Source of the DNA: Bacillota bacterium
Lineage (GTDB): Bacteria > Bacillota > SHA-98 > UBA4971
Direction of reading: 5' to 3'
NCBI GenBank assembly: GCA_030024085.1
Contig: JASEJE010000020.1
Coordinates: 129 to 64,128 of the forward strand
Length of the DNA: 64,000 bases
Part shown: positions 1 to 64,000 of the stretch, piece by piece
How the letters are laid out: every line of letters begins with the position of its first letter
Position numbering within the stretch: position 1 is the stretch's first letter
Made by a program: the position numbers and the translations under genes
Notes under the pieces: generated by a model
What the model was told of the DNA's origin: nothing
Databases searched by the model: none
The model's input: the letters and a program-made list of their open reading frames with translations, nothing else

Positions 1-423
1 TTGCCCGGGGTTAGTAGAATCGATACATGGAGGCAGGATTGGCTCCATCCGGAGTCTGCCGACATCCGCTGGCAAAGGGGGTCGATCGGTGTGAAATGGC
101 GATGCCAGGTGTGCGGTTACACCCACGACGGGGATCAGGCTCCGGAACGGTGCCCCAAGTGTGGTGCTCCCCGGGACAAGTTCGTTCAGATCGACGTGGA
201 TGCGGCAAACTTGATCGAGCGATCAAGAATGGGGAACGGTCTCCTGTGCAGGTTGATCTCGGCGAGCGAGGAACTCCTCGGCCTGGCCGAGGCCGGCATA
301 AGGGACAACCTCGATCCCACCTGCGTGCAACTGTATAAGCAGCTCACTGCGAGGGCGACCGAACTCCGCCAGGCCGCGAAGGCGGAGATCGCCGCGCACA
401 TGTCGAAGGGCAAGTGGGGCTGA
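1..423 (+). CDS. rubredoxin-like zinc-ribbon domain protein; 5' end lies outside the window
   Basis: ORF runs from the window edge. Contains CxxCGY...CPxCG rubredoxin-type metal-binding knuckles (WRCQVCGYTHDG...CPKCGAPRDKF) followed by ~90 aa of helical C-terminal region. Sits next to rubrerythrin. Confidence 0.5.
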   Translation: MPGVSRIDTWRQDWLHPESADIRWQRGSIGVKWRCQVCGYTHDGDQAPERCPKCGAPRDKFVQIDVDAANLIERSRMGNGLLCRLISASEELLGLAEAGIRDNLDPTCVQLYKQLTARATELRQAAKAEIAAHMSKGKWG

Positions 424-495
424 GAGACAGACAGCCTCGCCCTCGAGGAGCACAGACTGCACTGACCGGGCGGTAACACCGAGGACGATACTCTA

Positions 496-704
496 GGTAG
501 GTCGCCACAAGTTCGCGCTCCTTTTCGGCGGGTGAGTCCTGTCCGGGGTTGCCGGTGCTGCCCTCCGGGGACGGCGCGCTTGCGGCGCGCCTCGTTCGAA
601 TTTGGCGCGCGGGCTAGCCAAATTCTCGACGCCCCGTCGTGCAAGCACCGGCAACTCCAACACCGTCAGGGAAGATGGCGCAGACTTATGGCGCCATACT
701 TAGG
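496..704 (+). repeat. MITE-like palindromic structured repeat, copy 1 (variant 1: GTAGATCGCCACAAGTTCGCGC...GGCGCCATACTTAG)
   Basis: ~209 nt intergenic element. Core GGTTGCCGGTGCTGCCCTCCGGGGACGGCGCG...CGAATTTGGCGCGCGGGCTAGCCAAATTC...GTGCAAGCACCGGCAAC forms a long imperfect hairpin. Its ends are complementary (CGCCACAAGTTCGCGC / GCGCAGACTTATGGCG). Related copies occur at 6979, 22420, 31649, 35314, 41163, 63491 and 43335. Confidence 0.8.
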
Positions 705-917
705 TTTGCCGTAGCGAACGAAGGCGAACCACGAGGTCGAACACAGGAACGCAGAGTGAGCGGGGAGCCACGTGTTTTACAACGCATGACGGAGTCCTGC
801 CACGACACTTCGACGGCCCGACAACGGCTTCTGGGCTTCGGCAGGATCCCGGATGCCAGGTACCAGGTGCCCCGGGTCCCAATACCCGATCATCAGATTA
901 CCGGAGGTGCAAGAAGC

Positions 918-1451
918 ATGCAGCTCAAAGGATCGAAAACAGAGGCCAATCTCAAGGCCGCGTTCGCTGGCGAGTCGCAGGCAAGGAACAAGTACACCTA
1001 CTTCGCTTCCGTCGCCCGCAAGGAAGGCTACGAGCAGGTCGCCGCCATCTTCGAGGAGACCGCGAGCAACGAGAAAGAGCACGCGAAGTTGTGGGCGAAA
1101 GCCCTCGGCATGATTTCCGACACCGCCGCCAATCTCGAGGAAGCTGCAAGAGGCGAGCACTACGAGTGGACCGCCATGTACCGGGAATTCGCTGAGACGG
1201 CGCGCAGCGAAGGCTTTGAGGATCTCGCGAAAGCCTTCGAGGAGGTCGCCGAGGTCGAGGAGGCCCATGAGAAGCGTTATCGCGCACTTCTCCAGCGCAT
1301 CCACAGCGCGACGGTTTTCCGCCGCGACCGCCCCATCAGGTGGCACTGCAGGAACTGCGGGTACATCCATGAAGGCACCGAGCCACCGGAGATATGCCCG
1401 GCCTGCGCACACCCGAGGGCGTTCTATGAGCCTCTTGCCGAGAATTACTGA
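918..1451 (+). CDS. rbr: rubrerythrin
   Basis: 177 aa from ATG at 918, preceded by GGAGGTG. N-terminal ferritin-like diiron domain ([23 protein letters not shown]...EKEHAKLW) plus C-terminal rubredoxin-type CxxC...CxxC ([12 protein letters not shown]...CPACAHP). The ORF-track 5' extension (639-917) reads through the repeat and is not credited. Confidence 0.9.
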
Positions 1452-1491
1452 GAGCTTCCGGTGAAACAGAAAAGCAAGGATGCTGATGGGA

Positions 1492-1524
1492 GGGACTGCG
1501 CTTTCGGGCGCGGTCCCTTCTTTG
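1492..1524 (+). terminator. intrinsic terminator downstream of rbr
   Basis: GGGACTGCGC-tttcgg-GCGCGGTCCC stem-loop followed by TTCTTTG. Confidence 0.55.
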
Positions 1525-1619
1525 TACCTTCCCACGGCTCATGTGATCGTCCCGGGTGCGATTTTTCTGTGCGAGGGGGACAGTTTCGGCAGGAGAAGCC
1601 CCCAGAGCCGGCGAAGATA

Positions 1620-1633
1620 TGTAACCGGCTACA
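1620..1633. promoter_or_regulatory. LacI/CcpA-family operator-like palindrome TGTAACCGGCTACA upstream of rbsR
   Basis: Near-perfect 14-bp palindrome matching the generic LacI-family/cre pattern TGTAAnCGnTTACA. A second, half-conserved site TGTAACCCATTGCA lies at 1686-1699 and overlaps the rbsR start. Confidence 0.45.
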
Positions 1634-1694
1634 GATAGCAATGCGAGCTACGATGGGCTTCTTGCATGGCTGGTAGGATGAGATATGTAACCCA

Positions 1695-2747
1695 TTGCAG
1701 CTCGGAAACGGGGATGGGAACATCACCACGATCTACGAAGTTGCAGAGCTTGCCGGGGTGTCGGTGGCCACCGCATCTAGGGCGCTCAACAATACCGGAT
1801 ACGTGAGCAAAGAGGCGAGAAGCCGCGTGTTGGAGGCGGCGCGCCGGCTCAACTACCACATCAACGTTAACGCCCGCAGCCTCACCAGCGGAAAGACCTA
1901 CACCATAGCCCTGGTGCTCCCCGACGTGACGAACCCGTTTTTCCCGGCGGTGGCGCGTGGTGTCGAGGATGCAGCGAGCAGAAAGGGCTACAGCGTCATC
2001 CTGTGTAACACCGACGGAAGCCCGCGAAAAGAGGCCGATTACCTCAACATGCTCAGGTCTCGGCGGGTCGATGGTATCGTCTTCACTACGTCAGAGCTTC
2101 CGGGTGCTCGGATCAGTAGCATCATAGGGGATTCCAGCGCCGTGGTGCTCGTGGACCGTGATCTCGATGAACCCTACGACATAGTGAAAACCGACAACGT
2201 CAAGGGCGGGTTCCTGGCCACGAGCCACCTGATCAGTCTCGGTCATACCCGGATCGCGGTCATATCAGGTCCCTTGAGCCTTACGACCGGCATGGAGAGG
2301 CTACAAGGTTACAGGGACGCCCTGGGTCAAGCGGGCATTCCTTTCGATGAATCGCTGGTAGTTGAAGGTGACTTCCGCCAGGAAGGGGGACGGGCCGCAA
2401 TGGAGCGCCTGATCGAGCAGTGCCGCGGGAGACCGTCCGCGAAGCTCTCAGCGGTGTTTGCCTGCAACGATCTCATGGCCGTGGGAGCGCTCACCGCTCT
2501 TGAGGAGCACGAGATCGCGGTGCCGTCAGAGGTCGCGATCGTCGGCTACGATGACATAGCCCTTGCTTCTGTGACGAGGCCGCGCCTGTCTACCGTGGCT
2601 CAGCCCAAGTACGAGATGGGCGTGCTTGCGGCGGAGATGCTCCTGCGGCGAATGGCCAACCCCAACCTTCCCAGGCAGCAAGAGGTCCTCCAACCGATGC
2701 TGGTGATCCGAGACTCCACACTTGAGAGGAGATCGAGATGCGGATGA
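1695..2747 (+). CDS. rbsR: LacI-family transcriptional regulator, ribose operon repressor-like
   Basis: N-terminal HTH ([22 protein letters not shown]) plus periplasmic-binding-protein-like sugar-binding core. First gene of an rbsK-A-C-D-B cluster. Probable TTG start. Confidence 0.85.
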
Positions 2748-3856
2748 GCATAGTGGTTGTCGGCAGCTTGAACATGGACTATGTCATGCAGGTTGATGAG
2801 CTGCCCCGCCCTGGGGAAACGGTGTTTTCAACACGGTACACCACCGCTCCAGGGGGCAAGGGCGCAAACCAGGCAGCGGCGGCTGCACGTCTTGGAGCCG
2901 AAGTCAAGATGCTCGGCTGCACGGGCGACGACGCGGCCGGGCGGGCGCTTCTTGGAAGCCTCCAGGCGTTTGGGGTTGACGTTTCTGCGGTGCGGGTCGA
3001 AGCGTCGGAGCCGACTGGGTCTGCCTTCATTACCGTATCTTCCTCAGGCGCCAATACCATAGTGGTGCATCGGGGGGCGAATTTCGCGCTGACGCCAGAG
3101 CGTTGCCGAGAGTGTGAGGGCCTCATCGCGCAGGCAAACGTGCTCGTGACCCAACTTGAGATCCCGCTTGATGCCGTCGTCGCAGCCCTCGAGATAGGTC
3201 GCCGCCATCACGTGATAACGGTCCTCAACCCTGCTCCTTCTGTTCCGATCCCCGGCAATGTGCTGGAACTTGCCGATTACCTCGTCCCCAACGAAACGGA
3301 GGCCGCCTCCCTTGCCTGTCACATGGCGAAACGGGGTGCTGGCAGCGAGGCTGCTGTGGGCGCCTCTGACCTCTCCGACCCGCGACAGGCAGCCGCGGTT
3401 GCAGCCCGGCTCGCGGAAGCTACGTGCGGCACGGTCGTCATAACCCTCGGTAAGAACGGCTGTGTCTGCTCAACACCAGCGCGCATGCCATCTTCGGCTA
3501 ACGTGAACGCCAGTGGGCGGGCGGAGAAACGTGGTGTCGTCGGAGCACGCGTGGCAAACGACGAATCCCCTGGAAGGCAGCGAAACCTTGCGATACCAGC
3601 GTTTAAGGTGAGGGCAGTCGATACCACGGCGGCCGGGGATGCCTTCGTAGGCGCGCTGGCCTATAGACTGGACCGCGCACGTGCTGCAAGTGGCACCGGC
3701 CTTCATCGATTCGATCTCGAGGAAGCCCTGCGTTTTGCGTCGGCCGCCGGGGCCCTCGCCACCACGAAGGTCGGGGCTCAGCCGTCCCTGCCGACGTTTC
3801 ATGAGGTTGCCGAGTTCATGAGAGCGTGCACCAATGAGAGCGAGCAACGGGGGTAG
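2738..3856 (+). CDS. rbsK: ribokinase (PfkB family) with an internal low-complexity insertion
   Basis: [27 protein letters not shown]...[15 protein letters not shown] and C-terminal DTTAAGDAF anion-hole motif. ~70 aa longer than typical, owing to an inserted Ser/Ala/Gly-rich segment. Confidence 0.85.
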
Positions 3857-3862
3857 GGTCTT

Positions 3863-5452
3863 GTGAGCAACAACAGCCTGCGTGCAGGCGGACTACGGCA
3901 AAGCCGCGCCAGGTTACAGCAAGACAGCAAGGCCAACCAGCCCATTCTAGAAATGGTCGGCATCACCAAGCGTTTCCCTGGGGTTCTCGCCCTCGACTCG
4001 GTGGACTTCCGGCTCATGCGGGGCGAGGTTCACGCGATCGTCGGCGAAAACGGAGCGGGCAAATCCACACTCATAAAGATCCTCGCCGGCGCTCACCAGA
4101 GGGACGCGGGCACCGTGTACCTCGACGGGCGGCCGGTGAGCATATCGTCCCCCGCCGACGCTGCGCGCCTCGGCATCAGCGTGATATACCAGGAATTCAC
4201 GCTCGTCCCGGCGATGACCGTGGCAGAGAACATACTGCTTTCGGACCTACCTGTGCGTCGGGGCGGGATGCTCGACAAGCGCGCCATCGTTTCCTGCGCA
4301 AAAGACGTGCTCGACGACCTGGGCGTCGACATCCCTGTGACTGCAACCGTCAGGTCGCTACGGGTGGCAGAACAACAGATAGTGGAGATAGCCAAGGCCC
4401 TGTCGCGCAAGGCCAGGATCATTGTGATGGATGAACCTACCGCCGCGCTAAGCGAGATGGAGGTCGCCCGGCTGTTCTCCATCATCCACTCCATGGTCGA
4501 GCAGGGCGTTTCCATCATCTACATATCCCATAAGCTCGATGAAGTGTTCAGGATAGCCGATACCATCACCGTCCTCAGGGACGGCCGGAGGGTCTCGACC
4601 ACGCCTACTTCCCTTCTCACGCTCACGAAGGAACGGATCGTCCACGAGATGGTCGGGAGAGACCTCGGAAACATGTTCCCAAAGGAGGAGGTCGCTCCAG
4701 GCGACGTAGTGCTCGAGGTGAAGAATCTGCGCCTACCAGGGGGGCCGTCTCCCATCTCGTTCAGCGTCAGGGCTGGCGAGATAGTCGGGGTAGTCGGCCT
4801 GATGGGCGCGGGGCAAATCAGATTGGCAAGGGCGCTCTTCGGTCTGGAGCGGATCGCCGGGGGCGAGGTGAAGATCAGGGGAAAGGCTGCTGACCTGCGG
4901 TCGCCGCTTTCTGCGGTGCATGCGGGTATCGGGTTGGTGACGGAGAACCGCAAGGAAGAAGGCCTCGTGCTGCCGCTATCGGTCGCCAGGAACATCACGC
5001 TTGGCAGCCTTGACCATGTGTCAACGCTGGGCGTGGTGTCGCAGAGGAAAGAAAGGGCCGTAGTGGATGAGAAAGTGGCCGAGCTCGGCATCAAGACCCC
5101 GTCGATTCGCCAGCTCGTGCGCAACCTGTCCGGAGGGAACCAGCAGAAGGTCGTCCTGGCGAAGTGGCTTACTGTCGATCCGGACGTCATAGTCCTCTGC
5201 GAGCCTACGCGCGGGATCGATGTCGGCGCGAAGGTGGAGATATACAGGTTGATGGGGCTCATGGCGTGGCAGGGTAAGGCCATTCTCCTGATCTCATCGG
5301 AAGTGCCCGAAGTGGTCGCCATGAGCGATAGGGTCCTGGTCATGCACTCCGGCAGCGTCGTATGCGATCTCCCCAGGGAAGAAGTCTCGCAGGAGTCAGT
5401 CATGCAGTACGCGACAGGAGGGAACGCCCTTGGGTCGCACATCGTTAGCTGA
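3863..5452 (+). CDS. rbsA: ribose ABC transporter ATP-binding protein (two fused ABC domains)
   Basis: Two Walker A motifs (GENGAGKST; GLMGAGQ) and an LSGGNQQKVVLAKWL signature. True start is probably a little downstream of the ORF-track start, near LEMVGITKRFPGV. Confidence 0.9.
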   Translation: MSNNSLRAGGLRQSRARLQQDSKANQPILEMVGITKRFPGVLALDSVDFRLMRGEVHAIVGENGAGKSTLIKILAGAHQRDAGTVYLDGRPVSISSPADAARLGISVIYQEFTLVPAMTVAENILLSDLPVRRGGMLDKRAIVSCAKDVLDDLGVDIPVTATVRSLRVAEQQIVEIAKALSRKARIIVMDEPTAALSEMEVARLFSIIHSMVEQGVSIIYISHKLDEVFRIADTITVLRDGRRVSTTPTSLLTLTKERIVHEMVGRDLGNMFPKEEVAPGDVVLEVKNLRLPGGPSPISFSVRAGEIVGVVGLMGAGQIRLARALFGLERIAGGEVKIRGKAADLRSPLSAVHAGIGLVTENRKEEGLVLPLSVARNITLGSLDHVSTLGVVSQRKERAVVDEKVAELGIKTPSIRQLVRNLSGGNQQKVVLAKWLTVDPDVIVLCEPTRGIDVGAKVEIYRLMGLMAWQGKAILLISSEVPEVVAMSDRVLVMHSGSVVCDLPREEVSQESVMQYATGGNALGSHIVS

Positions 5453-6428
5453 AATCGTCAAACGGTTCGGGATGGCTTTAATGCTGATAGCCATCATTGC
5501 CGTAGTGTCAGTGCTCAACCCCAGGTTCTTCAGCGTCTCCAACTTCCTCATAATCATGCGCCAGGTTGCGATCAACGGCACCCTGGCTGCTGGCATGACC
5601 ATGGTCATCATTTCGGGAGGCATCGATCTCTCCGTCGGCGGAAATGTGGCCTTCGCGGGGTGTCTCGCAGCAGGAGCCTTGCGTGCGACCTCCAGCCCGG
5701 TGCTAGCGATCCTCGCTGGGCTGGCGGTCGGCGTGGCGGTGGGGCTCGTCAACGGGCTGTTCGTCGCCTACCCGAAGATGCCCCCGTTCATCGTCACGCT
5801 GGCAACTCTGGCTCTGTGCCGCGGGCTGACTCTGGTCTACACAGGCGGCCGCCCACTCCTGGTCGATTCGAGGGTATTCGACTTCCTGGGAGGCGGCTTC
5901 GTATGGGGAATCCCGTTCCCAGTGTTGATCATGGTGGGGATCTACGCTCTCGTTTACTTCCTCACGAACAACACCAAATTCGGCAGGATGGTCTATGCTA
6001 TCGGCGGAAACGAGCAGGCCTGCCGCCTCTCTGGTATCAATGTGGAGAAGTTCAAAACGGCAGTGTACACGCTCAGCGGCCTCACTGCCGGCATTGCCGC
6101 GGTCATCCTTACGGCCCGTCTCATGTCTGCGCAGCCCACGGCAGGCGCCGGGTATGAGCTCGACGCCATTGCCGCTGTCATTCTCGGAGGGACCAGCCTG
6201 TCCGGTGGAGAGGGAGGGATAACCGGAACGGTGATCGGCGCGTTCATCATAGGGGTTTTGGCCAACGGCCTTAACCTCCTGAACGTCTCCCCGTTCTACC
6301 AGGAGGTGGCAAAGGGACTCGTGATCCTGGCGGCAGTGCTCATGGATAAGCTTATCCACACCACTGCCACCCAAGTTGAGGGTGTGCCCTTGGTGGGCGA
6401 ACGTGTGGACGCACACCAGAAACAGTAA
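5430..6428 (+). CDS. rbsC: ribose ABC transporter permease
   Basis: Multi-TM branched-chain/ribose permease family sequence. Its start overlaps the rbsA stop, consistent with translational coupling. Confidence 0.9.
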   Translation: MGRTSLAEIVKRFGMALMLIAIIAVVSVLNPRFFSVSNFLIIMRQVAINGTLAAGMTMVIISGGIDLSVGGNVAFAGCLAAGALRATSSPVLAILAGLAVGVAVGLVNGLFVAYPKMPPFIVTLATLALCRGLTLVYTGGRPLLVDSRVFDFLGGGFVWGIPFPVLIMVGIYALVYFLTNNTKFGRMVYAIGGNEQACRLSGINVEKFKTAVYTLSGLTAGIAAVILTARLMSAQPTAGAGYELDAIAAVILGGTSLSGGEGGITGTVIGAFIIGVLANGLNLLNVSPFYQEVAKGLVILAAVLMDKLIHTTATQVEGVPLVGERVDAHQKQ

Positions 6429-6527
6429 TGGCAACGACCGGTCGATAACCGAGGATCAGCCGAGAACGAGGGGCCGGCCCGTAACCAGCAAGAATTCAGC
6501 CGGTAGGCGCGTGGAGGTCGAGGTACG

Positions 6528-6944
6528 TTGAAAAAGTCCGGAATCATCAATCCATGCCTGTGCGAGGCCATTGCCAGCCTTGGACATACCGATTCGCTGA
6601 CAATATGCGACGCAGGGCTGCCCATTCCAGCAGGTGTGAAGCGGATCGACGTTACTGTCTCCAGAGGTGTGCCCACGTTCGCGCAAGTTCTGTCAGCGAT
6701 CGCACTAGAGCTCGAGGTCGAGCGGGCCGTGATGGCGGAGGAAGCCGTGAGTGAGAACCCTGAGGTCGTGGAGTTGGTCCGAAGCACGTATCCTGGGGTC
6801 ACAGTCGAGTTCGTCCCCCATGAGCGTTTCAAGAAGCTGGTCGAGCAGAGTAAAGCGGTGGTGCGGACGGCGGAGTTCAAGCCCTTTTCCAACGTGCTCC
6901 TCTACTCAGGGGTTGCGGGGCTGTTCGAGAGATCCGCCGGATAG
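6528..6944 (+). CDS. rbsD: D-ribose pyranase
   Basis: MKKSGIINPCLCEAIASLGHTDSLTICDAGLPIP matches the RbsD N-terminal signature. Confidence 0.9.
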   Translation: MKKSGIINPCLCEAIASLGHTDSLTICDAGLPIPAGVKRIDVTVSRGVPTFAQVLSAIALELEVERAVMAEEAVSENPEVVELVRSTYPGVTVEFVPHERFKKLVEQSKAVVRTAEFKPFSNVLLYSGVAGLFERSAG

Positions 6945-6978
6945 CCGACAGCAAAGAGGAGGTGGTAAACCGAGGACT

Positions 6979-7170
6979 CTAAGTGTGAGTTCAGAAATCC
7001 GTGCCGGTTTGGGAGAGGATTCCGGGTTGCCGGTGCTTGCACGACGGGGCGTCGAGAATTTGGCTAGCCTTAAGCGCCAAATTCGAACGAGGCTCACCGC
7101 ACGCGCCGTCCCTGGAGGGCAGTACCGGCAACCCTGGAAAAGTGGCGGTGATTTCTGAACCCACACTTAG
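6979..7170. repeat. MITE-like palindromic structured repeat, copy 2 (variant 2, TIR CTAAGTGTGAGTTCAGAAATC / GATTTCTGAACCCACACTTAG), inside the rbs operon
   Basis: Same hairpin core as copy 1 in the opposite orientation, with ~21-bp near-perfect terminal inverted repeats. Located between rbsD and rbsB. Confidence 0.8.
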
Positions 7171-7185
7171 TGGGATTCCAACAAG

Positions 7186-8163
7186 GTGTTGCCCGGTGTC
7201 ACAGATGTCGTCAGTGTCTCGGTGCCGTGCTCCCAAATCTTACGCGAAAGGCAGGTCAGTCACATGAAGGCGTCTAGAATCCTTGTGGCCATTCTGTGTG
7301 TAGCCCTTTTCGCAACCCTGACAGGCTTTACGGCAGCGGCGACGAAACCGAAGGCAGGTCTTGCCATATCTACGCTCAACAACCCGTTCTTCGTGGACCT
7401 CAGAGACGGGGCGCTCGAGGCAGCCGCCAAGGTTGGAATGGAGGTCAACGTGGCGGACGCCCAGAATGACCCCAACAAGCAGCTCAGCCAGGTCGAGAAC
7501 TTCATCCAGGAACGCGTTGATATAATCCTGGTCAACCCGTGCGACTCTGCGGCTATCGTGCCCGCGATAAAATCGGCCAACGCCGCCAAGATACCCGTGA
7601 TCACGGTGGATAGGGGAGCCGACGGCGGCAATGTGGTATGCCACATCGCGTCCGACAACGTCGAAGGCGGGCGGATGGCCGCCGAGTACCTCGCGAAGCT
7701 CCTCAACTACAAGGGCAGGGTCGTGGAGCTCGAAGGCATACCCGGAACCTCGGCCGCGAGGGACAGGGGCAAGGGCTTCAACGAGATCATCAAGAAGTAC
7801 CCCAACATCCAGGTGGTGGCGAGGCAAGAAGCCGGGTTCGACAGGGCCAGGGGCATGACTGTCATGGAAAACATCCTCCAGGCGCAACCCGCCATCGACG
7901 GGCTCTTCTGCCACAACGACGAGATGGCTCTTGGCGCCCTGCGCGCCATCGAGGCCGCCGGCCGTCTCTCGGCCGTCAAGATCGTTGGGTTCGATGCGAC
8001 CGACGATGCCGTGAAGGCCGTGAAGGAAGGCAAGATGGCAGCCACGGTCGCCCAGAAGCCGCGAACCATGGGAGCCATCGCAGTAGAGACGGCCAGGAAG
8101 GTGCTTGACGGTGCAAGCGTTAACGAGTTCATACCTGTCCCGCTCGAGCTTGTCACGAAATAG
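7186..8163 (+). CDS. rbsB: ribose ABC transporter substrate-binding lipoprotein/periplasmic protein
   Basis: Probable start at MKASRILVAILCVALFATLTG (~7264), giving a signal peptide. Type-I periplasmic binding fold motifs (INNPFFVDL...ILVNPCDSAA...FDATDDAVKAVKEGKMAATVAQ). The ORF-track 5' end overlaps the repeat. Confidence 0.9.
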   Translation: MLPGVTDVVSVSVPCSQILRERQVSHMKASRILVAILCVALFATLTGFTAAATKPKAGLAISTLNNPFFVDLRDGALEAAAKVGMEVNVADAQNDPNKQLSQVENFIQERVDIILVNPCDSAAIVPAIKSANAAKIPVITVDRGADGGNVVCHIASDNVEGGRMAAEYLAKLLNYKGRVVELEGIPGTSAARDRGKGFNEIIKKYPNIQVVARQEAGFDRARGMTVMENILQAQPAIDGLFCHNDEMALGALRAIEAAGRLSAVKIVGFDATDDAVKAVKEGKMAATVAQKPRTMGAIAVETARKVLDGASVNEFIPVPLELVTK

Positions 8164-8202
8164 CCTGTAGGCGAGGCTTGACCTGACGTTGGATGACCAG
8201 AG

Positions 8203-8466
8203 GTGGGGCGGGGCCGCAACCCCCGCCTCGCCGTACGTAGAGGAAGCAGGTACGGCATGACATCGGAACATGACGCCGACAGCAATGCAAGGCCTGTAAT
8301 CCTCGATTGCGGCCCGGGCCATGACGATGCCCCGGCGATCCCACTCGCGGCGGCGTCGCCGGAACTGAAGATACTCGGGATCACCACAGTGTGTGGCAAC
8401 ACCGCACTCGGCGACTCCGCCACGAACACCCTGCGCCTGGTGAGTTTCGCAGGCCCGGACCCATGA
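8203..8466 (+). pseudogene. N-terminal fragment of an inosine-uridine-preferring nucleoside hydrolase (IU-NH)
   Basis: PVILDCGPGHDDAPAIPLAAASPELKILGITTVCGNTAL is the IU-NH N-terminal aspartate/histidine cluster motif (DxDxGxDDxxAI). The ORF stops after 87 aa (enzymes are ~310 aa) and the next gene starts 120 bp later, so the remainder of the gene is absent. Confidence 0.55.
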
Positions 8467-8585
8467 TCGGTTGCGAGAGGCGCGGCGAGGCCCCTCGGCC
8501 CCTCCTTGCCAGGCTGCGCGCAGGGTGAGGAGCCGGCCCCGTCAACCCGCGATGAGAGTAACCAGGCCATTCCCTGGCAACATTA

Positions 8586-9644
8586 TTGGCGTTGGGGGGA
8601 ATGGCCATGAAGCGCATCTATAAGCATGTCTGCACATTCTTCAGGGTCTTCAAGTTCTGGGCTGGCGCGACGCGTGCCTCTTTCGCGTCGGCGAGCATGG
8701 TCCCGGTGGTGCTCGGCGGCGCCGTCGCGGCCGCCCACGGCGCCTTTGCCGTGGGGCCGTTCCTGTTGAGTGCCGTTGGAGTGCTCGCCCTGCACCTTGC
8801 GGCGAACCTCGTCAACGACTACTACGACTATACGAGCGGCGCGGACGTGATCCGCGACAGCCACACGCCTCTTTATGGCGGCGGGACGATCCTCGTTGAC
8901 GGAACGCTGATCCCGCGGCAGGTGTCGCGGGCATACAGGTTCCTCTACGCGGCGGCGCTCCTCGCAGGGATCGCCCTCGCAGCAATGCGCGGCGCTGGCG
9001 GTGCTGGCGTGCTCGCCTTTGGCTTTGCAGGCTCTCTATGCGGGTACTTTTATACCGCGCCGCCCCTCCGCCTCTCCTACGTGGGGCTCGGCGAGGCCAC
9101 GATAGGGCTATGCTTCGGGCCGCTCACCGTGGCTGGCGTCTACTTCGTGCAAACCGGCAGGCTTGGCGCGGAGGCCATGGAGGCTCTGGTCGCTTCACTC
9201 CCAGTGGGCCTCCTTGTGGCTGCCATAGTATTCGTCAACGAGTTCCCTGACCGCGCGTCCGACGGCGCTGCCGGCAAGCGCACAGTCGTGGTGCGCCTCC
9301 CCCTGCGCGCGGCCCTCGCCTGCTACGCCGCGCTCGTGCTGGCGCCGTTCGCCGTCATCGCCAGCGCCATCCAGCTCGGGCTACTCCCGCACGGCGCCGC
9401 TCTCGCGTTTCTCGGCCTGCCCCTCGCCGTGCTGGGCATCAGGAACCTGCGCGCCGCCTATGCCACTTCGGGTACGCGGCGTGCCGGTGCAGGCGCCAGC
9501 GCCCCAGGCGCCCACGAGTCCTCCACCGCCTGTACCGCGTACGTTACGTCCCGCCAGGTGGTAGCCAGCATCTCAACTATCCTGCTACACCTCGCGGTGG
9601 GCCTGCTCCTCTCGCTGGCTTTCGTCGTGCAGTTGTTTAGCTGA
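8586..9644 (+). CDS. UbiA-family prenyltransferase (MenA / 1,4-dihydroxy-2-naphthoate prenyltransferase-like)
   Basis: Polytopic membrane protein with NDYYDYTSGAD (MenA/UbiA Asp-rich motif) and a second Asp-rich region NEFPDRASD. Likely start MKRIYKH (~8607). Confidence 0.7.
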   Translation: MALGGMAMKRIYKHVCTFFRVFKFWAGATRASFASASMVPVVLGGAVAAAHGAFAVGPFLLSAVGVLALHLAANLVNDYYDYTSGADVIRDSHTPLYGGGTILVDGTLIPRQVSRAYRFLYAAALLAGIALAAMRGAGGAGVLAFGFAGSLCGYFYTAPPLRLSYVGLGEATIGLCFGPLTVAGVYFVQTGRLGAEAMEALVASLPVGLLVAAIVFVNEFPDRASDGAAGKRTVVVRLPLRAALACYAALVLAPFAVIASAIQLGLLPHGAALAFLGLPLAVLGIRNLRAAYATSGTRRAGAGASAPGAHESSTACTAYVTSRQVVASISTILLHLAVGLLLSLAFVVQLFS

Positions 9645-9798
9645 GGCGCCCGTGCATCGTCGGTACCCCAGGCCGCTCGCCTGCTCGCTGGCTTGCCCTG
9701 GGCCGGAGGGAGATCACCAGATCGGCATCCAGGGCGCGAACCAGCTTCTTTAGGCTGTTGTTCTGGCTGCAGGCTATGAGCGAACGCACGAGACAGGT

Positions 9799-12486
9799 TC
9801 AGAGACCGACGATGGCCGCGACTCTGTCTGCGTATTCCTGCGCCCTGCGAGCGGCGGCGCCCTCGGTGACGGCCTCAGAGTAAACGTGGATGAACGGCTC
9901 CGCCGGGTCGGGGAGCACCAGCAGCCACCCGTCATCGAAGAAGAGGCGCAGGCCGTCGATGAACTCCCGCCGCATGTCGCCCGTTTCCTCGGCGAGCACG
10001 CGCATGACCCGCCCCTTGTGTTCCCACGGACAAGGCACCGACCGGCGCTCCATGGGCGGGATGGCGAGGCTGTCCACGACGTGCGACAGCTTCACGTCCT
10101 GCCTTGCGAGGAACTCGAAGACCTTCGCCAGCGAGAACATGGCATCGAAAGCCGGCTGGAACCTGGGGAAGACGAACCCGCCCTCGGTATCGCCTGCAAA
10201 CAGGATGTCCTGGCCGGCCTTGGAGGCGAACTCCATGAGCGACCGCGCGTCCTGCCTCGTGCGCACTATCCTCGCGCCGTTCTCCGCGGCGATCCGGTCC
10301 ACGCCACCTGTGGCGGCCACGGTCACAGCCACGACCGGCCCCCCGTCCCCGTCCCCGCTCCCACTCCCGCTCCCATTCCCACTCTCACTCTCACTCTCAC
10401 TCCCACTCCCGGTGGGGGATGCAAGAGCAAATCTGGACGCGCCGGAGGAGGCGGAGCTGGGGCCGAAGGCAAGGGCCCGGGCGCCGGCCGGACCGGCGGC
10501 TGCGGCATCGAGTGCAAAGTACCCCGTCGCGTCACGTATCGCAAGCCACGCCACGGTCGCTAGCAGCGTGTTGCCCTCCACGACCCGTCCTGACTCATCC
10601 ACGAGGGCCAGGCGCTCACCGTCGCTTTCCACCAGTACCCCCACGTCAGCCTTGAGCGTGCTCACGGTCTCCGACAGCTTCTTGAGATGCGCCGCCCGGT
10701 CGTCGCGGGTTTTCGGGGCGCGTGAGTGGTCAGGGTACGCGTTCAGGGCAACCATCTCACATCCCAGCCGCCCGAAGATGCTCGGCAGGAACATCGACAG
10801 CCTGCTATACGCGTAGTCCACCACCACGCTCAGGTGAAAGTCTGCGACAACCCTGGCATCCACGTAGTTGAAAAACGACTCCGTATAGGGCTCCAGCACG
10901 CGGCCGGGGAACTCCAGCTTCCCCACCTCGTCCGCGTCTGTGCGACGGAAGTCCTCCCGGAAGAAGATGTTCTCGATCTTGCGCTCGTGTGCCCTGGGCA
11001 GGTTTATGCCCTGCCTGTTGAAAATCTCGATGAGCGTGAGCCTCGGGTTGTCCGGAGACACCCGGATGTGCACCCCGCCATCCACGCCAAGGGTCTTGAT
11101 GTTGTAGCGGCTGACTGGGAGGGGCGTGGAGCGCAAGTCGAAGATGTTGACGCCCACCGTCATCAGGCCGCAGATGATGGACCGGAGGATCATCCTGGAC
11201 GCCGGGTGGTCGTCGCGGCTGGTGGTGACCGTCGCCCCCTTGCCGATCGAGCTGCCGAACGATGCCCCGAGCTTCATGGCAAACTCAGGCGTGAGCTCGA
11301 TGTTTGTAAGGCCCGTCACACCCCTGTCCTTGAAGATGGACCCTGGCCACTTCGTGCCCCAGATGAGGCTCATGGTCACGCGCGACCCGGGCTCGATGAC
11401 TTTATTCGGCCAGACCTTGATCTGTGGCTGGAGTATGGCGCCCTGTTCGATCCTGCACCTGTCGCCAACCACCACGCCCTCGTGGCACGTGACGAAGTCC
11501 TTGATGATGGCGTGCTGGCCGATGACGGCGCCCCGTATCTCGGTACCTTTGCCCACGAAGGTGTCCTGCCACAGGGTGCTCCGCTGGATCACCGCGTCTT
11601 TCTCGATTATGCAGTTGTCGCCCATGAACGTGTACTCGAAGCAGCCCGCGCCAGGGTTTATCCGGCAGTTGCGGCCTATGACGAGCGGGCCCGACAAGCG
11701 GCTGTCAGGGGCGATATCCGTGCCCTCGCCGACCCAGATGTCGGCTCCGATCTTGTTGCCCGGGATCTCCAGCTTCACCTTGCCCGTCACGGCGTCCACC
11801 TGGGCCTGCCTGTATTGCTGGATGTTGCCCACGTCGCACCAGTACCCCGACGCCACATGCGCATACAGCCTCTTACCGTCGCGCAGAAGTGCCGGGAACA
11901 CGTCCTGGCTGAAATCGGTGGACTTTCCCGGGTCTATGTAGTCGAGCACCTCGGGCTCGAGGATGTAAATCCCCGTGTTGACGGTGTCGCTGAATACCTC
12001 GCCCCAGCTCGGCTTCTCGAGGAACCTGCGTATCCTGCCCTCGTCATCGGTGACGACGATGCCGTACTCGAGCGGGTTATCCACCCGCGTGGTGACTATG
12101 GTGGCAACGGCCGACCTCGTTTCGTGGAACCTCACGGCCTCATCGAGGTCGATGTCGGTGAGGGCATCCCCGCTTATCACGAGCACACGCTCCCGGCCGA
12201 ACACCTCGGCGGCCTTCTTCACGCTGCCGGCCGTGCCCAGGGGCACGTCCTCCACCGAGTAGGACAGGTGCAGGCCCAGCTCGGCCCCGTCCCCGAAGAA
12301 GCTCTCGATCTCGTCGGCGAGATAGTACAGCGTGACCGCTATGTCGGTAATTCCGTGGCGCTTCAGAAGCTCGAAGATGTGCTGGATGATGGGCTTATTG
12401 ACCACGGGCACCATCGGCTTCGGACGGTTGCACGTGAGCGGACGCAGCCTGGTTCCCTCTCCACCTGCCATGACCACCGCTTTCAT
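9799..12486 (-). CDS. bifunctional sugar-1-phosphate nucleotidyltransferase (NTP-transferase plus left-handed beta-helix) / phosphohexomutase (PMM/PGM family)
   Basis: N-terminus [28 protein letters not shown] (nucleotidyltransferase G-rich loop), central hexapeptide-repeat region, C-terminal PGM/PMM domains ([11 protein letters not shown], sugar-binding loop). Contains an in-frame [23 protein letters not shown] insert encoded by CTCACT hexanucleotide repeats. Confidence 0.8.
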
Positions 12487-12522
12487 GCTAAGCCCCCCAC
12501 TCGCGATGCCGACTCTCTCCTT

Positions 12523-14628
12523 TCACCTCTTACACAAAGGACTTTTGCCGGACAGGATCGAGAAGTCGAGCCATGGGAACGGGTCGTCGAGTTCGCTCAC
12601 CGTGACAAGGTAGCGCCTGCCTTCCTCGCAAGCCTTCTCGTCCAGCCCAGCCCCAAGGAGATGCTCGGCGTAATCCATGAGCCTATCGAACCTTTCGGCA
12701 TGCTCTCTGAAGCGCTTTGCCCCATACTCCGTCGCCTGACGCTCCGTCACGAGGAACGGCCAGTCGCTCGACATGAGCAGGAAGAACTCGCGGAGCGCCT
12801 GGGCCTCCACACCTTCGAGAAGGCCGGCGCATGGCGACGGCGCACCGCCTGGGCTGCCTGCAGCACCCGCAGTGCCTCCAGAGCTTGCGATGCCGGAAGG
12901 GCGGGAAGAGCCGGAAAGGCCCGCGGGGCGGGCAAGGCTTGCAACGCCCGTCGCACCCGCCGCGGCCGGGATGCCCTCAACCTCCCCCGTCTCTTCCTGG
13001 CCTTCCGCGCCCCCACGGTCGTGCCGACCCGGGGGACACAGCGCAGCAAGCCGCTTCACACGCGCCTCGGCTGCATGGATCATCTCCCACATCCAGGCCG
13101 TGTTGTCGTTGAGCCAGACGTCGTGCCTGCCACCACGTCCCCACGACGACTCCGGGACGTCCATGGCATCCTCCGGCGGGTGCTCGTCGAGCACCTGGCC
13201 TGCAGACTTCACCGCCACGGCGGTGCTCCCTGAGAACCCCTCGAGGACCGCGCCGAGCCAATCGACGCCTTCATACCACCAGTGCCCGAAAAGCTCGGTG
13301 TCATAGGGAGCCACGACCACACCGTGCTCACCGGTGCTCGCCCACCAGTCGGCCACGAGCTCGTGGACGAGCCCTACAAAGTGGGCGGCGTGCTCTCTGA
13401 GCCTGGATGATGCGGCGGCCGCGTCATAGAGCTCCTTCGCGCCAAGGTCGGTGTCCCTGGACGTGACCCGCCAGTACTGAAGCCCTGAGACGTCGTCCTT
13501 CCTGTGGAATTCGCGGTATAGCCCGTCGCCGGGGTAACCAAGCCAGGAGGACCACACCTGGGTCGTCACGCGTTCGTTCCGCCCGAAGCAGGCCACTCTC
13601 GACCCGCCCACGAGGTAAGGCCTGAAGGTCGTCCGTGCCGGCGCGTTCGGGCTGGCGCCGCGCGGCCCTGAGCCGCCGTCCGCACCACTGGACCCCGCCT
13701 CGCGCCCTGACGCGGCGGGCCATGGCGCGGGGTGTGCCGCGGCCCCCGCCGCGCCCGTGTCGCCTGTGCCCTCCTCCTTCGGCCGTCCGCCGCCGCCGCC
13801 GCTCGCTATCCCGATGGGCTCGCCACCCTCCACGGCATGCCTGTCAACGAAGAAGTACTCAAGGCCAAGAGCCTGCAGGTATTCCTCCAGGCCCGGCCTG
13901 TATGCGCATTCCGGCAGCCAGATCCCTCTCGGCGCCCGTCCGAACCGTCTGACATAGCTCTCGCACCCAGCGGCAAGCTGCGCCCGGATGGATGTATCTT
14001 CCTTCAGGAGCGGCAGATACGCGTGGGTGGCCGCGGATGTGATGATCTCGACGACCCCGCGCTCCTGCAGCGCGCCGAACGCCCCCGCGATGTCCCGCCC
14101 ATACTCGCTGCGGAAAGCGTTTATGGCCCGGCCGTATCTCTCGCAATACGCCGCCGCCTGCCGCTCGCGCACGCTATCGCCTGCAAGCCTGAACCGCCCG
14201 CGGTCGTCTTCGGCCCGCGCAAGGTGGGCCTCCGCCCATGTCAGAAAACCCTCCCGCATATACTCATCGTCGAGCTGGTCGAGGAGGATCGGGGTGATGC
14301 CAATGGTCACACTTACGGGAGGTTTACGCGTCGCGGGGGTCCCCCTGCCGACCTGAGACTGGGCTTGGGCCTGGGCCTCGTACCGGGACTGGGACTGGGA
14401 CCGGGATTGGGACCGGCTCCCGGGAACCTGGTTCGCGACGGCCCTGAGGAGTTCCAGAAGCGGGATGTACGACTCCAGCATGGCCTCGTAGAGCCATTCC
14501 TCTCCGAAAGGCCACATGCCGGCCTTACGGCAGTAAGGTATATGGCTATGGAAGACGAACACGCAAGACCCACTGGGCCCGGCGTTGCCTGCGCCGGCAT
14601 GCCCTTCACCACGCACTTCGCTGGACAC
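12523..14628 (-). CDS. GH57-family alpha-glucan branching enzyme-like protein with large low-complexity inserts
   Basis: GH57 signatures FVFHSHIPY, THAYLPLL and GIWLPECAY. Two Gly/Ala/Ser/Pro-rich insertions make it 701 aa instead of ~520. Confidence 0.8.
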   Translation of the reverse strand: MSSEVRGEGHAGAGNAGPSGSCVFVFHSHIPYCRKAGMWPFGEEWLYEAMLESYIPLLELLRAVANQVPGSRSQSRSQSQSRYEAQAQAQSQVGRGTPATRKPPVSVTIGITPILLDQLDDEYMREGFLTWAEAHLARAEDDRGRFRLAGDSVRERQAAAYCERYGRAINAFRSEYGRDIAGAFGALQERGVVEIITSAATHAYLPLLKEDTSIRAQLAAGCESYVRRFGRAPRGIWLPECAYRPGLEEYLQALGLEYFFVDRHAVEGGEPIGIASGGGGGRPKEEGTGDTGAAGAAAHPAPWPAASGREAGSSGADGGSGPRGASPNAPARTTFRPYLVGGSRVACFGRNERVTTQVWSSWLGYPGDGLYREFHRKDDVSGLQYWRVTSRDTDLGAKELYDAAAASSRLREHAAHFVGLVHELVADWWASTGEHGVVVAPYDTELFGHWWYEGVDWLGAVLEGFSGSTAVAVKSAGQVLDEHPPEDAMDVPESSWGRGGRHDVWLNDNTAWMWEMIHAAEARVKRLAALCPPGRHDRGGAEGQEETGEVEGIPAAAGATGVASLARPAGLSGSSRPSGIASSGGTAGAAGSPGGAPSPCAGLLEGVEAQALREFFLLMSSDWPFLVTERQATEYGAKRFREHAERFDRLMDYAEHLLGAGLDEKACEEGRRYLVTVSELDDPFPWLDFSILSGKSPLCKR

Positions 14629-15005
14629 CTGTCGCGCGCAGCATCACGTGCCACGTCCGGCCGGTCCGCACACCACAAACCACAACCTGAGCGCAAGCCT
14701 GGGGATGACCGCATGGCAAATCGATGCGAGCCTGCGAACCCACGCTCAAGCCGTCCGCGCCGGCAGGAATGGCACGCGAGGCCCCGCTCCCCCCTTTCGC
14801 TCTTTCACTCGTCGTCCCGTTCACAAGTTCATTGTTCTGTGAACCCGGATGCCCACATTCATCCGGGGATCCGGGCCGCAGTCCGGTCGCAGCAACATGA
14901 GATGCGCCTCGCCGGCGGTTTCGGTGGTTTCCCCGTAGCTCTTTTCGCACCGCCGTCCGCCCGCCGCCGATCCACGGCCCGCTCGCCGCCCGCCCGCCTG
15001 CCTGC

Positions 15006-16220
15006 CTACCAGGACACGTGCGATGACTCATCGACCACACGCTGATACACAGACCGGGTCGAGGACGCCACCGAATCCCAGGCGTACCTGGAAAGCACCT
15101 CCTCGCGACCGCGTTGCGAGATGAAGCTTCGAAAACCCGGGTCGGAGAGCACCCTCTTGATCCCCCATGCCAGCGAGTCCGCGCTGCCCGAATACACTTT
15201 GACCCCTGTCTCGTCGTGCCTCACGACCTCCGCAAGCCCGCCGGTGTCTGACGCAACGACGGGCGTCCCTCTCACCATCGCCTCGAGGGCGACGATGCCG
15301 AAGGGCTCATACAGGCTGGGAAACACTGCCACGTCTGCAGCGGCGTAGAGCGCGTCGCGCTCCTGGTCGCTTATGCGTCCAGCAAAGCGCACGGCGCCGC
15401 CGAGACCCATGCTCTCCGCCTTCCCCCGCAAGACGCTCGCGTAATACCCATCCCCCGCGATGACGAACCGCGTGTTCGGCATCTCCGCGAGCACCTGCGG
15501 GGCCGCATCGAGCAGCACGTGAACGCCCTTCTCGTATACGAGCCTGCCCACGTAGAACACCACTCGGTCTTCGGGACGGGCGTAGCGCAGCCTCGTGTCG
15601 CGGATGAACTGCGGGTCTGGAGATGCGCCGGGGTCAACGCCGTTCGGAATGACGTCGATCTTGTCTGCAGGCAAGGAGAATATCCTCTTCAGCTCGTCTG
15701 CCATGTAGTGGCTGCAGCATATGACCCGCCATGCCTCGAAGGTGATCATCCACTCGACCTCATGAATATATTTCTGAAGGTCCGAATGGATGCCTCTGTT
15801 TCTGCCGTACTCGGTGGAGTGGACCGTAACGACAAGAGGTACGTGCAGCGCGTGTTTCAGGGACTTCGCCGCGAATGCCACGAGCCAGTCGTGGGCGTGA
15901 AGAACGTCATACCTCGGCCGACCCCGAACCTCCAGCACCGTGCGGCTGGTGAGGCCGAAGTTCGCTTCCATGACGGTGTGAAGGAAGCTTCCGCCGCCCC
16001 CGCCATAGGGGTCTGCGGTCGCCTGGATGGTGGAGCGCGCGACCCTTGAGACCTTTACGCCGTCCTGAACCGACGATGCCGCGTCGCCACCGGAACTTGC
16101 GCAAACGACGTGGATTTCGTCCTTCTGTTTGACGAGCGACCGCGCGAGCCCGGCAACCGCCGCGCCGAGCCCGCCGACGACTTCCGGCGGATACTCATAC
16201 GAAAGCATCAGAACGCGCAT
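15006..16220 (-). CDS. GT4-family glycosyltransferase (glycogen/alpha-glucan synthase-like)
   Basis: Credited from MRVLMLSYEYPPEVVGGLGAAVAGL (ATG ~16220, G-rich RBS); the upstream part of the ORF-track frame (to 16775) looks non-coding. C-terminal GT4 E-x7-E region (FPSLYEPFGIVALEAM). Confidence 0.8.
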   Translation of the reverse strand: MRVLMLSYEYPPEVVGGLGAAVAGLARSLVKQKDEIHVVCASSGGDAASSVQDGVKVSRVARSTIQATADPYGGGGGSFLHTVMEANFGLTSRTVLEVRGRPRYDVLHAHDWLVAFAAKSLKHALHVPLVVTVHSTEYGRNRGIHSDLQKYIHEVEWMITFEAWRVICCSHYMADELKRIFSLPADKIDVIPNGVDPGASPDPQFIRDTRLRYARPEDRVVFYVGRLVYEKGVHVLLDAAPQVLAEMPNTRFVIAGDGYYASVLRGKAESMGLGGAVRFAGRISDQERDALYAAADVAVFPSLYEPFGIVALEAMVRGTPVVASDTGGLAEVVRHDETGVKVYSGSADSLAWGIKRVLSDPGFRSFISQRGREEVLSRYAWDSVASSTRSVYQRVVDESSHVSW

Positions 16221-16377
16221 TGGGATCCGCCCCCCTGTATTACCATGGTTCGACAGATCGTTCCGCGTATCCTTCCGCCCTGCAAGATTCACAGGCCCAA
16301 AGGAATCTGCGCCCCGATGTAGTAAACAATACGCGAATGGAGGCGGTGCCCGCTCGCCCGGCGCACGGCAGCGACGG

Positions 16378-16440
16378 CCGCGCAGAGGCACGGAAGCGCA
16401 GAGGCGCGGAGACGCGGAGACGCGGAGACGCGGACACCCA
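16378..16440. repeat. GC-rich octanucleotide microsatellite (GCGCAGAG x2, GCGGAGAC x3) in a divergent intergenic region
   Basis: cgcagaggcacggaagcgcagaggcgcggagacgcggagacgcggagacgcggacacc, between the divergently transcribed GT4 and nitroreductase genes. Confidence 0.6.
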
Positions 16441-16463
16441 ATCGAATCTGGGGGGTTCGGTGC

Positions 16464-16979
16464 ATGGATCTCATGGATGCAATCAAGGAACGACGCAGCG
16501 TGCGGGCATATCAGGACAGAGACGTGGCCGCAGACAAACTCGAGAGGGTGCTCGAGGCCGCCAGGCTCGCGCCGTCCGCGAGCAATCGTCAGATGTGGAA
16601 GTTCGTCGTGGTGCGCGATCCTGACAGGCGCCGACTGCTGGCGGAGGCAGCGAACGGCCAATCGTTCGTTGCGCAGGCGCCCGTAGTGATAGCCGGGGTT
16701 GCGCTCCGCACGGGTCACGTCATGAGTTGCGAGGTCCCGAGCTACGCTGTGGACCTTTCCATAGCCATGGAGCACATCGCGCTGGCCGCGGCAGCCGAGG
16801 GTCTCGGCACGTGCTGGATCGGAGCGTTCTCACAGCCTAAGGCCAGGGAGATCCTGGGGGTGCCGGACCACTATAAGATCGTCGCACTCATGCCCCTCGG
16901 GTATCCGGCGGACAGCCCCAGGCCGAAAGTGAGAAAGCCGCTGGACGACATCGTGTGCTACGAGGGGTTCTCAGAGTGA
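16464..16979 (+). CDS. nitroreductase-family protein
   Basis: MDAIKERRSVRAYQDRDV...RLAPSASNRQMWKFVVVRD and the C-terminal GTCWIG motif are typical of the NADH/FMN nitroreductase fold. Confidence 0.85.
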   Translation: MDLMDAIKERRSVRAYQDRDVAADKLERVLEAARLAPSASNRQMWKFVVVRDPDRRRLLAEAANGQSFVAQAPVVIAGVALRTGHVMSCEVPSYAVDLSIAMEHIALAAAAEGLGTCWIGAFSQPKAREILGVPDHYKIVALMPLGYPADSPRPKVRKPLDDIVCYEGFSE

Positions 16980-17013
16980 CCTGGATCGGCACCCGAGGAC
17001 CGCGAGGAACCCG

Positions 17014-18246
17014 ATGGACCAGACGGGCCGGACGGATCGGCGGGACCGGATGGACCGCCGAAACCTACGCGGTACGCGCGACGAGACACACGAGGCAGAG
17101 CGGCCCATACGCGGGCGGATTGGGAGGCGGCCGGGCACAATGACAGGCAAGGAGAAAGAAACCCGCAAGAAGCGTGGCAACAACAGCAGAATACCCAGGA
17201 GGACTCCATGGTCCATCGAGGAAGTCCGGGGAATGCCCAATGACAAGATCCTCGCGACTCTCCACGGGCTCGGCATCTCCATTTCCATGGACGACTTCCG
17301 CGAGCAGGTAAAGGAGTTCTGCTCGGCGGAAGACCTGAGCGAACGCTGGTTTGAGACGTACCACGCTACAGCCACCGGGTGGGACGAGGACTTTCCGTGG
17401 TACGCAGCCTGGGTGCTGTGGGAGCGGCTCGATGGCGACACCATCCCCTATGAAAGCATCAGCGACCTCATGGGGGAGGAGTTTCCCTTCGGCGTCGGCG
17501 AGGACGGAGAGGGCGTCCTTCTAGTGGACGTCCCGGGGTTCTCCGACGAAGACTACGACGATTCTGTGTTCGAGGATGAGGACGGGTCGGATGAGGACTA
17601 CGAGGACGAATACGAAGACCCGGACGAGAATGATGAGGATGAGGACGAGGATGAGGACGAGGACGAGGACGAGGGTGAGGGTGAGGAGGACGACCTCCCT
17701 GGGGATCTCGGATTCCTCGGGTCGTCTGCAGACATCTCCGTATGCTGGATGCAGCTTCGGGCGTGGGACTACATAAAGGCCCTTTTCTCGGGCAAAGCCA
17801 CGTCCATCGAGGAGGCCATGGAGATCTGCCCCACCGCCTCGTCGCTCGGGGAATGGTGCCTGGATCTTGCAGACACGCTGGGCTTTGAGGCCGCCTCCAG
17901 CCCGGTCCTGGCGCGCGAAAGGCTGCGCTTCACGAGGGAGTTCTGCGAGGTGTTCCCCGAAAGCGACGAGGAGTATATCCAGGCCATGCGGTGGGCGGAG
18001 GCTGAGACGCTATTCCTGCTCGACCGCGTCGCGGAGGGCGATGAGGTTTACAGGACCGTCGCTCAACAGTGGCCTGACTCGACGTGGGCCTTCATTCACT
18101 GGGGCGACGCATACGCGGACAAGGCTGAAGGGCGCCTCGAGTACGCGGCGAGGGCGCGGGAGATCTTCAACGCCGCGCTCCAGCATGCCGACGCTGACGA
18201 GGCGGAGATCATCCGCGACCGGCTGAAGGATCTCGGCGGGGCGTAA
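17014..18246 (+). CDS. hypothetical protein with a poly-acidic (Asp/Glu) tract
   Basis: No recognisable domain. Central DEDYEDEYEDPDENDEDEDEDEDEDEDEGEGEED tract encoded by GAG/GAC triplet repeats. Start uncertain (possibly MTGKEKE ~17140). Confidence 0.4.
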   Translation: MDQTGRTDRRDRMDRRNLRGTRDETHEAERPIRGRIGRRPGTMTGKEKETRKKRGNNSRIPRRTPWSIEEVRGMPNDKILATLHGLGISISMDDFREQVKEFCSAEDLSERWFETYHATATGWDEDFPWYAAWVLWERLDGDTIPYESISDLMGEEFPFGVGEDGEGVLLVDVPGFSDEDYDDSVFEDEDGSDEDYEDEYEDPDENDEDEDEDEDEDEDEGEGEEDDLPGDLGFLGSSADISVCWMQLRAWDYIKALFSGKATSIEEAMEICPTASSLGEWCLDLADTLGFEAASSPVLARERLRFTREFCEVFPESDEEYIQAMRWAEAETLFLLDRVAEGDEVYRTVAQQWPDSTWAFIHWGDAYADKAEGRLEYAARAREIFNAALQHADADEAEIIRDRLKDLGGA

Positions 18247-18270
18247 GCTACCCGGAAAGGGGGCAGGGCA

Positions 18271-18663
18271 GTGCAGGCACTTTTCCTTGTACTGAACAAA
18301 ACCGATCAGTTGAACCATGTTCTCAAGACCCTCTATGATTGCGGGGTGCGTGGCGCAACGATCATGAACAGCACCGGAATGGGTAGACAGCTCTCCCGGC
18401 AGATACCGATCTTCGCAACTCTGGGGTACCTGGCTGACGAGGACCGCCCGTACAATTACACAATCTTCGCAATCATGAAGGACGAAAAGGTGGTGCACGT
18501 AATCAACGCGCTCAACGCCCTTCTCGGCGACCTCTCGCGCCCCGGCACCGGCATAGTCTTCACGGTGCCCGTCGGAACGGTGGTGGGCCTTGCGCCGGAA
18601 GACGCCCTCGGCAGGCCCGGGAGTAGTGACAACCGAACGGATGGCCGTCGGGACAACGAGTGA
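18271..18663 (+). CDS. PII-like signal-transduction protein, closest resemblance to DarA/YaaQ (DUF970) c-di-AMP receptor
   Basis: VLNKTDQLNHVLKTLYDCGVRGATIMNSTGMGRQ resembles B. subtilis DarA ([30 protein letters not shown]) and the GlnB T-loop region. The C-terminal GTGIVFTVPV matches the PII/DarA beta-strand. Comparison made from memory of those sequences. Confidence 0.55.
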   Translation: MQALFLVLNKTDQLNHVLKTLYDCGVRGATIMNSTGMGRQLSRQIPIFATLGYLADEDRPYNYTIFAIMKDEKVVHVINALNALLGDLSRPGTGIVFTVPVGTVVGLAPEDALGRPGSSDNRTDGRRDNE

Positions 18664-18691
18664 ATAGGTCGGAGGCGCCTGCAGCCAGGCC

Positions 18692-19906
18692 GTGGTCGTG
18701 AGGAGAGACGCAATGGACATGAACATCGTGTTGAGCGGCGGGTTTCTTCTACTCGTGGGACTTGCCGCAGGAAAGCTCGCCAACTTGCTGAAATTCCCAG
18801 CCGTGACAGGGTATCTCGTGGCCGGCATCGTGGTCGGTCCGCCAGTGCTCAATCTGCTTACACATGACCTTCTTCGGGCGTCGATATGGATCAGCCATGG
18901 CGCGCTGGCCCTCATCGCGTTCAGCATAGGTTCGGAGTTCACCATCGACAACATCAGACGGCTGGGGACCCGGGTGCTGGTCATCGCAACGCTGGAGGCG
19001 CTGGGAGGCGCAACGGCTGTTTTTCTCGCGACACGGTTCGGTTTCCACAGACCGACGCCGGAGGCCCTTCTCTTTGGTGCCATAGCAGCCGCTACAGCGC
19101 CCGCCGCAACGATAATGGTGATCCGGGAGCTGAGAGCGAGGGGACCCATGACAGACACTTTGCTTGCCGTAGTGGCTATCGACGACCCCATCTGCGTCAT
19201 GATCTTCGGCGTGGCGTCGGGAATCGCCACCATGCTCATTGGCGACGGATCGCTATCCCTCGGATTAATGATCCTGCGGCCGATCGCGGAGATACTGAGC
19301 GCGCTCGGCATGGGCATCGCTGCCGGGATTCTCGCGGTGCGGTTCATGACGAAGATGCGCGATCGATCCGAGACTCAGGTCCTCATGCTCGGCACCATCC
19401 TTGGCACGGCCGGCCTGGCGATCGCGGCAGGGCTGTCGCCGCTCCTCGCCTGCATGGCCCTTGGATCGACCGTAGGCAACCTTTCGCGCCGGTCGGATGC
19501 CCTCTTCGCCGCTGTGAGGGCGCTGGATACTCCTGTGTACGTCGTGTTCTTCGTGCTTTCGGGAGCAGGTCTGCATGTCGAACTCCTCCGGAGCGTCGGA
19601 TTGCTTGGCATAGGTTACGTCGTGTTCCGCGTCGCCGGTAAGATCGCGGGCGCTGCGGCCGGGGGCGTTCTCACCAGGGCCCCCGCTGTCGTGCGAAAGT
19701 ACCTCGGGTTCGGCCTGGTGCCGCAGGCCGGCGTGGCGCTGGGCCTCAGCCTCCTGGTGAAACAGCAGTTTCCCGGGCTCGGCGACATGATATCGACGAC
19801 CATCGTGGCGTCAACCGTCATCTACGAGCTCATAGGTCCCGTATTCTCCAAGATGGGGATCGCGCTGGCGGGCGAAGCCGGCGCTGCTGCAGATGAAAGC
19901 GTTTAG
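18692..19906 (+). CDS. CPA2-family cation:proton antiporter (Kef/NhaP-like transmembrane domain only)
   Basis: 11-12 TM Na+/H+ exchanger fold with FPAVTGYLVAGIVVGP and GSEF motifs typical of CPA2. No C-terminal RCK/KTN domain. Confidence 0.8.
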   Translation: MVVRRDAMDMNIVLSGGFLLLVGLAAGKLANLLKFPAVTGYLVAGIVVGPPVLNLLTHDLLRASIWISHGALALIAFSIGSEFTIDNIRRLGTRVLVIATLEALGGATAVFLATRFGFHRPTPEALLFGAIAAATAPAATIMVIRELRARGPMTDTLLAVVAIDDPICVMIFGVASGIATMLIGDGSLSLGLMILRPIAEILSALGMGIAAGILAVRFMTKMRDRSETQVLMLGTILGTAGLAIAAGLSPLLACMALGSTVGNLSRRSDALFAAVRALDTPVYVVFFVLSGAGLHVELLRSVGLLGIGYVVFRVAGKIAGAAAGGVLTRAPAVVRKYLGFGLVPQAGVALGLSLLVKQQFPGLGDMISTTIVASTVIYELIGPVFSKMGIALAGEAGAAADESV

Positions 19907-20264
19907 TCCGGCACCAGGGGTTCAGCAGGTGCCACCGGGAATAGGGTCGAATACTATTGGTAGTGAAGGGAGTGATCCGGCGCTACTTCATCGTGCTGGA
20001 TCGTGCTGCACCGCGCCGCATCGTGCCGCCACATGACAAGTACCGTGGAGAGCCGCCAAGCCTGGGGGAGCGGGAGTCATGACGCGTCGTGCTCGCGGGG
20101 CAGAGCATCGAACGGCGCGGCTTGAAAGACGGTCGAGGGCAACGTGAAGCAAGCTGCTGGGCCCATCCGGTCGAAGACCCCGGTTAGCGAACATTGAGAG
20201 ACTCCGGCAATAGCCGTCGCTGCATGCGGCCGTATGCGCCTGCAGATACACGGACTGGGGAGGC

Positions 20265-20861
20265 GTGTATATGTATGCCGTGTCGTCACTCAAGGTGCTG
20301 GCCAATGTGCTGACCCTCTCGAGAGGCGTCATCGCTATTCTTCTCCTGCGCGCGCGCGATTTCGAGGATCCCGCCACCGTGGTCCGCTTTGTTGTGCTTC
20401 TCACCCTGCTCGGGTGGACAACCGACGTTTTCGACGGCAACCTGGCACGGGCTTCCCGACACACTGGAGGCCGAATCTCATCAGCCGACTTTCCCATGGA
20501 CATATTGATGATGTGGAGCGCGGGATACGTGTTCGCCCGCACCGGGCTCATCCCGCACGCTCTGTACGTCGGCTACTCCGTGCTCATGGTAGTGGTTGCC
20601 CTGCTCTCGCGGTTCAACAGGGCAATGGTCCTCGGGTTCTGTGCGCCTCTGGCAGGCCTGCCTCTCGTGGTGAGCTACGTGTATTCGCCCCGCTACTTCA
20701 TGTTCTTCGTGCTCTGGATCGGCGTTGTGCTCATAGCAGACTGGAAGCGGTTCACCCAGGTCGTCGACTCGTTCGTGGATGCGCTGCCAGACCCGCAAAG
20801 GCGCATCATCAGAGGCATACTGGGACGTCTCGGGTCTCATCATACCGGGTTCTCGGGGTAA
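20265..20861 (+). CDS. CDP-alcohol phosphatidyltransferase-family membrane protein
   Basis: DVFDGNLARASRHTGGRISSADFPMD fits the D-G-x2-A-R...G-x3-D-x3-D signature. Multiple TM helices. Confidence 0.6.
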   Translation: MYMYAVSSLKVLANVLTLSRGVIAILLLRARDFEDPATVVRFVVLLTLLGWTTDVFDGNLARASRHTGGRISSADFPMDILMMWSAGYVFARTGLIPHALYVGYSVLMVVVALLSRFNRAMVLGFCAPLAGLPLVVSYVYSPRYFMFFVLWIGVVLIADWKRFTQVVDSFVDALPDPQRRIIRGILGRLGSHHTGFSG

Positions 20862-21174
20862 CCGAGGCGCTGGTGTGGCCCCAGGCTCCCAGCACGGCCT
20901 GTGGGCGCAAAGCGGCGCGAACGCGATCGGGTTCACGGCACGAGGTGGTCACGTCCCTCCTACTTTGCCGCAGCACCCGGCAAAGAGCGCCGAGGCCTGC
21001 CGTGTTACCCGGCAGGCCACTCAGCCCTTGCGCTCTGATCCGCGGCCTCACAGCCGTTGCACCTCGGAAAGACCCGGGGCGCCGGGAGCGGCCCGTCGCC
21101 CGCGACGAGTGAGCCTGCGCTCTTGCCCAGTGCCCGCAGCACTACCCGGACCACAGGCACGACCGCGCATCGAC

Positions 21175-21384
21175 TCACGCCTTCCGCAACTGCACCGCCT
21201 GCCAGCGGTTGCCGCACGCCTGGCACTCCATCCAGTACGTATACATGAACCCGTGTTGGCACGTGGTGATCCCGATGGTATACTCACGGCCGGCCTCCCG
21301 GCCGCATCTCGGGCAGATTCGCAACACCAGAATCCCTCCCCCTCCCGACATCGCCGGCGAGGCGGTGCCAGCTTCACCGCCCAC
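21175..21384 (-). CDS. small zinc-ribbon protein (CPRC...CQAC)
   Basis: 69 aa with CxxC-x17-CxxC spacing (ICPRCGRE...WMECQACGNRW). Weak evidence for expression. Confidence 0.35.
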   Translation of the reverse strand: MGGEAGTASPAMSGGGGILVLRICPRCGREAGREYTIGITTCQHGFMYTYWMECQACGNRWQAVQLRKA

Positions 21385-21546
21385 CGTTTACGCCGGTTCC
21401 CTGGTTGTTGTCGTATGCGTTGCTATCATATGCTTTCACCGCCAGGGGGAGTGCCTATACAAGGTGCTCCAGGTCCACAGCGCCCCCGCCGGCTGAGACG
21501 CCCGCTCAGGCTGGCAGAGTTGCCGGCCGGTCTGAGCCGCACGGCA

Positions 21547-22392
21547 TCAAGCCTTTCCGCTTGCCTGGTCCTCGAGGGCGATCCGCTTCATCGCCTCCAG
21601 GGCGATGGAGATGATCATGTCCTCGCCGCGCAAGAAGTCCTGGTCGGTAGCGTGATTGGCGATGGGTATGGACACCTTCCCGGCAGACTTGATCGCCTTG
21701 CTCTTGGGCCCGCCGTCCATGACGAACAGCGCGCCGCACCGGAAGCGGCGGTAATGTCCCAGGATGAACACTGTGTCGCTCTCCATCTCCACGCAGATCA
21801 CCCCGGCGTCAACCAGCATCTTGTTGAACTCCGGGTTCGGCGGAGCGTAGAAGGCATCCCCTGCCGAGACCACGCCGATGTGCACGTGCGCCCCAAGCTC
21901 GCGTGCGACATCGTGGAGTTTCCGCGTGACGAAGAAGTCCGCCACCGCGGGGAACGGCCCGGGCAGGAACTTGTATGACGTCCCGCCGTCGCGGTAGGTT
22001 GCGGTGGCGATGGCGATGTCCCCGACGCCGATGTCATCCTGAAGGCCGCCGGACGAGCCGACCCGGATGAACGTGTCCGCGCCCATCCTACCCAGCTCCT
22101 CCATGGCGATAGCCACCTGGGGTCCGCCCATCCCCGTCGAGCACACTGTCATCCTCACGCCGCCGTAATACCCGGTATGGACGAACATGCCCCTCGTGGC
22201 GCTCACCTGCCGCACGTCGTCGAGCCGCTCGGCGATCTTGCGGCCACGGATGTGGTCGCCCGGGATGAAGCAATAGCGCGCGATGTCTTCATCGCGGGCC
22301 TTGATGTGGTGCTGGGTGTACTCCGGTCCGCCCACGCTCAGGACTTCCAGCCTCAACTCGCGCATACCGGGGTTCTCGCCCTTCCCCATCAT
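21547..22392 (-). CDS. udp: uridine phosphorylase (PNP/UDP family 1)
   Basis: Credited from MMGKGENPGMREL (RBS GGAGAGGGAAGGGAG upstream). CSTGMGGPQVAIAMEELGRMGADTFIRVGSSGG and FPAVADF closely match E. coli Udp motifs. The ORF-track N-terminal extension (to 22806) runs through repeat copy 3. Confidence 0.85.
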   Translation of the reverse strand: MMGKGENPGMRELRLEVLSVGGPEYTQHHIKARDEDIARYCFIPGDHIRGRKIAERLDDVRQVSATRGMFVHTGYYGGVRMTVCSTGMGGPQVAIAMEELGRMGADTFIRVGSSGGLQDDIGVGDIAIATATYRDGGTSYKFLPGPFPAVADFFVTRKLHDVARELGAHVHIGVVSAGDAFYAPPNPEFNKMLVDAGVICVEMESDTVFILGHYRRFRCGALFVMDGGPKSKAIKSAGKVSIPIANHATDQDFLRGEDMIISIALEAMKRIALEDQASGKA

Positions 22393-22419
22393 TTCACATC
22401 TCCCTTCCCTCTCCACGCC

Positions 22420-22550
22420 AAGTGTAAGTTCAGAGATCCTTGCCACTTTTCCGGGAGTTGCCGGCGTTGCGCTCCGGGGACAACCCGCGCTATTCTTCAG
22501 GTCCCGTTGAGCCCCCGGGACCGGGGATCCGGCAGCCCGAAGCACCGCTG
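22420..22550. repeat. MITE-like repeat, copy 3 (degenerate or truncated)
   Basis: Begins like variant 2 (AAGTGTAAGTTCAGAGATCCTTGCCACTTTTCCGGGAGTTGCCGGCGTTGCGCTCCGGGGAC) then decays; ~130 nt. Lies between the deoB stop and the udp start. Confidence 0.6.
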
Positions 22551-22552
22551 CG

Positions 22553-23758
22553 TCAATCCCTGGTGGCAATCGTCTTGAAGCTGTCGCCGGCGAGGCCCTC
22601 GGCAGGCACGCCGAGGAGGTCCGCCACCGTGCGCCCGAGGTCTGCGAACGTGTGGCGGGTGCCAAGGAACGCACCCGGCCGTATGGCGCTGCCGTATACG
22701 AGCAGCGGGACGTATTCCCGCGAGTGGTCCGTGCTGGGGGTCGTGGGGTCGCAGCCGTGGTCGGCGGTGACGGCAAGCACGTCGCCTTCGTGGAGCACGC
22801 CTGCAAGCCCCTCCATCATGCGGTCGAGTTCGGCGAGGGCGCGCGCATAGCCCCGGACATCGTTGCGGTGCCCCCAGAGCATATCGAAATCTATGCAGTT
22901 CGCGAATATGAGCCCCCGGCCTCTCTCGCGGACAAAGCGGGTCACGGCCTTCATGGTGTCCTCGTTGTTGCCGGTGTGGTCCGACTTCGTAAGGCCCTGG
23001 AGGGCGAAGATGTCCTCGATCTTGCCGACCCCGATGACGTCCATCCCGGCCTCCTTCACGTGGTCCAGCAGGGTGCGACGCGGAGGCTTGATGGAGAAGT
23101 CCTTGCGGCGCTCAGTCCTTGTGAAGTTGCCCGGCGTCCCGACGAAAGGCCGGGCGATCACCCGCCCCACGCCATGCTCGCCCACGAGGAGCGATCGGGC
23201 TATCTTGCACATCTCGTAGAGCCGCTCCACCGGGATCACGTCTTCGTGGGCAGCTATCTGGAACACGCTGTCGGCGGAGGTGTACACGATGGGGAACCCA
23301 GTCCTCATGTGCTCCTCGCCAAGCTCCTTGATGATCTCGGTGCCCGAGGCGGGCTTGTTGCCGAGCGTTCTCGTGCCGATGGCCTTCTCGAACGCATCGA
23401 TGACCTCGGGCGGGAAACCGTGCGGATACACCGGAAACGGCCGGTCGAGCACGACGCCGGCGATCTCCCAGTGGCCCGTGGTGGTGTCCTTTCCCGCGGA
23501 TCTCTCGGCCATGCGGCCGTACGCCGCAAGCGGCGCCTTCGCGGCGGGCACCCCCGCCAGCGGCTCGCCGAAGGTCTCCGCGAGATTGCCCAGGCCCAGC
23601 CGGGAGAAGAATGGCATGTCAAGTCCACCAACCGCCTTCGCGGTATTGCGCAGCGTGTCGCTTCCCGCGTCCCCGTAGGCATCGGCGTCCGGCAGCGCGC
23701 CGATGCCTACGCTGTCCATCACGATCAGGATCACTCGCTCTGCGATGGCTGTTGTCAC
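22553..23758 (-). CDS. deoB: phosphopentomutase
   Basis: N-terminus [16 protein letters not shown] and the overall alkaline-phosphatase-like metal-site residues of DeoB; 401 aa. Confidence 0.9.
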
Positions 23759-23809
23759 GTATCGTATGCCTCCAGTATGTGGGCCCGACGGGGTCCGACG
23801 GGCGCTATG

Positions 23810-25051
23810 TCACGCGGTGAACAGATATACGAAATCGTGGATCGTCCTCGCCCAGTCGCCCAGGACAACCAGATGATGGTTGCCCAGCGGCTTTCTGAGA
23901 AGCGCATGGGCGTCCATGGGCCCGTGGAGATCCACTGTCAATTGCGTCCTGCACATGTCGTCCCTGGCGCCACATTCGACAAGCCTGCCGGAGGCCGCGA
24001 ATACCTCCGCGAGTTGCCGCCCTCCCAGGCGGGCAACCGTCACCGCGCCGGGCGGGATCTCGCCATGGATGGCCGCCCCAATCCCCGACTCGAAGTGCGA
24101 CCGCACCGTGTACGCTCGGGCCATCGTCCTCGGTACGGTGCAGTGGGCAAGTATTATTCTTCCTCTATCCAGGTCGATAACCGACGGGTTCGCCATGAAA
24201 CTCGGCTGACCCGTCAGGCGGCGCAGGAAGAGCATGCCCAGCGCGGAAAGCACATCAGCCTCGCACGCCGCGGGCACCCCCTCCTCGTTCAGGCGGGCCA
24301 AGGCGTAACAGCCGGTGTTCCGGAGCAGAGGCAGGAGATCGAAGCACTTCACGGTTACTGCGTCGAGCCTGTGTTTCGCGACAAGGTTTCGCAGGCCTAT
24401 GTATATCCTCCCGACGCCGGTGAGAACAGTGACGTCGGGCTCGACGACGGATACAGCGTTCTTCCTGAACTCCTCCGCCGCCTCCCTGGCCTCGGCATCG
24501 TCGGCGCTTTTGACGGCGTCCACGAGATCCTTCAGGTCCACGTACACCAGGCGCGGACCCCAGACGCGAGCCACCTGTTGCGAGAGGCGCCAGGGCGCCA
24601 TGACCTCAACGTCTCTGGTGCCGATGACGCCGAGGCGCGCCCCCTTCATCGCAGCCCTGGCAGCAAACAGCGCAAGAAGGCTCGCAAGGCTGTCGCACCA
24701 GTTCCCGAAGGCCTGGACTATACGCCCTGTCCTGCCCGTGGTGTTCAGAAACGCCAGGATCTCGATGGCGGCCGCGACCGCATTGTCTGCCGGGTGGGCC
24801 AGAATGAGCGCAGGCTCGTCTGAGCGCGCAAGGAACTCCAGCACAGACGCCTCAATGCCCCCGCTCAGCGCCAGGATCAACGTGACGCCCCCTTCCCGGC
24901 CTTCGCCGCAGGGGAAAGCGTCGGGAGGCATGACGGTGAATTCGTAGCCCGGGATCGTCCGGAGTTGCCCAAGGTAATGGGAGACCCGCTCATCCATACT
25001 GGCCCTATCCCTGAGAGGAGACCCGAACGGAACGACGCTTACCTGCAACAC
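23810..25051 (-). CDS. L-fucose/L-arabinose isomerase-like protein (COG2407 family)
   Basis: ACEADVLSALGMLFL and a C-terminal HCTVP...ARLGG region resemble the Mn-binding core of FucI/AraA-like isomerases. Function in this nucleoside/ribose context is unknown. Confidence 0.5.
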   Translation of the reverse strand: MLQVSVVPFGSPLRDRASMDERVSHYLGQLRTIPGYEFTVMPPDAFPCGEGREGGVTLILALSGGIEASVLEFLARSDEPALILAHPADNAVAAAIEILAFLNTTGRTGRIVQAFGNWCDSLASLLALFAARAAMKGARLGVIGTRDVEVMAPWRLSQQVARVWGPRLVYVDLKDLVDAVKSADDAEAREAAEEFRKNAVSVVEPDVTVLTGVGRIYIGLRNLVAKHRLDAVTVKCFDLLPLLRNTGCYALARLNEEGVPAACEADVLSALGMLFLRRLTGQPSFMANPSVIDLDRGRIILAHCTVPRTMARAYTVRSHFESGIGAAIHGEIPPGAVTVARLGGRQLAEVFAASGRLVECGARDDMCRTQLTVDLHGPMDAHALLRKPLGNHHLVVLGDWARTIHDFVYLFTA

Positions 25052-25499
25052 CCTGCGATTCCCTCCGCTCTACACGAGTTTCCCAGCACCGCTTTCCCAG
25101 CACCGCGCTTCACCGCGCTCGCGCCTGGACCAGATAGGTTTGTTTTCGCTGCGTGTCACCAGATCCCTCCTGTGCCTGTATACATCATTGGCTGCACACC
25201 GCATACATCACGACCACCACAGCACACCTCCGGGGGAGGGGAAGGAAATGTCAATGGGGTTGCACACACTTTGTGCCGTGGCACGAGGACTCGATTCTGC
25301 CAGGGATCCCCACAGGCACCCGTACGTGTGACGGGGGGGGCAGAAGAGTCAGATGCCCGGCGGACTGCACGCAGGAACCTTCCCGTTCCTGGCGAAGTTC
25401 GTTCTGAACGCGGGGCCGTTGGCGGCTGTTGGCGGTTGAAGTCCCTGGGGGCTGAAGTCCCGGGTGGTCGGAGTCGTGGCCGGTTGAAGTCGTGGGTGA

Positions 25500-26384
25500 A
25501 TGGAGGTGGTTGGCGTGACCCAGGTGGACATCATACGGGCAGTGCAGTCCATAGCGAACCCGGTGCTCGACGTGATTTTCGGCGCCATCACCATGCTGGG
25601 CGCCGAGGGGTTCTTCATTGCGATCGTGGCGGTCCTCTTCTGGACGGTCTCAAAGCGGCTGGCGATCAGAATCGGCGTGCTTCTCATCCTGTCTTCATTC
25701 GCCAACTCCGGGCTCAAGGACCTCTTTCGGCTGCCGCGCCCCTCCCCCGAAGACGTGCGGGTGATAATGCCCGAGACGGGCGGAGGATACGGGTTCCCGA
25801 GCGGCCACGCGCAAGCGTCCACGGTCTTCTGGGGTTACCTCGCTCACGCGATCAGGAATCGCTCTTTCACCATCGGCGCTGCCGTGCTGGTCTTCCTCAT
25901 AGGACTCTCACGGATATACCTCGGAGTGCACTTCCCGGGCGACGTGGTGGGAGGTTTCGCGTTCGGCGGGATCATCCTTGCAGCGTACATCTGGATCACT
26001 GGCCGCCCGGAGCTACGCGCCGCCGCTTCCATCTCCACCGGCCAGCTCGTCCTCATCGTAGCGGCGGCCCCGTTCGCTCTGCTCTTGCTATACAGGTCGG
26101 CTGAGGCGTTCAAGATGGTGGGCTTCCTTGTGGGGGTCGGAGCCGGATACGTGCTCGAGGACAGATTCGTCCGCTCAGAGGAACGTGCGCCCTTTGCCAC
26201 GCAGGTGCTCAAGGTCGTCATCGGTCTCGCAGGGGTCTTCGCGCTCCGCGCCGGGCTGAAGGCTCTCTTCGCACCGGAGACGGCGGTGCTTGCGCTGGTG
26301 CGCTACGCAGCGATGGCCGCCTGGGCCAGCCTCGGCGCGCCTTTCCTGTTTGCACGGGCGCTTGGCCTCGCCCGACGGCAATAA
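25500..26384 (+). CDS. PAP2-superfamily (type 2 phosphatidic acid / undecaprenyl-diphosphate) phosphatase
   Basis: All three PAP2 motifs are present: KDLFRLPRP, PSGH, SRIYLGVHFPGD. Confidence 0.75.
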   Translation: MEVVGVTQVDIIRAVQSIANPVLDVIFGAITMLGAEGFFIAIVAVLFWTVSKRLAIRIGVLLILSSFANSGLKDLFRLPRPSPEDVRVIMPETGGGYGFPSGHAQASTVFWGYLAHAIRNRSFTIGAAVLVFLIGLSRIYLGVHFPGDVVGGFAFGGIILAAYIWITGRPELRAAASISTGQLVLIVAAAPFALLLLYRSAEAFKMVGFLVGVGAGYVLEDRFVRSEERAPFATQVLKVVIGLAGVFALRAGLKALFAPETAVLALVRYAAMAAWASLGAPFLFARALGLARRQ

Positions 26385-26489
26385 GAGACGCAAGCAGGAA
26401 ACCGGGGAGGCAGCGCGAACATTAATCGTTATACCTAATACTGCTCTGCTAGATGCGAAATGACGTCTTATTTGACGGGCCCGGCGGGC

Positions 26490-27050
26490 TTGTCTGGCGG
26501 AGAGACTCCTGGCCTTGGCCTTTGAGCGTGCAGTCCCCGGAGGACCCGTGATGTACGGAACGGGTAGGGCAGAAAGAGTGACGCACGTCACGCTTCGCCT
26601 TGCATGCGTGACGCAGGGAACGGGTAAGGGCCGGAACAGTGATGTACATCACTGGATGGCTCTCAATGATGACGTAGGGAACAGCTAAGGAGGGACCCGT
26701 GACGTGCGTCACTGGCCCCGCTTCGACGAGTGACGTAGGGAACACTTCGTGGAGAACCCGTGACGTGAGGAACGGGTGAAGCGGCAAGGATGATGTGCGT
26801 CACCGGTAGGCTCCTGTTGCGTGATGCGGGGAACGGGAAGGACGCGACGAGTGACATGCGTCATCTTTCCCCTTGCATGTGTGCCGTAGGGAACGGGTAA
26901 GGCCGGGACGGGTGATGTACGTCAATCGTTGGCTCCTAATGACGACGTAGAGAACGGGTGAGGAGCATTCCGTGATGTACGTCACTCGTCCACGTCACCC
27001 GTCAGCTCAAGTGACGGCACTACCAAAAGGTCCGTATGTGGCAGAGCAAT
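26490..27050 (+). repeat. complex 60-bp-periodic tandem array, element A (conserved flanks plus ~8 units)
   Basis: Each unit has a 22-mer GTGACGTAGGGAACGGGTAAGG and a 14-bp palindrome GTGACGYRCGTCAC, spaced every 59-61 bp (22-mers at 26548, 26608, 26668, 26731, 26761, 26821, 26881, 26940). Spacers between units are themselves related to one another. Inverted copy at 43398..43995. Confidence 0.8.
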
Positions 27051-27140
27051 ACTGAGCAGGACAGAACAGCTGCCTCGGGGATGGCCCCGGGGTCCTGAGC
27101 GTTTGAGCCCGCAAGCAGACTGACTGATCGTTAACTGGGG

Positions 27141-28364
27141 GTGGTCCTTAAGATGCAGAGCACGTTCGCCGCACGGGCACAGAAACTTCAGCGCTCCGAG
27201 CTCGCAGCCCTTTTCGCGCTGGCGGAGGAGCCGGGGGTCATATCGTTCGCAGGCGGGTTCCCCGACCCGGAGTGGTTCCTGCCCGAGATCACCGAGATAA
27301 GCGACGGGATCATGCGCGCAAACCGGGGGGTTGCTCTGCAGTACGGGCCGACGCCCGGTTTCACCGCGCTGCGCGAGTTCATGGCCGAGCGGCTGACCGG
27401 CCAGGGCATGAAGTGCAGCGCAGCGGACGTCCTCATAACCAGTGGCTCGCTCCAGGGCCTGGACCTGGTGTGCAAGATATTCCTGGAGCCGGGCGACGTG
27501 GTCCTCACCGAGGCGCCGACATACATCGGAGCCCTCCAAACATTCGCGAGCTACGAGGCGGATATCGCGAGCGTTCCGATAGATGCCGACGGCATGAGGA
27601 TCGAAGTTCTGGAATCCGTGCTTCAGGACATACGCGCCGGCAAGCAAGCAGGCGGGCGCATGCCGAAGTTCATCTACACGATTCCGTCGTTTCAGAACCC
27701 GTCAGGGTGCACCCTGAGCCTCGAAAGACGGCGCGCTCTCCTCCAGGTTGCGTCGAGGTTTGGTGCCCCTGTCGTGGAAGACCATGCTTATGCCGAGCTC
27801 CGCTACGACGGCGCACACATCCCTGCCCTCAAGGCCCTCGACGAGGACGACATCGTCGTCCATCTCGGGACGTTCTCGAAGATCTTCTCGCCCGGCCTCC
27901 GCCTGGGCTGGATGATCGGGCCTAGGCCGGTCATGGAAAAAGCCATCCTCTTCAAGCAGGGCACAGATCAGTGCTCCAACTCCCTCGGCCAGATCATGGC
28001 GCTCGAGTACGGGAAACGGGGCCTCATCGAGAAGCAGATAGAGGTCACCGTCGCAAGCCTCCGGAAGAAGAAGGACGAAACCTTGAAGGCCCTGCGCACG
28101 CACTTCGGAGACGCCATAACCTGCACGGTTCCGCAGGGTGGTTTCTACACGTGGGTGACTTTCCCAGAAGGCATCGACACCGTGGCGCTCCTGCCGCGCG
28201 CTGTCAAGGAATACAGCGTCGCCTACGTTGCGGGCCCCTCGTTCTACGCCGACCGCTCCGGCGCGAACAAGGCCCGCCTCTGCTTTAGCCAACCTGGCGT
28301 GGACCAGATCGACGAAGGCATCCGACGGCTCCATGCGTGTTTCGGCGCTTGCGCCGGGCAATAG
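27141..28364 (+). CDS. PLP-dependent aminotransferase (class I/II; MocR/LysN-like catalytic domain without HTH)
   Basis: Fold-type I aminotransferase architecture with the Lys-containing region FSKIFSPGLRLGW. Confidence 0.75.
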   Translation: MVLKMQSTFAARAQKLQRSELAALFALAEEPGVISFAGGFPDPEWFLPEITEISDGIMRANRGVALQYGPTPGFTALREFMAERLTGQGMKCSAADVLITSGSLQGLDLVCKIFLEPGDVVLTEAPTYIGALQTFASYEADIASVPIDADGMRIEVLESVLQDIRAGKQAGGRMPKFIYTIPSFQNPSGCTLSLERRRALLQVASRFGAPVVEDHAYAELRYDGAHIPALKALDEDDIVVHLGTFSKIFSPGLRLGWMIGPRPVMEKAILFKQGTDQCSNSLGQIMALEYGKRGLIEKQIEVTVASLRKKKDETLKALRTHFGDAITCTVPQGGFYTWVTFPEGIDTVALLPRAVKEYSVAYVAGPSFYADRSGANKARLCFSQPGVDQIDEGIRRLHACFGACAGQ

Positions 28365-28394
28365 CCCGGACAGCAGGCCCGACACCATGCGCCG

Positions 28395-28697
28395 TCAGTA
28401 TGGCCAGAAGGGGTCCACTGTTTTCCGGAACGGCGTCGACAAACACCTGACCTCCTCCGCCGCCAGGTTGTAGTAGTTCTGCCACAGGCGGGCGGTCTTC
28501 CGTGAGAGGCGCCTCGAGTTCTTGACGACCTCGAGCCTCTGATCGTCAGTATAGTAAGACATCACCCACCGTATCGCGGCGTCGTCCCCCTCTTCGAGAA
28601 GACGCTCGATAACGAAGAACGGATATTTGTCCGGATCCAACGTTTTCGGGTCCACGTCCCAGAAGAAACAGTGCACGAAATCCGGCAGGACCGCCAT
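28395..28697 (-). CDS. small conserved hypothetical protein immediately downstream of the helicase
   Basis: 100 aa (FFWDVDPKTLDPDKYPFFVIERLLEEGDDAAIRWVMSYY...). Its start is 7 nt from the helicase stop, so it is likely co-transcribed. No confident family assignment. Confidence 0.45.
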   Translation of the reverse strand: MAVLPDFVHCFFWDVDPKTLDPDKYPFFVIERLLEEGDDAAIRWVMSYYTDDQRLEVVKNSRRLSRKTARLWQNYYNLAAEEVRCLSTPFRKTVDPFWPY

Positions 28698-28703
28698 CGG
28701 CGT

Positions 28704-31547
28704 TCACCACCTCGGTCCCTTTGCGCTCCCGTTGCCGTAGTGCCTGCTGCCGTTCATGCCGACGCGGCCGAAGCGGGCAAGCTCGCGGCGCAGCCGGGAC
28801 TCGACGCTCTCGGGCAGGCGCCGCACGGGATGCGGGATTGGCTCGCCGCCGTCATCGCAGTCTTCGCCGGCATCCGAGCGGCGAGGCCCACCCCCGCCGC
28901 TCCAGCGGCCCCGCCCCCGTGGGCCGGCGCTGGGTCGACCGGGGCCTCCGCCTGATCCTCTGTACCATCCTCGCGCCCCGGGCGCCAGGTCTCCCAGAGC
29001 CTGTGAGCCTTCCACAGCCCCGGCCACCGCCCCGGTCCCGGCTGCCGTCGCATCCCCCGCAGACGCTCCAGCCGACGCAACGAGAGGCGCGCCAATCCCC
29101 GACGGCCACCCGGCGCCCTCGCCCGGCGCCGCCCCCAGCATGGGCCTCTCCACGGGCCTGGGTATATACGGTTCCATCTCCAGCAGATCATGGAGGATGA
29201 TGAGGGCAGCCTCCTTGTCCGGGACGCGGCCCCGGGGTGAGAGGTCGGGGTCGTTCTGGGCGAAAGGCGGCACCGGCGCGCCTACGCACGACGGGCAGCC
29301 GTCCTCGCACCTACACCCTTTCACAAGCTCCAGGCACGCCCGGAGCACGTCCTCGAGCGACCTGTAAGCGCGCTCGGCGAACCCCACCCCGCCGGGATAG
29401 CGATCGTACACGAAGAGCGTCGGTGAGCCGGTGTTGAGGGAGTCCACGACCGCCCCCACGTCCCTGGAGTCGCACATGGCGTAAAGCGGCACCACTTCCG
29501 TAATGACGTTGCCGATCCCGTACAGCCCCTCGGACGGGTCGCGCCCCCACTCGCGCACCAGGTTGAGCGTGGAGATGGGCGGCACGAGCCACAACGCGGC
29601 GGTCCCCATCACCTGCGGCGGGAGGCTCACCTTGCCGAACCCGATGCTCTCGCGGCCGTGGAACTTGATCTTCTTGAACATGTACACGAGCGAGGTCACG
29701 GTGACGTCGCCGAACGATGCCGTGGCCTTGTGGAACTTCGTGCTCTCCTGCTCGTTTTCGATCTTCACCGTGGACTCGGAGATGGACTGCGTGAAGTAGT
29801 CAACGTCGGCCTTCTCTACGAAGGCGACCTTCTTGTCCACATCCAGCTCGGACACGAAATACGTCTCGCCGTCGTGCAGGTAGATCGCCTCCGGGTGGAT
29901 CTGCTCGAAAGCGGAGAGCTCGTCCATGGTGCCGATGACGCGGTTCGCCGCGGTGTCCTTCGCGGATGGCGGCCGACGGTCGCGCCCTGCCGCCGTTTGC
30001 GCCGGGTCCTGTGTCGTATCTACGATAGAGTAGGTGTTGTCCGACGCATTGCGCAGCTTGACCGCTTCCGACGGGTACGAAGGGTGCGACCAGTACCACC
30101 TGTTCCCGCGCCGCACGACCTCGCGCTGCTCCTCGAGGATCTGGAGGATGGCCGGCATGTACTCGCCGAAGCGCGCGATGTCCCTCGCCCCGAGCGGCAT
30201 CTCAAAGGCGGCGCAGCGAAGATGCCTCGCCAGCACGTACGGGTTGTGCGGGTCGATGGCCGCACCTTCCGTCGTTCTGCCGAAGAAGTATTCGGGATGG
30301 TTCATGAGATACTGGTCTATCGGCGCGGATTGCCCCACCAGAACCACGAGGGCCTCATCCTGCCCACGCCCGGCCCGCCCGGCCTGCTGCCAGGTGCTGG
30401 CGATGGTGCCCGGATAGCCCGTGAGGATGGCCGCGTCGAGGCTGCCGATGTCGATGCCGAGCTCAAGGGCGTTCGTTGACGTGACCCCGAGCAGTTCGCC
30501 GGAGAACAGGCGCTTCTCTATCTCGCGCCGCTCCTCGGGGAGGTAGCCCCCGCGATATGGCTTGATGGCGCGCGCGAGCGACGGGCTTATCTGCTGCAGC
30601 CGCTCCTGGGCGAACCTGTAGATGAGCTCTGCCACCACGCGCGCCTTCACGAAGGTGATGGTCTGGACCCCCTCGCGAACGAGGTCGACCAGGAGCCGCT
30701 CGGCCTCCACGCTCGAGCTCGCCCGTTCCACCTGCGCAGCGTCAAAGAGCGGCGGGTTCCAGAACACGAACTTCTTCGGGCCGCGCGGCGCACCATCGTC
30801 GTCGACGAGCGTGACGGGCCTGTCTATGAGCTTCTCCGCAAGCTCCTTCGGGTTTGCGATTGTAGCGGAACAGCAGATGAACTGGGGGTTTGCGCCGTAG
30901 TGCTCGCAGATCCGCTCGAGGCGCCTGACGACGCAGGCGACGTTCGAACCGAACACTCCCCTGTAGGTGTGCATCTCGTCGATGACCACGAAGGCGAGGT
31001 TCGCGAAGAACGGCCCCCACGCCGGGTGCCTCGGCAGGATGCCCTGGTGAAGCATGTCGGGGTTCGTGAGGATGATGTTCCCCTCGTCGCGCAGCTTGCG
31101 CCTGGCGTTCGGCGGCGTGTCGCCATCGTAGGTGCCGGCCACGATCGGCATGGCGGGGTCGATCTCACGGTAGCGAAGGAGGCCCCGGAGCTGGTCCTGG
31201 GCGAGCGCCTTCGTGGGGAAAAGATAGAGCGCCTTCGCGCCGGGGTCCATGGCGAGCCTCTCGAGGACCGGCGCGTTGTAGCAGAGGGTCTTGCCGCTCG
31301 CCGTGGACGTTACGACGGCGATGTCGCGCCCCTGCCGGACAGCCTGTATGGCCTGGGCCTGGTGCGTGTACAGGCGCTCGATGCCCACCTTGGCCAGGAT
31401 CGCCGCCACGCGTGGGTGGAGCGGCGGCTCGACATCACCGTAGCGCGCCTTGCGCGCCGGTATGTTCTCCACATGGACGATCTGCCCCCGGTACTCCGGT
31501 GCAAGCTTGAGCCGTTCTATGAATCTGGACGCGTCCATCGTCTCCAC
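28704..31547 (-). CDS. DEXH-box helicase with C-terminal DUF1998 zinc-binding domain (MrfA/YprA-like), plus a long disordered C-terminal tail
   Basis: N-terminus RLYTHQAQAIQAVRQGRDIAVVTSTASGKTLCYNAPVL resembles B. subtilis YprA/MrfA. DEMH box (VIDEMHTY), helicase C motifs and a four-Cys cluster CRCEDGCPSC. The last ~150 aa are a Gly/Ala/Pro/Arg-rich extension. Confidence 0.8.
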   Translation of the reverse strand: METMDASRFIERLKLAPEYRGQIVHVENIPARKARYGDVEPPLHPRVAAILAKVGIERLYTHQAQAIQAVRQGRDIAVVTSTASGKTLCYNAPVLERLAMDPGAKALYLFPTKALAQDQLRGLLRYREIDPAMPIVAGTYDGDTPPNARRKLRDEGNIILTNPDMLHQGILPRHPAWGPFFANLAFVVIDEMHTYRGVFGSNVACVVRRLERICEHYGANPQFICCSATIANPKELAEKLIDRPVTLVDDDGAPRGPKKFVFWNPPLFDAAQVERASSSVEAERLLVDLVREGVQTITFVKARVVAELIYRFAQERLQQISPSLARAIKPYRGGYLPEERREIEKRLFSGELLGVTSTNALELGIDIGSLDAAILTGYPGTIASTWQQAGRAGRGQDEALVVLVGQSAPIDQYLMNHPEYFFGRTTEGAAIDPHNPYVLARHLRCAAFEMPLGARDIARFGEYMPAILQILEEQREVVRRGNRWYWSHPSYPSEAVKLRNASDNTYSIVDTTQDPAQTAAGRDRRPPSAKDTAANRVIGTMDELSAFEQIHPEAIYLHDGETYFVSELDVDKKVAFVEKADVDYFTQSISESTVKIENEQESTKFHKATASFGDVTVTSLVYMFKKIKFHGRESIGFGKVSLPPQVMGTAALWLVPPISTLNLVREWGRDPSEGLYGIGNVITEVVPLYAMCDSRDVGAVVDSLNTGSPTLFVYDRYPGGVGFAERAYRSLEDVLRACLELVKGCRCEDGCPSCVGAPVPPFAQNDPDLSPRGRVPDKEAALIILHDLLEMEPYIPRPVERPMLGAAPGEGAGWPSGIGAPLVASAGASAGDATAAGTGAVAGAVEGSQALGDLAPGARGWYRGSGGGPGRPSAGPRGRGRWSGGGGPRRSDAGEDCDDGGEPIPHPVRRLPESVESRLRRELARFGRVGMNGSRHYGNGSAKGPRW

Positions 31548-31648
31548 AGCGCGACGCCTCGTCGCGGTGCCCAGCGCCCCGCCGGGTGCCGCATGCCTGT
31601 CGTCGCTCCCTCCACTCCCAGGTTCTCCTCCAGGTCTCTCACAGTTAA

Positions 31649-31858
31649 GTAGATCGCCACAAATTCGCGCTACTTTTCAGCGCAAGTCCTGTCCAGGGTT
31701 GCCGGTGTTGCCCTCCGGGGACGGCGCGTGCGGTGAGATGCGTTCGAATCTGGCGCTCAAGGCTAGCCAAGTTCCAGGCGCCCCGCCCTAGCAAGCACCG
31801 CGAGCCCCAACACCTTCAGGAGAAGTGGCGCAAACTTATGGCGCCATACTAACTTAAG
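31649..31858 (+). repeat. MITE-like repeat, copy 4 (variant 1)
   Basis: GTAGATCGCCACAAATTCGCGCTACTTTTCAGCGC...GAAGTGGCGCAAACTTATGGCGCCATACTAACTTAAG. Lies between the helicase start and the DUF2284 gene end. Confidence 0.8.
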
Positions 31859-31928
31859 AATGACCCGCGCGGCTGCATTTTCATCCTGCGACGGTGGCGG
31901 CCGCAGGCCGCCATGGAGGACTTAACGG

Positions 31929-32603
31929 TTATTCGATCATTACGAGCGAATACCAGTTCTGCTCCTGGCTTTCGTCGGCAAGCGTCTCTATCGGAAGCCC
32001 CTGCCTGCGCGCGGTAGCGTATACGTCGATCCCCATGCCCTGCATGGCGGGCCTCGCTTTGCCTGGGAACCGGCAGGGCCTGTCCTCCGGCAGGCTGCAC
32101 TCGGCGCACAGTCCGCAATCGCTCATGCTGAATGCGAAGTAGTACCCGTCCACGTACGCACGGCTCTCCACGGTAAACGAGATCTTTTGGGAGGACTCCT
32201 TGTCATGCGTGTGGATGAGCACTGCGTGCCTGTATCGCGACAGCACCCGTTCGGCCTCCCACGGCTTCAGCGCCCCCGGGGCCGACGGACAGACCCAGCA
32301 CTTCCCCCAGGTAGAGCAGCCATACATGCACTTGAGATAGGTCCTGGGATCGAACACGATGTCGCATGCGTCGATCACAAGGGCGTCCACCGCCCCGAGG
32401 CTCCTTGCCAGCTCGGCGTATTTCGCATACTTCTCCTCCAATTCTTTCCCCTTCTTCCACACGATATGATGCTGCCATAGTTGCCGCGCCGAAACCGGCC
32501 TACTCGTAATTCGACAACCCGGCCCGGCTGTCCTGCCGCCACCCTGCTCGTTCCTGCGGCACGTCGATATCACGCTTGTGTGTGATCTTTGATGTGTTGA
32601 CAA
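31929..32603 (-). CDS. Cys-rich predicted metal-binding protein (DUF2284-like)
   Basis: Cys clusters CMYGCSTWGKCWVCP and DCGLCAECSLPEDRPC. True start probably internal (~32464). Confidence 0.45.
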   Translation of the reverse strand: MSTHQRSHTSVISTCRRNEQGGGRTAGPGCRITSRPVSARQLWQHHIVWKKGKELEEKYAKYAELARSLGAVDALVIDACDIVFDPRTYLKCMYGCSTWGKCWVCPSAPGALKPWEAERVLSRYRHAVLIHTHDKESSQKISFTVESRAYVDGYYFAFSMSDCGLCAECSLPEDRPCRFPGKARPAMQGMGIDVYATARRQGLPIETLADESQEQNWYSLVMIE

Positions 32604-32643
32604 CAGTGTCTATCCGTGGGATACTCTCATCGTAGACCGCCTC

Positions 32644-33042
32644 ATGGGACGGTTGGAGGTGACCTCGATGCCCAAGAAGATCCCCGCGTCCGTGCTGGAT
32701 TTCGTTACACACAACGTCTTGCAGGTGACCGACCTCACACGAAAGGGCCGACTTGCTGAAATCCTCGACGCGTACTCATGCAGGGAGAGCTCGGAAGTAT
32801 ACGTGGTTCAGAACGCGAAGAAGCCAGGCGCGCAGGCCGCGCTGGTGGATGTGGGGTTCCTGAAGGAACTCCTCACCGTAAAGGAACTTGTGGATGAAGC
32901 GGTTGACGATCTCCTCGCGAGCGAAGTGAAGGCTAGGCTCGACGAGCCCGCCGACGTACCTCTGACGGATTTGGTATCGAAGCTCGGGATCGACCTGAGC
33001 GAGGTTGCTCGTTTGGCCGAGAGCGAGGAGACAGAGGAATGA
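32644..33042 (+). CDS. type II antitoxin, Phd/YefM-like
   Basis: N-terminal region (SVLDFVTHNVLQVTDLTRKGRLAEILDAYS...EVYVVQNAKKPGAQAALVDVGF) has the Phd/YefM pattern. Acidic C-terminus. The stop overlaps the start of the downstream toxin gene. Confidence 0.5.
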   Translation: MGRLEVTSMPKKIPASVLDFVTHNVLQVTDLTRKGRLAEILDAYSCRESSEVYVVQNAKKPGAQAALVDVGFLKELLTVKELVDEAVDDLLASEVKARLDEPADVPLTDLVSKLGIDLSEVARLAESEETEE

Positions 33043-33440
33043 ACGTCGAGCAAGACCTGGACCGTCTCCTCGGCAAGGATTGCCGCACGAAGGTGATACT
33101 CGCCCGCAAGGCGGTGGCCGATATCGAAGCGCTTGACCGCGGGCTGCAGAGCATCGTTGTCGCAGCGATAGTCAGGCGCGCCAGGGGAGGGCCTCTCTTG
33201 AAGCCTCGCGGTCTTGGCGAACCCCTTGGTCGCGGCCTTGCGGGGGTCGCAAAGATCAAGCTCAAGAGGCACGGCATGAGAATAGTGTACCGGCCGGTCG
33301 AGAGGGGCGACGCGATAGTCATGGAGATCCTCGCGGTGGGCCCGAGGGCTGCCGGCGAGGTGTACAGGGAAGTCGCTCGCCGTCTGAACGAGATGGACAA
33401 GGATGCTGCGGGTGCAGGCACACGAGAGCCGCCGAAGTGA
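33039..33440 (+). CDS. type II toxin, RelE/ParE family
   Basis: KIKLKRHGMRIVYRPVERGDAIVMEILAVGPR resembles the RelE/ParE C-terminal beta-sheet core. 4-nt overlap with the upstream antitoxin. Confidence 0.55.
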   Translation: MNVEQDLDRLLGKDCRTKVILARKAVADIEALDRGLQSIVVAAIVRRARGGPLLKPRGLGEPLGRGLAGVAKIKLKRHGMRIVYRPVERGDAIVMEILAVGPRAAGEVYREVARRLNEMDKDAAGAGTREPPK

Positions 33441-33470
33441 AGGCGCGAGAAGGAGCGAGCAATAAGAACT

Positions 33471-33498
33471 AGGGGGCGCCCCATAGATCGCCCCCGTG
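33471..33498. terminator. GC-rich hairpin between convergent genes (GGGGGCG-ccccatagat-CGCCCCC)
   Basis: Lies between the RelE stop (33440) and the DUF3794 gene stop (33572). No strong U-tract. Confidence 0.35.
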
Positions 33499-33571
33499 GT
33501 GGCATTTCGTTTCTGACAGGAGCAGTATTAGCAGCACCGGGTCTGCATGAGACTTACGGTTTTGCCCTGGT

Positions 33572-35323
33572 TCACGGGATAACCAGCGTGTCGCCGATCT
33601 CGATGCGGTCGGGGTCGGGAATTGCATTGGCCTGCACGATCGCCGCGACCGTGGTGCCGTAGCCCTGGGCTATCTGGTATAACGTCTCGCCCACCTGCAC
33701 CACGTGGACGCGCCCCGGCGTGGGCACCTGCCCGCCTCCGCCCACCGGCGGCCCTGGCAGGCCCGTGGACGGTCCTGGCAGTTGAGGGGCGATCTCGCCT
33801 GCGCCCGCCGTCGTGTCGTTCACGCCCACCACGGCCGACACGGTGTCGACGCGCGTCACCATGGTCCAGCCGCGCAGCACGACTCTCACATTTACGAACC
33901 TGGGCTCGACCGGGACAGCCACCACCCGGATGACGTCTATGTCGCACACGGCGTAGTAGGCCGGAATGGCGCCTGGCACCCGCAACGTCACCGAGAACGG
34001 CACCGTCTCCACGGTCGCGAACACCCTCTGGGTCGGAAGCTCGGAGTAGAGCACGGTGATTCGCAAGGTGCCTTCCACCAGCACCACGCCGTCGAGGACC
34101 GTGGTCCTCGTCACGCGTACCTGCGCAAACGACTGGATCACCCTGCCGATCGCCGGCAACTCGGCAGGCACGACGATCCGCACCGGGATCGTGGAGTTGT
34201 CCTCGACCTGGCCCACGATCTCCTCCACGAGGAACTCCCGGGTCACTGCCACGAGCGGAGTCGGAAGCGGCTCCACCGCCGTGATGAGCGGCAGTTCCCT
34301 CTCGACCGTCACGACCACGGACACCCGGAGCACGACCCTCACCCGGAGCGTGCGTGCGTTCACGATCTCAGCATCAGCGGCCTCCACGTGTACCGAGGCG
34401 AACGCGAACATCCCCGGCAGCACCCCTGGAAGGCTCACGACGGTGCTGAAGCTGAGGGCACCGTCCACCGAGAATACGGGCTGGTTCGGGCTCATTGCCA
34501 CGTAGAGCACACGCACCGAGACGGCCCCGTTCACCACCACTTTGCTCTGAAGCACCCGGGCGCTGCTCACGGACGCCGCAGCATCGGTGCGGATGACCTG
34601 AGACACGCCGGGTTTGTCCGGCGGTATCGATATCGTCCCGACCGCGATGGTCTCGGCCTCACCCTGCAACACCGCCCGCTCGACTGTGACCACCTTTTTC
34701 TTCACGATGGGCACCACCGGCACTTCCACAGCGGGCACGATGATGGTGGGCGGCACCTCCACCACGACCTCGGTGATCTCCTCCCTGAGGACGCGCACTC
34801 TCAGCGACACAAGCACGTTGACCTCGACGGTTCTCGGATCGATGAGCCGCGCCGTGGCGAATACGCTCGTCACGAGCACCTCCGGGATCATGCCGCCGAA
34901 GACTCCCGGCACACTCACGCTCCCGAACAGGGGCAGCACACCCTCGAAGGCGTGTACCGGCTGCGACGGCGCCGTGGACACGTAGAGAATGTCCACGTCC
35001 ACGTTTCCCTGGATGACCACGGCCCCCGGCACGATCGTGACCTGCGTGATGGCCGCCCGCGCCTGGGTGTCGAGGATGGATGCGATGTCGGGCTTCGGAG
35101 GAGGCACGACCAGCCGCCCGCTCGCCACGATGCTGGCGCTGACGTCGGCGACAACCACCTCGACCTTCACTTTCCTCCGGGGGAAGCCCGATACGATTAC
35201 ATCGGAAGACAACTCGCTCCCTCCTTCCCGCAGACTCCTTACCAGGATATGATATGTGAAGCGCCCACCGGGCGCCACAGGGCGCCGGCGCGCGGCGCAC
35301 CCCGAGGCCGAATGTGGGTTCAC
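33572..35323 (-). CDS. multi-repeat DUF3794 (SipL-like) protein with C-terminal LysM domain
   Basis: Four ~120-aa repeats with the VxGxVxVxxLYVAxxPxQPVxxxxxxxxFxxxxxxPG(A/V)xPG pattern. C-terminal LysM (VHVVQVGETLYQIAQGYGTTVAAIVQANAI). Probable TTG start near 35212, after GGAAGGAGGGAG. Confidence 0.75.
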   Translation of the reverse strand: MNPHSASGCAARRRPVAPGGRFTYHILVRSLREGGSELSSDVIVSGFPRRKVKVEVVVADVSASIVASGRLVVPPPKPDIASILDTQARAAITQVTIVPGAVVIQGNVDVDILYVSTAPSQPVHAFEGVLPLFGSVSVPGVFGGMIPEVLVTSVFATARLIDPRTVEVNVLVSLRVRVLREEITEVVVEVPPTIIVPAVEVPVVPIVKKKVVTVERAVLQGEAETIAVGTISIPPDKPGVSQVIRTDAAASVSSARVLQSKVVVNGAVSVRVLYVAMSPNQPVFSVDGALSFSTVVSLPGVLPGMFAFASVHVEAADAEIVNARTLRVRVVLRVSVVVTVERELPLITAVEPLPTPLVAVTREFLVEEIVGQVEDNSTIPVRIVVPAELPAIGRVIQSFAQVRVTRTTVLDGVVLVEGTLRITVLYSELPTQRVFATVETVPFSVTLRVPGAIPAYYAVCDIDVIRVVAVPVEPRFVNVRVVLRGWTMVTRVDTVSAVVGVNDTTAGAGEIAPQLPGPSTGLPGPPVGGGGQVPTPGRVHVVQVGETLYQIAQGYGTTVAAIVQANAIPDPDRIEIGDTLVIP

Positions 35324-35497
35324 AAGTTCGCTCCGGTGTTCCAGCGAATTCCGGGTTGCCGGCGTTGCGCTCGGGGGACGACGCCCTTGCGGGGCGCCTC
35401 GCTAGATTTGGCGTTCAGGCCTGCCAAATCTTCAACGCCCCTCGCGCAAGCACCGGCAACCCCTGGAAAAGTGGCAGTGATCTCTGAACTCACACTC
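35314..35497. repeat. MITE-like repeat, copy 5 (variant 2-like 3' end CCTGGAAAAGTGGCAGTGATCTCTGAACTCACAC)
   Basis: Same hairpin core. Immediately upstream of the DUF3794-LysM gene. Confidence 0.75.
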
Positions 35498-35686
35498 TGG
35501 GCCCGGCGCCTGATCCGCTCGATCACAGAAGGGACCTCCGGCGTTTTCGCCAGGGTCCCTTCCAACTGCGTTGCGCTGCGTTGCGGGCAAGACGCTCTGC
35601 CCGGGTACGGCGCCAGAAGCTTTGGCCACTTTACCAGGCGGAATCAGGGTTCGCAATCAGGGCCCGCGTTGTTCGCGGTAATCGCC

Positions 35687-37129
35687 TCAGTTCATGTCCC
35701 GGAACTCCTCGGGCACGAGCACGTCGATGACCACGTGCTTCTGCACGGTCTTGGTGACCTTCACGAACACCTCGATTATGGCCTCGACCAGGACGTCCCG
35801 GGTGCCGACCTCGGGCGGCGGCGTCACCCCGACCGGCAGGAGCTGAGCGGTGGCGAACTCCACCCTCGGCCGGACGAGGATGTTCATCCCGGGGAACGCG
35901 CCTGGCAGGTCCACGAACGTCGTGAAGGGCACCTCGAGATGCATGTGGTGGACCGGCTGGTCCGGGAGAGCTGCTACGTATATAACCTGCACGACGAGCC
36001 TCCCCTCGAGGATCACCTTCCCGTCGAGGATGTCCGACCGGGTTATCTCCACCACCGAACTGAAGACGCTGATGATCTTGGCCGCAGCAGGCTTCTCCGG
36101 AGGAATCGTGACCTCCTGGCGGATGTTGATCTGCTGTGTGACCTCGTTCACGACGTCCTCGATCGCGACGAGCTGGCGCACTGCGTTTATCGGAATCCTG
36201 TCGGACCTGACGTCTGTCACGACCCTCATCTGCTGGATCTCGGTGACCTTGGCAAACAGGCTGATGACGAGATCCTGCATGATCGTCATCGGGTCGACCC
36301 TGGTCGCCTGAGCGAACTCCACGGTCGGGAAGAGCTCGACCATGAGGCCGGGCATGGCTCCCGGGATCCTGATGTTGGCAAGGAAGTTCACCGTCTGATG
36401 CATCTGGTGGACAGGCTGGTCGGGCAGATCCGCCACGTATAGTATCTGGGTCCTGATCTGCCCCTGCACGATCACCAGGTCCGGGATCACCCTCACCTCA
36501 GTCGGCAACACTTCGGTGCTGATGATGCCGAGGATCTTCAAGACCGGCGGCTTGCCGGTCGGCACCGGCAGGGTGTTGCTCAGTATCACCTGACTCGTGT
36601 TCTCGCCGACCACTCGCTCGACTCGCACAAGGTTCTTCTCGACCTTCACCGGAATGCTCTTGAACATCACGTCGGTGACCACGTCGAGCTGCACGAGCTG
36701 CGTCACCTTGACGAAGAGCTCGATGATGAGTTCGATCTCGACTTCCCTCGGGGTCCTGATCACTATGTCGGAGAAAGTAACCCTCGGCCTGACGACTACG
36801 GTCATCCCCGGCTGCGCCCCGGGCACATCCACGAACTGAAGGAAGCTGATCGTGTGCTCCATATGATGCACCGGCTGGTCTGGCAGGGCGGCCACGTAGA
36901 TGGTCTGTACCGTCGCCGTCCCTTCCACGACAACCTTGTTGGGCAGGGGCGTCCCGGTTGCTGAGACTGTTACGTTAACTATGCTCAAGATCTTCTGGAC
37001 GTCAGGCTTTCCGGACGGCACCGACTGCACGCTTCTCAGCGTGATGTTGGCGACGTTCTCACCGACGACCTCGAAGAGCTTGAGCCGCTCCCTCCTTAAA
37101 ACCATCTGCACTCTCCCTCCTTTTCCCAT
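35687..37129 (-). CDS. multi-repeat DUF3794 protein (four repeats, no LysM)
   Basis: Repeats such as VVVEGTATVQTIYVAALPDQPVHHMEHTISFLQFVDVPGAQPGM. Start probably MVLRRERLKLFEVVGE. Confidence 0.75.
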   Translation of the reverse strand: MGKGGRVQMVLRRERLKLFEVVGENVANITLRSVQSVPSGKPDVQKILSIVNVTVSATGTPLPNKVVVEGTATVQTIYVAALPDQPVHHMEHTISFLQFVDVPGAQPGMTVVVRPRVTFSDIVIRTPREVEIELIIELFVKVTQLVQLDVVTDVMFKSIPVKVEKNLVRVERVVGENTSQVILSNTLPVPTGKPPVLKILGIISTEVLPTEVRVIPDLVIVQGQIRTQILYVADLPDQPVHQMHQTVNFLANIRIPGAMPGLMVELFPTVEFAQATRVDPMTIMQDLVISLFAKVTEIQQMRVVTDVRSDRIPINAVRQLVAIEDVVNEVTQQINIRQEVTIPPEKPAAAKIISVFSSVVEITRSDILDGKVILEGRLVVQVIYVAALPDQPVHHMHLEVPFTTFVDLPGAFPGMNILVRPRVEFATAQLLPVGVTPPPEVGTRDVLVEAIIEVFVKVTKTVQKHVVIDVLVPEEFRDMN

Positions 37130-37151
37130 AGTGGGGGCTAGCCTGTTGCAG

Positions 37152-38786
37152 CTAGCCTTTAGGCGCCGGACAGGCGGGGATCTGGATGACCTGGCCCACC
37201 TGGAGGTTCTCCGGCTGGATGCCCGGGTTTGCCTGGATTATCGCGGCCACCGTCGTGTTGTACTTTCGCGCCAGGGACCAGAGCGTATCACCCGGCTGGA
37301 TGGTCACCATGACGATCGTCGGCTGCGGACACGGCACCTCCGGCGGCTTCACGGCCACCACGGCGACCACCACGTTGAGCTGCACGGGCTCGGTGACCTT
37401 GGCGAACACGCTCACCAGGACCTTCGCGGTGAACCGCCTGTCTTCGACCACCTCGAAGTCCACGTGCTCGATGGCAACGCGCGTCTCGGCCAGGAAGCCC
37501 TCCTGCGTGCCGGGCACCTCGACCACCTGGGTGAACTTGAGGCGGTGCGACATGTGGTGCACCGGCTGGTCGCCCTCGGGGGTCTGCGCCACGTAAAGCG
37601 TCTGAAGCTCGACAACGCCCTCGACGATGACCTTGCCGTCGATGATCCTGTAAGACGCCTCTTTGACAGATGTGTCGATCCTGAGGACGCGCTCGATGTT
37701 GGGCTTCTCCCTCGGCACCTCCAGGGTCTCCTTGAGGATCGTCTGAACCGTGTCCTCGCCGATGACGTCCTCCACGCGGAGCAGCCTCTTCTCCACGTCC
37801 AGCACAGTGCTCTTGGACGTCACCTCGGTGACGACCTCGAGCTGCCTGACGACAGTCACCTTCGCGGTCAGCTTGAGCACCACGTCCACGCTGACCGTGC
37901 GGAAGTCAAGCTCGCTAAAACTCACCGCCTCGAGCACGAGCCGCACCTGAGCCCGCATGCCCACAGCCGCCCCGGGCACCTCGATGACCTGCGAGAACCG
38001 GAGCTGGGTCGAGAAGAAATGCACCGGCAATCTCGGCAGGTAAGGATCGTGAGGCACCGCCGCGTACAGCACGTCCACGTCGATCAGGCCCTCGGCTACC
38101 ACCTGACCGTCGAGCACCTGGACGTCCGTCAGGCGAGGTTTCGCCTCCGCACTGATGACAGATTCGATGTCCGGTTTCTCCGGCGGCACCGTGAGCCTCC
38201 CGCTGACGAGAGCCTGTGCCTGCGCCTCCCCAACGACATCCTCGACCTTCAGAAGCTCCCTGGCCACCTGCAGGTCTGGCGGGCCGGTGACCTCGGTCAC
38301 CACCTCGAGCTGTTCGGTCTTGGTGACCTTGACAGCGGCTGACAGGACGAGCCGCACGTCCAGAGTGCGCACGTCAACCAGATCGAATGCCACGTCGTGG
38401 ATGTCCACCTCGACAAAAGCGTTCATCGAGGGATCCGTGCCCGGCACCTCGGCGATGACTTCGAAGGATACATCCTGCTCAAGGAGTTGCACCGGCTGGG
38501 TGCCGGCGGCCACCCGTGCCACGTAGAGCACCCGCACCCTGATGGTGCCCTCCACGAGAACTTTGCCCTTTATGAGCTGGAATGAACTTGTGAGGACATC
38601 TGCATCGACGCTGATGATCTTCTCGGCGGTAGGCAGGTTCTCAGGGATCTTGAGCATCTCGCGCAGCACCTTGCGCGCCGTGGTTTCGCCGACGACCTGT
38701 TCGACCTTGAGGAGCTCCTCCTTGAGCTCGACACCCACAGCCATCTCCTCTCCCCCTTTCTCGTGACAGGCATGAAACCAGTACAC
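37152..38786 (-). CDS. multi-repeat DUF3794 protein with C-terminal LysM domain
   Basis: Four DUF3794 repeats plus LysM (IQPGDTLWSLARKYNTTVAAIIQANPGIQ). Stop is 22 nt from the next DUF3794 gene start. Confidence 0.75.
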   Translation of the reverse strand: MYWFHACHEKGGEEMAVGVELKEELLKVEQVVGETTARKVLREMLKIPENLPTAEKIISVDADVLTSSFQLIKGKVLVEGTIRVRVLYVARVAAGTQPVQLLEQDVSFEVIAEVPGTDPSMNAFVEVDIHDVAFDLVDVRTLDVRLVLSAAVKVTKTEQLEVVTEVTGPPDLQVARELLKVEDVVGEAQAQALVSGRLTVPPEKPDIESVISAEAKPRLTDVQVLDGQVVAEGLIDVDVLYAAVPHDPYLPRLPVHFFSTQLRFSQVIEVPGAAVGMRAQVRLVLEAVSFSELDFRTVSVDVVLKLTAKVTVVRQLEVVTEVTSKSTVLDVEKRLLRVEDVIGEDTVQTILKETLEVPREKPNIERVLRIDTSVKEASYRIIDGKVIVEGVVELQTLYVAQTPEGDQPVHHMSHRLKFTQVVEVPGTQEGFLAETRVAIEHVDFEVVEDRRFTAKVLVSVFAKVTEPVQLNVVVAVVAVKPPEVPCPQPTIVMVTIQPGDTLWSLARKYNTTVAAIIQANPGIQPENLQVGQVIQIPACPAPKG

Positions 38787-38789
38787 TCG

Positions 38790-38895
38790 CTTTTCATTTC
38801 TACTATATGCGGGCGACTAACCAAAATGTGCATATATTTCTAAATGCGACGCCACCCAGGCGGCCGCGAGCCGGAAATGGAGCGCACGGGGAGGG
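38790..38895 (-). promoter_or_regulatory. AT-rich promoter-like island upstream of the DUF3794-LysM gene
   Basis: tttcatttctactatatgcgggcgactaaccaaaatgtgcatatatttctaaatgcg is ~40% GC in a ~70% GC genome. Contains CATA...TA-like -10 candidates on the minus strand, compatible with mother-cell sigma-E/sigma-K promoters but not resolvable by eye. Confidence 0.3.
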
Positions 38896-38900
38896 CCAGG

Positions 38901-40076
38901 CTATCCTGCAACAGGCGCCGAGAGCTCGGGATCAACGCGCGTCCCCGCGCCCACGACGCTGGCCGACGCGACCACCATCGAATCCAGGCAGCATGCATCC
39001 CCAATCCGCGCTGCCGCAGCAATGATGCACCTGCGGACCTTCGCCCCCCTGCCCACCTGGACGCCGTCGTGGAACACCGAGTCCGACACGTGCGCCCCCT
39101 CACCCACGTGGCAGCCGTGCCCCAGGACGACCCTTGGGCCGACCTCGGCCCTCGGCTGGACCGCCACGTTGTGCCCCATGACGACCGGCCCCGTGACACG
39201 GGCCGTCCTGTGCACGGCGGCGTTCTTCCCGCTCCACACCCCGCAGCCCGCCTTGCGCCCGGGGATGACCACGTCGATCCTCCTTTCGAGGATATCCATG
39301 TGCGCCTTCAGGTAGTTTCGCAGGGTGCCGATGTCGAGCCAGTAGCCGCGGCTTGCGTGCGCCCCCACAGCGGCGCCCCTCGCCAGCAGCGCAGGGATCA
39401 CCTCCCGCTCGAACGACACCTCCCGGCCCTGCGGCAGATCCGCGATGATCCACGGCTCTATCACATAGATTCCTGCGTTGATCGTGTTCACCGCGGCCTC
39501 ATCCCAACCCGGCTTCTCAAGGAAGCCCGTCACGAGACCGGTCGAGTCAGCAAGCACCAGCCCGTAGGCGGCCGGGTCGTCCACGGCGACCGTGGTTATG
39601 GTAACGTCGCTTCCGCGCTCCTCGTGCTCGGCAAGGAGCCTCCCGAGGTCCGTATCGGTCAGCACGTCGCCGTTCAGCACCAGCGCCCGCTCGCCGTCCA
39701 GGCGCGCCTCGCAGTTCTTCATGGCGCCGGCGGTGCCGAGAGGAGCCTTCTCGACCACGTACTCCATGGATACTCCCCACCTGGTGCCATCCTGCAGGCG
39801 CCTGGAGAACTCCTGCGCCATGTAGTTCAGGCTGAACACGATCTGATGGATCCCGTGAGCGCGGAGAAGATCGATCTGATACTCGACAAAGGGCCTCGTG
39901 ACCATCGGGACGAGGCCCTTCGGGGTATCGTAGGTGAGCGGCCGAAGACGCGTGCCCCTGCCCCCTGCGAGGATTATCGCTTTCACCGGCGATACCCCCC
40001 GCTTCCGCCTGCGGCCGCACCCGCATCCGCGTCCGCGTCCACGCCCGTGCCCCCGGCCGTGCGCCCGGCCTGCCAT
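38901..40076 (-). CDS. NDP-sugar pyrophosphorylase (mannose-1-phosphate guanylyltransferase-like) with C-terminal left-handed beta-helix
   Basis: [27 protein letters not shown] nucleotidyltransferase signature. The real start is probably a GTG near 39986-39995, since the ORF-track N-terminus (His/Arg/Gly-rich) overlaps the upstream gene. Confidence 0.75.
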   Translation of the reverse strand: MAGRAHGRGHGRGRGRGCGCGRRRKRGVSPVKAIILAGGRGTRLRPLTYDTPKGLVPMVTRPFVEYQIDLLRAHGIHQIVFSLNYMAQEFSRRLQDGTRWGVSMEYVVEKAPLGTAGAMKNCEARLDGERALVLNGDVLTDTDLGRLLAEHEERGSDVTITTVAVDDPAAYGLVLADSTGLVTGFLEKPGWDEAAVNTINAGIYVIEPWIIADLPQGREVSFEREVIPALLARGAAVGAHASRGYWLDIGTLRNYLKAHMDILERRIDVVIPGRKAGCGVWSGKNAAVHRTARVTGPVVMGHNVAVQPRAEVGPRVVLGHGCHVGEGAHVSDSVFHDGVQVGRGAKVRRCIIAAAARIGDACCLDSMVVASASVVGAGTRVDPELSAPVAG

Positions 40077-41029
40077 GCCACCCTGCCGCGCCAGTATTCC
40101 AGCAGGTCCGCGAGGGTCTTCTCAAACGGGATGGCCGGTTCCCACCCGGTTTTCCGCCGGAATCTCGTCGAGTCGCCCAGCAGCACCGGGACGTCCGACG
40201 GCCTCATCCTTGCGGGATCCTGCTCGATCCGTATGGGCACCTTCGCCATGCCCAGCAGCATCTCGGCCACCCGGGAGACGCGATAGTCGCGACCGCTGGC
40301 GACGACGTATACCTCGCCCGGCTCACCGCGCTCCAGCGCAAGCCAGTACGCCCTGGCCACGTCCCGGACGTCGGTGAAATCGCGCCTCGCCTCGAGATTT
40401 CCCACTTTGAGGACGGGCTCGGCAAGCCGGCACTCTATCTCGGCGATCTGCTTGGCAAAGCTGGATGTCACGAACACCTCCCCGCGCCTCGGTCCGGTAT
40501 GGTTGAACGTACGCGTGCGGACGACTCGTAGGCCGTAGCTGCGGAAATACTGGTAGCCGAGGAAGTCCTGGGCGATCTTGCTCACCGCGTATGGGCTTTG
40601 CGGGCGAAGCGGGTTTTCCTCGTTTATCGGCACCTCGTCCTCGAACACGAGGCCGTATTCCTCCGACGAGCAGGCGATCTGGACGAGAGGATCTATCCTG
40701 GCGCGCCTTATGGCCTCGAACAGGTTGATCTGCCCGAGGATGTTGTTCATCAGCGTCTCCGCCGGGGCAAGCCACGATGTCGGCACGAAACTCTGCGCGG
40801 CCAGGTGAAAGACGAGGTCCGGTCGCACTCGCTCGATCGCCTGGCTCACGGCGGTCGCGTCCATGAGGTCGCACTCCACGAGCGTCATCCTGTCGCGGAT
40901 GCTCTCGATGTTCTCGGTCCTGCTCCTCCACCTCACTGTCCCATATACCTCTATGTCTCCCCGGCTCAGCAGGTACTCAGCCAGATGACTGCCGGCGAAG
41001 CCGGTGATCCCCGTGATGAGGGCTCTCAC
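39983..41029 (-). CDS. NAD-dependent epimerase/dehydratase, GDP-mannose 4,6-dehydratase / GDP-6-deoxy-mannose reductase (Rmd)-like
   Basis: MRALITGITGFAGSHLAEYLL Rossmann motif and an SDR catalytic YxxxK (PYAVSK). Gly/Ala-rich C-terminal tail. Confidence 0.7.
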   Translation of the reverse strand: MRALITGITGFAGSHLAEYLLSRGDIEVYGTVRWRSRTENIESIRDRMTLVECDLMDATAVSQAIERVRPDLVFHLAAQSFVPTSWLAPAETLMNNILGQINLFEAIRRARIDPLVQIACSSEEYGLVFEDEVPINEENPLRPQSPYAVSKIAQDFLGYQYFRSYGLRVVRTRTFNHTGPRRGEVFVTSSFAKQIAEIECRLAEPVLKVGNLEARRDFTDVRDVARAYWLALERGEPGEVYVVASGRDYRVSRVAEMLLGMAKVPIRIEQDPARMRPSDVPVLLGDSTRFRRKTGWEPAIPFEKTLADLLEYWRGRVAWQAGRTAGGTGVDADADAGAAAGGSGGYRR

Positions 41030-41162
41030 CGCACACCCCTCCCTTGTGGTCCTCCGTCCGCCGCGCGCGTGTGCGTGTGCCCGTGTGTGCGGAGCGCCGC
41101 CGCGAGGCGCGGCCAGGCGCCGCCACGTGCCGTCAAACTTCGTCAGATGTCTCTAAGTAGAT

Positions 41163-41364
41163 CGCCAGAAATCCGCGCTGCTTTTCAGCGTGCAGGGGCT
41201 CTCCTGGGTTGCCGGTGCTTGCACTCCGGGGACGGCGCGCTCGCGGCGCGCCTCGTTCGAATTTGGCGCACGGGCCAGCCAAATTCCAGGCGCCCCGTCG
41301 TGCAAGCACCGGCAACCCTACCACACTCAAGAAAAACGCCGAAGACTTCTGGCGCCATACTTAG
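41163..41364 (+). repeat. MITE-like repeat, copy 6 (variant 1; TIR CTAAGTAGATCGCC...GGCGCCATACTTAG)
   Basis: Full-length copy between the epimerase start and the GH18 gene stop. Flanked by ATGTC on both sides (possible target-site duplication). Confidence 0.8.
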
Positions 41365-41389
41365 ATGTCGCCCGATTCGGCAGATGTCG

Positions 41390-43177
41390 TCAGGCGGGCA
41401 GGAGGGAGTCACGGAGGGCTTTGAACCTCGTCCTGAAGGCATCCCACACCAGGGGATCCTCGTCCCCGAGATCGGCTATGGCCAGCCCCGCCAGGTTGAA
41501 CTTGAGGACGAGATCGACGTAACTCGCGACACTCGTCGCGTCCTCGAAGAACACCGTATGGTTCACCCGGAAGGACCTGTACCTGAACGCGCAGGCGCCA
41601 CCAGGCTCGGTGCGGACCACTGAGGGCTTGTAGATGTCCAGGATGTTAGCTGTCTCCGAGTACGCGCGGCGCATCGGCGGGGCGCCGGGCGCTGCCGAGA
41701 AGTCAACGCCGAAGAGCGGGACCCCGAGGACCATCTTCCATGGCGGCACGAGACGAACCATGGCTTTGAGGACGGCGCGGGCCCGGGCCGGAGATGCGGG
41801 CGGCGCTGGCACGGCCAGGCGCTCGGGCCCCTCGTGCAACCGCACGATAATCTGCCTTGCCACCCTGGCAATCTCATGGTACTCGAGTGGACCTGTGCCG
41901 ACAGCCTCGCCCTCTGGCCGGGGTGCGGGTGCCGGGATATCGAGGCTGAGATCCCGACCGTCGCGCTCGAGCACGGACGCAAGCTCACGCACAAAGGAGG
42001 TGAAGGCGTATGCGTCCCGGGGTCCCGGAGCGCACACCGAGAGAACGACACCGTGGGCGCGGCTTCGAGCCGCTGCGGCGGCTATGCCCTTTATGGCAGC
42101 GCGGCGTGCGGAGGCGTCCATCAGCACCTCATCGAGGGGTGCCCATTGTGCTCCTTCACTACCGTGGTCGATTGCAGGCGCGGTATCCGTGTCACACCTG
42201 CTCCCGCTGGCGCTTTCGCGCCTGCCTCCGCCCTCGTGCCTGCTATCTCTCTCGCGTCTCAACTCGCTTTCGCCGTCGTATCGGCCGTCGCCATGGCTCT
42301 CTCTGTCGCTTTCGGCCCCTCTCCCGCGCCCATGCCCACGCTCGCGCCCATACTCTCGCTCACGCTCACGCTCACGCTCACGCTCACGCGCCTGCTCACT
42401 GTGCTCGTCAGCGCCGCTCCTGCCCGTGCCCGTACCCATGCCCCTGGCGCCGCCCGCGCCCCTGCTCCCGTTCCCGCTCCTGCTCCCGTTCCCGCTCCTG
42501 CTCCCGTTCCCGCTCCTGCTCCCGTTCCCGCTCCTGCCCATGGCCGCGCCCGGGCGGGCGGCCATGGGCGGGCGAGGGTGCGGGTCGATGGAGACCACCG
42601 GGAGCACCCGGATGTCGGCCAGCGACGCGAGGGCCGTGACCCTCTTGACGGGCTCCCCTATGATCGTGCCGTCGGCATTCAGGGTGAACCAGCGGGGGGC
42701 CACCGCGGAAATGGACGCCAGGTGGTGCTCGTAGCAGTTCCAGGATCTCTCACCGCCATCGCCTTCCGGAAGGTATGCGAGAAGGCGCGCGACCGGGATG
42801 TTGAGGCACTGCCCCTCCTGGATTTCGGGATCCGGAAGCCGGTTGGCCTGGAGAAGAAGCTCTATGGGGATGTTGTGCTTCCTCGCGACGTGGGCGATGG
42901 TTTCGCCACGGGCCACAAAGTGCCTCACTACCGGCCTTGCAAGCCCGGAGCGGAGCACCGCGAATACCTCGTTGCCTGCGATCCCGTCCACCCGGAGGCG
43001 ATGGGCCTTTTGCAGGTCCCTCACTGCGTCCTTGGTCAGGATGCCGAAGACGCCATCTATCTCACCGGCATAATAGCCCAGGCGCGCAAGCCGCTCCTGC
43101 AGCAGGGTCACGTCGCGACCCCTCATCCCGGAGCGGAGAATCCGCCTCCACGGGTTTTCGCCCTGGGACTCAGCCAT
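41390..43177 (-). CDS. peptidoglycan-binding (PG_binding_1) + LysM + GH18 chitinase-fold protein, SleL/YaaH-like cortex-fragment lytic enzyme candidate, with microsatellite-encoded insert
   Basis: N-terminus LLQERLARLGYYAGEIDGVFGILTKDAVRDLQ (PG-binding), LysM (RHFVARGETIAHVARKHNIPIELLLQANRL), then a GH18-like beta/alpha-barrel. Central (SGNGSR)x4 and (ER)x6 insert encoded by 18-bp and 6-bp tandem repeats at ~42330-42545. Confidence 0.55.
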   Translation of the reverse strand: MAESQGENPWRRILRSGMRGRDVTLLQERLARLGYYAGEIDGVFGILTKDAVRDLQKAHRLRVDGIAGNEVFAVLRSGLARPVVRHFVARGETIAHVARKHNIPIELLLQANRLPDPEIQEGQCLNIPVARLLAYLPEGDGGERSWNCYEHHLASISAVAPRWFTLNADGTIIGEPVKRVTALASLADIRVLPVVSIDPHPRPPMAARPGAAMGRSGNGSRSGNGSRSGNGSRSGNGSRGAGGARGMGTGTGRSGADEHSEQAREREREREREREYGRERGHGRGRGAESDRESHGDGRYDGESELRRERDSRHEGGGRRESASGSRCDTDTAPAIDHGSEGAQWAPLDEVLMDASARRAAIKGIAAAAARSRAHGVVLSVCAPGPRDAYAFTSFVRELASVLERDGRDLSLDIPAPAPRPEGEAVGTGPLEYHEIARVARQIIVRLHEGPERLAVPAPPASPARARAVLKAMVRLVPPWKMVLGVPLFGVDFSAAPGAPPMRRAYSETANILDIYKPSVVRTEPGGACAFRYRSFRVNHTVFFEDATSVASYVDLVLKFNLAGLAIADLGDEDPLVWDAFRTRFKALRDSLLPA

Positions 43178-43334
43178 ATTTCAAAACGCCCTCCGCGCAG
43201 CGAAGTCCTTGCTCGCTGCAAGCTCATGCTGCATTTTATGCCCACGCGCGCCTGCGTGTTACCGCCCTGCGGCTCCCCTGCGACGGCGCAAAGCGGAGGA
43301 GGAGGGGCTTGCCGCGTTGCACTCTCTTTTCGAG

Positions 43335-43400
43335 TCACCGGCAACCCAGCAGCCGCTGGAACGCCCGAAGGGATTAATGAACCCTCACTTAGTACCGCTC
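43335..43400. repeat. MITE-like repeat remnant (3' end only)
   Basis: CACCGGCAACCCAGCAGCCGCTGGAACGCCCGAAGGGATTAATGAACCCTCACTTAGT matches the variant-2 3' terminus CACCGGCAACCCTGGAAAAGTGGCGGTGATTTCTGAACCCACACTTAGT. Confidence 0.45.
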
Positions 43401-43995
43401 TGTCACATATGGAGCGCTGGCAGTACCGTCACTTGAGCTGACGGCTGACGTACGTCACGGGTTCGTCCCCAACCGTTCCCTACGTCACCGTTGATAGCCG
43501 TCCGCTGATGTACATCATCGGTCCCGGCTTTACCCGTTCCCTACGTCACACATGCGAGGGGTAGCGGGACGTGCGTCACTCGTCAGGCTCTTCCCGTTCC
43601 GCACGTCACCCATCGGGGGCCAATGGGTGACGTACATCATCGTTGCCGCCTCACCAGTTCCCTGCGTCACGGGTTCTTCATGAATCGTTCCATACGTCAC
43701 CCGTCGAAGCGAGACGAGTGACGCACATCACGGCTCCGTCCCCAACCGTTCCCTGCGTCACGCTTGAGAGCCATCCAGTGATGTGCATCACCGATGCGAG
43801 CCTTACCCGTTCCCTGTGTCACCCATGCAACGGGAAGAATGATGTATGTCACTCGCCAGGCTCTTCCCGTTCCATACGTCACGCATCGAAGCCAATTGCT
43901 GACGCACATCACTCTCCACCTTACCCGTTCCGTACATCACGGGTCTCCCGGGAACTACACGATTGAGGGCCACCGCGGCCAGGAGTCGCCGTGCC
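43398..43995 (-). repeat. complex 60-bp-periodic tandem array, element B (inverted copy of 26490..27050)
   Basis: CCTTACCCGTTCCCTACGTCAC recurs every ~60 bp (43467, 43530, 43590, 43650, 43745, 43805, 43865, 43925). Both ~50-70-bp flanks are homologous, in inverted orientation, to the flanks of element A. Confidence 0.8.
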
Positions 43996-44051
43996 GGACA
44001 AACCCGCAGACCTGCCAAACCGGATGGCACTTCGTATCTGACAGGGCAGTG

Positions 44052-45110
44052 TTACCCGTGCCTGGCCCGCCGCGTGCCGGGCAGCCGCAGCCTAGGGCGG
44101 GCGAGGTAGCGCGTGAACGCGGTCGCGGCTTCCCGGAGAGGGGAGATCAGTGCACCCAGGGCCGCGCGGGCTGCGCCGGGCCCCTGCCGGGCGGATTCAC
44201 CCCGGACAGGCGCGTGAGCACTTCCCGGCCTCTCCGTTGCCTCTGCCGCCTCCGTTGCCTCCATTTCCGCCGTTGCTTCTACGGCCTCCATTTCCGCCGC
44301 TGACCGGGCTGCCCCTACCTCCAGCGCCGACGTCGTTGCATCCATTTCCGGCTTTGACTCCGTCGCTTCCGCTGCGCTGTTCGTCCCCGTTGCCCCCTCG
44401 GTCTCCGTCGCCAGCTCCGACGGCGCCGCATCAGCGCTCTGGTCGCCGGAACGCCGCTCCCCCGCCTCGATCGCCGTGATCACTGAAAGCACTACGGTCT
44501 CCAGCACAAGCGCGTCAATGACGACGGTCGCGGTCACGCATATCCTGCCAGGCCCAGCGACGGTCCGCCGCACGCCATCAGGGTCCCTCGGGGCCCGCCA
44601 CTCGTCCGCCTCCCTGGCGTCACATCCATGCTCGGAGCCATCGTCCCCGCAGGCGGAGCGGCCGACGCCCGCCGTGCCAGCCACGCCCGCCGCGATCCAG
44701 GCGCTCTGACATCCCACGCTGAAGCGCCCCTCCACGGACATGCCCCGGCGGAGCGATACATCTTCAATGAGAGTCCGAAGGTCCTCTTCCCAGGAAAGCG
44801 CGCGCACCGGCCTTCCGTCTGACAGGCAGTAAGCCCACACAAGGAGCGTCGCGGATGCGAGGGCCGACCCGTCGAAGACATCCCACGACGGGTCGAGCAC
44901 GTCGATGGTCAGGCCCACGACTTCCCGCACGCCCTCCGGCGCCTCGTGCCACAGGCTGACCGTGACCTCGCGCGCGAGCCTGCACACGACCCGCTCCACG
45001 CGCAGCGTCTCCGTCCTCACGCTGATGCCGCCGAACCGGTCAGACCCGCCCAACCCCCTGCGCCTCCCCGGGCCGAACCCGGCCGTGCGCTGCGCTCCAG
45101 CGCATTGCAT
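44052..45110 (-). CDS. hypothetical protein (Ala/Glu/Thr-rich C-terminus); gene model uncertain
   Basis: Long ORF with no recognised domain. Central part (LWHEAPEGVREVVGLTIDVLDPSWDVFDGSALASATLLVWAYCLSDG) looks protein-like; the ends are low complexity. Confidence 0.3.
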   Translation of the reverse strand: MQCAGAQRTAGFGPGRRRGLGGSDRFGGISVRTETLRVERVVCRLAREVTVSLWHEAPEGVREVVGLTIDVLDPSWDVFDGSALASATLLVWAYCLSDGRPVRALSWEEDLRTLIEDVSLRRGMSVEGRFSVGCQSAWIAAGVAGTAGVGRSACGDDGSEHGCDAREADEWRAPRDPDGVRRTVAGPGRICVTATVVIDALVLETVVLSVITAIEAGERRSGDQSADAAPSELATETEGATGTNSAAEATESKPEMDATTSALEVGAARSAAEMEAVEATAEMEATEAAEATERPGSAHAPVRGESARQGPGAARAALGALISPLREAATAFTRYLARPRLRLPGTRRARHG

Positions 45111-45121
45111 TGAATGCGTAT

Positions 45122-46210
45122 TCAGGAGGGCAAGGGCGTATTCTGCTGCCGGCCCGCGAATCCCCGAACCCGATCATCGAGCGCTGGGGCGTCCGTCGCG
45201 CGTCTGCCGGCCACGACGTCCTCATAGGCCGCGGCGGTGGCCTTTGCGGCATGTTCCCACGTAAAGCGTTCTCTCACGAGGACCGCGAGATCCTGCCGTC
45301 GCGGCGCGCTGTATGCCGCCACAACCGCGTCCCTTAGCGACTCGGCGTCGGCTGGGTCGCAGTACCAGGCGAGGTCTCCGAAGTAATCGCGTGTGGTGCC
45401 CCTGTCGGTAGACACGATGTTGCAGCCCGCCATCGCCGCCTCGAGACTTGCGAGGCCCGGCGTCTCGAACCAGCTCGGCAGCACGTGCACCCTCGCCGCG
45501 GCGTAGGCACAGGCGATCTGCGACTGAGGCATGAACCCGAGGAAATGGTGGCACGAGTCGGCCTCCTTCTTGCAAGCCTCGAAGTAGAACGGGTCGTTCA
45601 CCGGCCCGATGAACACCACGGGTAAGCCGAGGCCCCGCGTGGCCCTCACGAGGGCGAGCTGGTTCTTTCTCGGCGAGATCCTGGCGCAGCACAGCACGAA
45701 GTCGGCGACCGCGAACCGCGACGTAAACGCGCCGGGGTCGGCATCCGCGAAGCCCGGGTCGGCTCCGTTTGGCACCACGCGGTACGGCGCCACGACCCCG
45801 AGGTCCTTCTCGATGAGCCGCGCCTCGGCCTCGGCGTTCGGCAGGAGCATGGCCGTGCGCTCCACCACCCTGCGTCGCAACGGGTTGTCCCGGCGCCAGT
45901 ATTTCAAGAGCGCGCCCTGCTGCCGCGGGCTCTCATGCAAGATGTACTCCTCAGGGTTCCAGTAGATGGACGACACCACCACAGGCTTGCCCCGCCGCAC
46001 GGCGTTCTCGCACTGGGCCGCGGTCTCCGCCACCCTCGTCAGGTTGAAGAGATGCACGAGGTCATACCCGTCGAGGTCCGGCGCGAGCTCGCTCGTATGG
46101 TCCACCGTCACCCCGAGCGCTTGAAGCGCCCTCTTCGTCTCCAGGAGTTGCACGGTATCACCTGCAGGAAGGACGAGAAGGTCGGCCCTGCTCTGGAGAA
46201 GGACCCGCAT
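45122..46210 (-). CDS. GT4-family glycosyltransferase
   Basis: Motifs ISPRKNQ and PSWFETPGLASLEAAMAGCNIV (E-x7-E). 362 aa. Confidence 0.8.
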   Translation of the reverse strand: MRVLLQSRADLLVLPAGDTVQLLETKRALQALGVTVDHTSELAPDLDGYDLVHLFNLTRVAETAAQCENAVRRGKPVVVSSIYWNPEEYILHESPRQQGALLKYWRRDNPLRRRVVERTAMLLPNAEAEARLIEKDLGVVAPYRVVPNGADPGFADADPGAFTSRFAVADFVLCCARISPRKNQLALVRATRGLGLPVVFIGPVNDPFYFEACKKEADSCHHFLGFMPQSQIACAYAAARVHVLPSWFETPGLASLEAAMAGCNIVSTDRGTTRDYFGDLAWYCDPADAESLRDAVVAAYSAPRRQDLAVLVRERFTWEHAAKATAAAYEDVVAGRRATDAPALDDRVRGFAGRQQNTPLPS

Positions 46211-46322
46211 GTGTTCACCCCCTCACAACGTGTTAGCCCCCTCGCATTGGAAAGGCAGGTATCATCCCTGATACCTGCCCTGGTTTGTGGCCCGCCGGTC
46301 CCGGCCGCACCGCACTGCAGGG

Positions 46323-48617
46323 CTACGGATCGACGACGACCGGGATCTGATCGAACTGAGTGACCTTCACGTCTATCCTGATGACGACCTTCTCCGTGAA
46401 ACTGCCGGTCGCAGGGTCGAACTCCCAGACGATGTTCTCGATGAACGAGTGGTCCTGCTCGTCCATGCCCTCGCGCACCGGCACGTCGGGGTTGATCGGA
46501 GTGACCTCCACCATCTCGCTGAACGGCAGGTCCTCCGCCAGATGGTGGACGAGATCGTCGGTGCCCACGTAGAAGATCTGCTTGTGCACGACGCCCTGCA
46601 CTATGACCTTGCCGTTCTTCACGATGGAGCCGATCTCGCTGATCCTGGCCTCCACGTCCACGATCTTGGTGGCCGGGAGGGTCTTCGTCTCCTCGATGAG
46701 CTTCTGCTTCGTGCCGTGCCCGACCACGAGGTCGGTCGCGATGACGGTACCGTATGGCTCCACGGCAACAGGTATCTGCTCCATCTCCGTGACCTTCACG
46801 CCAAGGAGCAGGATTATCTTCTGCGTGAGCGTCCCGGTGGCCGGGTCGAACTCGAACACGAGGTTGTCGACGATGGAGTGATCCTGCGAATCCATGCCCT
46901 CCTGCACCGGGAAGTTCGGGTTGAGTGGCGGCACCTCCACGAGGTCACTGAAGGCGATGTCCTCAGCGATGTGGTGAACGAGGTCGTCGGTGCCGACGAA
47001 GAAGATCTGCTTGTGCAGCGTGCCCTGGACGATGACCTTCCCGTTCTTGACGATGTGCTTTATCCTGGATATGCGCGGGATGATCTCCATCACCTTCGTA
47101 GCAGGGATTGTCTTCGTTTCTTCGATGAACTTCTGCTTCGTGGCCTCGCCAACCACCACCGCGGCCTTGATGAACGTGCCGTATGGCGAGAGTGCCACAG
47201 CGATCTGCTCCGTGTCCGTGACCTTTACCTGCAGCCTGAGTACGATCTTCTGGGTTAGAGCGCCGGTCGCAGGGTCGAACTCGAACACGTTGTTCTCGAT
47301 GACCGACATGTCGCGCTGGTTCATGCCCTCGGTGACCGGACGGGCCGGGTCGAGCGGCACCACGTCCACGAGCTCGCTGAAGTCCATATCCTCGGCAAGG
47401 TGGTGCTCCAGGTTATCCGTCCCGATGTAGAAGATCTGCTTGTGGACCGTGCCCTGGACGATGACCTTGCCGTTCTTCACGATGGACCTCACGTTGGTCA
47501 GGACGGGAACGATCTCCACTATCTTGATGGCCGGAACGGTCTTCGTCTCCTCCAGCAGCACCTGCCTCGTGCCGTGGCCGATGACCCTCTCCACCTTGAT
47601 CGTTGCCTTCTGGTCCACGATCTGTGTTATGTCAATCATCTGCGAGCCTCCTTTCAAGCTCCTGCCGGAGCTTTCTGGTGAGCGCCTGAGGAAGGCGGGC
47701 CCCGCCTTCCGCGCGTCCCCCCTTTCCTTGAGTTGTGGTCTATGCTGATCGGACGGGCGTAAACGCCCCTGGGTTTGATCGTTCGTGTGGGCACCGCGCA
47801 AGAACGTAGCGTCCTGCTCCCGACGGACTGCGCCTGAAAGGGCGACCGCGTCGTGGCCTCGCATGCCAGGCGGATGATCCCCCCGGAACTCAGGCAGCGG
47901 TCCAGAGCCGCCTGCAGGCGCGGGCGATGAGTCAGGGTCTGAGATGGCATGCGGGGTGGTGTCGCCACGGACCTCGTCTGGGCCGTGCCCGGTGCTCCCG
48001 ACACAGTGTCGAGAGCCTTCGGCGGCCGGTCGCGCCAGCCTGTCGCTTCGCCATGAGGTACCGGCGGCCAGGAAAAGGTGTCTCCGTTGTCGAGCTGGTA
48101 GGGAATTCCCGGGGTTGCCAGGCATTGCCGGGGCGCCGCCGATGGGTTCGGACTCGAGGGCAGCGGGCGCGCCATGAGGCCAGTCGGCCGGGCCGTCGGC
48201 GCCTGGGCTGACTGGGGAGAGGGTCTTGCCTGCGCCGTCGCGGTGCGCGTTGATCGAGGCAGGCGTGCTGGTACAGGTGGAAGCAGGGCTCGCATCTCGC
48301 GGATAGCGCGGGATGTCCGAGCCGCAGGGGGTGGGCGCGTCGCAGCGCGTCCTTCGCGCTCGCGAGGCATCGCTCGTCGCAACATCGCGGGCCACAGGTA
48401 TCGGCGCAGCCGCAGGAGGTACGTCGCGCCCTGTAAGCGAAGCCGTCCGGCGCCCTCGCCTGCGTAGCGACGTGCCGAGCACAGCCCCCATAACCGCAAG
48501 GGCCACGAAGACGATTATGATGAGCTGCCATCCGACGCCAAATGCCACAGCCGGTCCCTTCTCCCTGGCTTTCTCCCTATATCGTATTGACATCCCTGGC
48601 GAAGTGTGATGGGTCAC
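46323..48617 (-). CDS. DUF3794 protein with three near-identical ~130-aa repeats; N-terminal extent ambiguous
   Basis: Repeats VIGHGTRQVLLEETKTVPAIKIVEI... / VVGEATKQKFIEETKTIPATKVMEI... / VVGHGTKQKLIEETKTLPATKIVDV... Strong internal start MIDITQ at ~47639 with GAAAGGAGG. In-frame upstream ~1 kb encodes a putative TM helix (WQLIIIVFVALAVMGAVLG) plus a Pro/Arg/Ala-rich region. Confidence 0.7.
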   Translation of the reverse strand: MTHHTSPGMSIRYREKAREKGPAVAFGVGWQLIIIVFVALAVMGAVLGTSLRRRGRRTASLTGRDVPPAAAPIPVARDVATSDASRARRTRCDAPTPCGSDIPRYPRDASPASTCTSTPASINAHRDGAGKTLSPVSPGADGPADWPHGAPAALESEPIGGAPAMPGNPGNSLPARQRRHLFLAAGTSWRSDRLARPAAEGSRHCVGSTGHGPDEVRGDTTPHAISDPDSSPAPAGGSGPLPEFRGDHPPGMRGHDAVALSGAVRREQDATFLRGAHTNDQTQGRLRPSDQHRPQLKERGDARKAGPAFLRRSPESSGRSLKGGSQMIDITQIVDQKATIKVERVIGHGTRQVLLEETKTVPAIKIVEIVPVLTNVRSIVKNGKVIVQGTVHKQIFYIGTDNLEHHLAEDMDFSELVDVVPLDPARPVTEGMNQRDMSVIENNVFEFDPATGALTQKIVLRLQVKVTDTEQIAVALSPYGTFIKAAVVVGEATKQKFIEETKTIPATKVMEIIPRISRIKHIVKNGKVIVQGTLHKQIFFVGTDDLVHHIAEDIAFSDLVEVPPLNPNFPVQEGMDSQDHSIVDNLVFEFDPATGTLTQKIILLLGVKVTEMEQIPVAVEPYGTVIATDLVVGHGTKQKLIEETKTLPATKIVDVEARISEIGSIVKNGKVIVQGVVHKQIFYVGTDDLVHHLAEDLPFSEMVEVTPINPDVPVREGMDEQDHSFIENIVWEFDPATGSFTEKVVIRIDVKVTQFDQIPVVVDP

Positions 48618-50749
48618 GGATTGAAGGTCGCTCCCGTGACAACCGACACCGGGACGGGGCCGATCGTCCCGTCCACGATTCTCACGAGCGGGATCGTCTG
48701 CCGGGTGACCGTGGCTACCCTGGGGCCGGTGAGATCGGTGACGATGTCAAGCGGGCGCCGCGTCACGGTCCCGTCTTCCACAACGTCGACCAGGAACCTC
48801 TCCCTGGTCACAATGACGCCCGGCCCGATCACGTTCGTGACGACCTGGTACACCTGCTCCCTAGCGCAGCTCACGGTGACCAGGAGGATCACAAGCTGGT
48901 GAAAGACCGTGCCATTCTGGACTATCTTGACGATGACGTTCTCCACACGGGCGGAGGCGGAGATGGATGCGCCAGGCACGAGACCAGGGCAGTCCACGAG
49001 TGCGCTGAAGGGAAGCGTCTCCTCGACGTGATGGACGATGTCGTCGGTGCCGACGAAGAATACCTGCTTTATCACGACGCCCTCCACAAGGACGCTCTCT
49101 CCCATGACGCTGGCAGTAACGCCCTCGACGACGGTATCGACCGAACGTACCTTGATTGCGGGCACAGGCGCCGGGATAGTCCCCTCCAGGAGCAGCTGCT
49201 TCTCAGCCTGCGCCATCTCCGTCACCAGAATCCTCGCGAACTCGATGGTGATCGGGAGGACCCGCGTGATTATCTTCTCAACCAGAATCTGCGCGGCGCC
49301 CTCACCGATCACCTGCTGCACTTTCACCAGAAGGCCGTACGGTTCGACCGCAACGGGGATCTGGACCGTCTCCGTGACGGTCACGAAAATGTCGGCGATG
49401 ACTTTCTCCGAGATGTTCGTCCCCGTCTGGGCCGGGTCGAACACGACCGCCCGGACCTCGGGTCTCACGAACACGTTGAGGCCCGGCCTTGCGCCCGGCA
49501 CCTCCGCGAAATCACTGAATGGGATGGTGAAGGTCTCGGTAGCCTGCGTGCCCGCTGCGGTCACGTAGGTCACATCCTTGACTATGGCTCCCTGTATGAT
49601 CACTTTGTCCTCGATGGGGCGGGCCCGCACTCCATCGACCCGGGCAGTGATCCCGACGAGGCCCGTAGCCGGCTGTGAAAGGGTCACCGTTGTCTCCTCG
49701 AGTACCTCGGTTGAACCCTGCCCCAGCACGCGCTCTGTCTTGATGAGGGGACCTTCACCCATCGCCAGGACTATCTCGACGGTCTCCGTGACCTTCACAA
49801 AGACGTCGAGGAGCACCTCCTGGGCCACGAGGGTGCCCGTGGGGTCGAGGGAGAACGCCACGTCCCTGACATCCGGGTGCACCTGCACGTTCATCCCCGG
49901 CAGTGCCCCAGGGATGGCAGCGGTCACGGAGAAGTGCGCCACCACCCCCTGGTGGCGGTTCGAGCCGTCGGTGGCCACAAAGAATATCTGCTTCAGGATA
50001 TTGCCGCTCACCACGACCTCGCCAGGGTTCACCGTGATACCGGTGATCTCGGGCGTGGCGCGTATTTCCGTCACCTTCGTGGCCGGCACATCGAGCGTCA
50101 CCGTGCCGGTCTCCAGCACCTGTTCGATGGTCTCACCGACGACTGCTTCGGTGATCACCGGCGTGCCATACGGGTCCTCAGCGACGTGGATCTGGACGAA
50201 GTCGGTGACCACCACGTCCACATCGACGATCACCTTCTGGAAGATCTGGTTTCCGTCGGGGCTGAGCACCGCTATGACATTGAAGATGCTCGGATGCACC
50301 TGGACAAGCATCCCGGGCCTGGCGCCCGGGACGTCCACGAGGGCGGAGAAACGCATCTCTTCCGGGAAGTGGTGGACGATGTTGTCCTCGCCCACGAAGA
50401 AAACCTGCTTTGCAATGATGCCCTGGACTATCACCTTGTCGGGGATCACTTCAACGCCGACGCTTCTGACATCGGCGCGGATCTCCTTTATCTTGAGGGC
50501 TCTCATCGGCAGGGTGAATTGCACCTCGGGGCTGTTCGAAGTCCTCCCTGCGCTCGTCATGTGCTCGCCTCCCCCGGGCCTCCGCTCCGCTGCATGGATC
50601 GCACGCAGAGTGAGGGTTCGTTTCGCAAAGTCGGAGCATTTCTCCGTCCTCACCAGGCGCTCTGCTAAGTTCGGCAGCCTTACACCATATTTTATGAACC
50701 CGCGCCGTCCCTTGCCATCAGACTCCTGATACTGCCCTGTTACCTGCAT
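48614..50749 (-). CDS. multi-repeat DUF3794 protein (~5 repeats)
   Basis: Probable start MRALKIKEIRADV (~50506). Repeats such as VIVQGIIAKQVFFVGEDNIVHHFPEEMRFSALVDVPGARPGM. Stop overlaps the next DUF3794 ORF start. Confidence 0.7.
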   Translation of the reverse strand: MQVTGQYQESDGKGRRGFIKYGVRLPNLAERLVRTEKCSDFAKRTLTLRAIHAAERRPGGGEHMTSAGRTSNSPEVQFTLPMRALKIKEIRADVRSVGVEVIPDKVIVQGIIAKQVFFVGEDNIVHHFPEEMRFSALVDVPGARPGMLVQVHPSIFNVIAVLSPDGNQIFQKVIVDVDVVVTDFVQIHVAEDPYGTPVITEAVVGETIEQVLETGTVTLDVPATKVTEIRATPEITGITVNPGEVVVSGNILKQIFFVATDGSNRHQGVVAHFSVTAAIPGALPGMNVQVHPDVRDVAFSLDPTGTLVAQEVLLDVFVKVTETVEIVLAMGEGPLIKTERVLGQGSTEVLEETTVTLSQPATGLVGITARVDGVRARPIEDKVIIQGAIVKDVTYVTAAGTQATETFTIPFSDFAEVPGARPGLNVFVRPEVRAVVFDPAQTGTNISEKVIADIFVTVTETVQIPVAVEPYGLLVKVQQVIGEGAAQILVEKIITRVLPITIEFARILVTEMAQAEKQLLLEGTIPAPVPAIKVRSVDTVVEGVTASVMGESVLVEGVVIKQVFFVGTDDIVHHVEETLPFSALVDCPGLVPGASISASARVENVIVKIVQNGTVFHQLVILLVTVSCAREQVYQVVTNVIGPGVIVTRERFLVDVVEDGTVTRRPLDIVTDLTGPRVATVTRQTIPLVRIVDGTIGPVPVSVVTGATFNP

Positions 50750-50862
50750 CCTTACTCAGTCATCTCGACGTCGCGCCTTTGATCTCGGCGTCGCCCCTGC
50801 CGTCACGTGCGGCAAGAGAGAGGTCCCCGGACGCGTCCCGGTCTCGTACAAACGAGCCTGAT

Positions 50863-52386
50863 CTATCCGCCCAGCCTGCGGATCACCTCAGCCGCGGCAT
50901 GCTCCCATGTGAAGCCTGCCACCACACGGCTGCGGGCGAGGCGCCCCTTTGCGGCGGCCTCCTCCCTGTGGGCGAATATGTGGCGCAGGAGGCGGCAGAG
51001 GTCTCCCTCGTCCGGCTCTGCCCAGACAGGCGGCCCGCATGTAGGGAAGTCGCCGACGCGGTTCTCCGGAAAGACCGACTCCCTCGCAGGGATCAGGTAT
51101 GCCACGTCAGGGCCGCAGAAGTCGAGCCCAGCCCCGTGCCCGGTCACGATGACCGGCTTCCCGCAGGCCATGGCCTCGAGCGCCGGAAGGCCGAACCCCT
51201 CCGCCCTGTACGGGAGAACCAGGCAGTCGCAGGCAGTGTAGTAACCCGGCATCATCCATGGGTCGGCCTCGCCGTACAGGTACACCACGTCCGGCGCGTC
51301 CGGGTCCGCCCGCGCAGCCGCGATCGCACCCTCTACCGTCCCGTAGAAATAGTCCTTCACTACCAGCGAGACGTCGTCGGACCTTCGAAACGCCCGAACG
51401 TACGCCCTGAGCAGCACGTCGAAACCCTTGCGGCTCGTGGCGGCACCCCCGACGAAGAGGAACCTGTACCCGCGTGCCGTCGGAATGGACACACACGGCG
51501 CCTCGGGGTGAAACACGGTGGGATCGACTCCCGGATGGACCACGGCCACCTTCTCCGGGGCGATCCCGCTTCTCACGTAGCAGTCGCGCACGTAGCGCGA
51601 GTACGCCCACACCTCGTCCACGTTCTGCGCCACGGGGCAGACCCACGCGGACGGCAGGTACCCGTATTCCCACGGGAGGATGAGGACGAACTTCTCGCGG
51701 ACGTGTGGCCGCCTGAAATCAGGCGGCCACACGTGCCTCACATGCACGGCGGTCGCGGCTCCGACGTCCGGGCTCGTTCCCCGCCACGGCTCTAGAGGCC
51801 CCATGGCAGCGCGAACCGGCTCGTACCTGCACCAGGACAGCGGACAGGCCCGGTCTCCCTCGGCGTGATGCGGCGGAGCGTCCGGAGCACCAGCAAGGCT
51901 GGGGGCAGGGGCAGAGGTAGGGGCTATGGCATGAACCGGGGCAGGGCCGGGAGTAGGAGCAGGGCGGACGGCAACGCCCTTCCTCAGAAGTGCGAGCACC
52001 ATCTCCCTGTTTACATGGGCGAAGCTATGCACGCCTGTGAAGTCGCCTTCCCAGACAAGAGCCGGAGGCGAGCAGCGTTCTACCCTGCCGTGCGGTCCTG
52101 GCGGCGGCCCAGGCATCACTCCCCCGGCTATCGCCGATCCCGCCGCTCTTCCCATTCTCCAACCCCCTCCCGCCCTCGCTGTTGGTGACGACGTTTCCGC
52201 CCAGCCCCCTCCTGTCGCCGCCCGCAGCGCAGATCCCGCCGGCGCCGGCGGCGGCGCAACCTCCGCCGCAGCCTTTGCCGTGTAGCCCACCACAGCACGG
52301 CGCACCGTGGCGCGGCTCACTGCGCCGCCGCTACTACATGATCGCCCCGGCACGCTCGCCTTCCTCCAGCCTCGCGCGCCGTTCAT
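50863..52386 (-). CDS. GT4-family glycosyltransferase with Ala/Pro/Gly-rich N-terminal region
   Basis: C-terminal GKPVIVTGHGAGLDFCGPDVAYLI and FGLPALEAMACGKPV (E-x7-E). N-terminal ~150 aa low complexity; true start uncertain. Confidence 0.65.
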   Translation of the reverse strand: MNGARGWRKASVPGRSCSSGGAVSRATVRRAVVGYTAKAAAEVAPPPAPAGSALRAATGGGWAETSSPTARAGGGWRMGRAAGSAIAGGVMPGPPPGPHGRVERCSPPALVWEGDFTGVHSFAHVNREMVLALLRKGVAVRPAPTPGPAPVHAIAPTSAPAPSLAGAPDAPPHHAEGDRACPLSWCRYEPVRAAMGPLEPWRGTSPDVGAATAVHVRHVWPPDFRRPHVREKFVLILPWEYGYLPSAWVCPVAQNVDEVWAYSRYVRDCYVRSGIAPEKVAVVHPGVDPTVFHPEAPCVSIPTARGYRFLFVGGAATSRKGFDVLLRAYVRAFRRSDDVSLVVKDYFYGTVEGAIAAARADPDAPDVVYLYGEADPWMMPGYYTACDCLVLPYRAEGFGLPALEAMACGKPVIVTGHGAGLDFCGPDVAYLIPARESVFPENRVGDFPTCGPPVWAEPDEGDLCRLLRHIFAHREEAAAKGRLARSRVVAGFTWEHAAAEVIRRLGG

Positions 52387-53117
52387 GCCAGGCCCATCCT
52401 CTGTCGGATATAGTCGGCGATCACCTCAGGATGGCCGCGGGTGAACGGCCTTACGGGACGGTCATCGAGGATGCTGTCGGGCGAAATCCCCTCGTACGCG
52501 TTCTCCCCCTTCCCTTCGAGCATCGCGTACTTGACCCATCTCTTGAACACTTCGCGCTGGGGCTTCACGTACCCGTAATGGGCGAAGTGCAGGCCCGAGT
52601 CGGCTACGTTCGGCCCGGTGCCTTCGAGTCGCTCGTGGACCGCGCCGACCCACCGGAGGCCGGGCCTCCGCCTCACCAGGAAGAACTCCCTGCGGTACAG
52701 CGGGTCGCGGTCGCTCCGATTCTGCATAAGGTGCGGCTCCCGCATGAGGTGATAGAACCAGCAGTAGTAGACGTCTACGTATGGATTACGGATGAGCCTC
52801 GGGACCACCTCGTCGATGTCCCTATAGAACACCATGTCGGCGTCCATCGGCACGAGCCAGTCCCCGGTGGCCGCCTCAAGGGCCATGTTCCTGTTCACCG
52901 AGTAGTCAGGGCTATCGCAGTAAAGCACCGTGCGCGTTTTCCCGAAGCCTTTCGCGATCTCAACCGTGCGGTCGCTGGAATGGCCGTCCACCACGACGAT
53001 CTCATCCACCACGTTGTATATGGACTTGATTGAGAACGGGAGGAACTCCTCTTCGTTCTTCACGATGTACATGGCGCTCACCGTGCAGGTTGACATGAAC
53101 TCACCCCCCTCTCCCAA
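52383..53117 (-). CDS. GT2-family glycosyltransferase (small, SpsA-like)
   Basis: MYIVKNEEEFLPFSIKSIYNVVDEIVVVDGHSSDRT...DADMVFY (DxD-type nucleotide-sugar-binding region). Start probably MSTCTV (~53096). Confidence 0.7.
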   Translation of the reverse strand: MGEGGEFMSTCTVSAMYIVKNEEEFLPFSIKSIYNVVDEIVVVDGHSSDRTVEIAKGFGKTRTVLYCDSPDYSVNRNMALEAATGDWLVPMDADMVFYRDIDEVVPRLIRNPYVDVYYCWFYHLMREPHLMQNRSDRDPLYRREFFLVRRRPGLRWVGAVHERLEGTGPNVADSGLHFAHYGYVKPQREVFKRWVKYAMLEGKGENAYEGISPDSILDDRPVRPFTRGHPEVIADYIRQRMGLA

Positions 53118-54681
53118 ACCGTCTGACCACCCTCGCCCATACCTCGTCGGGTACCGCCGGAATCCGGCGAAGGTCGCCCGGTTCGCCGACGGACCAGTCC
53201 TGGTCGCCCTCGCCCGCCGTTGTCGCTGTAGAAGCGCCGGTCGACGTCGACCCGGAGGGCTCGCCGCTTGCCATGGTGGCGAGACGAGCGTACAGGCGTG
53301 CGTGTCGCCTTGCTATCTGCGCCCAGCTGTTGATCTCCACGTACCTGCGGATCCGGTACACCATCTCCTCGCGCCTGGCCGGGCTGGCCATAAGGTACAG
53401 GACCGCCTCCGCTATGTGCGCCGGGTCCGCAGACGGGATCTTGTAGACCTCCCCGTCGAGGTCGTCGAAGTAAGGAATGTCCGTGGCGATGATGGGCTTC
53501 TCCGCAGCCATGAGCGCGCGCACCGCCGAGGAGGTGCCGACGTACGCCACCTCCTTGTAAGGAAGGACGTTTATGTCCATGGCGTGCAGGATGTTCACCG
53601 CCTCCTGCACCGAGAGGTAATCCGTGCGCAGCACGAACCCATCGGCAAGCCCCGCGTCCCTGAGAAGGGCCGCAAGCTCGCCTGCATACCCGCTGCCGAA
53701 AAAGGCGGGGGCAGCCAGGGCATACACCTTCAGGTGGGGGTAGACTGTCTCCCGAAGGGACCTTGCAGCGACCGCAAGCTCGATGATACCCTTCTGCGGG
53801 AGCGCAAACCCGAAGTACCCGAGGGCAGGCCCGGTGCCCACGCCCAGGCTTGCGCGGACCGCACTCTCGTCGGTGAGAGCCACTCGCGGACAGCCCATGG
53901 GGATCACGTGGATATGGTCCCGGCTGACGCCGAGCATTGAAAGCTCATCGCGCAGCCGGGCGCTGTGGACGATCACCTCGCCGAACTCGTCCCTTATGAG
54001 GTTGTTCGCCGCCGCCTGGCCCGGGAGGAAGTCATGGACCGTGGCAATGACGCGGATGCCCCTGGCTTTGAGCTGTCGGACGAGGCGACGGAGATACCCC
54101 GGCTCGAACAGCTGGTACTCGAACTGCACGTGGGCGATGTGAAATCCCCCGCGCCGCACGAGCGCGAATACCTCCCCGTCCTGTCCTCTTGCGACTTCGG
54201 CCGTGTATCCCTGCGCGCGCAGCTCGTCAACGAGGAATCTCGTGTATTCCGCGACGCCGCACCGCTGTCCCCACGAAGGGACGACCACCAGGATCCCCGG
54301 CTGGGGCCGCAAATGGCTCCCCAGTTCCGGACACGGGTGCGAGCATGCATGGGAATGGCGGCAGGGGCGGGGCAAAGCGCCCTGGCACACACCTGGTCGC
54401 GTGCCTGCCCGCGTGCCTGCACGTGTGCAGGCACGCGGGCCTTGACGCGCGTCCGGCATCGCCTCCAGGCGGTGTGCGGCCGCGGGCTCAGCCATGGCGG
54501 CGCCGTCGCGCTGGACGAAAGTGCGGTTCCCGGGAAGCACCTGGAAGGCCTGCGGGCATGGCGGGCCCTGTAGGCCCTGCGCGCTCCGCCATGCTCGCGC
54601 ACTCGTGCCGAGTTGCATGCCGGAGACCCAGGTGGATCGGCAGGCTCTATGATACATGCGATGACACCTCCGAATGCCCAT
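53101..54681 (-). CDS. GT4-family glycosyltransferase, paralog of the N-terminal half of the next gene
   Basis: VVPSWGQRCGVAEYTRFLVDELRAQG...IAHVQFEYQLF mirrors VVPSWGKRCGISNYARALVEGLETCG...IVHFQYEFVLY in the 54647..57343 gene. Low-complexity termini. Confidence 0.65.
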   Translation of the reverse strand: MGIRRCHRMYHRACRSTWVSGMQLGTSARAWRSAQGLQGPPCPQAFQVLPGNRTFVQRDGAAMAEPAAAHRLEAMPDARQGPRACTRAGTRAGTRPGVCQGALPRPCRHSHACSHPCPELGSHLRPQPGILVVVPSWGQRCGVAEYTRFLVDELRAQGYTAEVARGQDGEVFALVRRGGFHIAHVQFEYQLFEPGYLRRLVRQLKARGIRVIATVHDFLPGQAAANNLIRDEFGEVIVHSARLRDELSMLGVSRDHIHVIPMGCPRVALTDESAVRASLGVGTGPALGYFGFALPQKGIIELAVAARSLRETVYPHLKVYALAAPAFFGSGYAGELAALLRDAGLADGFVLRTDYLSVQEAVNILHAMDINVLPYKEVAYVGTSSAVRALMAAEKPIIATDIPYFDDLDGEVYKIPSADPAHIAEAVLYLMASPARREEMVYRIRRYVEINSWAQIARRHARLYARLATMASGEPSGSTSTGASTATTAGEGDQDWSVGEPGDLRRIPAVPDEVWARVVRRFGRGG

Positions 54682-57600
54682 GCCCTGCCGTGGTCTCTCC
54701 GAGGATCTCTCGATAAAGCCGCGCGTGCTCCCGCGCCACGCAGGACCAGTCGTGCCGCTTGAGAAAGTCGCGCATGCGCCCTACCAGCTCGCCGCGGAGC
54801 GCGGGGTCGCCGAGAAGCCGGCGCAGCGCCTTCGCGATCTCGCCGGGGTCCTGGGAGGGGATCTTGTATACTTCCGGCCCGAGATCCGAGAAGAACGGAA
54901 CGTCCGTGACGATCATTGGCCTCTCGGCGGCCATCACGGTGCGCGCAGCGGCCGAGGTCCCGATGAGGCCGTGATCGCGGTACGGGAGCACGTTCACGTC
55001 CATGGAATGGAGCAGCCTCACAGCCTCGCGCTCAGTGAGATAGTCGTCGACGAGCGTCACCGCGTCCGAAAGCCGCAGGCGGTCGATGGTCTCCCGGAGC
55101 CGGGCGGCGAAGGCGCGCGAGCTCGGATAAGGCGCGACCGATGAGATCATGAAGCACTTGAGGGTCGGGTGGGCGCGTCGGACCTCCTGAACCGCCATGG
55201 CAAGCTCGATCATGCCTTTGTGGGGAAGGCAGAAGCCGAAGAACCCCACGGCCGGCCCCGTCCCTATGCCCAGTTGCGCCCGGGTCTGCGCATCGCTCGC
55301 GCCGGAGTCGCCATAGTCTCCGGGGCCGCCCGTGCCTGCGCCGCTATCCGCATTCAGACCCGGGCTTCCGCCTCCGGCTTTGCCGCCAGGAGAGTACCTG
55401 CTGCATCCCATCGGGATCACCACGACCCGTGCCGGGTCCGCACCCGCCCGGCAGTACGCCGCACGCGCCTCGTTCGAGTGGACGATGAGGCGGGAGAACG
55501 CTCGGGCGACGAAGCCGTTGTGACGGACCATTCCTGGAGCGAAGTCGTGGGCGGTGGCCGCCACCGCCACGCCTGCGTCGCGAAGGAGCGCCACGGCGGA
55601 TGAGAGATCGTCGATGTCATACAGAACGAACTCGTACTGAAAGTGGACGATGTCGACACGGTCTGCGCTCCGCGTTGGCGGCAGGAGCACCCCGGGCGAC
55701 GCCGAGGCGACGACGGTCGCCTGCACGCCGCACGTTTCCAGGCCCTCCACCAGCGCCCTGGCGTAATTCGATATCCCACACCGCTTTCCCCAGGATGGCA
55801 CCACCATAAGGACGCGACACGTTGCGCGCCCCAGTGCGTTCGCCGGCCTGTCTGCCGATCCCTCCGCCGGCCCGCCTGCGGGTCGGTTGGATGCCCCTGC
55901 CCCAGGCAAAGCCCGGGCCCGGGACCTGATCCCGGCATCCCCCCTGTATCTGCCGTCCTTCGCGATCTCTCTCACCCTGGGGACCGGCGGCGGTACCGTC
56001 CTGATGATGGGGACCTGCATCCTCTCAGTGCCCCGATGGGGCCGTGAAGGAGGCTGGCTGCCCCCGCCGCCAGGCCCGTCATCGGGTCCGTCTTCGCCGT
56101 GCGTCCCGGATGCAGATGCCGCGGCGCCGGCTGGTGGCGCCCATGTCGGCCCGCCGGCAGACCTCGTCGCCGCGCTCGCGGACATCCTGTCGTCGCCCGC
56201 CACCGCGTGCGTCGCACGCTTCTGCTCCTCCTCTACCTCGAGGAGCCTTGCGTACATGCGCCTCGCCGCCCTCTCCCACGTGAAGCCCTCCAGCACGTCC
56301 CGGCTGCCCCGCATGCCGATCTCCCTCGCCCGGGCCCGGTTCTCGTAGGCCCAGCGCATGAGCCTGCGAAGGTGCGCCTCGCTGGGGCGCGCCCAGCGGG
56401 AGCCTGCGTACACCATGTCATTCGGTATGCCGAAGGCGGGCACGGGCTCCAGGTGCTCCACGTCTATGAGCAGGCTGTTGTCGGCCGTCATGAAGTCCAG
56501 GTGGGACGACCAGTTGGTGCATATCGCCGGGACGCCGCACGCCATCGCTTCCATCGCGGTCATGTTCCATCCCTCGCCCCGGGTCGGCAGCACGAAGCAG
56601 TCGGCCGCCGCATACAGGCGGGCCATGTCCGCTGTGCTCACAAGGGTGGGAATGAGGATGACAGGCGGGCCGGCGTGCTTCCCGGCGACCCTCTGGAAGG
56701 CCGCGATCTCGTCCCTTATGCGCAGGCCGCCCGGATCGTACGTGGAGTTGTCGTGAACCCTGAGGATGAGACACACGTCTTCATGCGGCTCGAATTCCGC
56801 AAGATACGCCCGGAGGAGGATGTCGTAGCCCTTGCGGGGGATCCACTCGAAGACCGAGAGGAACGCGAACCCTCTCCTGCCTGTGACGGGCAGGGGCGGC
56901 ACACCGGGATGAAACCGGCTTTCGTCGACGCCAAGCGGCATGACACGGACCTTCGCCGCCTCGACCCCGCTATCGACGAACGTCGCCCGGTTGAACCTGG
57001 ACGGAACCCATATCTCGTCCATGAGGTTGCACCTTGCGACCCAGTCCTGCGGTATCCTGTCGGTCTCCAGCATGGTGAGGCCGATGGAATGACAGCCGGG
57101 CTCGCGCTCGAAGAACCCACCCAAGAAAGTGAAGAGGGTGGTCGCCCGTAGAATGTGGGCGTTATGCACCATCCTCTCCAGCAGCGAGCGCACAGCCGGG
57201 TCAAGCTCGACGCGGGCAGATCCCAGCGACCGGGGCCTGACGCGGATGTTCACCCCCAGCCTGTGGAGATGGAGCACGATGTTCCTGTTGACTTCGGCGT
57301 ACCCGGCCGCCTCGAACACGGGGCCGATATCTATCAGATCCACGAGACACCACCGTCCCGGAAAAAACCAGGAGCGGCCAGGCCGAAGCCTGGCGTGCTC
57401 GCGGGCATGGTCAAGACTCTGCGATATACTATGTCCATGGTCCGCGATGGGTTCCAGGGCATTAGCAGGCCCCGGTAGGGCATATAACTTGATCGGAAAC
57501 GGAGAGGGGGCGCCGCTATGGCCAGGGCTGGTGGGGCAGTGCTCGTGGTGGTGGTCGTGAGGCGGGCTTGCGCAAGCATCGCTGCGGGCGCCCTCCTCCT

Positions 57601-57940
57601 TGTCTGGCTCGCGGCGCTGACAGGGCGGGCGCTGCCGGTCGTCGCCCTCCCCCGGTCCGCGGCGGTCGGCAAGGTCATCGTGGTGGACCCCGGGCACGGC
57701 GGCATCGATCCGGGGTCTCACAACGGCGAGGGAACGATGGAGAAGGAGATCGTCCTCGAGATAGCGAGGGACATCTGCTACCTCCTTGCCAGGGCGAGGG
57801 CCGTGCCGATCCTGACCCGCCACGGGGACTGGGAGATGAGCCCCATCATCGAGCACGAAACCACGCGGCACAGGCGCGATCTCGCCGCCCGCATCCACAT
57901 CGCCCACCGCACGAACGCAGACGCGTTCGTGAGCGTCCAT
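54647..57940 (-). CDS. tandem two-domain glycosyltransferase (GT4-GT4 fusion)
   Basis: Two complete GT4 units (EGWNMTAMEAMACGVPAI and a second unit ending PFFSDLGPEVYKIP) joined by a Gly/Ala/Pro-rich linker. True start probably GTG near 57343 (VDLIDIGPVFEAAG); the ORF-track extension overlaps cwlD on the other strand. Confidence 0.6.
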   Translation of the reverse strand: MDAHERVCVRAVGDVDAGGEIAPVPRGFVLDDGAHLPVPVAGQDRHGPRPGKEVADVPRYLEDDLLLHRSLAVVRPRIDAAVPGVHHDDLADRRGPGEGDDRQRPPCQRREPDKEEGARSDACASPPHDHHHEHCPTSPGHSGAPSPFPIKLYALPGPANALEPIADHGHSISQSLDHAREHARLRPGRSWFFPGRWCLVDLIDIGPVFEAAGYAEVNRNIVLHLHRLGVNIRVRPRSLGSARVELDPAVRSLLERMVHNAHILRATTLFTFLGGFFEREPGCHSIGLTMLETDRIPQDWVARCNLMDEIWVPSRFNRATFVDSGVEAAKVRVMPLGVDESRFHPGVPPLPVTGRRGFAFLSVFEWIPRKGYDILLRAYLAEFEPHEDVCLILRVHDNSTYDPGGLRIRDEIAAFQRVAGKHAGPPVILIPTLVSTADMARLYAAADCFVLPTRGEGWNMTAMEAMACGVPAICTNWSSHLDFMTADNSLLIDVEHLEPVPAFGIPNDMVYAGSRWARPSEAHLRRLMRWAYENRARAREIGMRGSRDVLEGFTWERAARRMYARLLEVEEEQKRATHAVAGDDRMSASAATRSAGGPTWAPPAGAAASASGTHGEDGPDDGPGGGGSQPPSRPHRGTERMQVPIIRTVPPPVPRVREIAKDGRYRGDAGIRSRARALPGAGASNRPAGGPAEGSADRPANALGRATCRVLMVVPSWGKRCGISNYARALVEGLETCGVQATVVASASPGVLLPPTRSADRVDIVHFQYEFVLYDIDDLSSAVALLRDAGVAVAATAHDFAPGMVRHNGFVARAFSRLIVHSNEARAAYCRAGADPARVVVIPMGCSRYSPGGKAGGGSPGLNADSGAGTGGPGDYGDSGASDAQTRAQLGIGTGPAVGFFGFCLPHKGMIELAMAVQEVRRAHPTLKCFMISSVAPYPSSRAFAARLRETIDRLRLSDAVTLVDDYLTEREAVRLLHSMDVNVLPYRDHGLIGTSAAARTVMAAERPMIVTDVPFFSDLGPEVYKIPSQDPGEIAKALRRLLGDPALRGELVGRMRDFLKRHDWSCVAREHARLYREILGETTAGHGHSEVSSHVS

Positions 57941-58303
57941 GTGAACAAGGTGCGCTCCGCGTCAACCCGGGGGGCCATCGTCTTCTACAGTCGCAACAAC
58001 CCAGAGAGCAAACGGCTGGCCACGTGCATCCACAGCGTGATCCAGGACGTTGCCCCCCACCAGGGCATGTCGGTCCTGGAAGGAGACTACTACGTGCTGA
58101 ACGCTGCGAAGGTGCCCGCCGTCATAGTCGAGGTCGGGTTCATATCCCATCCTGAAGAGAAGGAGCTGCTCCTTGCGCCATCTTACCGCGGGCAGCTCGC
58201 CGAGGCCATCTTCGGAGGCCTCGTGCTGTTCTTCGAAGGGTCCGGAGTCACGCCCGAACGAAAGGCTCCCTCCCCCGGGGGGAGCAGGGAGCCTTCCCTC
58301 TGA
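57518..58303 (+). CDS. cwlD: N-acetylmuramoyl-L-alanine amidase (Amidase_3), CwlD-like
   Basis: VVDPGHGGIDPGS...FVSVHVN...VIVEVGFISHPEE metal-ligand pattern of Amidase_3. N-terminal TM/signal segment. Firmicute sporulation synteny. Confidence 0.75.
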   Translation: MARAGGAVLVVVVVRRACASIAAGALLLVWLAALTGRALPVVALPRSAAVGKVIVVDPGHGGIDPGSHNGEGTMEKEIVLEIARDICYLLARARAVPILTRHGDWEMSPIIEHETTRHRRDLAARIHIAHRTNADAFVSVHVNKVRSASTRGAIVFYSRNNPESKRLATCIHSVIQDVAPHQGMSVLEGDYYVLNAAKVPAVIVEVGFISHPEEKELLLAPSYRGQLAEAIFGGLVLFFEGSGVTPERKAPSPGGSREPSL

Positions 58304-58486
58304 GCGCTTCTTAAGTGTTGCGGCGCCCCGCGGTCTCGGTCATAGACTTACCGACGCAGCCGCGCGGCCGGCGTCGCGCGTCACGGAATAAGCGGTCGCA
58401 CCGGACTGCCGGCGGACCGCCCCTGCGGGGTGCAACGCCGGCGGCCCGTTCGAAAATCTGAAGCAGTGCTGGTGCCTACACCCGGA

Positions 58487-59305
58487 TCACCAGGTCCCTA
58501 TGAAGAGCTGCGTGAACATCTTTCCATAAGATCCGCCGTTCGCCACGCCCACGCCGATCTTGTTGTAGTTGGGATTCAGGATGTTCTGCCTGTGCCCGGC
58601 ACTGCTCATGAGCGCCGAGTGGGCCTGGTCAACGGTGGGCGCACCTGCGAGGTTCTCGCCGGCGGTGCGGTAGCTGATCCCGGCATTCGTCATCATCGTA
58701 AAGGGATCGCCATAGGTAGGCGACGTGTGACTGAAGTAGTTGTTGGCGATCATGTCCTGGCTCTTCTTGCGCGCGAGGTCCACAAGCCTCATGTCGACGG
58801 CAAGTGGCGCGAGGCCCGCATTCGTCCTTTCCCGGTTGACGAGATCGATCATCCGTTGCTCGTCAGCACTCAGCCCGGGGGTCGGGCCTGGCTGAGGCTG
58901 GGGTTGAGGTTGAGGTTGAGGTTGAGGTTGAGGTTGAGGCTGAGGCGCGGGTTGGGGCGACGGCTGCGGTGCCGGCCTGTACGGCGTGTATGAGCCGCCG
59001 CTATAGTAATACCACGTGTTCCCCGACGTGTAATACGTGCCTCCAGAACCTGAGTACGATCCGCCACTATAGTAGGTACCGCCATAGCCGCTGCCGCCGC
59101 CCGATGATCTGCCGCCGGTCTGGTAGTAGCCAGAACCTGATCCGCTGAAATAGTAGGTGTTGGTGCCCGGATTGTAGGTCGTGCCGTAGTACGTGGAGCC
59201 GTTCGTGGTCGTGTAATAGGTAGCCGCGAAGGTCTGGGCCGATGCCATGAGCACCGCGACGCTGGCAAGGACGATAACTGCTGCCAGGAATGCTCTTCTC
59301 TTCAT
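58487..59305 (-). CDS. secreted SCP/CAP-domain protein (YkwD-like) with Tyr/Gly-rich and (PQ)n low-complexity region
   Basis: Start MKRRAFLAAVIVLASVAVL (signal peptide, RBS GGGGAGGTG). C-terminal CAP domain (NRERTNAGLAPL...NYFSHTSPTYG...GENLAG...GHRQNIL). (PQ)10 is encoded by CTGAGG/TTGAGG hexamer repeats at ~58885-58950. Confidence 0.75.
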   Translation of the reverse strand: MKRRAFLAAVIVLASVAVLMASAQTFAATYYTTTNGSTYYGTTYNPGTNTYYFSGSGSGYYQTGGRSSGGGSGYGGTYYSGGSYSGSGGTYYTSGNTWYYYSGGSYTPYRPAPQPSPQPAPQPQPQPQPQPQPQPQPQPGPTPGLSADEQRMIDLVNRERTNAGLAPLAVDMRLVDLARKKSQDMIANNYFSHTSPTYGDPFTMMTNAGISYRTAGENLAGAPTVDQAHSALMSSAGHRQNILNPNYNKIGVGVANGGSYGKMFTQLFIGTW

Positions 59306-59407
59306 GAAAACACCTCCCCTTACTTCTATAGTAAGGGGACTGGCCCCCCTGTTCAACTGGGAAATGCCACCATTATGCCTCTGACCTGGACCGTACTGCC
59401 GCCGGAG

Positions 59408-59443
59408 CATAAAAAGCAGGGCGCCTTGCCACCTGGCGCCCTG
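59408..59443 (-). terminator. intrinsic terminator downstream of veg
   Basis: On the minus strand: GCAGGGCGCC-aggtggcaa-GGCGCCCTGC followed by TTTTTAT. Confidence 0.5.
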
Positions 59444-59477
59444 CCCTGAGTCGGATCAGGAACCTCTCCTCTGATGA

Positions 59478-59756
59478 TTAGCCCGCACAACCGATTCTTT
59501 TCTCGCCGCGGTCTCTCGACCGCACCGACAGCTTCACTGTCTCCGTGAGCACGTCGGCGTAGGTATATGAAACGCGCTTCACTACTCCCGGCTTCTCAGA
59601 CAACTTCACCACGAACACCTTGGGGTACGTATTCTCAAGGACCCCTTCGGTTTCGAGGACCCTCTTGCGACCCTGGTTTGCTCGTAGCGTGATGGTCTTG
59701 CCAACGAATGACTCCAGGTCTCTCTTGATGTCCTCAAGGGCGTTTCTGGCTACCAT
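59478..59756 (-). CDS. veg: Veg protein
   Basis: MVARNALEDIKRDLESFVGKTITLRANQGRKRVLETEGVLENTYPKVFVVKL...VSYTYADVLTETV aligns closely with B. subtilis Veg ([24 protein letters not shown]...VSYSYADILTETV). RBS AAGGAAGGTGG. Confidence 0.85.
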   Translation of the reverse strand: MVARNALEDIKRDLESFVGKTITLRANQGRKRVLETEGVLENTYPKVFVVKLSEKPGVVKRVSYTYADVLTETVKLSVRSRDRGEKRIGCAG

Positions 59757-59790
59757 CTTACCACCTTCCTTGGCGGGCCATACCTTGTTT

Positions 59791-59820
59791 ATTATACCAT
59801 ACGACCCCATGCCGGTCAAG
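59791..59820 (-). promoter_or_regulatory. sigma-A promoter for veg (TTGACC-17 nt-TGgTATAAT)
   Basis: Minus-strand reading: ccttccTTGACCggcatggggtcgtatggTATAATaaac. Consensus -35, 17-nt spacer, extended -10, ~35 nt upstream of the veg ATG. Confidence 0.6.
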
Positions 59821-59967
59821 GAAGGCAAAAGTATAGCCAACTGTCCCGCATCTGTCAACAGGACTTCATCCAATTCTGGCTCGCTCTTGCCGCCGAATGC
59901 CGCAGTATCAGCGCTCTACCGCCCTTTCTCGCAGCCGCTCGCGCCCTCGTGTTTTGAGCCTGCCGCC

Positions 59968-60873
59968 CTATCCGCTTCCAGTCGCAGTCCTTGCCCCGGT
60001 ATTCGGCAAGCTCAGCCTGAGTTTCCCTTTAGTCTCGACCCCTCCGATGCCCTTGATGCCGCTCACCGTGTTCTCGATAGCGTGGGTCACATGGACCACG
60101 CTATCAAAGGGCGTGAATGCCACCTTTTCCGCCACGAGGATGGGATCATAGCAGTGGATGAACACCCTCTCAGGCGAGCTAGCAAAGTTCGCGCCTGCCT
60201 CGAGGATGGCCTCGTAGTGGGACTGACACGCGCCGGCCACTATGACAAGGGCATCCTTGTCGGGCTCCACCTGACGCGCGCGCCGCACCGCTTCCGCGAA
60301 GTAACGCGATGTCCGGTAGTTGTCTATCCTAGTCCTGTCACCCCTCCGGGCTATGAGCCCGTCATGTCCGGTGAGCACGAGGATATCCGGCAGGTGCGTC
60401 CGCATCAGGGTCACGACCCGGTCGGGCTGAGCCTCCTCGGGAACGTGTTCCCCCACAACAGGCACTCCGAGTTCCTGGTAGTATCTGAGGCAGTTCTTGA
60501 GATAATCCCCATCCCCGTCGAGATGAAGGACGCGCCCTGGCATCTTGGCGTAGTCCACCCCCGGAGGCAGCACACCGGTTTCGCGCCCGCGAAACCCGGC
60601 TGCGCTGAGTTCCTCCGCCATGCGGCGCAGGAACACCCTCTCCAGGTACTCCCTCGAGAGCCTGTTCATCTGCTCCCGGGCGGACTCTATATCATTCTGT
60701 CGCACGCGCACGAGGTCGGCGACAGGAGCGTCCGCCATGAGGCGGGCGTTCAGCCCCTTGAGGACGGCCATCAGGCGGCGTGCGGGAGTGGACAGGATCT
60801 TGAGCACCGTGAATACGACGTCGGATCCGTGCGACTTTCGGGCGACCGCGTCTCCGACCCTGATACGCTCCAC
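59968..60873 (-). CDS. yabG: sporulation-specific protease YabG
   Basis: 301 aa in the veg-adjacent position, exactly as in B. subtilis (ksgA-yabG-veg). Conserved HDGLIARRGDR/ACQSHYEAI-type core typical of peptidase U57. Confidence 0.8.
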   Translation of the reverse strand: MERIRVGDAVARKSHGSDVVFTVLKILSTPARRLMAVLKGLNARLMADAPVADLVRVRQNDIESAREQMNRLSREYLERVFLRRMAEELSAAGFRGRETGVLPPGVDYAKMPGRVLHLDGDGDYLKNCLRYYQELGVPVVGEHVPEEAQPDRVVTLMRTHLPDILVLTGHDGLIARRGDRTRIDNYRTSRYFAEAVRRARQVEPDKDALVIVAGACQSHYEAILEAGANFASSPERVFIHCYDPILVAEKVAFTPFDSVVHVTHAIENTVSGIKGIGGVETKGKLRLSLPNTGARTATGSG

Positions 60874-60984
60874 GTTCTCCCCTCCATCGGCACCGCGTAG
60901 GTTGTCACCAACATAGTATGAGGTGGACGCTAAAAGGTGCCGATGCGGGTTCTACATGCTATTTCGGGCAGGCCTTGCGCAGGG

Positions 60985-61013
60985 AACACAAAGGCGCCCG
61001 TCCGGCGGGCGCC
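60985..61013 (-). terminator. intrinsic terminator downstream of the DUF458/ksgA unit
   Basis: Minus strand: GGCGCCCG-ccgga-CGGGCGCC followed by TTTGTGTT. Confidence 0.4.
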
Positions 61014-61052
61014 GTCTGTCTCCTGGCCCTGTGCGCGGGCCGGCGTGACCGG

Positions 61053-61805
61053 CTATTTCGTGTGCTTGTCCGCGACCTTCGAAGCTCCGTAGGAATCGGG
61101 CTTGATCCTCGCGGCAAAGCCCGTCCCTGCCACCATGCCCACGATCTCGCGGATGAGGTCCCTCGTCTCCCCATTCTGCCCGATGTCCAGATGGATCTCC
61201 ACGTCGAGTTCTCCGTAGCCGTTCTTCGCCAGCTTCTCTGCGAGCTTGCTTGCGACCCCAAGGCTCTTCGCGGTCTCGTAGAAGATCCTCTGCCTCAGGC
61301 TGCGCCCCATCCTCTCCCTTTCCTTGGTATAGTAGTAACGGGCGCCCTTGCCGACCCTGTGGACGACGATGGCCGTGACGAAGCAGGCATCCTCACGAAG
61401 CTGTGAATCGGTGCCGATGATGAGCTTGTACGGGATGCCAGGCACCTCCTGCATGTAACTCATGATGTCTTTGAATGTGTCGTTGAAGCTGAGCTTGCCC
61501 TTGGTCGGGCTTATGAAAACCACTTTCCTCACCTTGATGTCTCGGGATGAATACTGGTCACAGCCAGAAGCTCGTCGGCCAGCCTGGCAAATTCGTCGAG
61601 GCTGAAGGTTTCCGCCCGCCGCTTCGAGTTCAGGCCCGCTTTCCCAAACGCCTCCCTGACCGCATTCTCGTCCGCGCCGGGAAGCCCCAGACCTGCCCCG
61701 CCGGCCATGACGAGCGCACGAAAGAGCGTCTTTCGTCTCATCCGGAACCCCGCCCTGACCACGGCGAAGAACACACCCTCGCTCGCGACCTCGACCGCAG
61801 GCCAC
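61053..61805 (-). CDS. DUF458 (YkuK-like, RNase H-fold) protein
   Basis: KLSFNDTFKDIMSYMQEVPGIPYKLIIGTDSQL...CFVTAIVVHRVGKGARYYY. True start probably GTG near 61532 (VRKVVFISP), giving ~160 aa that abut ksgA. Confidence 0.55.
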   Translation of the reverse strand: MACGRGRERGCVLRRGQGGVPDETKDALSCARHGRRGRSGASRRGRECGQGGVWESGPELEAAGGNLQPRRICQAGRRASGCDQYSSRDIKVRKVVFISPTKGKLSFNDTFKDIMSYMQEVPGIPYKLIIGTDSQLREDACFVTAIVVHRVGKGARYYYTKERERMGRSLRQRIFYETAKSLGVASKLAEKLAKNGYGELDVEIHLDIGQNGETRDLIREIVGMVAGTGFAARIKPDSYGASKVADKHTK

Positions 61806-62449
61806 TCGCGCACGAGGAGGCGGACTATCGCCGAGTCCACGTTCGGAACGGGGCGGAACGCCCCCGGCGGCACGATGCCGACGATCTCCGGAACGGTATG
61901 ATACTGTATAACTACAGAAAACGCCCCGTACCTCTTGGATCCCGGAGCGGCTACCATCCTCTCTGCAACCTCTTTCTGCACCATCACCACGATGCGCTCG
62001 AAAAGCCTGACCTCTTCAAGGAGCTTCAGGATGACGGGCGACGTGATGTAGTAAGGCAGGTTGGCGACCACCTTGCATTTCCTGTAAGAAAGTGTATCAA
62101 ACTGCACTAACTCTGTCAAGCCAAGGTCGAGGATGTTGGCGTGAACGATATCCACGTTTGAGGAACGGGCGAACTTCTCGCGCAGGACCTCGACGAGCCT
62201 GTCGTCGAGTTCGACGGCGATTACGTGCGCGGCCCGCTTCGCAAGGGCCTCCGTGAGGGTTCCGGTACCCGCTCCGACCTCGAGCACAGCATCAGCGCGG
62301 CCGAGATCGGCCGCGCTGACGATGACATCAAGGTGCGAGGGGTCCACCAGAAAATTCTGGCCGAGGCTTCTCCTCGGCCGAATCGAGGGGATACCCCTCA
62401 ACCTGCGGGCGCAGGGTTTTACGGTTCCAGAACGTACACCTTTACCCAT
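61529..62449 (-). CDS. rsmA: 16S rRNA (adenine1518/1519-N6)-dimethyltransferase
   Basis: LGQNFLVDPSHLDVIV...VLEVGAGTGTLTEAL...ANLPYYITSPV are the KsgA SAM-binding and NLPY motifs. Confidence 0.9.
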   Translation of the reverse strand: MGKGVRSGTVKPCARRLRGIPSIRPRRSLGQNFLVDPSHLDVIVSAADLGRADAVLEVGAGTGTLTEALAKRAAHVIAVELDDRLVEVLREKFARSSNVDIVHANILDLGLTELVQFDTLSYRKCKVVANLPYYITSPVILKLLEEVRLFERIVVMVQKEVAERMVAAPGSKRYGAFSVVIQYHTVPEIVGIVPPGAFRPVPNVDSAIVRLLVREWPAVEVASEGVFFAVVRAGFRMRRKTLFRALVMAGGAGLGLPGADENAVREAFGKAGLNSKRRAETFSLDEFARLADELLAVTSIHPETSR

Positions 62450-63447
62450 CGTTTTCCGTAGCGCAGGGCCTCCTCAACGGTCCCGAACAGCAAGTCGATC
62501 CTGTGCCCCTTGATGGCCGCGCCGACATCGGCGGCGATGGCGGGGCCGTACCCCTCGACATAGAGTCGTGTCCGCAGGGGGATGATCCTGGGGTCAACCG
62601 CCACGATACCCGGTTCAGCCTTCATCCCGATGGCCGTATAGCCATCGGCATACTTTCCGCAGCTTCTCGGGCCCGGCTCGTAGGCGGTCGCAAGCATCGT
62701 ATAAGAGTTGCGATACCGGAATGTCCCGCGAGATGTGTACAGTGTGCGCACCGGGTTCCGCGTGCCAACGGCGAGCAGCTTGGCAACGGGTTCCCGTAGC
62801 ACTCTGCTGGACAGCACCTTTTCGCTCACTGCCCTGCCGTCCTCGTATGTAACGAGCACTTTCTGCTCTCTTACGCCTTCCACGCCTGGACGGATGACCT
62901 TCGTCTCGCCCCGGTCCATATTGGAGTCGGGCCTGCGCTCGATCCGGTACGCCACCCGCACCTGCCTCGTGATGACCTCGGACACCACCCGGATGACCCT
63001 TATCTGCATCCCGGGGGTGAGGCCCACCTCCATACCGGGGCTCACCCTGTCATCGGGTCTCAGCAGGACCCCGACCTGGGCCAGCACGTGCTTCACGGTG
63101 GGGCCGGTGGAACGGCACTGGACAGTCCGGCCGTCCACGGTCACCGTGACGGGGATGGCCCGGGTAATAGTGATGGTGGCAGAACCATAGACCCGCTCTG
63201 ACACATCAGGGGATACCCCGTCTCCGTCGCTCAGCTCGACGCCGGCCTGCTTGAGAATGTCACTCACTCTGAGCGCAGTGGTAGCCACGGAAATGACCTC
63301 GTCATCGACGATCACCTTGACCTCCCTGCTGGCCCCGGCAAGGCCCGTCAGAAGAAGCACAACGGCACACACCACAAGCGCGATCTCTCTTTTGTGTTCG
63401 CCTAGAACCGACGCCCGCTCCCGCTTTTCACAGGGGCCAGTCGTCAT
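62419..63447 (-). CDS. yabE: YabE-like cell-wall-associated protein (DUF348 - G5 - 3D domains)
   Basis: N-terminal TM, G5-like repeats, C-terminal 3D domain (YTAIGMKAEPGIVAVDPRIIPLRTRLYVEGYG...DVGAAIKGHRIDLLF). Position upstream of ksgA as in Bacillus. Confidence 0.7.
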   Translation of the reverse strand: MTTGPCEKRERASVLGEHKREIALVVCAVVLLLTGLAGASREVKVIVDDEVISVATTALRVSDILKQAGVELSDGDGVSPDVSERVYGSATITITRAIPVTVTVDGRTVQCRSTGPTVKHVLAQVGVLLRPDDRVSPGMEVGLTPGMQIRVIRVVSEVITRQVRVAYRIERRPDSNMDRGETKVIRPGVEGVREQKVLVTYEDGRAVSEKVLSSRVLREPVAKLLAVGTRNPVRTLYTSRGTFRYRNSYTMLATAYEPGPRSCGKYADGYTAIGMKAEPGIVAVDPRIIPLRTRLYVEGYGPAIAADVGAAIKGHRIDLLFGTVEEALRYGKRWVKVYVLEP

Positions 63448-63490
63448 CTCCTCATCCTCCTTGCGGCATCACACCTGCTGCCCACCTGAG

Positions 63491-63610
63491 TGGATCGCCA
63501 CAAATTCGCGCTACCTTTCAGCGCGCAGGTCCTCGCCGGGGTTGCCGGTGTTGCGCTCCGGGGACGGCGCTTGCGGCGCGCGAGGATCAGGGTTGGCAGG
63601 TCTCACCGCA
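63491..63610 (+). repeat. MITE-like repeat, copy 7 (5' half of variant 1, truncated)
   Basis: TGGATCGCCACAAATTCGCGCTACCTTTCAGCGCGCAGGTCCTCGCCGGGGTTGCCGGTGTTGCGCTCCGGGGACGGCGCTTGCGGCGCGCG, then diverges. Lies upstream of yabE. Confidence 0.65.
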
Positions 63611-64000
63611 TCTCTATATGCCCACTTACCTGCTCTTGTACCCCGTTCTCCTGCCAGACCCGGCGCTACAGCGCGCTGGCGCCCGGCAGCACAAAAGCTT
63701 GTTCGTTACTATTCGACCAGAATCGGCAAAATCCTCCTTGAGACGCCAGGTGCCCCCATCTCGCCTTCATCGGAAAGCGCTCGATACCATTATCGGCAGG
63801 TACTTTCCGCACTATGCATTGATACCCAGTGGGTACCCGGGCCTGGGAGCGCGCTCCGACCGCGCAGGCGAACAACACGTAACCTGCAACACACCATAGA
63901 GAACGAGAAACGAGAGAGAATGCGGCAGAGGGCTGGCTGTTGCCTTCGGGCGACGGCAGTTGACGTGTATGCTATTGCGGCGGGTATCCTATATGTGCGA

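Follow-up and report, generated by a model that had tools for sequence, protein, structure and literature searches.

A probable new family of long, BOX-like modular elements accounts for two palindrome arrays in a Bacillota genome

The two palindrome arrays found in the window (the whole stretch of DNA that was analysed, 64 kb in length) most probably belong to a new family of long, BOX-like modular elements of the MITE type that insert at TA, for which we infer both a transposase and transposition itself. The kind of element is already known; it is the family that is new. Given that the arrays lie between terminal inverted repeats, are dispersed in many copies, drift after insertion and gain and lose whole units, their internal grammar is a record of the duplication history of the array, and it should therefore not be taken as evidence of a function for the host.

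Each array sits inside an element of ~620 nt with sharp boundaries, which consists of a 5' module, the array and a 3' module, and whose ends are terminal inverted repeats of 16-20 nt with TA flanks. The two loci of the window are collinear and ~80% identical well beyond the repeats. When 16-18 copies are aligned, similarity begins abruptly at (TA)GTACTGCTCTGTCAGATACGAAATGCCAT and stops just as abruptly at CCATATGTGACAGAGCAGTAC(TA), and the inverted-repeat ends of the family, of ~20 nt, can be written as GTACTGCTCTGTCAGATACG ... CCATATGTGACAGAGCAGTAC; one internal position of these repeats differs consistently, with a G at the 5' end and a C at the 3' end. The TA flank is found at 11 of the 16 aligned 5' ends and at 9 of the 17 aligned 3' ends; the majority of the other ends differ from TA by a single transition. 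Since TA is the invariant flank, a duplication of the target is inseparable from the inverted-repeat ends in the array family. The element is non-coding: no open reading frame runs across it, and units of 59-61 nt break any frame. Its GC content is 58-59%, compared with 64% for the window. The features of the two copies, and of a fragment located between them, are the following:

26436..27054, plus strand: element copy 1, whole, with TA at the 5' side and TG (a mutated TA) at the 3' side, defined by the copy alignments
26438..26457, plus strand: 5' terminal inverted repeat of copy 1, ATACTGCTCTGCTAGATGCG, for which the family consensus is that given above
26458..26547, plus strand: 5' non-repeat module of copy 1, conserved between copies according to alignments and nhmmer matches
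26548-26985, plus strand: array 1, 15 sub-units with a 30-31-nt step, in the order ABABABA-ABABABAB
26986..27032, plus strand: 3' non-repeat module of copy 1, defined by the copy alignments
26999-27017, plus strand: inverted repeat CCGTCA-gctcaag-TGACGG within the 3' module, with covariation not above the shuffle control
27033..27052, plus strand: 3' terminal inverted repeat of copy 1, CGTATGTGGCAGAGCAATAC
33498..33531, minus strand: solo fragment of the family 5' end, without an array, CTAATACTGCTCCTGTCAGAAACGAAATGCCACC (nhmmer E = 4e-4)
43390..44054, minus strand: element copy 2, whole, with TA on both sides, containing array 2
43445-43940, minus strand: array 2, paralogous to array 1, 17 sub-units in the order ABABABABA-ABABABAB

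Pattern matching over the 64-kb window found the A and B motifs in both arrays, far above chance. At up to two mismatches, GTGACGYRCGTCAC gave 17 matches in the window where 1.5 were expected, a number reached in 0 of 100 shuffles, and 14 of the 17 fall within the two arrays. The 22-mer, at up to three mismatches, gave nine matches where 0 were expected, four of them at 26.5-26.9 kb (plus strand) and the other five at 43.4-43.9 kb (minus strand). The clusters of 22-mers and palindromes on the two strands thus correspond to two arrays in opposite orientation.

The arrays are built by the alternation of two sub-units, A (GTGAYGYRnGGAACGGGTRAGG) and B (GTGAYGYRCRTCAC), which have the octamer GTGAYGYR in common as their 5' start. 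The original prediction described a strict 60-bp period; given that A and B share the octamer at a step of 30-31 nt, that period is the A+B pair and the basic step is half as long. The palindromes of array 1 start at 26578, 26639, 26699, 26790, 26851, 26912 and 26972 (n = 7). Five of these positions are those originally given, two have to be moved (26793 to 26790, and 26971 to 26972), and the eight sites first proposed become seven. Each of the arrays has a single A-A step that interrupts the alternation, located at 26730/26760 in array 1. There is also a third level of repetition, in which three distinct A+B units make up a block of ~180 nt; in array 1, 26547-26718 is repeated at 26820-26991 with 75% identity. 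The “spacers” resemble each other because this block of three AB units recurs, and the initial view of a higher-order satellite with related spacers was correct, its levels being sub-units of 30 nt, A+B units of 60 nt and blocks of ~180 nt. Tandem Repeats Finder detected neither array, as the units are too divergent. The arrays had also been judged not to be a CRISPR, and this still holds: the spacers are kept from unit to unit and from copy to copy, the same architecture is present at at least 20 loci, and the Pfam scan of neighbouring ORFs revealed no cas genes. The identical repeats, unique spacers and cas genes or leader that characterise a CRISPR are therefore not those of these arrays.

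When a degenerate A-B pattern was scanned over 185,579 species-representative genomes, 28 blocks were found. At least 21 of them are in MAG107 (JBLNDE01, Bacillota), where they occupy 15 contigs with a total of 1.16 Mb, while UBA6811 has four and two other Bacillota MAGs have one each; an isolated match in a gammaproteobacterial MAG is close to the chance expectation for the pattern. In metagenomes the scan matched 24 contigs, most of which come from one sample (Ga0067045) or from assemblies of bioreactors, and no similar DNA was found in annotated plasmids or phages. Many copies are located at contig ends, and MAG assemblies are broken by the repeats described here. Window copy 1 matches one of the metagenome contigs (L046) at 100% identity and the corresponding locus of MAG107 (L008) at 97%, and MAG107 contig 62 and the window are 92% identical over 2.8 kb (the range between MAG107 and the window being 92-97%). 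From the identity of L046 and that of contig 62, the population from which the window derives is close to MAG107.

The 17 copies of 610-680 nt maintain the same order of sub-units, with a mean column identity of 72%. The modal length of the element is 610-625 nt, and other copies measure 307, 491 or 700-875 nt. Orthologous copies differ by whole units: a MAG107 copy (L018) is without 320 nt of array that are found in L035, and the array of L019 is ~170 nt longer than that of its orthologue L034. At another locus (L050), a full copy is directly followed by a sibling of 131 nt, which has the same terminal inverted repeats and TA flanks and an unrelated interior without an array; the two have one TA in common. 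These copies show that the ends, and not the array, define the element family. As in elements of the BOX type, distinct 5' and 3' modules surround tandem internal modules that vary. Remnants of the array truncated at the 5' side were found at one locus in three bioreactor metagenomes.

Filled and empty sites illustrate the mobility attributed to the family. The flanks of array 2 align with a MAG107 locus (L058) at 95.6% identity (46298-44379) and 94.7% identity (43347-42523), and the 744 nt that separate them in the window (44091-43348), which include element copy 2, correspond to 48 nt in MAG107 (L058 4784-4831). Two more relatives (L059 and L060) have the intergenic region without element copy 2. 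Judging from these alignments, element copy 2 is, in all appearance, a lineage-specific gain. The junction is imperfect: on the left side of the 5' TA the window carries 40 additional nt, and the right flank of copy 2 is a fragment of another repeat family, both in the window and in MAG107. The site of array 1, between a PAP2 gene and an aminotransferase gene, exists in three states among the relatives: it is filled in MAG107 (L008); in L053/L054, where the aminotransferase is 88% identical, it contains an orthologous copy that is decayed and truncated at the 3' side; and in L055, with an aminotransferase 84% identical, only 47 nt lie between the flanking genes. Array 2 is thus absent from three relatives (MAG107, L059 and L060) and array 1 from one (L055); the spacer of array 1 is rearranged, and at neither site does the empty allele consist of TA alone. 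The one clean duplication of TA belongs to a second, co-resident family of ~210 nt with different inverted repeats. In L051 a member of this family interrupts an array copy and is bordered by TA...TA; the empty allele is represented by the orthologous array copy of MAG107 (L025), which is continuous and reads TG at the point of insertion.

Neither a transposase nor a longer element with the same ends was found in the ~470 kb of compared loci, in which a search with the terminal repeats matched only the array elements and the 131-nt sibling, and the autonomous parent looked for in this way was discarded for these loci. A Pfam scan of the ORFs found no transposase among the neighbours of both window copies, which are unrelated housekeeping and spore-envelope genes (PAP2, aminotransferase, GH18/LysM protein, glycosyltransferase); an exact-protein look-up of the aminotransferase returned no record.

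Once inserted, the copies change at a rate that can be measured against that of the neighbouring genes. Six orthologous copy pairs were compared between the window population and MAG107. The orthologous elements differ at 7.4% of their positions (187/2529), and in the flanking genes the third codon positions differ by 7.8% and the first and second by 2.4-2.5%. Within the orthologous pairs the divergence of the motif cores is 7.4% and that of the linkers is 9.0% (Fisher p = 0.24). The comparison reads as if, after insertion, the copies drifted near the synonymous rate without host constraint. Copy 1 is an exception, since it is 97% identical to MAG107 while the identity of the neighbouring third codon positions is 76-82%. 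This copy lies within a 1.3-kb tract of high identity that covers 400 nt of the PAP2 gene on one side and 130 nt of the aminotransferase gene on the other, and because the tract enters both flanking genes the similarity is read as the result of recombination. Strong selection on copy 1 was rejected on the same basis, and because the 5 other orthologous pairs are without such conservation.

Another way of looking at constraint is to compare paralogues, and here the motif cores stand out: their identity to the consensus is 0.91-0.95, with 42-57% of invariant columns, compared with 0.86 and 27% for the linkers and with an identity of 0.77-0.85 for the terminal repeats. That the cores are better kept than the linkers and the terminal repeats is not predicted by a pure transposition constraint. 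Shuffling of units within the arrays may explain this conservation, and it may also be that the motifs are bound by a protein such as a transposase. Along these lines, A and B could be putative protein-binding sites that travel as mobile cargo, and the array a sponge or a nucleation platform for the transposase, for a factor encoded by an element or for a host regulator. We consider this proposal unlikely, the higher core conservation among paralogues being the only hint in its favor. If it were true, each copy would plant 15-17 putative sites at a new locus, with the geometry GTGA-N6-TCAC that operators of the CRP/FNR and Rex types have. The neutral divergence of the elements and the absence of the palindrome outside them speak against a host regulon and are compatible with a role at the level of the element. 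An ECF-sigma-like reading of the motifs (GGAAC ... CGT) was discarded, since the spacing to CGTA is ~5 nt too long with respect to the consensus.

The original prediction went further and proposed the phased palindromes as a platform for a DNA-binding protein, considered here as a dimeric one of the RacA/ram, ParB or iteron type, that would organise or anchor the origin-proximal part of the chromosome, possibly as a centromere-like platform or during sporulation. Several observations agree with this notion. The palindromes follow one another at regular distances, a single half-site is present in the A sub-units, ram has the half-site TGACG as well (PMC4914108), and among paralogues the cores are the better conserved part, as described above. 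Two of the origin-proximal markers that had been named, ksgA and yabG, are indeed inside the window, as is a yabE-like gene, and the three together make an origin-proximal location plausible. However, the proposed comparison with the published ram consensus gave the same half-sites with a spacing that differs by 2 bp. The ram sites have the 14-bp consensus TGACGCCGGCGTCA and are found in 25 regions between -412 and +200 kb (PMC4914108), whereas the palindrome described here has the core TGACG-YR-CGTCA, in which the half-sites are closer together. At up to two mismatches the ram consensus has 2 matches in the window, which is the chance level, and 0 in the arrays. The step of 30-31 nt corresponds to ~2.9 helical turns, so that the sub-units are not in phase with the helix, and the RacA- or ParB-like binding protein that was anticipated did not appear, as no such domain was found among the 30 window ORFs scanned.

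The distribution of the arrays is also difficult to reconcile with an anchoring role. There are copies on at least 15 contigs, of 1.16 Mb, in a single MAG (MAG107); close relatives differ in whether they have the arrays, with one orthologous copy decayed; and divergence after insertion proceeds at the synonymous rate without sparing the motifs. A motif search beyond the arrays, which had been put forward as a way to reveal other sites, found almost no palindromes outside the elements: the element regions (35.5 kb) contain TGAYGYRCRTCA 205 times and the other 435 kb of the compared loci contain it 8 times, and among these 8 matches 5 lie in element copies missed by the mask and 2 in a decayed remnant array. 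Being nearly confined to the elements, it gives no sign of a host regulon that uses the palindrome. Taken together, the neutral drift, the polymorphism in presence and absence and the confinement of the palindrome, to which the mismatch in spacing with ram can be added, make a role in anchoring the host chromosome very unlikely.

The possibility that the arrays are transcribed as a discrete RNA was raised by the original prediction itself. According to this idea the elements would be genes for large structured ncRNAs of ~620 nt, closed by their paired ends and with the B palindromes as hairpins, which seems to us highly improbable. It is true that the predicted fold is more stable than that of shuffled sequences (z-score of -4.5 on the plus strand, with an MFE of -278 kcal/mol versus -232 kcal/mol on the minus strand), that positions 5/10 of B on the sense strand are T·G 80 times and C·A 10 times, and that the orientation of the elements is biased toward the direction of the downstream gene. 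However, the z-score on the minus strand is also low (-4.2), and folding better than shuffles on both strands is expected of a sequence full of palindromes. The covariation term of RNAalifold contributes only -2.9 of -121 kcal/mol. When the closing stem, the seven B hairpins and the 3' hairpin are considered together, 86.4% of the cells pair, compared with 86.3% in column shuffles, which indicates that complementarity comes from the conserved palindromes and not from compensatory change; in the closing stem, 8-9 of 17 copies do not pair at the column pairs 22/738 and 25/735. The excess of T·G over C·A was discarded as evidence of an RNA, given that T·G is ancestral at most B positions and that B2 has 4 C·A versus 4 T·G.

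The surroundings of the elements and the databases point in the same direction. No sigma-70-like promoter or terminator was found at either window copy, the upstream flanks are unrelated between copies, and the near-neutral divergence of the element also argues against a gene for an RNA. The search of Rfam gave nothing credible, either at gathering thresholds over the whole window or at E up to 10 at the locus, and ARAGORN found no tRNA or tmRNA. Thus, with neither the Rfam match nor the covariation that would identify a structured ncRNA family, with no promoter or terminator and with upstream flanks that are not conserved, the element is not thought to be an RNA gene. A CsrA sponge, with GGA in hairpin loops, was rejected because the ACCCGT/ACGGGT stems, drawn by eye, contain uncompensated mismatches in several copies. 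An analysis of covariation at the level of the unit (240 units) was left unused, as it is confounded by mixed registers and unit types.

A different question is whether such a mobile element could affect its neighbours in cis, in the manner of REP/BIME, BOX or STAR sequences, by acting on mRNA stability, attenuation or translation and so filtering the insertions and orientations that survive. Precedents exist in BOX elements (PMC3049150). In 15 of 19 unique loci the element has the same direction as the gene downstream of it (p ~0.02, with crude GC3-based gene calls), each window copy shares its orientation with the genes on either side, and the predicted folding potential of the element is high. 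Against this, the orientation counts depend on those crude calls, no constraint after insertion was seen in the orthologous comparison, and the bias could equally reflect a preference for one replication strand at insertion. In Bacillota genomes most genes are expected to be co-directional with replication. An effect in cis therefore appears improbable, and the reading of the arrays as the interiors of TA-inserting, MITE-type elements, against which the orientation bias also counts, is the one that is followed below.

To our knowledge, there is no sequence relationship between BOX elements and this family, nor would one be expected from the host and the GC content, and the likeness is one of architecture. 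The BOX elements of S. pneumoniae and S. suis (boxA-boxB(n)-boxC) are, like those described here, composite and non-coding, with end modules that carry terminal inverted repeats around a tandem array (PMC3049150). In both cases the number of internal modules varies between loci and strains, the elements form clusters with other repeat families and are subject to mutual insertion, and the mobilising transposase has only been deduced; the length of BOX, 67-637 bp, overlaps the sizes found here (PMC3049150). Unlike the hosts of BOX, the host in this case belongs to a high-GC uncultured lineage of Bacillota. The number of sub-units is nearly fixed at 15-17, with two alternating types and a central A-A step, whereas BOX has 0-8 copies of a single boxB, and the TA flanks are prominent here, unlike in BOX.

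The MITEs known as Correia/NEMIS, RUP and ERIC are also non-autonomous and non-coding, with terminal inverted repeats and 5'-TA-3' termini, and as in this family they are present as dispersed intergenic copies with filled and empty sites and with strong predicted folding if transcribed (PMC2229807). The classic bacterial MITE is smaller than 200 bp and A+T-rich (PMC2229807). With ~620 nt versus <200 bp, the element described here is 3-6 times longer than those MITEs and only mildly AT-shifted, and it is dominated by its internal tandem array, unlike Correia/NEMIS, RUP and ERIC. Its length and its GC content of 58%, neither small nor A+T-rich, count against the MITE reading, and the 131-nt sibling with the same ends does have the size of a MITE. 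RUP matches IS630-Spn1, whereas no matching IS was found here in ~470 kb of loci.

The STAR sequences of Staphylococcus are the closest known analogue for the form of the array only. They are intergenic arrays of short GC-rich motifs with recurring “spacers” of at least 40 bp, as here, the number of units at a locus expands and contracts in both, and the “start signature” of STAR is comparable to the 5' module (PMC3532100). STAR is described as arrays of direct repeats, with no mention of terminal inverted repeats or TA flanks and with an unknown mode of spread; its spacers are locus-specific, whereas the linkers here are common to the copies, and purifying selection has been argued for STAR and is not seen here (PMC3532100). 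Finally, the ram sites of Bacillus subtilis RacA are, like those of the arrays, GC-rich TGACG/CGTCA palindromes that occur in clusters (PMC4914108). They differ in that ram is a 14-mer, TGACG-CCGG-CGTCA, while the site described here has a 12-mer core, TGACG-YR-CGTCA, and in that ram is made up of individual sites on the chromosome, within 25 regions surrounding oriC (PMC4914108), while here the sites are units of a mobile repeat.

Based on all of the above, the following mechanism can be proposed. A DDE transposase acting in trans, expected to be IS630/Tc1-like or IS5-like, would recognise the ends of the element, insert it at a TA and duplicate that TA. The inserted copy would not be maintained by the host and would drift at about the synonymous rate, while whole units would be gained or lost by slippage or unequal recombination. 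With time, copies would become truncated, and they would also be targets of other TA-inserting MITEs of the same genome.

In this way, two conspicuous non-coding arrays and several other repeats of the window are explained as families of mobile repeats, of a kind that is open to confusion with CRISPRs, ncRNAs or centromere-like sites. This family represents an unusually long and elaborate composite repeat of the BOX-like type outside the streptococci, and since the number of units and the insertion sites vary between close relatives, it is a possible marker for strain typing. If its transposase were found, the family would be a useful case for the origin and persistence of long internal tandem arrays in MITEs.

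Within the window, two further repeat families were found besides the array element, the non-coding repeat of approximately 620 nt. One is interspersed and has a length of approximately 210 nt, with inverted repeats distinct from those of the array element and with ends of the form (TA)AGTAGATCGCCACAAGTT ... AACTTATGGCGCCATACT(TA). The other is approximately 195 nt long and is also found in loci L003, L004, L005, L020 and L039 of other genomes and metagenomes, at 75-95% identity.

Copies of the two families in the window
490-703, copy of the ~210-nt family
31646-31850, copy of the ~210-nt family
41148-41364, copy of the ~210-nt family
6977-7173, copy of the ~195-nt family
35349-35501, copy of the ~195-nt family

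The 3' ends of array elements are often adjoined by copies or fragments of the ~210-nt family, array copy 2 of the window being one case, and in L039 a copy of the ~195-nt family lies immediately after an array element. In the compared locus L051, a ~210-nt copy (492-699) interrupts the array element itself, with a TA...TA duplication; the orthologous array copy in the close relative MAG107 is intact at the corresponding point (L025, 6885-6887) and lacks this insertion.

The array element also occurs in reduced forms. A solo 34-nt piece of its 5' end leads into a GC-rich hairpin that runs out into a T-rich tail; together they occupy 33461-33531 (minus strand), just 3' of the stop of the ORF at 33572-35323 (minus strand), and the hairpin with its tail (33495-33461, minus strand) looks like an intrinsic terminator. 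A short sibling and truncated arrays were found in the compared loci.

Short sibling and truncated copies of the array element
L050 2003-2134, minus strand, 131-nt sibling element with array-family terminal inverted repeats and TA flanks, interior unrelated
L029 3325-3700, 5'-truncated degenerate array
L038 about 8150-8610, minus strand, 5'-truncated degenerate array
L048 about 3870-4300, minus strand, 5'-truncated degenerate array

The sibling adjoins a full-length array copy, and one TA is common to both. The degenerate arrays share a single locus at which the array has been conserved across three separate bioreactor metagenomes, and they start directly after apparently coding DNA; they are read as an old relic copy in a more distant lineage.

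Array copy 2 also abuts a gene: the ORF at 44052-45110 (minus strand), which has no Pfam match and contains a 9-nt coding repeat, is closed by a TAA stop that arises at the TA junction with array copy 2. Its MAG107 orthologue (L058, 4026-4844) differs at the C-terminus and lacks 204 nt present in the window (44176-44378). Several SipL/LysM paralogues are clustered at 33.5-38.8 kb and 46.3-50.7 kb, a cluster kept in the relatives' loci L053, L055, L056 and L058-L060, and one SipL/SPOCS-domain gene carries a 429-nt tandem repeat (46383-47552; 2.7 copies, 71% matches).

Across the 19 unique element loci of the window and L001-L051, the array element is co-directional with the downstream gene in 15 (binomial p about 0.02, from crude GC3-based gene calls); the bias may reflect an effect of transcription or of the replication strand. 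Around array copy 1, a 1.3-kb tract (25984-27283), with the array at its centre and both flanking genes partly included, is 96-100% identical to MAG107, against 78-92% for the rest of the region. This pattern of identity looks like recent recombination between the window and MAG107 lineages.

Follow-up and report, generated by a model that had tools for sequence, protein, structure and literature searches.

In Bacillus subtilis, the outer spore proteins are decorated by several soluble glycosyltransferases (GTs), which the mother cell expresses together with dedicated nucleotide-sugar pathways (PMC13577073; PMC7439481). The crust and coat systems described there (CgeA with CgeB/CgeD, spsA-L, cotSA-cotS and yfnH-D) combine GT2 and GT4 enzymes, rely on CotY/Z and CgeA as structural proteins, and use legionaminic acid and rhamnose made by dTDP, UDP and CMP routes. 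In the exosporium O-glycosylation system SgtA-BclA3 of C. difficile, SgtA is a cytoplasmic GT-A/GT2 enzyme that is encoded beside the gene of the spore-surface protein that it modifies and that starts O-glycosylation directly on the polypeptide without a lipid carrier (PMC7157674). A spore-specific envelope fold, PF12673 (formerly DUF3794, at present named "SipL, SPOCS domain"), occurs in SipL, SpoVID, CotE and CsxA/CsxC (bioRxiv 10.64898/2026.09.03.749163; PMC11513918). The searched text of these two sources makes no mention of SPOCS-protein glycosylation or of GT partners, and a literature search found no paper linking SPOCS proteins to glycosylation.

The 64-kb stretch of DNA analysed here (the window) contains a mixture of GT2 and GT4 types as in B. 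subtilis, in combination with SPOCS repeat proteins instead of CotY/Z and CgeA, and with what appears to be a GDP-mannose/Rmd-type sugar route. It probably holds a locus for glycosylation of the spore envelope, from an uncultured high-GC lineage of endospore-forming Bacillota, and a mannose/6-deoxyhexose glycan would be assembled there by mother-cell enzymes on protein of the envelope.

Gene organization of the glycosyltransferase cluster

The five GT genes that the original prediction had read from one strand are all present on the minus strand between 45122 and 57343, and a Pfam profile search assigned six GT domains to them:

45122-46210, minus strand: GT_A, GT4 (Glycos_transf_1, 2e-16)
50863-52386, minus strand: GT_B, GT4 (Glyco_trans_1_4, 4e-17)
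52383-53117, minus strand, probable ATG at 53096: GT2 (Glycos_transf_2, 5.5e-20)
53101-54681 (maximal ORF), minus strand: GT_C (Glyco_trans_1_4, 5.6e-9; Glyco_transf_4, 4e-8)
54647-57343, minus strand: GT_D, two GT-B modules (Pfam)

GT_A and GT_B carry an EX7E motif (aa 249-257 and aa 396-404, respectively), and GT_D is a fusion of an EX7E-containing N-terminal GT4 module (motif at aa 257-265 only) with a divergent C-terminal GT-B module that lacks the motif. GT_C is also a divergent GT-B enzyme, without EX7E at the catalytic position, and GT2 is a small GT-A enzyme with a DAD motif. The GT4 label given earlier to all four GT-B proteins thus holds for GT_A, GT_B and the N-terminal module of GT_D, and is less secure for GT_C and the C-terminal module. 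The proposed pairing of GT_C with the N-terminal half of the fusion was wrong: GT_C (aa 130-464) matches the C-terminal half (aa 511-877; 40% identity, 3e-79), and it is GT_B (aa 240-505) that matches the N-terminal half (aa 93-367; 36% identity). GT_D is likewise fused in L085, L086, L089 and L092, and is split into two separate genes in L088. Its GTG start at 57343 agrees with an 896-aa gene call in a 95% relative (L084); gene calls of relatives suggest a start near 54288-54495 for GT_C, which is called with 395 aa in L084. The maximal ORF of GT_B starts in overlap with the GT2 stop (ATGA). No transmembrane helix was predicted in any of the GTs, which by prediction are soluble.

The interleaving with DUF3794 genes was also borne out, two SPOCS genes (SPOCS_b and SPOCS_c) being situated among the GT genes. 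Three further SPOCS genes of the surroundings had been overlooked, as had veg; the five SPOCS proteins and the gene adjoining GT_A are as follows:

33572-35323, minus strand: second SPOCS+LysM protein, three SPOCS domains (PF12673 4.8e-43) and LysM (7.4e-13)
35687-37129, minus strand: SPOCS_a, three SPOCS domains (PF12673 1.7e-49), no cysteine
37152-38786, minus strand: SipL-like protein, three SPOCS domains (PF12673 1.8e-57) and a C-terminal LysM (1.3e-16)
44052-45110, minus strand: unkX, unknown protein, 11 bp downstream of GT_A
46323-48617, minus strand: SPOCS_b, three SPOCS domains (PF12673 1.8e-23)
48614-50749, minus strand, probable start 50560: SPOCS_c, four SPOCS domains (PF12673 7.6e-46)

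With three or four SPOCS domains each, these five proteins resemble the known members of the fold, and two of them have the SipL architecture (three SPOCS domains plus LysM). They are cysteine-poor (0-4 Cys; two in SPOCS_c), as is the morphogenetic SipL/CotE class. The probable ATG of SPOCS_c at 50560 is preceded by a GGGGGAGG ribosome-binding site, and relatives' gene calls have 648 aa. SPOCS_b, the start of which overlaps the SPOCS_c stop, differs from known SPOCS proteins by a predicted transmembrane anchor (aa 33-51) and a disordered A/P/G/R/S-rich linker of about 266 aa ahead of its SPOCS domains; these N-terminal 326 aa are kept in frame in relatives. The unkX gene is restricted to close relatives (orthologs 41-90% identical) and its product has no Pfam or NCBIfam match. 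It is possibly a degenerate SPOCS domain, to judge from an hhalign E of 0.22 against SPOCS_a and custom SPOCS HMM values of E 0.05-9; its single-sequence AF2 model was unusable (pLDDT 40).

GDP-sugar genes and other neighbours

The GT cluster is surrounded by genes for nucleotide-sugar synthesis and sporulation:

38901-40076 (maximal ORF), minus strand: ManC-like sugar-1-phosphate nucleotidylyltransferase (NTP_transferase 3.4e-52)
39983-41029, minus strand: Rmd-like SDR, GDP-4-keto-6-deoxy-D-mannose reductase type (PF16363 1.6e-85)
41390-43177, minus strand: PG_binding_1 + LysM + GH18-like protein (Pfam)
57518-58303, plus strand: CwlD-like N-acetylmuramoyl-L-alanine amidase (Amidase_3 4e-41), divergent from GT_D
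58487-59410, minus strand: YkwD-family CAP protein
59478-59756: veg
59968-60873, minus strand: YabG sporulation peptidase (TIGR02855, 320 bits against a cutoff of 270)

The GDP-sugar genes, described earlier as 10 kb upstream, are actually 4-6 kb from GT_A on its 3' side in the direction of transcription. The PDB matches of the ManC-like protein are mannose-1-P guanylyltransferases, in line with the function first assigned, and its score against NF052502 (man1P_GTase) is 295 bits, below the cutoff of 440; translation probably begins some 30 codons into the maximal ORF. The reductase, previously called Gmd/Rmd-like, is of the Rmd kind by its best PDB match (2pk3, 1.6e-89, full length) and reaches 180 against a cutoff of 415 with TIGR01472 (gmd); the window contains no canonical Gmd. 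Copies 64-74% identical to this SDR accompany GT2 and GT_D in L085, L089 and L092, and in most relatives its gene directly follows that of the GH18-like protein with short gaps. The latter, with a SleB-type PG-binding domain, is of the YaaH/SleL-like cortex or coat hydrolase type. The CwlD assignment rests on TIGR02883 as best match, at 164 bits below the 221 cutoff, and the YkwD-family assignment was upheld (TIGR02909, 183 bits, cutoff 171). The YkwD-family protein has a signal peptide or hydrophobic N-terminus and a G/S/T/Y-rich and PQ-repeat region, and a CAP gene is found near GT_A homologs in about 14 loci.

A scan of the ORFs of the 64-kb window found no phosphoglycosyl transferase, Wzx/Wzy, polysaccharide ABC transporter, flagellar, SLH or collagen-like gene. 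The GDP-D-rhamnose pathways of the P. aeruginosa common polysaccharide antigen and the A. thermoaerophilus S-layer glycan share with this locus the ManC-type enzyme, the Rmd-type SDR and several GT4-type transferases. In those systems, however, synthesis begins on undecaprenyl phosphate and depends on an ABC transporter and a ligase. The window encodes none of this machinery, and it has no canonical Gmd either.

Soluble GTs without export genes would also suit a product needed inside the sporulating or dormant cell, for example a compatible solute carrying mannose or an oligosaccharide for storage or protection. The GT4 and GT-A families include solute synthases (glucosyl-3-phosphoglycerate synthase is among the distant matches), and an alpha-glucan-type cluster is located elsewhere in the window. 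This explanation is nevertheless very improbable: six GT domains far exceed the need of a solute pathway, phosphatase and acceptor-synthesis genes are lacking, the nearest relatives of GT2 are polypeptide GTs, and nothing would explain why the GTs are so tightly and repeatedly coupled to genes of structural SPOCS proteins.

Promoter-like sites and apparent transcription units

The GT and SPOCS genes appear to form two same-strand units, P1-GT_D-GT_C-GT2-GT_B and P2-SPOCS_c-SPOCS_b-hairpin-GT_A-unkX. The sites are:

38798-38831, minus strand: P4, GCACATTTTGGTTAGTCGCCCGCATATAGTAGAA box upstream of the SipL-like gene, in all close relatives
43230-43263, minus strand: P3, sigma-K-like site GGTAACACG-N13-GGGCATAAAATGCA, regex match upstream of the GH18-like gene
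46249-46279, minus strand: hairpin, 13-bp stem and short T tract, between SPOCS_b and GT_A
50685-50719, minus strand: P2, promoter-like footprint GATGGCA-N14-TCATA(A/C/G)AATA(T/G), upstream of SPOCS_c
57423-57452, minus strand: P1, predicted sigma-K-type site ACCCATCGCGGACCATGGACATAGTATA, about 80 bp before the start codon of GT_D
60912-60938: CATA-type promoter-like site preceding yabG

P1, in the divergent gap with the cwlD-like gene, is the sole match to AC-N16-17-CATAnnnTA on both strands of the window; the 95% relative L084 has the identical site, and the 68% relative L088 no clean match. P2 is kept in eight close relatives amid diverged flanks, CATA-type -10 boxes are also present in L011 and L088, and in distant loci the related boxes GCAC-N15-CATATACTGTAC and GCACA-N14-TCATATATTATA precede orthologous SPOCS genes. 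A sigma-70 scan also read P2 as ATGGCA-18-TAAAAT, so that its sigma assignment is ambiguous and the site also fits sigma-A. P3 is kept in L004 and L010, and looser sigma-K consensus matches precede yabG and the GH18-like gene. With a consensus taken from distant model organisms and a spacing window widened post hoc, the observed number of near-start promoter matches was reached in 0 of 300 Markov simulations counted in the same way. The hairpin (-21.7 kcal/mol, z -3.6), with an invariant stem and a variable loop in 10 relatives, is likely a partial terminator or attenuator.

Affinity of GT2 to polypeptide glycosyltransferases

The best PDB sequence match of GT2 is the GT domain of GmaR (1.3e-15), followed by SunS. 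Its AF2 model (pLDDT 96) has the peptide S-glycosyltransferases SunS/ThuS as top folds (5e-14), and SpsA of B. subtilis is a distant fold match behind them at rank 20. All of these nearest relatives, SunS/ThuS by fold and GmaR by sequence, modify polypeptides directly in the cytoplasm. GT2 orthologs of at least 48% identity are confined to uncultured Bacillota, and the next sequence tier consists of GT2+TPR proteins that share the architecture of SgtA. By these relationships, GT2 is a candidate initiating polypeptide glycosyltransferase. It differs from the relatives in lacking the C-terminal acceptor-binding extensions, helical in SunS and TPR in GmaR and SgtA, and the window, unlike the SunS/ThuS and GmaR systems, has no glycocin precursor or flagellin gene nearby. 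In comparison with SgtA-BclA3, SPOCS proteins take the place of the collagen-like BclA neighbour (the window contains no GXY-repeat ORF), and where that system has one UDP-GlcNAc transferase, the window adds five GT-B domains and GDP-sugar genes to its GT2.

A spore-associated glycan might alternatively be unlinked to protein, either as an outer layer of mucus or free polysaccharide comparable to the crust of B. subtilis, where Sps, Yfn and Cge enzymes make much of the sugar as polysaccharide, or as glycolipids of the outer forespore membrane, with the SPOCS proteins as scaffold only. The same linkage, promoter and no-export evidence fits such a product, the weak PDB sequence matches of GT_D are the GDP-mannose-dependent lipid mannosyltransferases PimA and PimB, and SPOCS_b is predicted to be membrane-anchored. 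It is an unlikely alternative, as the closest sequence and fold relatives of GT2 act on polypeptides rather than on lipids or polysaccharides, its next sequence tier has the SgtA architecture, and none of the scanned window ORFs encodes an enzyme that would prime a free or lipid-linked polymer.

Conservation of the linkage in relatives

The synteny of the cluster is kept across all close relatives, and the clustering of GT and SPOCS genes is not due to chance. GT_A homologs (41-95% identity) were compared in 80 genomes at species level: SPOCS ORFs are located within 10 kb of GT_A in 47 of them, and in 39 the end of a SPOCS ORF is less than 400 bp from GT_A, upstream and on the same strand; many of the 47 loci are from related MAGs, and the counts are not independent events. 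GT_A is the GT most deeply linked to SPOCS genes, and a Pfam-less gene of about 680 aa abutting it in distant loci encodes a protein of diverged SPOCS repeats, recognised by a custom HMM (up to 5.7e-45). Some Bacillota GT_A homologs have no SPOCS genes nearby. That the co-location is merely a gene order inherited in one clade, without functional meaning, would suit loci whose number overstates their independence, but it is hardly credible: the linkage holds down to 41% identity of GT_A and about 25-40% of SPOCS, stops and starts abut or overlap, and the linkage recurs in rearranged orders in L090 and L091, where GT_A and a SPOCS gene are followed further on by GT2, a GT_Dn ortholog and a GT_C-like gene.

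Spore-envelope genes (SPOCS or a BMQ_0737-type coat gene) are present in 8 of 10 sampled GT2-ortholog contexts. Synteny with the window is seen in the lineages L084, L087, L088 and L011, and the cassettes of L085 and L089 contain a homolog of the BMQ_0737-family spore coat protein (1.4e-12). L086 and L092 have no spore gene within 10 kb of GT2. The cassette of L086 adjoins chemotaxis (che), SLH-protein and NeuB genes; NeuB-type pathways also serve the B. subtilis spore crust (PMC7439481), and L086 therefore does not discriminate between a spore-surface and a vegetative role.

A vegetative surface glycoconjugate, that is, flagellin or S-layer glycosylation or a secondary cell-wall polymer whose cassette was merely inserted beside sporulation genes, is improbable. 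It draws on L086, on GmaR being a flagellin glycosyltransferase, on the sigma-A-like reading of P2, and on GT_A-family proteins of 38-46% identity in non-sporulating Patescibacteria, Bathyarchaeota, Poribacteria and Armatimonadota. The best Rmd structure, 2pk3, is moreover from Aneurinibacillus thermoaerophilus, in which GDP-D-rhamnose feeds the S-layer glycan. Against it stand the lack of any flagellar, SLH, export or lipid-carrier gene in 64 kb, the predicted sigma-K-type site ahead of GT_D, the coat gene in the L085 and L089 cassettes, and the interleaved, co-oriented GT and SPOCS genes of many lineages with differing gene orders. Linkage to S-layer or capsule genes in relatives had been named as evidence against a spore role; the relatives link the GTs to sporulation genes instead. 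The spore-surface reading gains independent support from this conserved linkage.

Proposed role in spore-envelope glycosylation

For the expression timing, sugars, acceptor and order of action, we infer the following scheme. Judging from the CATA-type sigma-E/K-like motifs and the neighbouring genes, the mother cell would transcribe the cluster while the coat is being assembled. GDP-mannose and a D-rhamnose-type GDP-6-deoxyhexose may come from the ManC-like and Rmd-like enzymes, whose genes are located 4 kb from the cluster, as the closest solved homologs of these two proteins suggest. The GmaR/SunS-like GT2 could then put the first sugar directly on the polypeptide, in the manner of its nearest characterised relatives, and the GT4-type enzymes could extend the chain. 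GT_A, with the tightest SPOCS coupling, may act on or beside the SPOCS layer. Six soluble GT domains would thereby be placed beside envelope proteins of the SpoVID-CotE-SipL fold. Spore-surface assembly takes place within the cytoplasm of the mother cell, so the glycan could be made without a lipid carrier, flippase or polymerase, none of which is encoded here. The original proposal of a spore-surface glycan tied to DUF3794 proteins and made from a GDP-deoxyhexose is thus partly supported, by the linkage in relatives and the Rmd-like SDR, with the DUF3794/LysM proteins as candidate acceptors. The locus most likely sugar-coats the spore surface, as a variant of a known process that uses other structural proteins and apparently another sugar route.

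Gene Content of the Glycosyltransferase Locus

The locus is probably a mother-cell system for glycosylation of the spore envelope, a reading to which moderate confidence is given. The GC content of the window is about 64%, and nearly all real genes between 33.5 and 63.4 kb are located on the minus strand. Pfam and NCBIfam searches bore out the original prediction of five glycosyltransferase (GT) genes with DUF3794 genes among them, two PF12673 genes being situated between GT_A and GT_B. The cwlD and ykwD-like neighbors that had been proposed are also present, as a CwlD-like amidase and a YkwD-family protein, and the flank further contains veg and YabG; the YkwD and YabG assignments are both above the curated cutoffs.

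Genes of the locus and its flanks
33572-35323, SPOCS (DUF3794) gene with SipL architecture (three SPOCS domains and LysM)
35687-37129, SPOCS_a, a further flanking SPOCS gene
37152-38786, SPOCS gene with SipL architecture
38901-40076, ManC-like nucleotidylyltransferase
39983-41029, Rmd-like SDR
41390-43177, PG_binding, LysM and GH18-like gene flanking the GT cluster
45122-46210, minus strand, GT_A
46323-48617, SPOCS_b
48614-50749, SPOCS_c
50863-52386, minus strand, GT_B
52383-53117 (probable ATG at 53096), minus strand, GT2
53101-54681, minus strand, GT_C
54647-57343, minus strand, GT_D, with two GT-B modules
58487-59410, YkwD-family CAP protein
59478-59756, veg

The GT4 label is supported for GT_A, GT_B, and the N-module of GT_D, all of which possess the EX7E motif and a Glycos_transf_1-type C-domain (CAZy GT4, retaining GT-B). 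It is less secure for GT_C and the C-module of GT_D, in which EX7E was not found at the catalytic position and the Pfam Glyco_trans_1_4 matches are weak. GT_C had been regarded as a paralog of the N-terminal half of GT_D; instead, it pairs with the C-terminal half (40% identity, 3e-79), and the N-terminal half pairs with GT_B (36% identity).

Several other features were observed near the locus. The veg gene sits between yabG and ykwD, as it does in Bacillus, and is preceded by strong sigma-A-type boxes (TTGACA...TATACT, TATAAT; 59790-59870), in contrast to the CATA-type boxes elsewhere in the locus. The YkwD-family protein consists of a signal peptide, an unusually G/S/T/Y-rich stretch (YYTTTNGSTYYGTTYNPG...), a (PQ)n repeat, and then the CAP domain, and a CAP gene occurs near GT_A homologs in approximately 14 other loci. 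In the LysM/GH18-like protein, an extended insert of low complexity, (GNGSRS)n followed by (ER)n, separates the LysM part from the GH18-like part; both the window and the 95% relative have an extra 360 bp or so between this gene and the Rmd-like gene, which directly follows it in other relatives. An intergenic array at 43453-43940 comprises nine copies of a motif that ends in CCGTTCC(C/A/G)T(A/G)CGTCAC, at intervals of about 61 bp, and is rich in short palindromes of the GTGACGTACGTCAC type. The array-bearing segment of about 700 bp is missing from the 95% relative, where about 157 bp lie between the two flanking genes. In 43100-44150, Tandem Repeats Finder detected no repeat, though another repeat search shows the array, and Rfam at the gathering score gave no match there or anywhere in 33000-64000. 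It might be a degenerate CRISPR-like array, a binding-site array, or a mobile insertion.

SPOCS Proteins and Their Linkage to GT_A

DUF3794 is the SPOCS (SpoVID-CotE-SipL) domain, PF12673 now being named "SipL, SPOCS domain". In the literature consulted, the fold is restricted to proteins of the spore coat, exosporium, and parasporal layers, among them SipL, CsxA, and CsxC, and SPOCS proteins have lately emerged as the principal components from which clostridia build these three structures (bioRxiv 10.64898/2026.09.03.749163; PMC11513918). Five window proteins score 83-192 bits against PF12673, for which the Pfam gathering cutoff is 23.6, and the window SPOCS proteins are poor in cysteine (0-4 Cys residues), in which they resemble the morphogenetic class. 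The N-terminal extension of SPOCS_b is real, its reading frame being kept in relatives, and includes a single TM helix plus some 266 aa of disordered linker in which A, P, G, R, and S abound. The two flanking proteins with three SPOCS domains and a C-terminal LysM resemble SipL in architecture only, and no gene for SpoIVA, the partner of SipL in C. difficile, was found in the window.

To examine other genomes, 80 species-level loci around GT_A homologs were screened with the window proteins and a custom SPOCS HMM. SPOCS ORFs were present within 10 kb of the GT_A homolog in 47 loci, in 39 of which GT_A was preceded, on its own strand, by a SPOCS ORF ending less than 400 bp away, and this upstream placement was seen from 95% down to 41% GT_A identity. 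In distant loci, GT_A is abutted by a protein of about 680 aa without a Pfam match, which the custom HMM identified as a divergent SPOCS repeat protein (up to 5.7e-45). A large subclade of GT_A is thus coupled to SPOCS genes. The GT_A family as a whole is not spore-specific, because its homologs in non-spore-forming phyla and some Bacillota have no SPOCS neighbors. The protein downstream of GT_A in the window, unkX (44052-45110), has no Pfam or NCBIfam match and no BLASTP match to the 680-aa protein; its hhalign comparison with SPOCS_a gave an E value of 0.22, the custom HMM matched it only below threshold, and its AF2 single-sequence model (pLDDT 40) is too low for use.

A look-up of the exact GT_A sequence gave no match in the genome collections, in which the nearest relative of the window is the Bacillota MAG JBLNDE010000043 (about 95% DNA identity). 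All YabG homologs of more than 59% identity come from uncultured organisms, those of cultured organisms reaching about 50% at best, and the host therefore belongs to an uncultured, deep-branching lineage that carries core endospore genes. Distant loci are labeled Capillibacterium and Hydrogenispora, both of which NCBI places in Bacillota incertae sedis; placement in Limnochordia was considered and set aside in view of this and of the cultured YabG identity. Contigs with Bacillota-type homologs of the locus genes were also encountered in bins named Betaproteobacteria, Bacteroidota, Actinomycetota, and Bathyarchaeota (loci L007, L026, L030, and L040, and P0005 and P0244). Among these, L007 and L026 contain SPOCS and GT_A genes, and L030 and L040 a GT_A homolog only. 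L007, whose GT_A is 79% identical to that of the window and is accompanied by SPOCS, ManC-like, and Rmd-like genes, comes from the same study as a YabG labeled Betaproteobacteria, and this locus at least looks like a binning error.

Distribution of the GT Cassette

GT2 orthologs of at least 48% identity were found in uncultured Bacillota only, and ten of their contexts were sampled. The gene order of the window (veg, cwlD, GTs, SPOCS, SPOCS, GT_A) recurs in four lineages, one of the loci (L088) having GT_D as two separate genes. Two others (L090, L091) have GT_A, then a SPOCS gene, and farther on GT2, an ortholog of the GT_D N-module, and a GT_C-like gene, an order different from that of the window, with overlapping stops and starts. 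The cassette of L085 and L089 includes a methyltransferase, a cysteine-rich protein, an NTP-transferase, an Rmd-like SDR, GT2, and a GT4-GT4 fusion, among others. The cysteine-rich protein resembles the BMQ_0737 family of morphogenetic spore coat proteins (1.4e-12), at a score short of the curated cutoff. Altogether, GT genes lie beside and co-oriented with spore-envelope genes in the window, in 39-47 of the 80 GT_A loci, and in 8 of the 10 GT2 contexts, and set against this recurrence a co-location devoid of meaning is barely credible.

In the remaining two contexts (L086, L092), no spore gene was found within 10 kb of GT2, and the L086 cassette adjoins che genes, an SLH protein, and NeuB. 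Such surroundings, like the GT_A homologs of non-spore-formers, are what a vegetative flagellin, S-layer, or wall glycan would lead one to expect; for the window, whose ORFs across 64 kb include no flagellar or SLH genes by Pfam, that product is unlikely.

A protein of 162-176 aa (NGYFDIEAA..EFP.GW..NGD.GT) without Pfam or NCBIfam matches was noticed directly beside GT2 in the SPOCS-less cassettes (L085:9474-10004; L089:8690-9220; L086:9495-9983 and 13917-14432, two copies; L092:6417-6923), as judged by sequence for L085, L086, and L089 and by size and position only for L092. The window has no copy of this protein, which might be an acceptor or sugar-binding partner in its own cassettes. In two unrelated Bacillota loci, the 10 kb around the GT cluster also include gas-vesicle genes (GvpA repeats, GvpL/F; L003:15956-16948 and L085:16803-17561).

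GT2 and the Probable Mode of Glycosylation

GT2 is a 237-aa protein with PF00535 only and a DxD-type motif, DAD, at aa 85-87. Of the proteins with solved structures, the one closest to it in sequence is GmaR, which transfers O-GlcNAc to Listeria flagellin and which it matches in the GT domain (1.3e-15). The folds nearest to its AF2 model (pLDDT 96) are those of the peptide S-glycosyltransferases SunS and ThuS (5e-14), polysaccharide GT2s scoring worse by four to five orders of magnitude. SpsA was rejected as the nearest relative, ranking 20th by fold, behind SunS/ThuS. The C-terminal TPR acceptor-recognition domain characteristic of SgtA and GmaR was not detected in GT2 by Pfam; TPR occurs only in the next tier of homologs, at 25-40% identity, whose GT2+TPR architecture is that of C. 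difficile SgtA, the initiator of exosporium BclA3 glycosylation (PMC7157674).

None of the five GT proteins has a TM helix, and Pfam searches of ORFs across the 64 kb revealed no phosphoglycosyl transferase, Wzx/Wzy, or polysaccharide ABC exporter. Without an initiating enzyme or exporter, the locus thus lacks what defines lipid-carrier-dependent loci (CPS, O-antigen, S-layer glycan). A spore-associated polysaccharide or glycolipid not linked to protein, which would share the spore-gene neighborhood, is rather unlikely beside these absences and the affinities of GT2, and an intracellular glycoside, for which export would likewise be dispensable, is very improbable given the spore-envelope partners. 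No collagen-like GXY acceptor was found in any frame of the window. The parts list agrees with direct cytoplasmic glycosylation; as the spore takes shape within the mother cell, the products of such glycosylation have access to its surface.

Probable GDP-Sugar Route

The SDR is of the Rmd type, its best PDB match over the full length being the GDP-6-deoxy-D-lyxo-4-hexulose reductase Rmd (2pk3, 1.6e-89). A canonical GDP-mannose 4,6-dehydratase was not found in the window, where this sole SDR scores 180 against the TIGR01472 cutoff of 415 and no second SDR is present; Gmd may be encoded elsewhere in the genome, or the SDR may be bifunctional. The best NCBIfam model for the ManC-like gene is man1P_GTase (295, cutoff 440), and its PDB matches mix UTP-glucose and GDP-mannose enzymes. 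Because an Rmd-like SDR (64-74% identical) accompanies GT2 and GT_D in distant cassettes, the GDP-sugar genes of the window are functionally tied to the GT cluster. A separate carbohydrate cluster at 9799-16775, which resembles an alpha-glucan pathway, encodes an 895-aa fusion of NTP_transferase and phosphoglucomutase/phosphomannomutase, a 589-aa GT4/GT5 glycogen-synthase-like protein, and a protein similar to GH57 branching enzymes.

Promoter-like Signals

The strict sigma-K consensus AC-N16-17-CATAnnnTA, which is derived from model organisms, has a single match in the window when both strands (128 kb) are counted, and this match precedes GT_D by 80 bp (57423-57452). This site is shared with the 95% relative; no clean sigma-K match was found upstream of the first GT of L088. 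With a looser pattern, whose spacing window had been widened post hoc, GT_D, the GH18-like gene (site at 43230-43263), and yabG each showed a distinct site no more than 200 bp before their minus-strand start, and the observed count was reached in none of 300 Markov simulations. Strict and loose sigma-E regexes gave no match in the window. Upstream of SPOCS_c, a footprint of the type GCA(A/C)-N15-16-TCATA(A/C/G)AATA(T/G) is kept in eight close relatives, L011 and L088 also have CATA-type -10 boxes there, and GCAC-N15-CATATACTGTAC and GCACA-N14-TCATATATTATA precede the orthologous SPOCS genes of distant loci. The site before SPOCS_c (50685-50719) is also accepted by a generic sigma-70 scan and so fits sigma-A. 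Judging by these motifs, transcription may follow mother-cell (sigma-E/sigma-K) timing. A conserved 13-bp hairpin separates SPOCS_b and GT_A.

Proposed Function and Significance

In the proposed spore-envelope glycosylation system, the GmaR/SunS-like GT2 would prime a polypeptide, and the GT4-type enzymes could then lengthen the chain with GDP-mannose-derived sugars, including a 6-deoxyhexose, with GT_A as the SPOCS-coupled member. More tentatively, the SPOCS repeat proteins may themselves be the glycosylated substrates, so that the spore would receive a glycoprotein layer assembled in the cytoplasm; in that case GT_A would be their dedicated partner GT, conserved across a class-level group of uncultured Bacillota, and the EX7E and EX7E-less modules would form pairs of catalytic and non-catalytic, acceptor-binding units (fused in GT_D, separate in GT_B with GT_C). 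Such pairing would be analogous to that of GtfA and GtfB, which act in the glycosylation of serine-rich-repeat adhesins.

The proposed function of the locus resembles those of the C. difficile SgtA/BclA3 (PMC7157674) and B. subtilis Cge/Sps crust systems (PMC13577073, PMC7439481), whereas SPOCS repeat proteins take the place of the collagen-like or crust proteins, respectively, as structural partners, its sugar route is of the GDP-mannose/Rmd type, unlike either system, and its GT2 is without TPR, unlike SgtA. In the literature searched, no paper linking DUF3794 to a GT cluster and no described glycosylation partner of SPOCS/DUF3794 proteins was found, and the searched text of the SPOCS preprint does not mention glycosylation (bioRxiv 10.64898/2026.09.03.749163). 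The proposed system has good comparative-genomic support but does not amount to a new principle.

Sugars on the spore surface govern adhesion, hydrophobicity, dispersal, and immune recognition. To our knowledge, detailed accounts of them exist only for a few Bacilli and for C. difficile, with collagen-like or crust proteins as the carriers. The GT-SPOCS module of dozens of genomes is a concrete candidate for spore decoration in a large, mostly uncultured branch of spore-formers, which is common in anaerobic digesters and the subsurface, and it would constitute a self-contained, export-free protein glycosylation cassette using GDP-mannose and a GDP-6-deoxyhexose.

Follow-up and report, generated by a model that had tools for sequence, protein, structure and literature searches.

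Proteins of the SPOCS (SpoVID-CotE-SipL, DUF3794) family are morphogenetic or structural proteins of the spore envelope (bioRxiv 10.64898/2026.09.03.749163; PMC11513918). They are increasingly recognised as the shared units from which spore coats and exosporia are built. One member, SipL, is predicted to carry three tandem DUF3794 domains that form a tripod (bioRxiv 10.64898/2026.09.03.749163; PMC11513918). In SafA-FL/C30, the inner-coat hub of Bacillus subtilis, C30 arises by internal initiation and is recruited via SafA-FL (PMC6490927), and SafA has a short linear motif, region A, whose binding partner is the N domain of SpoVID, a SPOCS domain (PMC6282716; PMC6490927). Beyond the Bacillus SpoVM-SpoIVA-SpoVID paradigm, the way in which SPOCS proteins are fixed to the forespore surface is poorly known.

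Here we examine a SPOCS gene in a 64,000-nucleotide stretch of DNA (the window) from a metagenome-assembled genome of an uncultured Bacillota bacterium (GCA_030024085.1). Its neighbourhood comprises a sipL-like gene encoding three SPOCS domains and a LysM domain (37152-38786), another SPOCS paralogue, GT4 and GT2 glycosyltransferases, a GH18 protein with LysM, and sugar-nucleotide enzymes. Our reading, to which we assign a probability of about 0.6, is that one gene (48548..46323, minus strand) specifies an anchored and tethered triple-SPOCS protein, probably of the spore envelope, together with a soluble form made from an internal start; what we infer in it is the topology, the sigma factor, the function in the spore envelope and that both starts are indeed used. 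The long product of 741 aa would consist of a 7-residue N-terminal stub, a transmembrane (TM) helix, an Arg cluster, a tether of ~276 residues that appears to evolve near-neutrally except for an [RK]NLxLx3-4SW motif, and a tandem array of three SPOCS repeats; for SipL, the prediction is that such repeats form a pseudo-threefold tripod. The protein beyond the TM helix would face the cytoplasm, that is, the mother cell, and transcription would proceed from a conserved sigmaE/K-like promoter within the 66 nt that separate this gene from the SPOCS paralogue upstream. A Shine-Dalgarno (SD) sequence and ATG at the boundary between tether and domain most likely add internal initiation, yielding a soluble 438-aa tripod, and this free form may co-assemble on the anchored one by analogy with SafA-FL/C30. 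The SPOCS family is already known, and the architecture of TM anchor, tether and triple SPOCS domain is new.

Gene architecture

The features of the locus are as follows.

46323..48617, minus strand: stop-to-stop open reading frame, 764 aa, opening with a GTG that overlaps the TGA stop codon of the gene upstream
48580..48608, minus strand: promoter-like motif CACACTT-N13-AATACGATA, fitting AC-N17-CATANNNTA (one mismatch) / kmATAww-N14-CATACAnT
48546..48565, minus strand: SD-like GGGAGAAGGGA, 6-nt spacer and GTG 48548-48546, where the long form most likely begins (741 aa, M-AFGVGWQL...)
48468..48542, minus strand: predicted transmembrane helix covering residues 3-27 of the long form (a 19-aa stretch scores 2.6 on the Kyte-Doolittle scale; AlphaFold2 helix 3-27)
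48447..48464, minus strand: RRRGRR, an Arg cluster immediately following the helix
47640..48467, minus strand: hypervariable intrinsically disordered linker, ~276 aa
48042..48089, minus strand: short linear motif QRRHLFLAAGTSWRSD within the linker, residues ~154-169, consensus [RK]-N-L-x-L-x(3-4)-S-W
47637..47655, minus strand: internal SD GAAAGGAGG (47655-47647), 7 nt, ATG 47639-47637, putative start of a 438-aa anchor-free form
47181..47609, minus strand: SPOCS repeat 1
46752..47180, minus strand: SPOCS repeat 2
46323..46751, minus strand: SPOCS repeat 3 and stop codon
46254..46279, minus strand: GC-rich palindromic hairpin then TTT, located beyond the stop codon and perhaps a weak terminator (consensus match only)

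A first-pass annotation of this DNA had described the frame, its start over the upstream stop codon, an opening of ~1 kb above the internal ATG (978 nt by our count), and the ribosome-binding site with 7-nt spacing at 47639, all as we find them. An AlphaFold2 model of the long form likewise agrees with the TM anchor and the Pro/Arg/Ala-rich disordered stretch that it had proposed: a helix spans residues 3-27, residues 28-303, rich in Ala, Arg, Pro, Gly and Ser, are disordered (pLDDT < 50), and the domain follows at pLDDT > 90.

Coding character of the upstream region

The same annotation had left a choice between a membrane-anchored long isoform and a 1-kb untranslated spacer, and the orthologue comparison that it suggested favours the former and speaks against the latter. 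The region from the TM segment to the domain has no in-frame stop in any of 16 orthologues (43-66% GC), and the remaining frames of the same region hold 1-33 stops each, with 5-16 expected per frame. For the orthologues of 43-52% GC, 9-16 stops would be expected and the probability of an open frame is 1e-4 to 1e-7 each; for the window sequence alone it is ~6e-3, and frame +1 has a single stop. Linker length takes 14 distinct values between 155 and 370 aa, every one in frame, and net indels between close orthologue pairs are multiples of three. This comparison demonstrates selection for the open frame. The absence of stops, the in-frame indels and the conservation of TM segment, Arg cluster and linker motif through synonymous change together lend strong support to translation of the kilobase as part of a membrane-anchored long form.

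Composition pointed the wrong way. A GC3 and periodicity check across 47640-48617, also proposed in the first-pass annotation, gave a flat GC3 without periodicity and codon log-odds of ~0 in the linker, but the comparative data override it; the TM segment itself has coding-type codon usage (log-odds +0.57 in the frame of the gene). Disordered tethers that evolve near-neutrally defeat composition-based gene calling and GC3 plots. In public databases the family is annotated inconsistently, with models of 416-438 aa that lack the TM anchor alongside models of 600-720 aa. For the nearest database relative (P0001, NCBI, 96% identical) the annotation gives the 438-aa short form, and at least 25 of the best 120 database clusters, from both subfamilies, have gene models that include an extension with the TM segment.

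Membrane anchor and linker

Residues G(L)WQ..I..A(L)A(V)LG of the TM segment are kept in all orthologues, as is an RRRR or similar cluster after it, and the N-terminal stub is uncharged. By the positive-inside rule, the position of the Arg cluster after the helix predicts an N-out/C-in topology. Sec signal peptides have a positive n-region, an h-region of 10-15 residues and an AxA cleavage site. We rejected a Sec signal peptide here on reading an uncharged stub, a hydrophobic helix of ~25 residues and an Arg cluster on its C-terminal side. Neither LysM nor any other Pfam match was found in the anchor and linker.

Estimated dN/dS is 0.4-0.73 in the linker versus 0.02-0.07 in the domain. The net charge of the linker is +11 in the window gene versus -16 to -38 across most of the low-GC clade, and its composition is similarly variable; since neither is conserved, the exact peptide sequence does not matter over most of the tether. 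The linker motif is found in 15 of the 16 orthologues with an invariant Trp, and its codons vary synonymously (CTG, CTC, CTT, CTA, TTA or TTG for Leu; AAC or AAT for Asn). At the RNA level, the 1-kb region gave no Rfam match at the gathering score or at E<=1 and no tRNA, and no internal repeats were found in it. We rejected the idea of a conserved RNA structure ahead of the internal SD (RNAalifold only -2.6 kcal/mol; shuffle z-scores mostly -1.9 to +1.2). Two hairpins (47690-47710 and 47656-47673) are strong in the high-GC clade, with seemingly compensatory changes in one orthologue (L005).

Probable long-form start and promoter-like motif

Translation of the long form most likely begins at GTG 48548. 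This GTG is kept in all six other high-GC orthologues, an ATG occupies the same place in L005, the ATG of the low-GC clade (L006-L012, L018) lies a few nucleotides away, and AGGGGGAC stands before the start in all of them. The first-pass annotation had placed the start further upstream, with a peptide MSIRYRE that seems to be a promoter-like element read as protein. The ATG of this peptide and GTG 48617 were rejected as starts because the stretch is conserved in nucleotides and not in frame, and because the ATG is missing in three close orthologues (L002, L003, L013). Two blocks of the stretch, CATCACAyTT and AATAsGATATAGrGA, show no variation among 15 orthologues, although the reading frame running through them is not kept.

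The patterns fitted by the motif at 48580..48608 are of the sigmaK/sigmaE consensus type of B. subtilis, and the motif may on this basis be a mother-cell sigmaE/K-like promoter. Its pattern occurs twice in the window versus 0.00 matches expected, the other match preceding the sipL-like gene, and it is found twice per locus in most orthologous loci. A scan for sigma-70 promoters and terminators returned weak consensus matches only.

Triple SPOCS domain

Three matches to the Pfam family SipL/SPOCS PF12673 (DUF3794) were found (83 bits versus a cut-off of 23.6), and PF12673 is present in all 458 homologues. All three repeat peptides quoted in the first-pass annotation are in the frame, and its observation that the repeats resemble one another more than those of the neighbouring paralogue is correct (59-64% versus 32-43% amino-acid identity). 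Its description of them as near-identical 130-aa units is not: the period is 143 aa or 429 nt (Tandem Repeats Finder, 71% matches), the repeats are 69-71% identical in nucleotides, and their longest common exact run is 18-26 nt. The 438-aa domain contains no cysteine. The SPOCS fold is all-beta, a barrel built from two three-stranded sheets. AlphaFold2 gives it a confident all-beta model (pLDDT 93.9, pTM 0.75), for which a PDB sequence search and Foldseek (best E 0.019, TM < 0.13) returned no match, and neither search found a solved SPOCS structure for comparison of the fold.

Putative internal start

The internal start has the form A(A/G)GGAGGCTC-N3-ATG, invariant including synonymous sites in 15 of the 16 orthologues, and it is also present in a fused subfamily of 36-40% identity. 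In three split loci (L020, L022 and L023; Hydrogenispora ethanolica and two others) and two anchor-less ones (L021, L024) it is the sole possible start. The homologous anchor of the split loci is a separate open reading frame of 67-87 aa, followed by several stops, that ends 36-93 nt before the SPOCS start and has a (C/L)T.W(L/F).(R/K).H end motif in common with the fused anchor. An SD and ATG that are invariant in nucleotides and serve as the only start in split and anchor-less relatives make a soluble 438-aa isoform likely in the fused genes as well.

Alternative explanations

The alternative that we take most seriously, while still judging it unlikely, is that fused genes make the long form only, the internal SD and ATG being an unused leftover of an ancestral stand-alone gene or a mere in-frame Gly-Gly...Met. 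Such a relic is conceivable, given that the anchor-less and split arrangements show the SD as the ancestral start, and part of the SD region is base-paired in the minimum-free-energy folds of the high-GC clade. A relic in a near-neutral linker would, however, be expected to decay, whereas 11 nt are invariant here and the element persists in the distant fused subfamily. A near-consensus SD spaced 7 nt from an ATG is expected to initiate. The converse, that only the short form is made and the kilobase is an untranslated leader with an open frame as a by-product of high GC, could appeal to the flat GC3 and null log-odds, to the modest improbability of the open frame in the window alone and to the annotation of the 96%-identical orthologue. 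We consider it very improbable: the frame stays open in every orthologue, genomes of 43-52% GC included, indels preserve it, the linker motif is conserved as protein, and a conserved SD, start and promoter motif precede the TM segment. Somewhat less remote, although improbable, is translation of the upstream part merely for ribosome retention on the mRNA (anti-polarity, or translational coupling with the SPOCS cistron), in which case the anchored fusion itself would have no role. Near-neutrality of most of the linker and the spacing between micro-ORF and SPOCS start in split relatives fit this idea, but the TM helix, Arg cluster and mid-linker motif are conserved at the protein level, TM micro-ORFs homologous to the anchor are retained in split loci, and, with no stop codon in between, a fusion protein would be made anyway.

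Concerning the repeats, the first-pass annotation had proposed a recent intragenic triplication as a substrate for copy-number variation. The mutual similarity of the repeats relative to the neighbouring paralogue would suit such a hot spot, and the loss of the positional repeat signal in the distant subfamily fits concerted evolution as well. Against it stand the nucleotide divergence and short exact runs given above, the closer match of repeats 1, 2 and 3 to their positional counterparts in a 74%-identical orthologue (P0013; 73-75%, above the identity between sister repeats), and the presence of exactly three repeats, of 45-67% mutual identity, in 13 of 13 family members tested. On positional identity and universal repeat number in the members examined we ruled out a recent event, which has scarcely any probability left; the triplication is old and family-wide.

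Comparison with known systems

An anchored long form with a soluble companion, our preferred reading, may belong to a wider and so far unrecognised two-part spore-envelope module, a single-pass anchor and a triple-SPOCS tripod, in Hydrogenispora/Capillibacterium/Thermaerobacter-like Bacillota. We offer this as a speculation that is rather doubtful in its full extent: the parts would be encoded by two genes or fused by a tether, fused mRNAs would yield anchored and free tripods, tether length would act as an entropic spacer that determines how far the SPOCS layer stands from the outer forespore membrane, and the linker motif would recruit SPOCS partners as SafA region A does SpoVID. A tripod with its own membrane anchor, a fused/split polymorphism and a conserved second start suggest a direct route of anchoring.

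SipL (Clostridioides difficile CD3567) resembles the present protein in its three tandem DUF3794/SPOCS domains per chain, cysteine-free domain, likely mother-cell expression and spore-envelope gene neighbourhood. It has a C-terminal LysM in place of the N-terminal TM helix and long disordered tether, and orthology was rejected because the present gene lacks LysM and the gene with SipL architecture sits elsewhere in the window. SpoVID and CotE of B. subtilis have the same domain superfamily and a presumed role in organising spore-envelope layers, but their chains have a single SPOCS domain rather than three (trimer formation is predicted for CotE), and they reach the outer forespore membrane indirectly via SpoIVA and SpoVM, with no TM helix of their own. 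CsxA, CsxC and CdeC of the exosporium/parasporal lattice have the SPOCS fold that is predicted here, self-assemble into structural layers and are likewise connected with glycosylated surface layers; they are single-domain proteins rich in cysteine (14-24 Cys, which would serve disulphide cross-linking), in contrast to three domains with none. SafA-FL/C30 has no sequence homology to the present protein, which lacks LysM, region A and PYYH; SafA localises via LysM and region A instead of a TM helix, its C-terminal part is not SPOCS, and its two products are experimentally established where ours are predicted from sequence. Both nevertheless have an in-frame internal SD and start downstream of an N-terminal localisation determinant, and much disordered sequence. 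The gene described here would provide, after SafA, a second case of pairing an anchored isoform with a free one.

Gene, family and genomic context

The gene under study is a member of the SPOCS (DUF3794) family. It lies in an ORF of 764 aa at 46323..48617(-) in the ORF listing of the window, whose opening GTG overlaps the stop codon (TGA) of the preceding gene. A Pfam search placed three stretches of PF12673 (SipL/SPOCS, formerly DUF3794) within the C-terminal 438 residues and returned no match for the N-terminal 326 residues. GT4 glycosyltransferase genes (Pfam) stand on both sides of the pair that it forms with a SPOCS paralogue, and farther neighbours in the window include sugar-nucleotide enzymes, GT2/GT4 genes, a GH18+LysM+PG-binding protein, a CAP-domain protein and a G5/3D protein; the neighbourhood is one of spore envelope and glycan genes. 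The window DNA is ~96% identical to a Bacillota MAG contig (L001), and the more distant named relatives are Thermaerobacter, Capillibacterium and Hydrogenispora. Identification as a SipL orthologue was ruled out, LysM being absent and a SipL-type gene sitting elsewhere in the window, as was identification as a cysteine-rich lattice protein (0 Cys).

Features in the window and in three related loci (L020, L022, L023)
48614..50749 (-), SPOCS paralogue preceding the gene (Pfam)
37152..38786 (-), sipL-like gene, three SPOCS domains and C-terminal LysM, ~8 kb from the gene (Pfam)
38801-38830 (-), second promoter-like motif, CACATTT-N14-CATATAGTA, directly upstream of the sipL-like gene
48042-48089 (-), linker motif [RK]-N-L-x-L-x(3-4)-S-W, conserved through synonymous changes
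47690-47710 (-), hairpin GGAAGGCGGG/CCCGCCTTCC, within the final 75 nt of the linker (folding)
47656-47673 (-), hairpin AAGCTCC-ggca-GGAGCTT, directly 5' of the internal SD (folding)
46254-46279 (-), perfect 11-bp palindromic hairpin + TTT, between the stop codon of the gene and the next GT4 gene
L020 3704-3907, L022 1201-1464, L023 1207-1452, split TM micro-proteins, sharing the frame of the SPOCS gene in 3/3

The paralogue has a listed length of 711 aa, counted from ATG 50749, with weak GC3 across 50630-50749; its orthologues P0034 and P0065 begin near '...LPMRAI', and its real start is probably the in-frame 'PGGGEHM' (ATG 50560-50558, about 648 aa). Downstream of a GT4 gene, ORF 44052-45110(-) (352 aa) has clear coding-type codon usage (+0.31) and no Pfam match; Ala/Glu/Thr-rich and with 9-bp tandem repeats at 44232-44276, it is possibly another envelope protein. 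Among the related loci, L003 (JBLNCC010000069.1), a Betaproteobacteria MAG by label, has the Bacillota locus at 95% amino acid identity, a mismatch that points to binning contamination. The contig of L019 (NZ_JBJYKD010000034.1), labelled Thermoanaerobacterium sp., has a GC content of 50%, which seems odd for that genus.

SPOCS repeats

The first-pass annotation described near-identical 130-aa repeats arising from recent triplication and offering a substrate for copy-number variation. The repeat period is in fact 429 nt (143 aa), pairwise identity is 59-64% for protein and 69-71% for DNA, and the longest exact run common to the repeats is 18-26 nt. Each repeat is closer to its positional counterpart in a 74%-identical orthologue (73-75%) than to its sister repeats, and three repeats with 45-67% mutual identity are present in 13/13 family members examined. 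C. difficile SipL also has three DUF3794 domains in tandem, an arrangement for which a pseudo-threefold tripod has been predicted (bioRxiv 10.64898/2026.09.03.749163). Since the positional match exceeds that between sisters, the number is kept family-wide and the tripod is predicted for SipL, the triplication is ancient and structural, not recent, and the repeats are unlikely to be a hot spot for copy-number change. A confident all-beta model of the SPOCS domain (pLDDT 93.9, pTM 0.75) came from AlphaFold2 with 67 homologues; neither a sequence search nor a fold search with this model found a similar solved structure.

Reading frame of the linker

Judged on the window alone, the linker between the TM helix and the internal ATG (47639-47637) looks like non-coding DNA. 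The three codon positions have a GC of 0.60/0.30/0.89 in the domain and 0.71/0.68/0.70 in the linker. With 12 window genes as the training set, the codon-usage log-odds are +0.83 in the domain, +0.57 in the TM segment of 84 nt and +0.03 in the linker. Because this coding signal is lacking, the 96%-identical orthologue P0001 is annotated as 438 aa. Rfam and repeat searches found no family and no repeat in the linker. The GC3 profile that the first-pass annotation proposed for deciding between translation and a spacer is thus flat and points to non-coding DNA, but comparison of the frame among orthologues shows coding.

Nineteen related loci were fetched, 15 of which contain the orthologue and its upstream region (n=16 with the window). 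In all of these the frame 5' of the SPOCS domain is open back to the hydrophobic segment, with 0 in-frame stops from there to the internal ATG in 16/16 sequences. The five other frames contain 1-33 stops each in every sequence, and base composition predicts 5-16 per frame; an open frame would arise by chance with a probability of 1e-2 to 1e-7 in each sequence, the smallest values being those for genomes of 43-52% GC. Linker lengths take 14 different values (155-370 codons), all in frame, and close pairs differ by net indels whose length is a multiple of three, which supports the suggested long isoform. The comparison establishes how the gene is built, that this structure is conserved and that the frame is under selection to stay open.

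Against the absence of stops and the in-frame indels stand a dN/dS to the closest relatives of 0.4-0.73 (domain, 0.02-0.07), substitutions spread evenly over codon positions, a composition that tracks genomic GC and a net charge that changes sign, from +11 in the window to -16 to -38 in most of the low-GC clade. The linker is therefore selected for translatability and hardly for sequence, and behaves as a disordered spacer. Conserved parts of the N-terminal region are the TM helix with an Arg cluster after it, the linker motif, whose Leu is written with six different codons across orthologues, and the last ~25 codons 5' of the internal ATG. In the AlphaFold2 model of the long form, residues 3-27 are a helix, and pLDDT is <50 at residues 28-303 and >90 in the domain.

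Start of the long form and promoter-like motif

Two nucleotide blocks 5' of the helix, CATCACAyTT and AATAsGATATAGrGA, are invariant in the 15 orthologues. Because the frame over them is not kept between close relatives and includes in-frame stops, this stretch is not coding, and the long-form start at 'MSIRYRE' suggested earlier falls away as a translation of these blocks. On their 3' side a purine-rich SD (AGGGGGAC or AAGGGAC) is followed after 6-9 nt by a start codon, ATG in the low-GC clade and the related locus L005 and GTG in the high-GC clade; in the window, GTG 48548 gives a 741-aa protein.

The mother-cell promoter consensus of B. subtilis, reportedly after Helmann & Moran and Eichenberger et al., is AC-N17-CATANNNTA for sigmaK and kmATAww-N14-CATACAnT for sigmaE, and the conserved motif, a putative promoter, fits this consensus. 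The pattern CACAYTT-N12-15-MATANNNTA occurs 2 times in the window versus 0.00 expected, and twice per locus in most orthologous loci, where the second copy is 4-11 kb downstream. At the one related locus whose second copy was inspected, L007, the sipL orthologue follows that copy directly. A sigma-70 and terminator scan gave weak matches only, among them the hairpin at 46254-46279, a possible weak terminator or attenuator.

Internal start and split relatives

The internal signal A(A/G)GGAGGCTC-N3-ATG is invariant in 15/16 orthologues, down to the synonymous positions in its Lys/Glu, Gly and Gly codons, within a linker that is near neutral around it. A 36-40%-identical subfamily has the same layout of TM helix, acidic linker and 'GG..M-DPL'. 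In Hydrogenispora ethanolica and two metagenomic loci the homologous anchor is a separate ORF of 67-87 aa, terminated by several stops 36-93 nt 5' of the same SD+ATG, and two other subfamily loci have no anchor ORF at all. With the anchor separate or absent, the SD+ATG serves as a working start in these relatives, and it is unchanged where the anchor is fused. The split anchors stand in the SPOCS frame and their TM end motif (C/L)T.W(L/F).(R/K).H is common to the fused N-termini, which suggests fission or fusion via gain or loss of stop codons. Among the best 120 database clusters, at least 25 have gene models with a TM-bearing extension and many others have short ones; the family is annotated inconsistently.

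In the high-GC clade the two hairpins of the linker are strong, and in L005 they show changes that seem compensatory. RNAalifold and shuffle z-scores lent them weak support, and a conserved RNA structure before the internal SD is not claimed. Both 3' arms look like anti-SD sequence, so the hairpins could modulate internal initiation.

Proposed anchoring model and comparison with known systems

Both the function of the gene and its dual translation are inferred. With no charge in its N-terminal stub and an Arg cluster behind the helix, the long form is predicted to have an N-out/C-in topology, by which tether and tripod would face the mother-cell cytoplasm, the site of coat assembly. The membrane to which the long form would fix a SPOCS tripod is presumably the outer forespore membrane, and the internal start would yield free tripods co-assembling on the anchored ones. 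The linker motif may be a docking site. Among the papers searched, those mentioning DUF3794/SPOCS describe no TM-anchored form, fused or split anchor or internal start for the family. The analysis resolves the ambiguity in the annotation and leads to an anchoring model that can be tested.

SipL carries a LysM, unlike the present protein. The predicted pair of anchored and free forms parallels B. subtilis SafA-FL and C30, the latter being made by internal initiation without the N-terminal localisation signal and recruited via SafA-FL (PMC6490927). Likewise, the putative docking motif is comparable to the 12-residue SafA region bound by SpoVID through its SPOCS (N) domain (PMC6282716).
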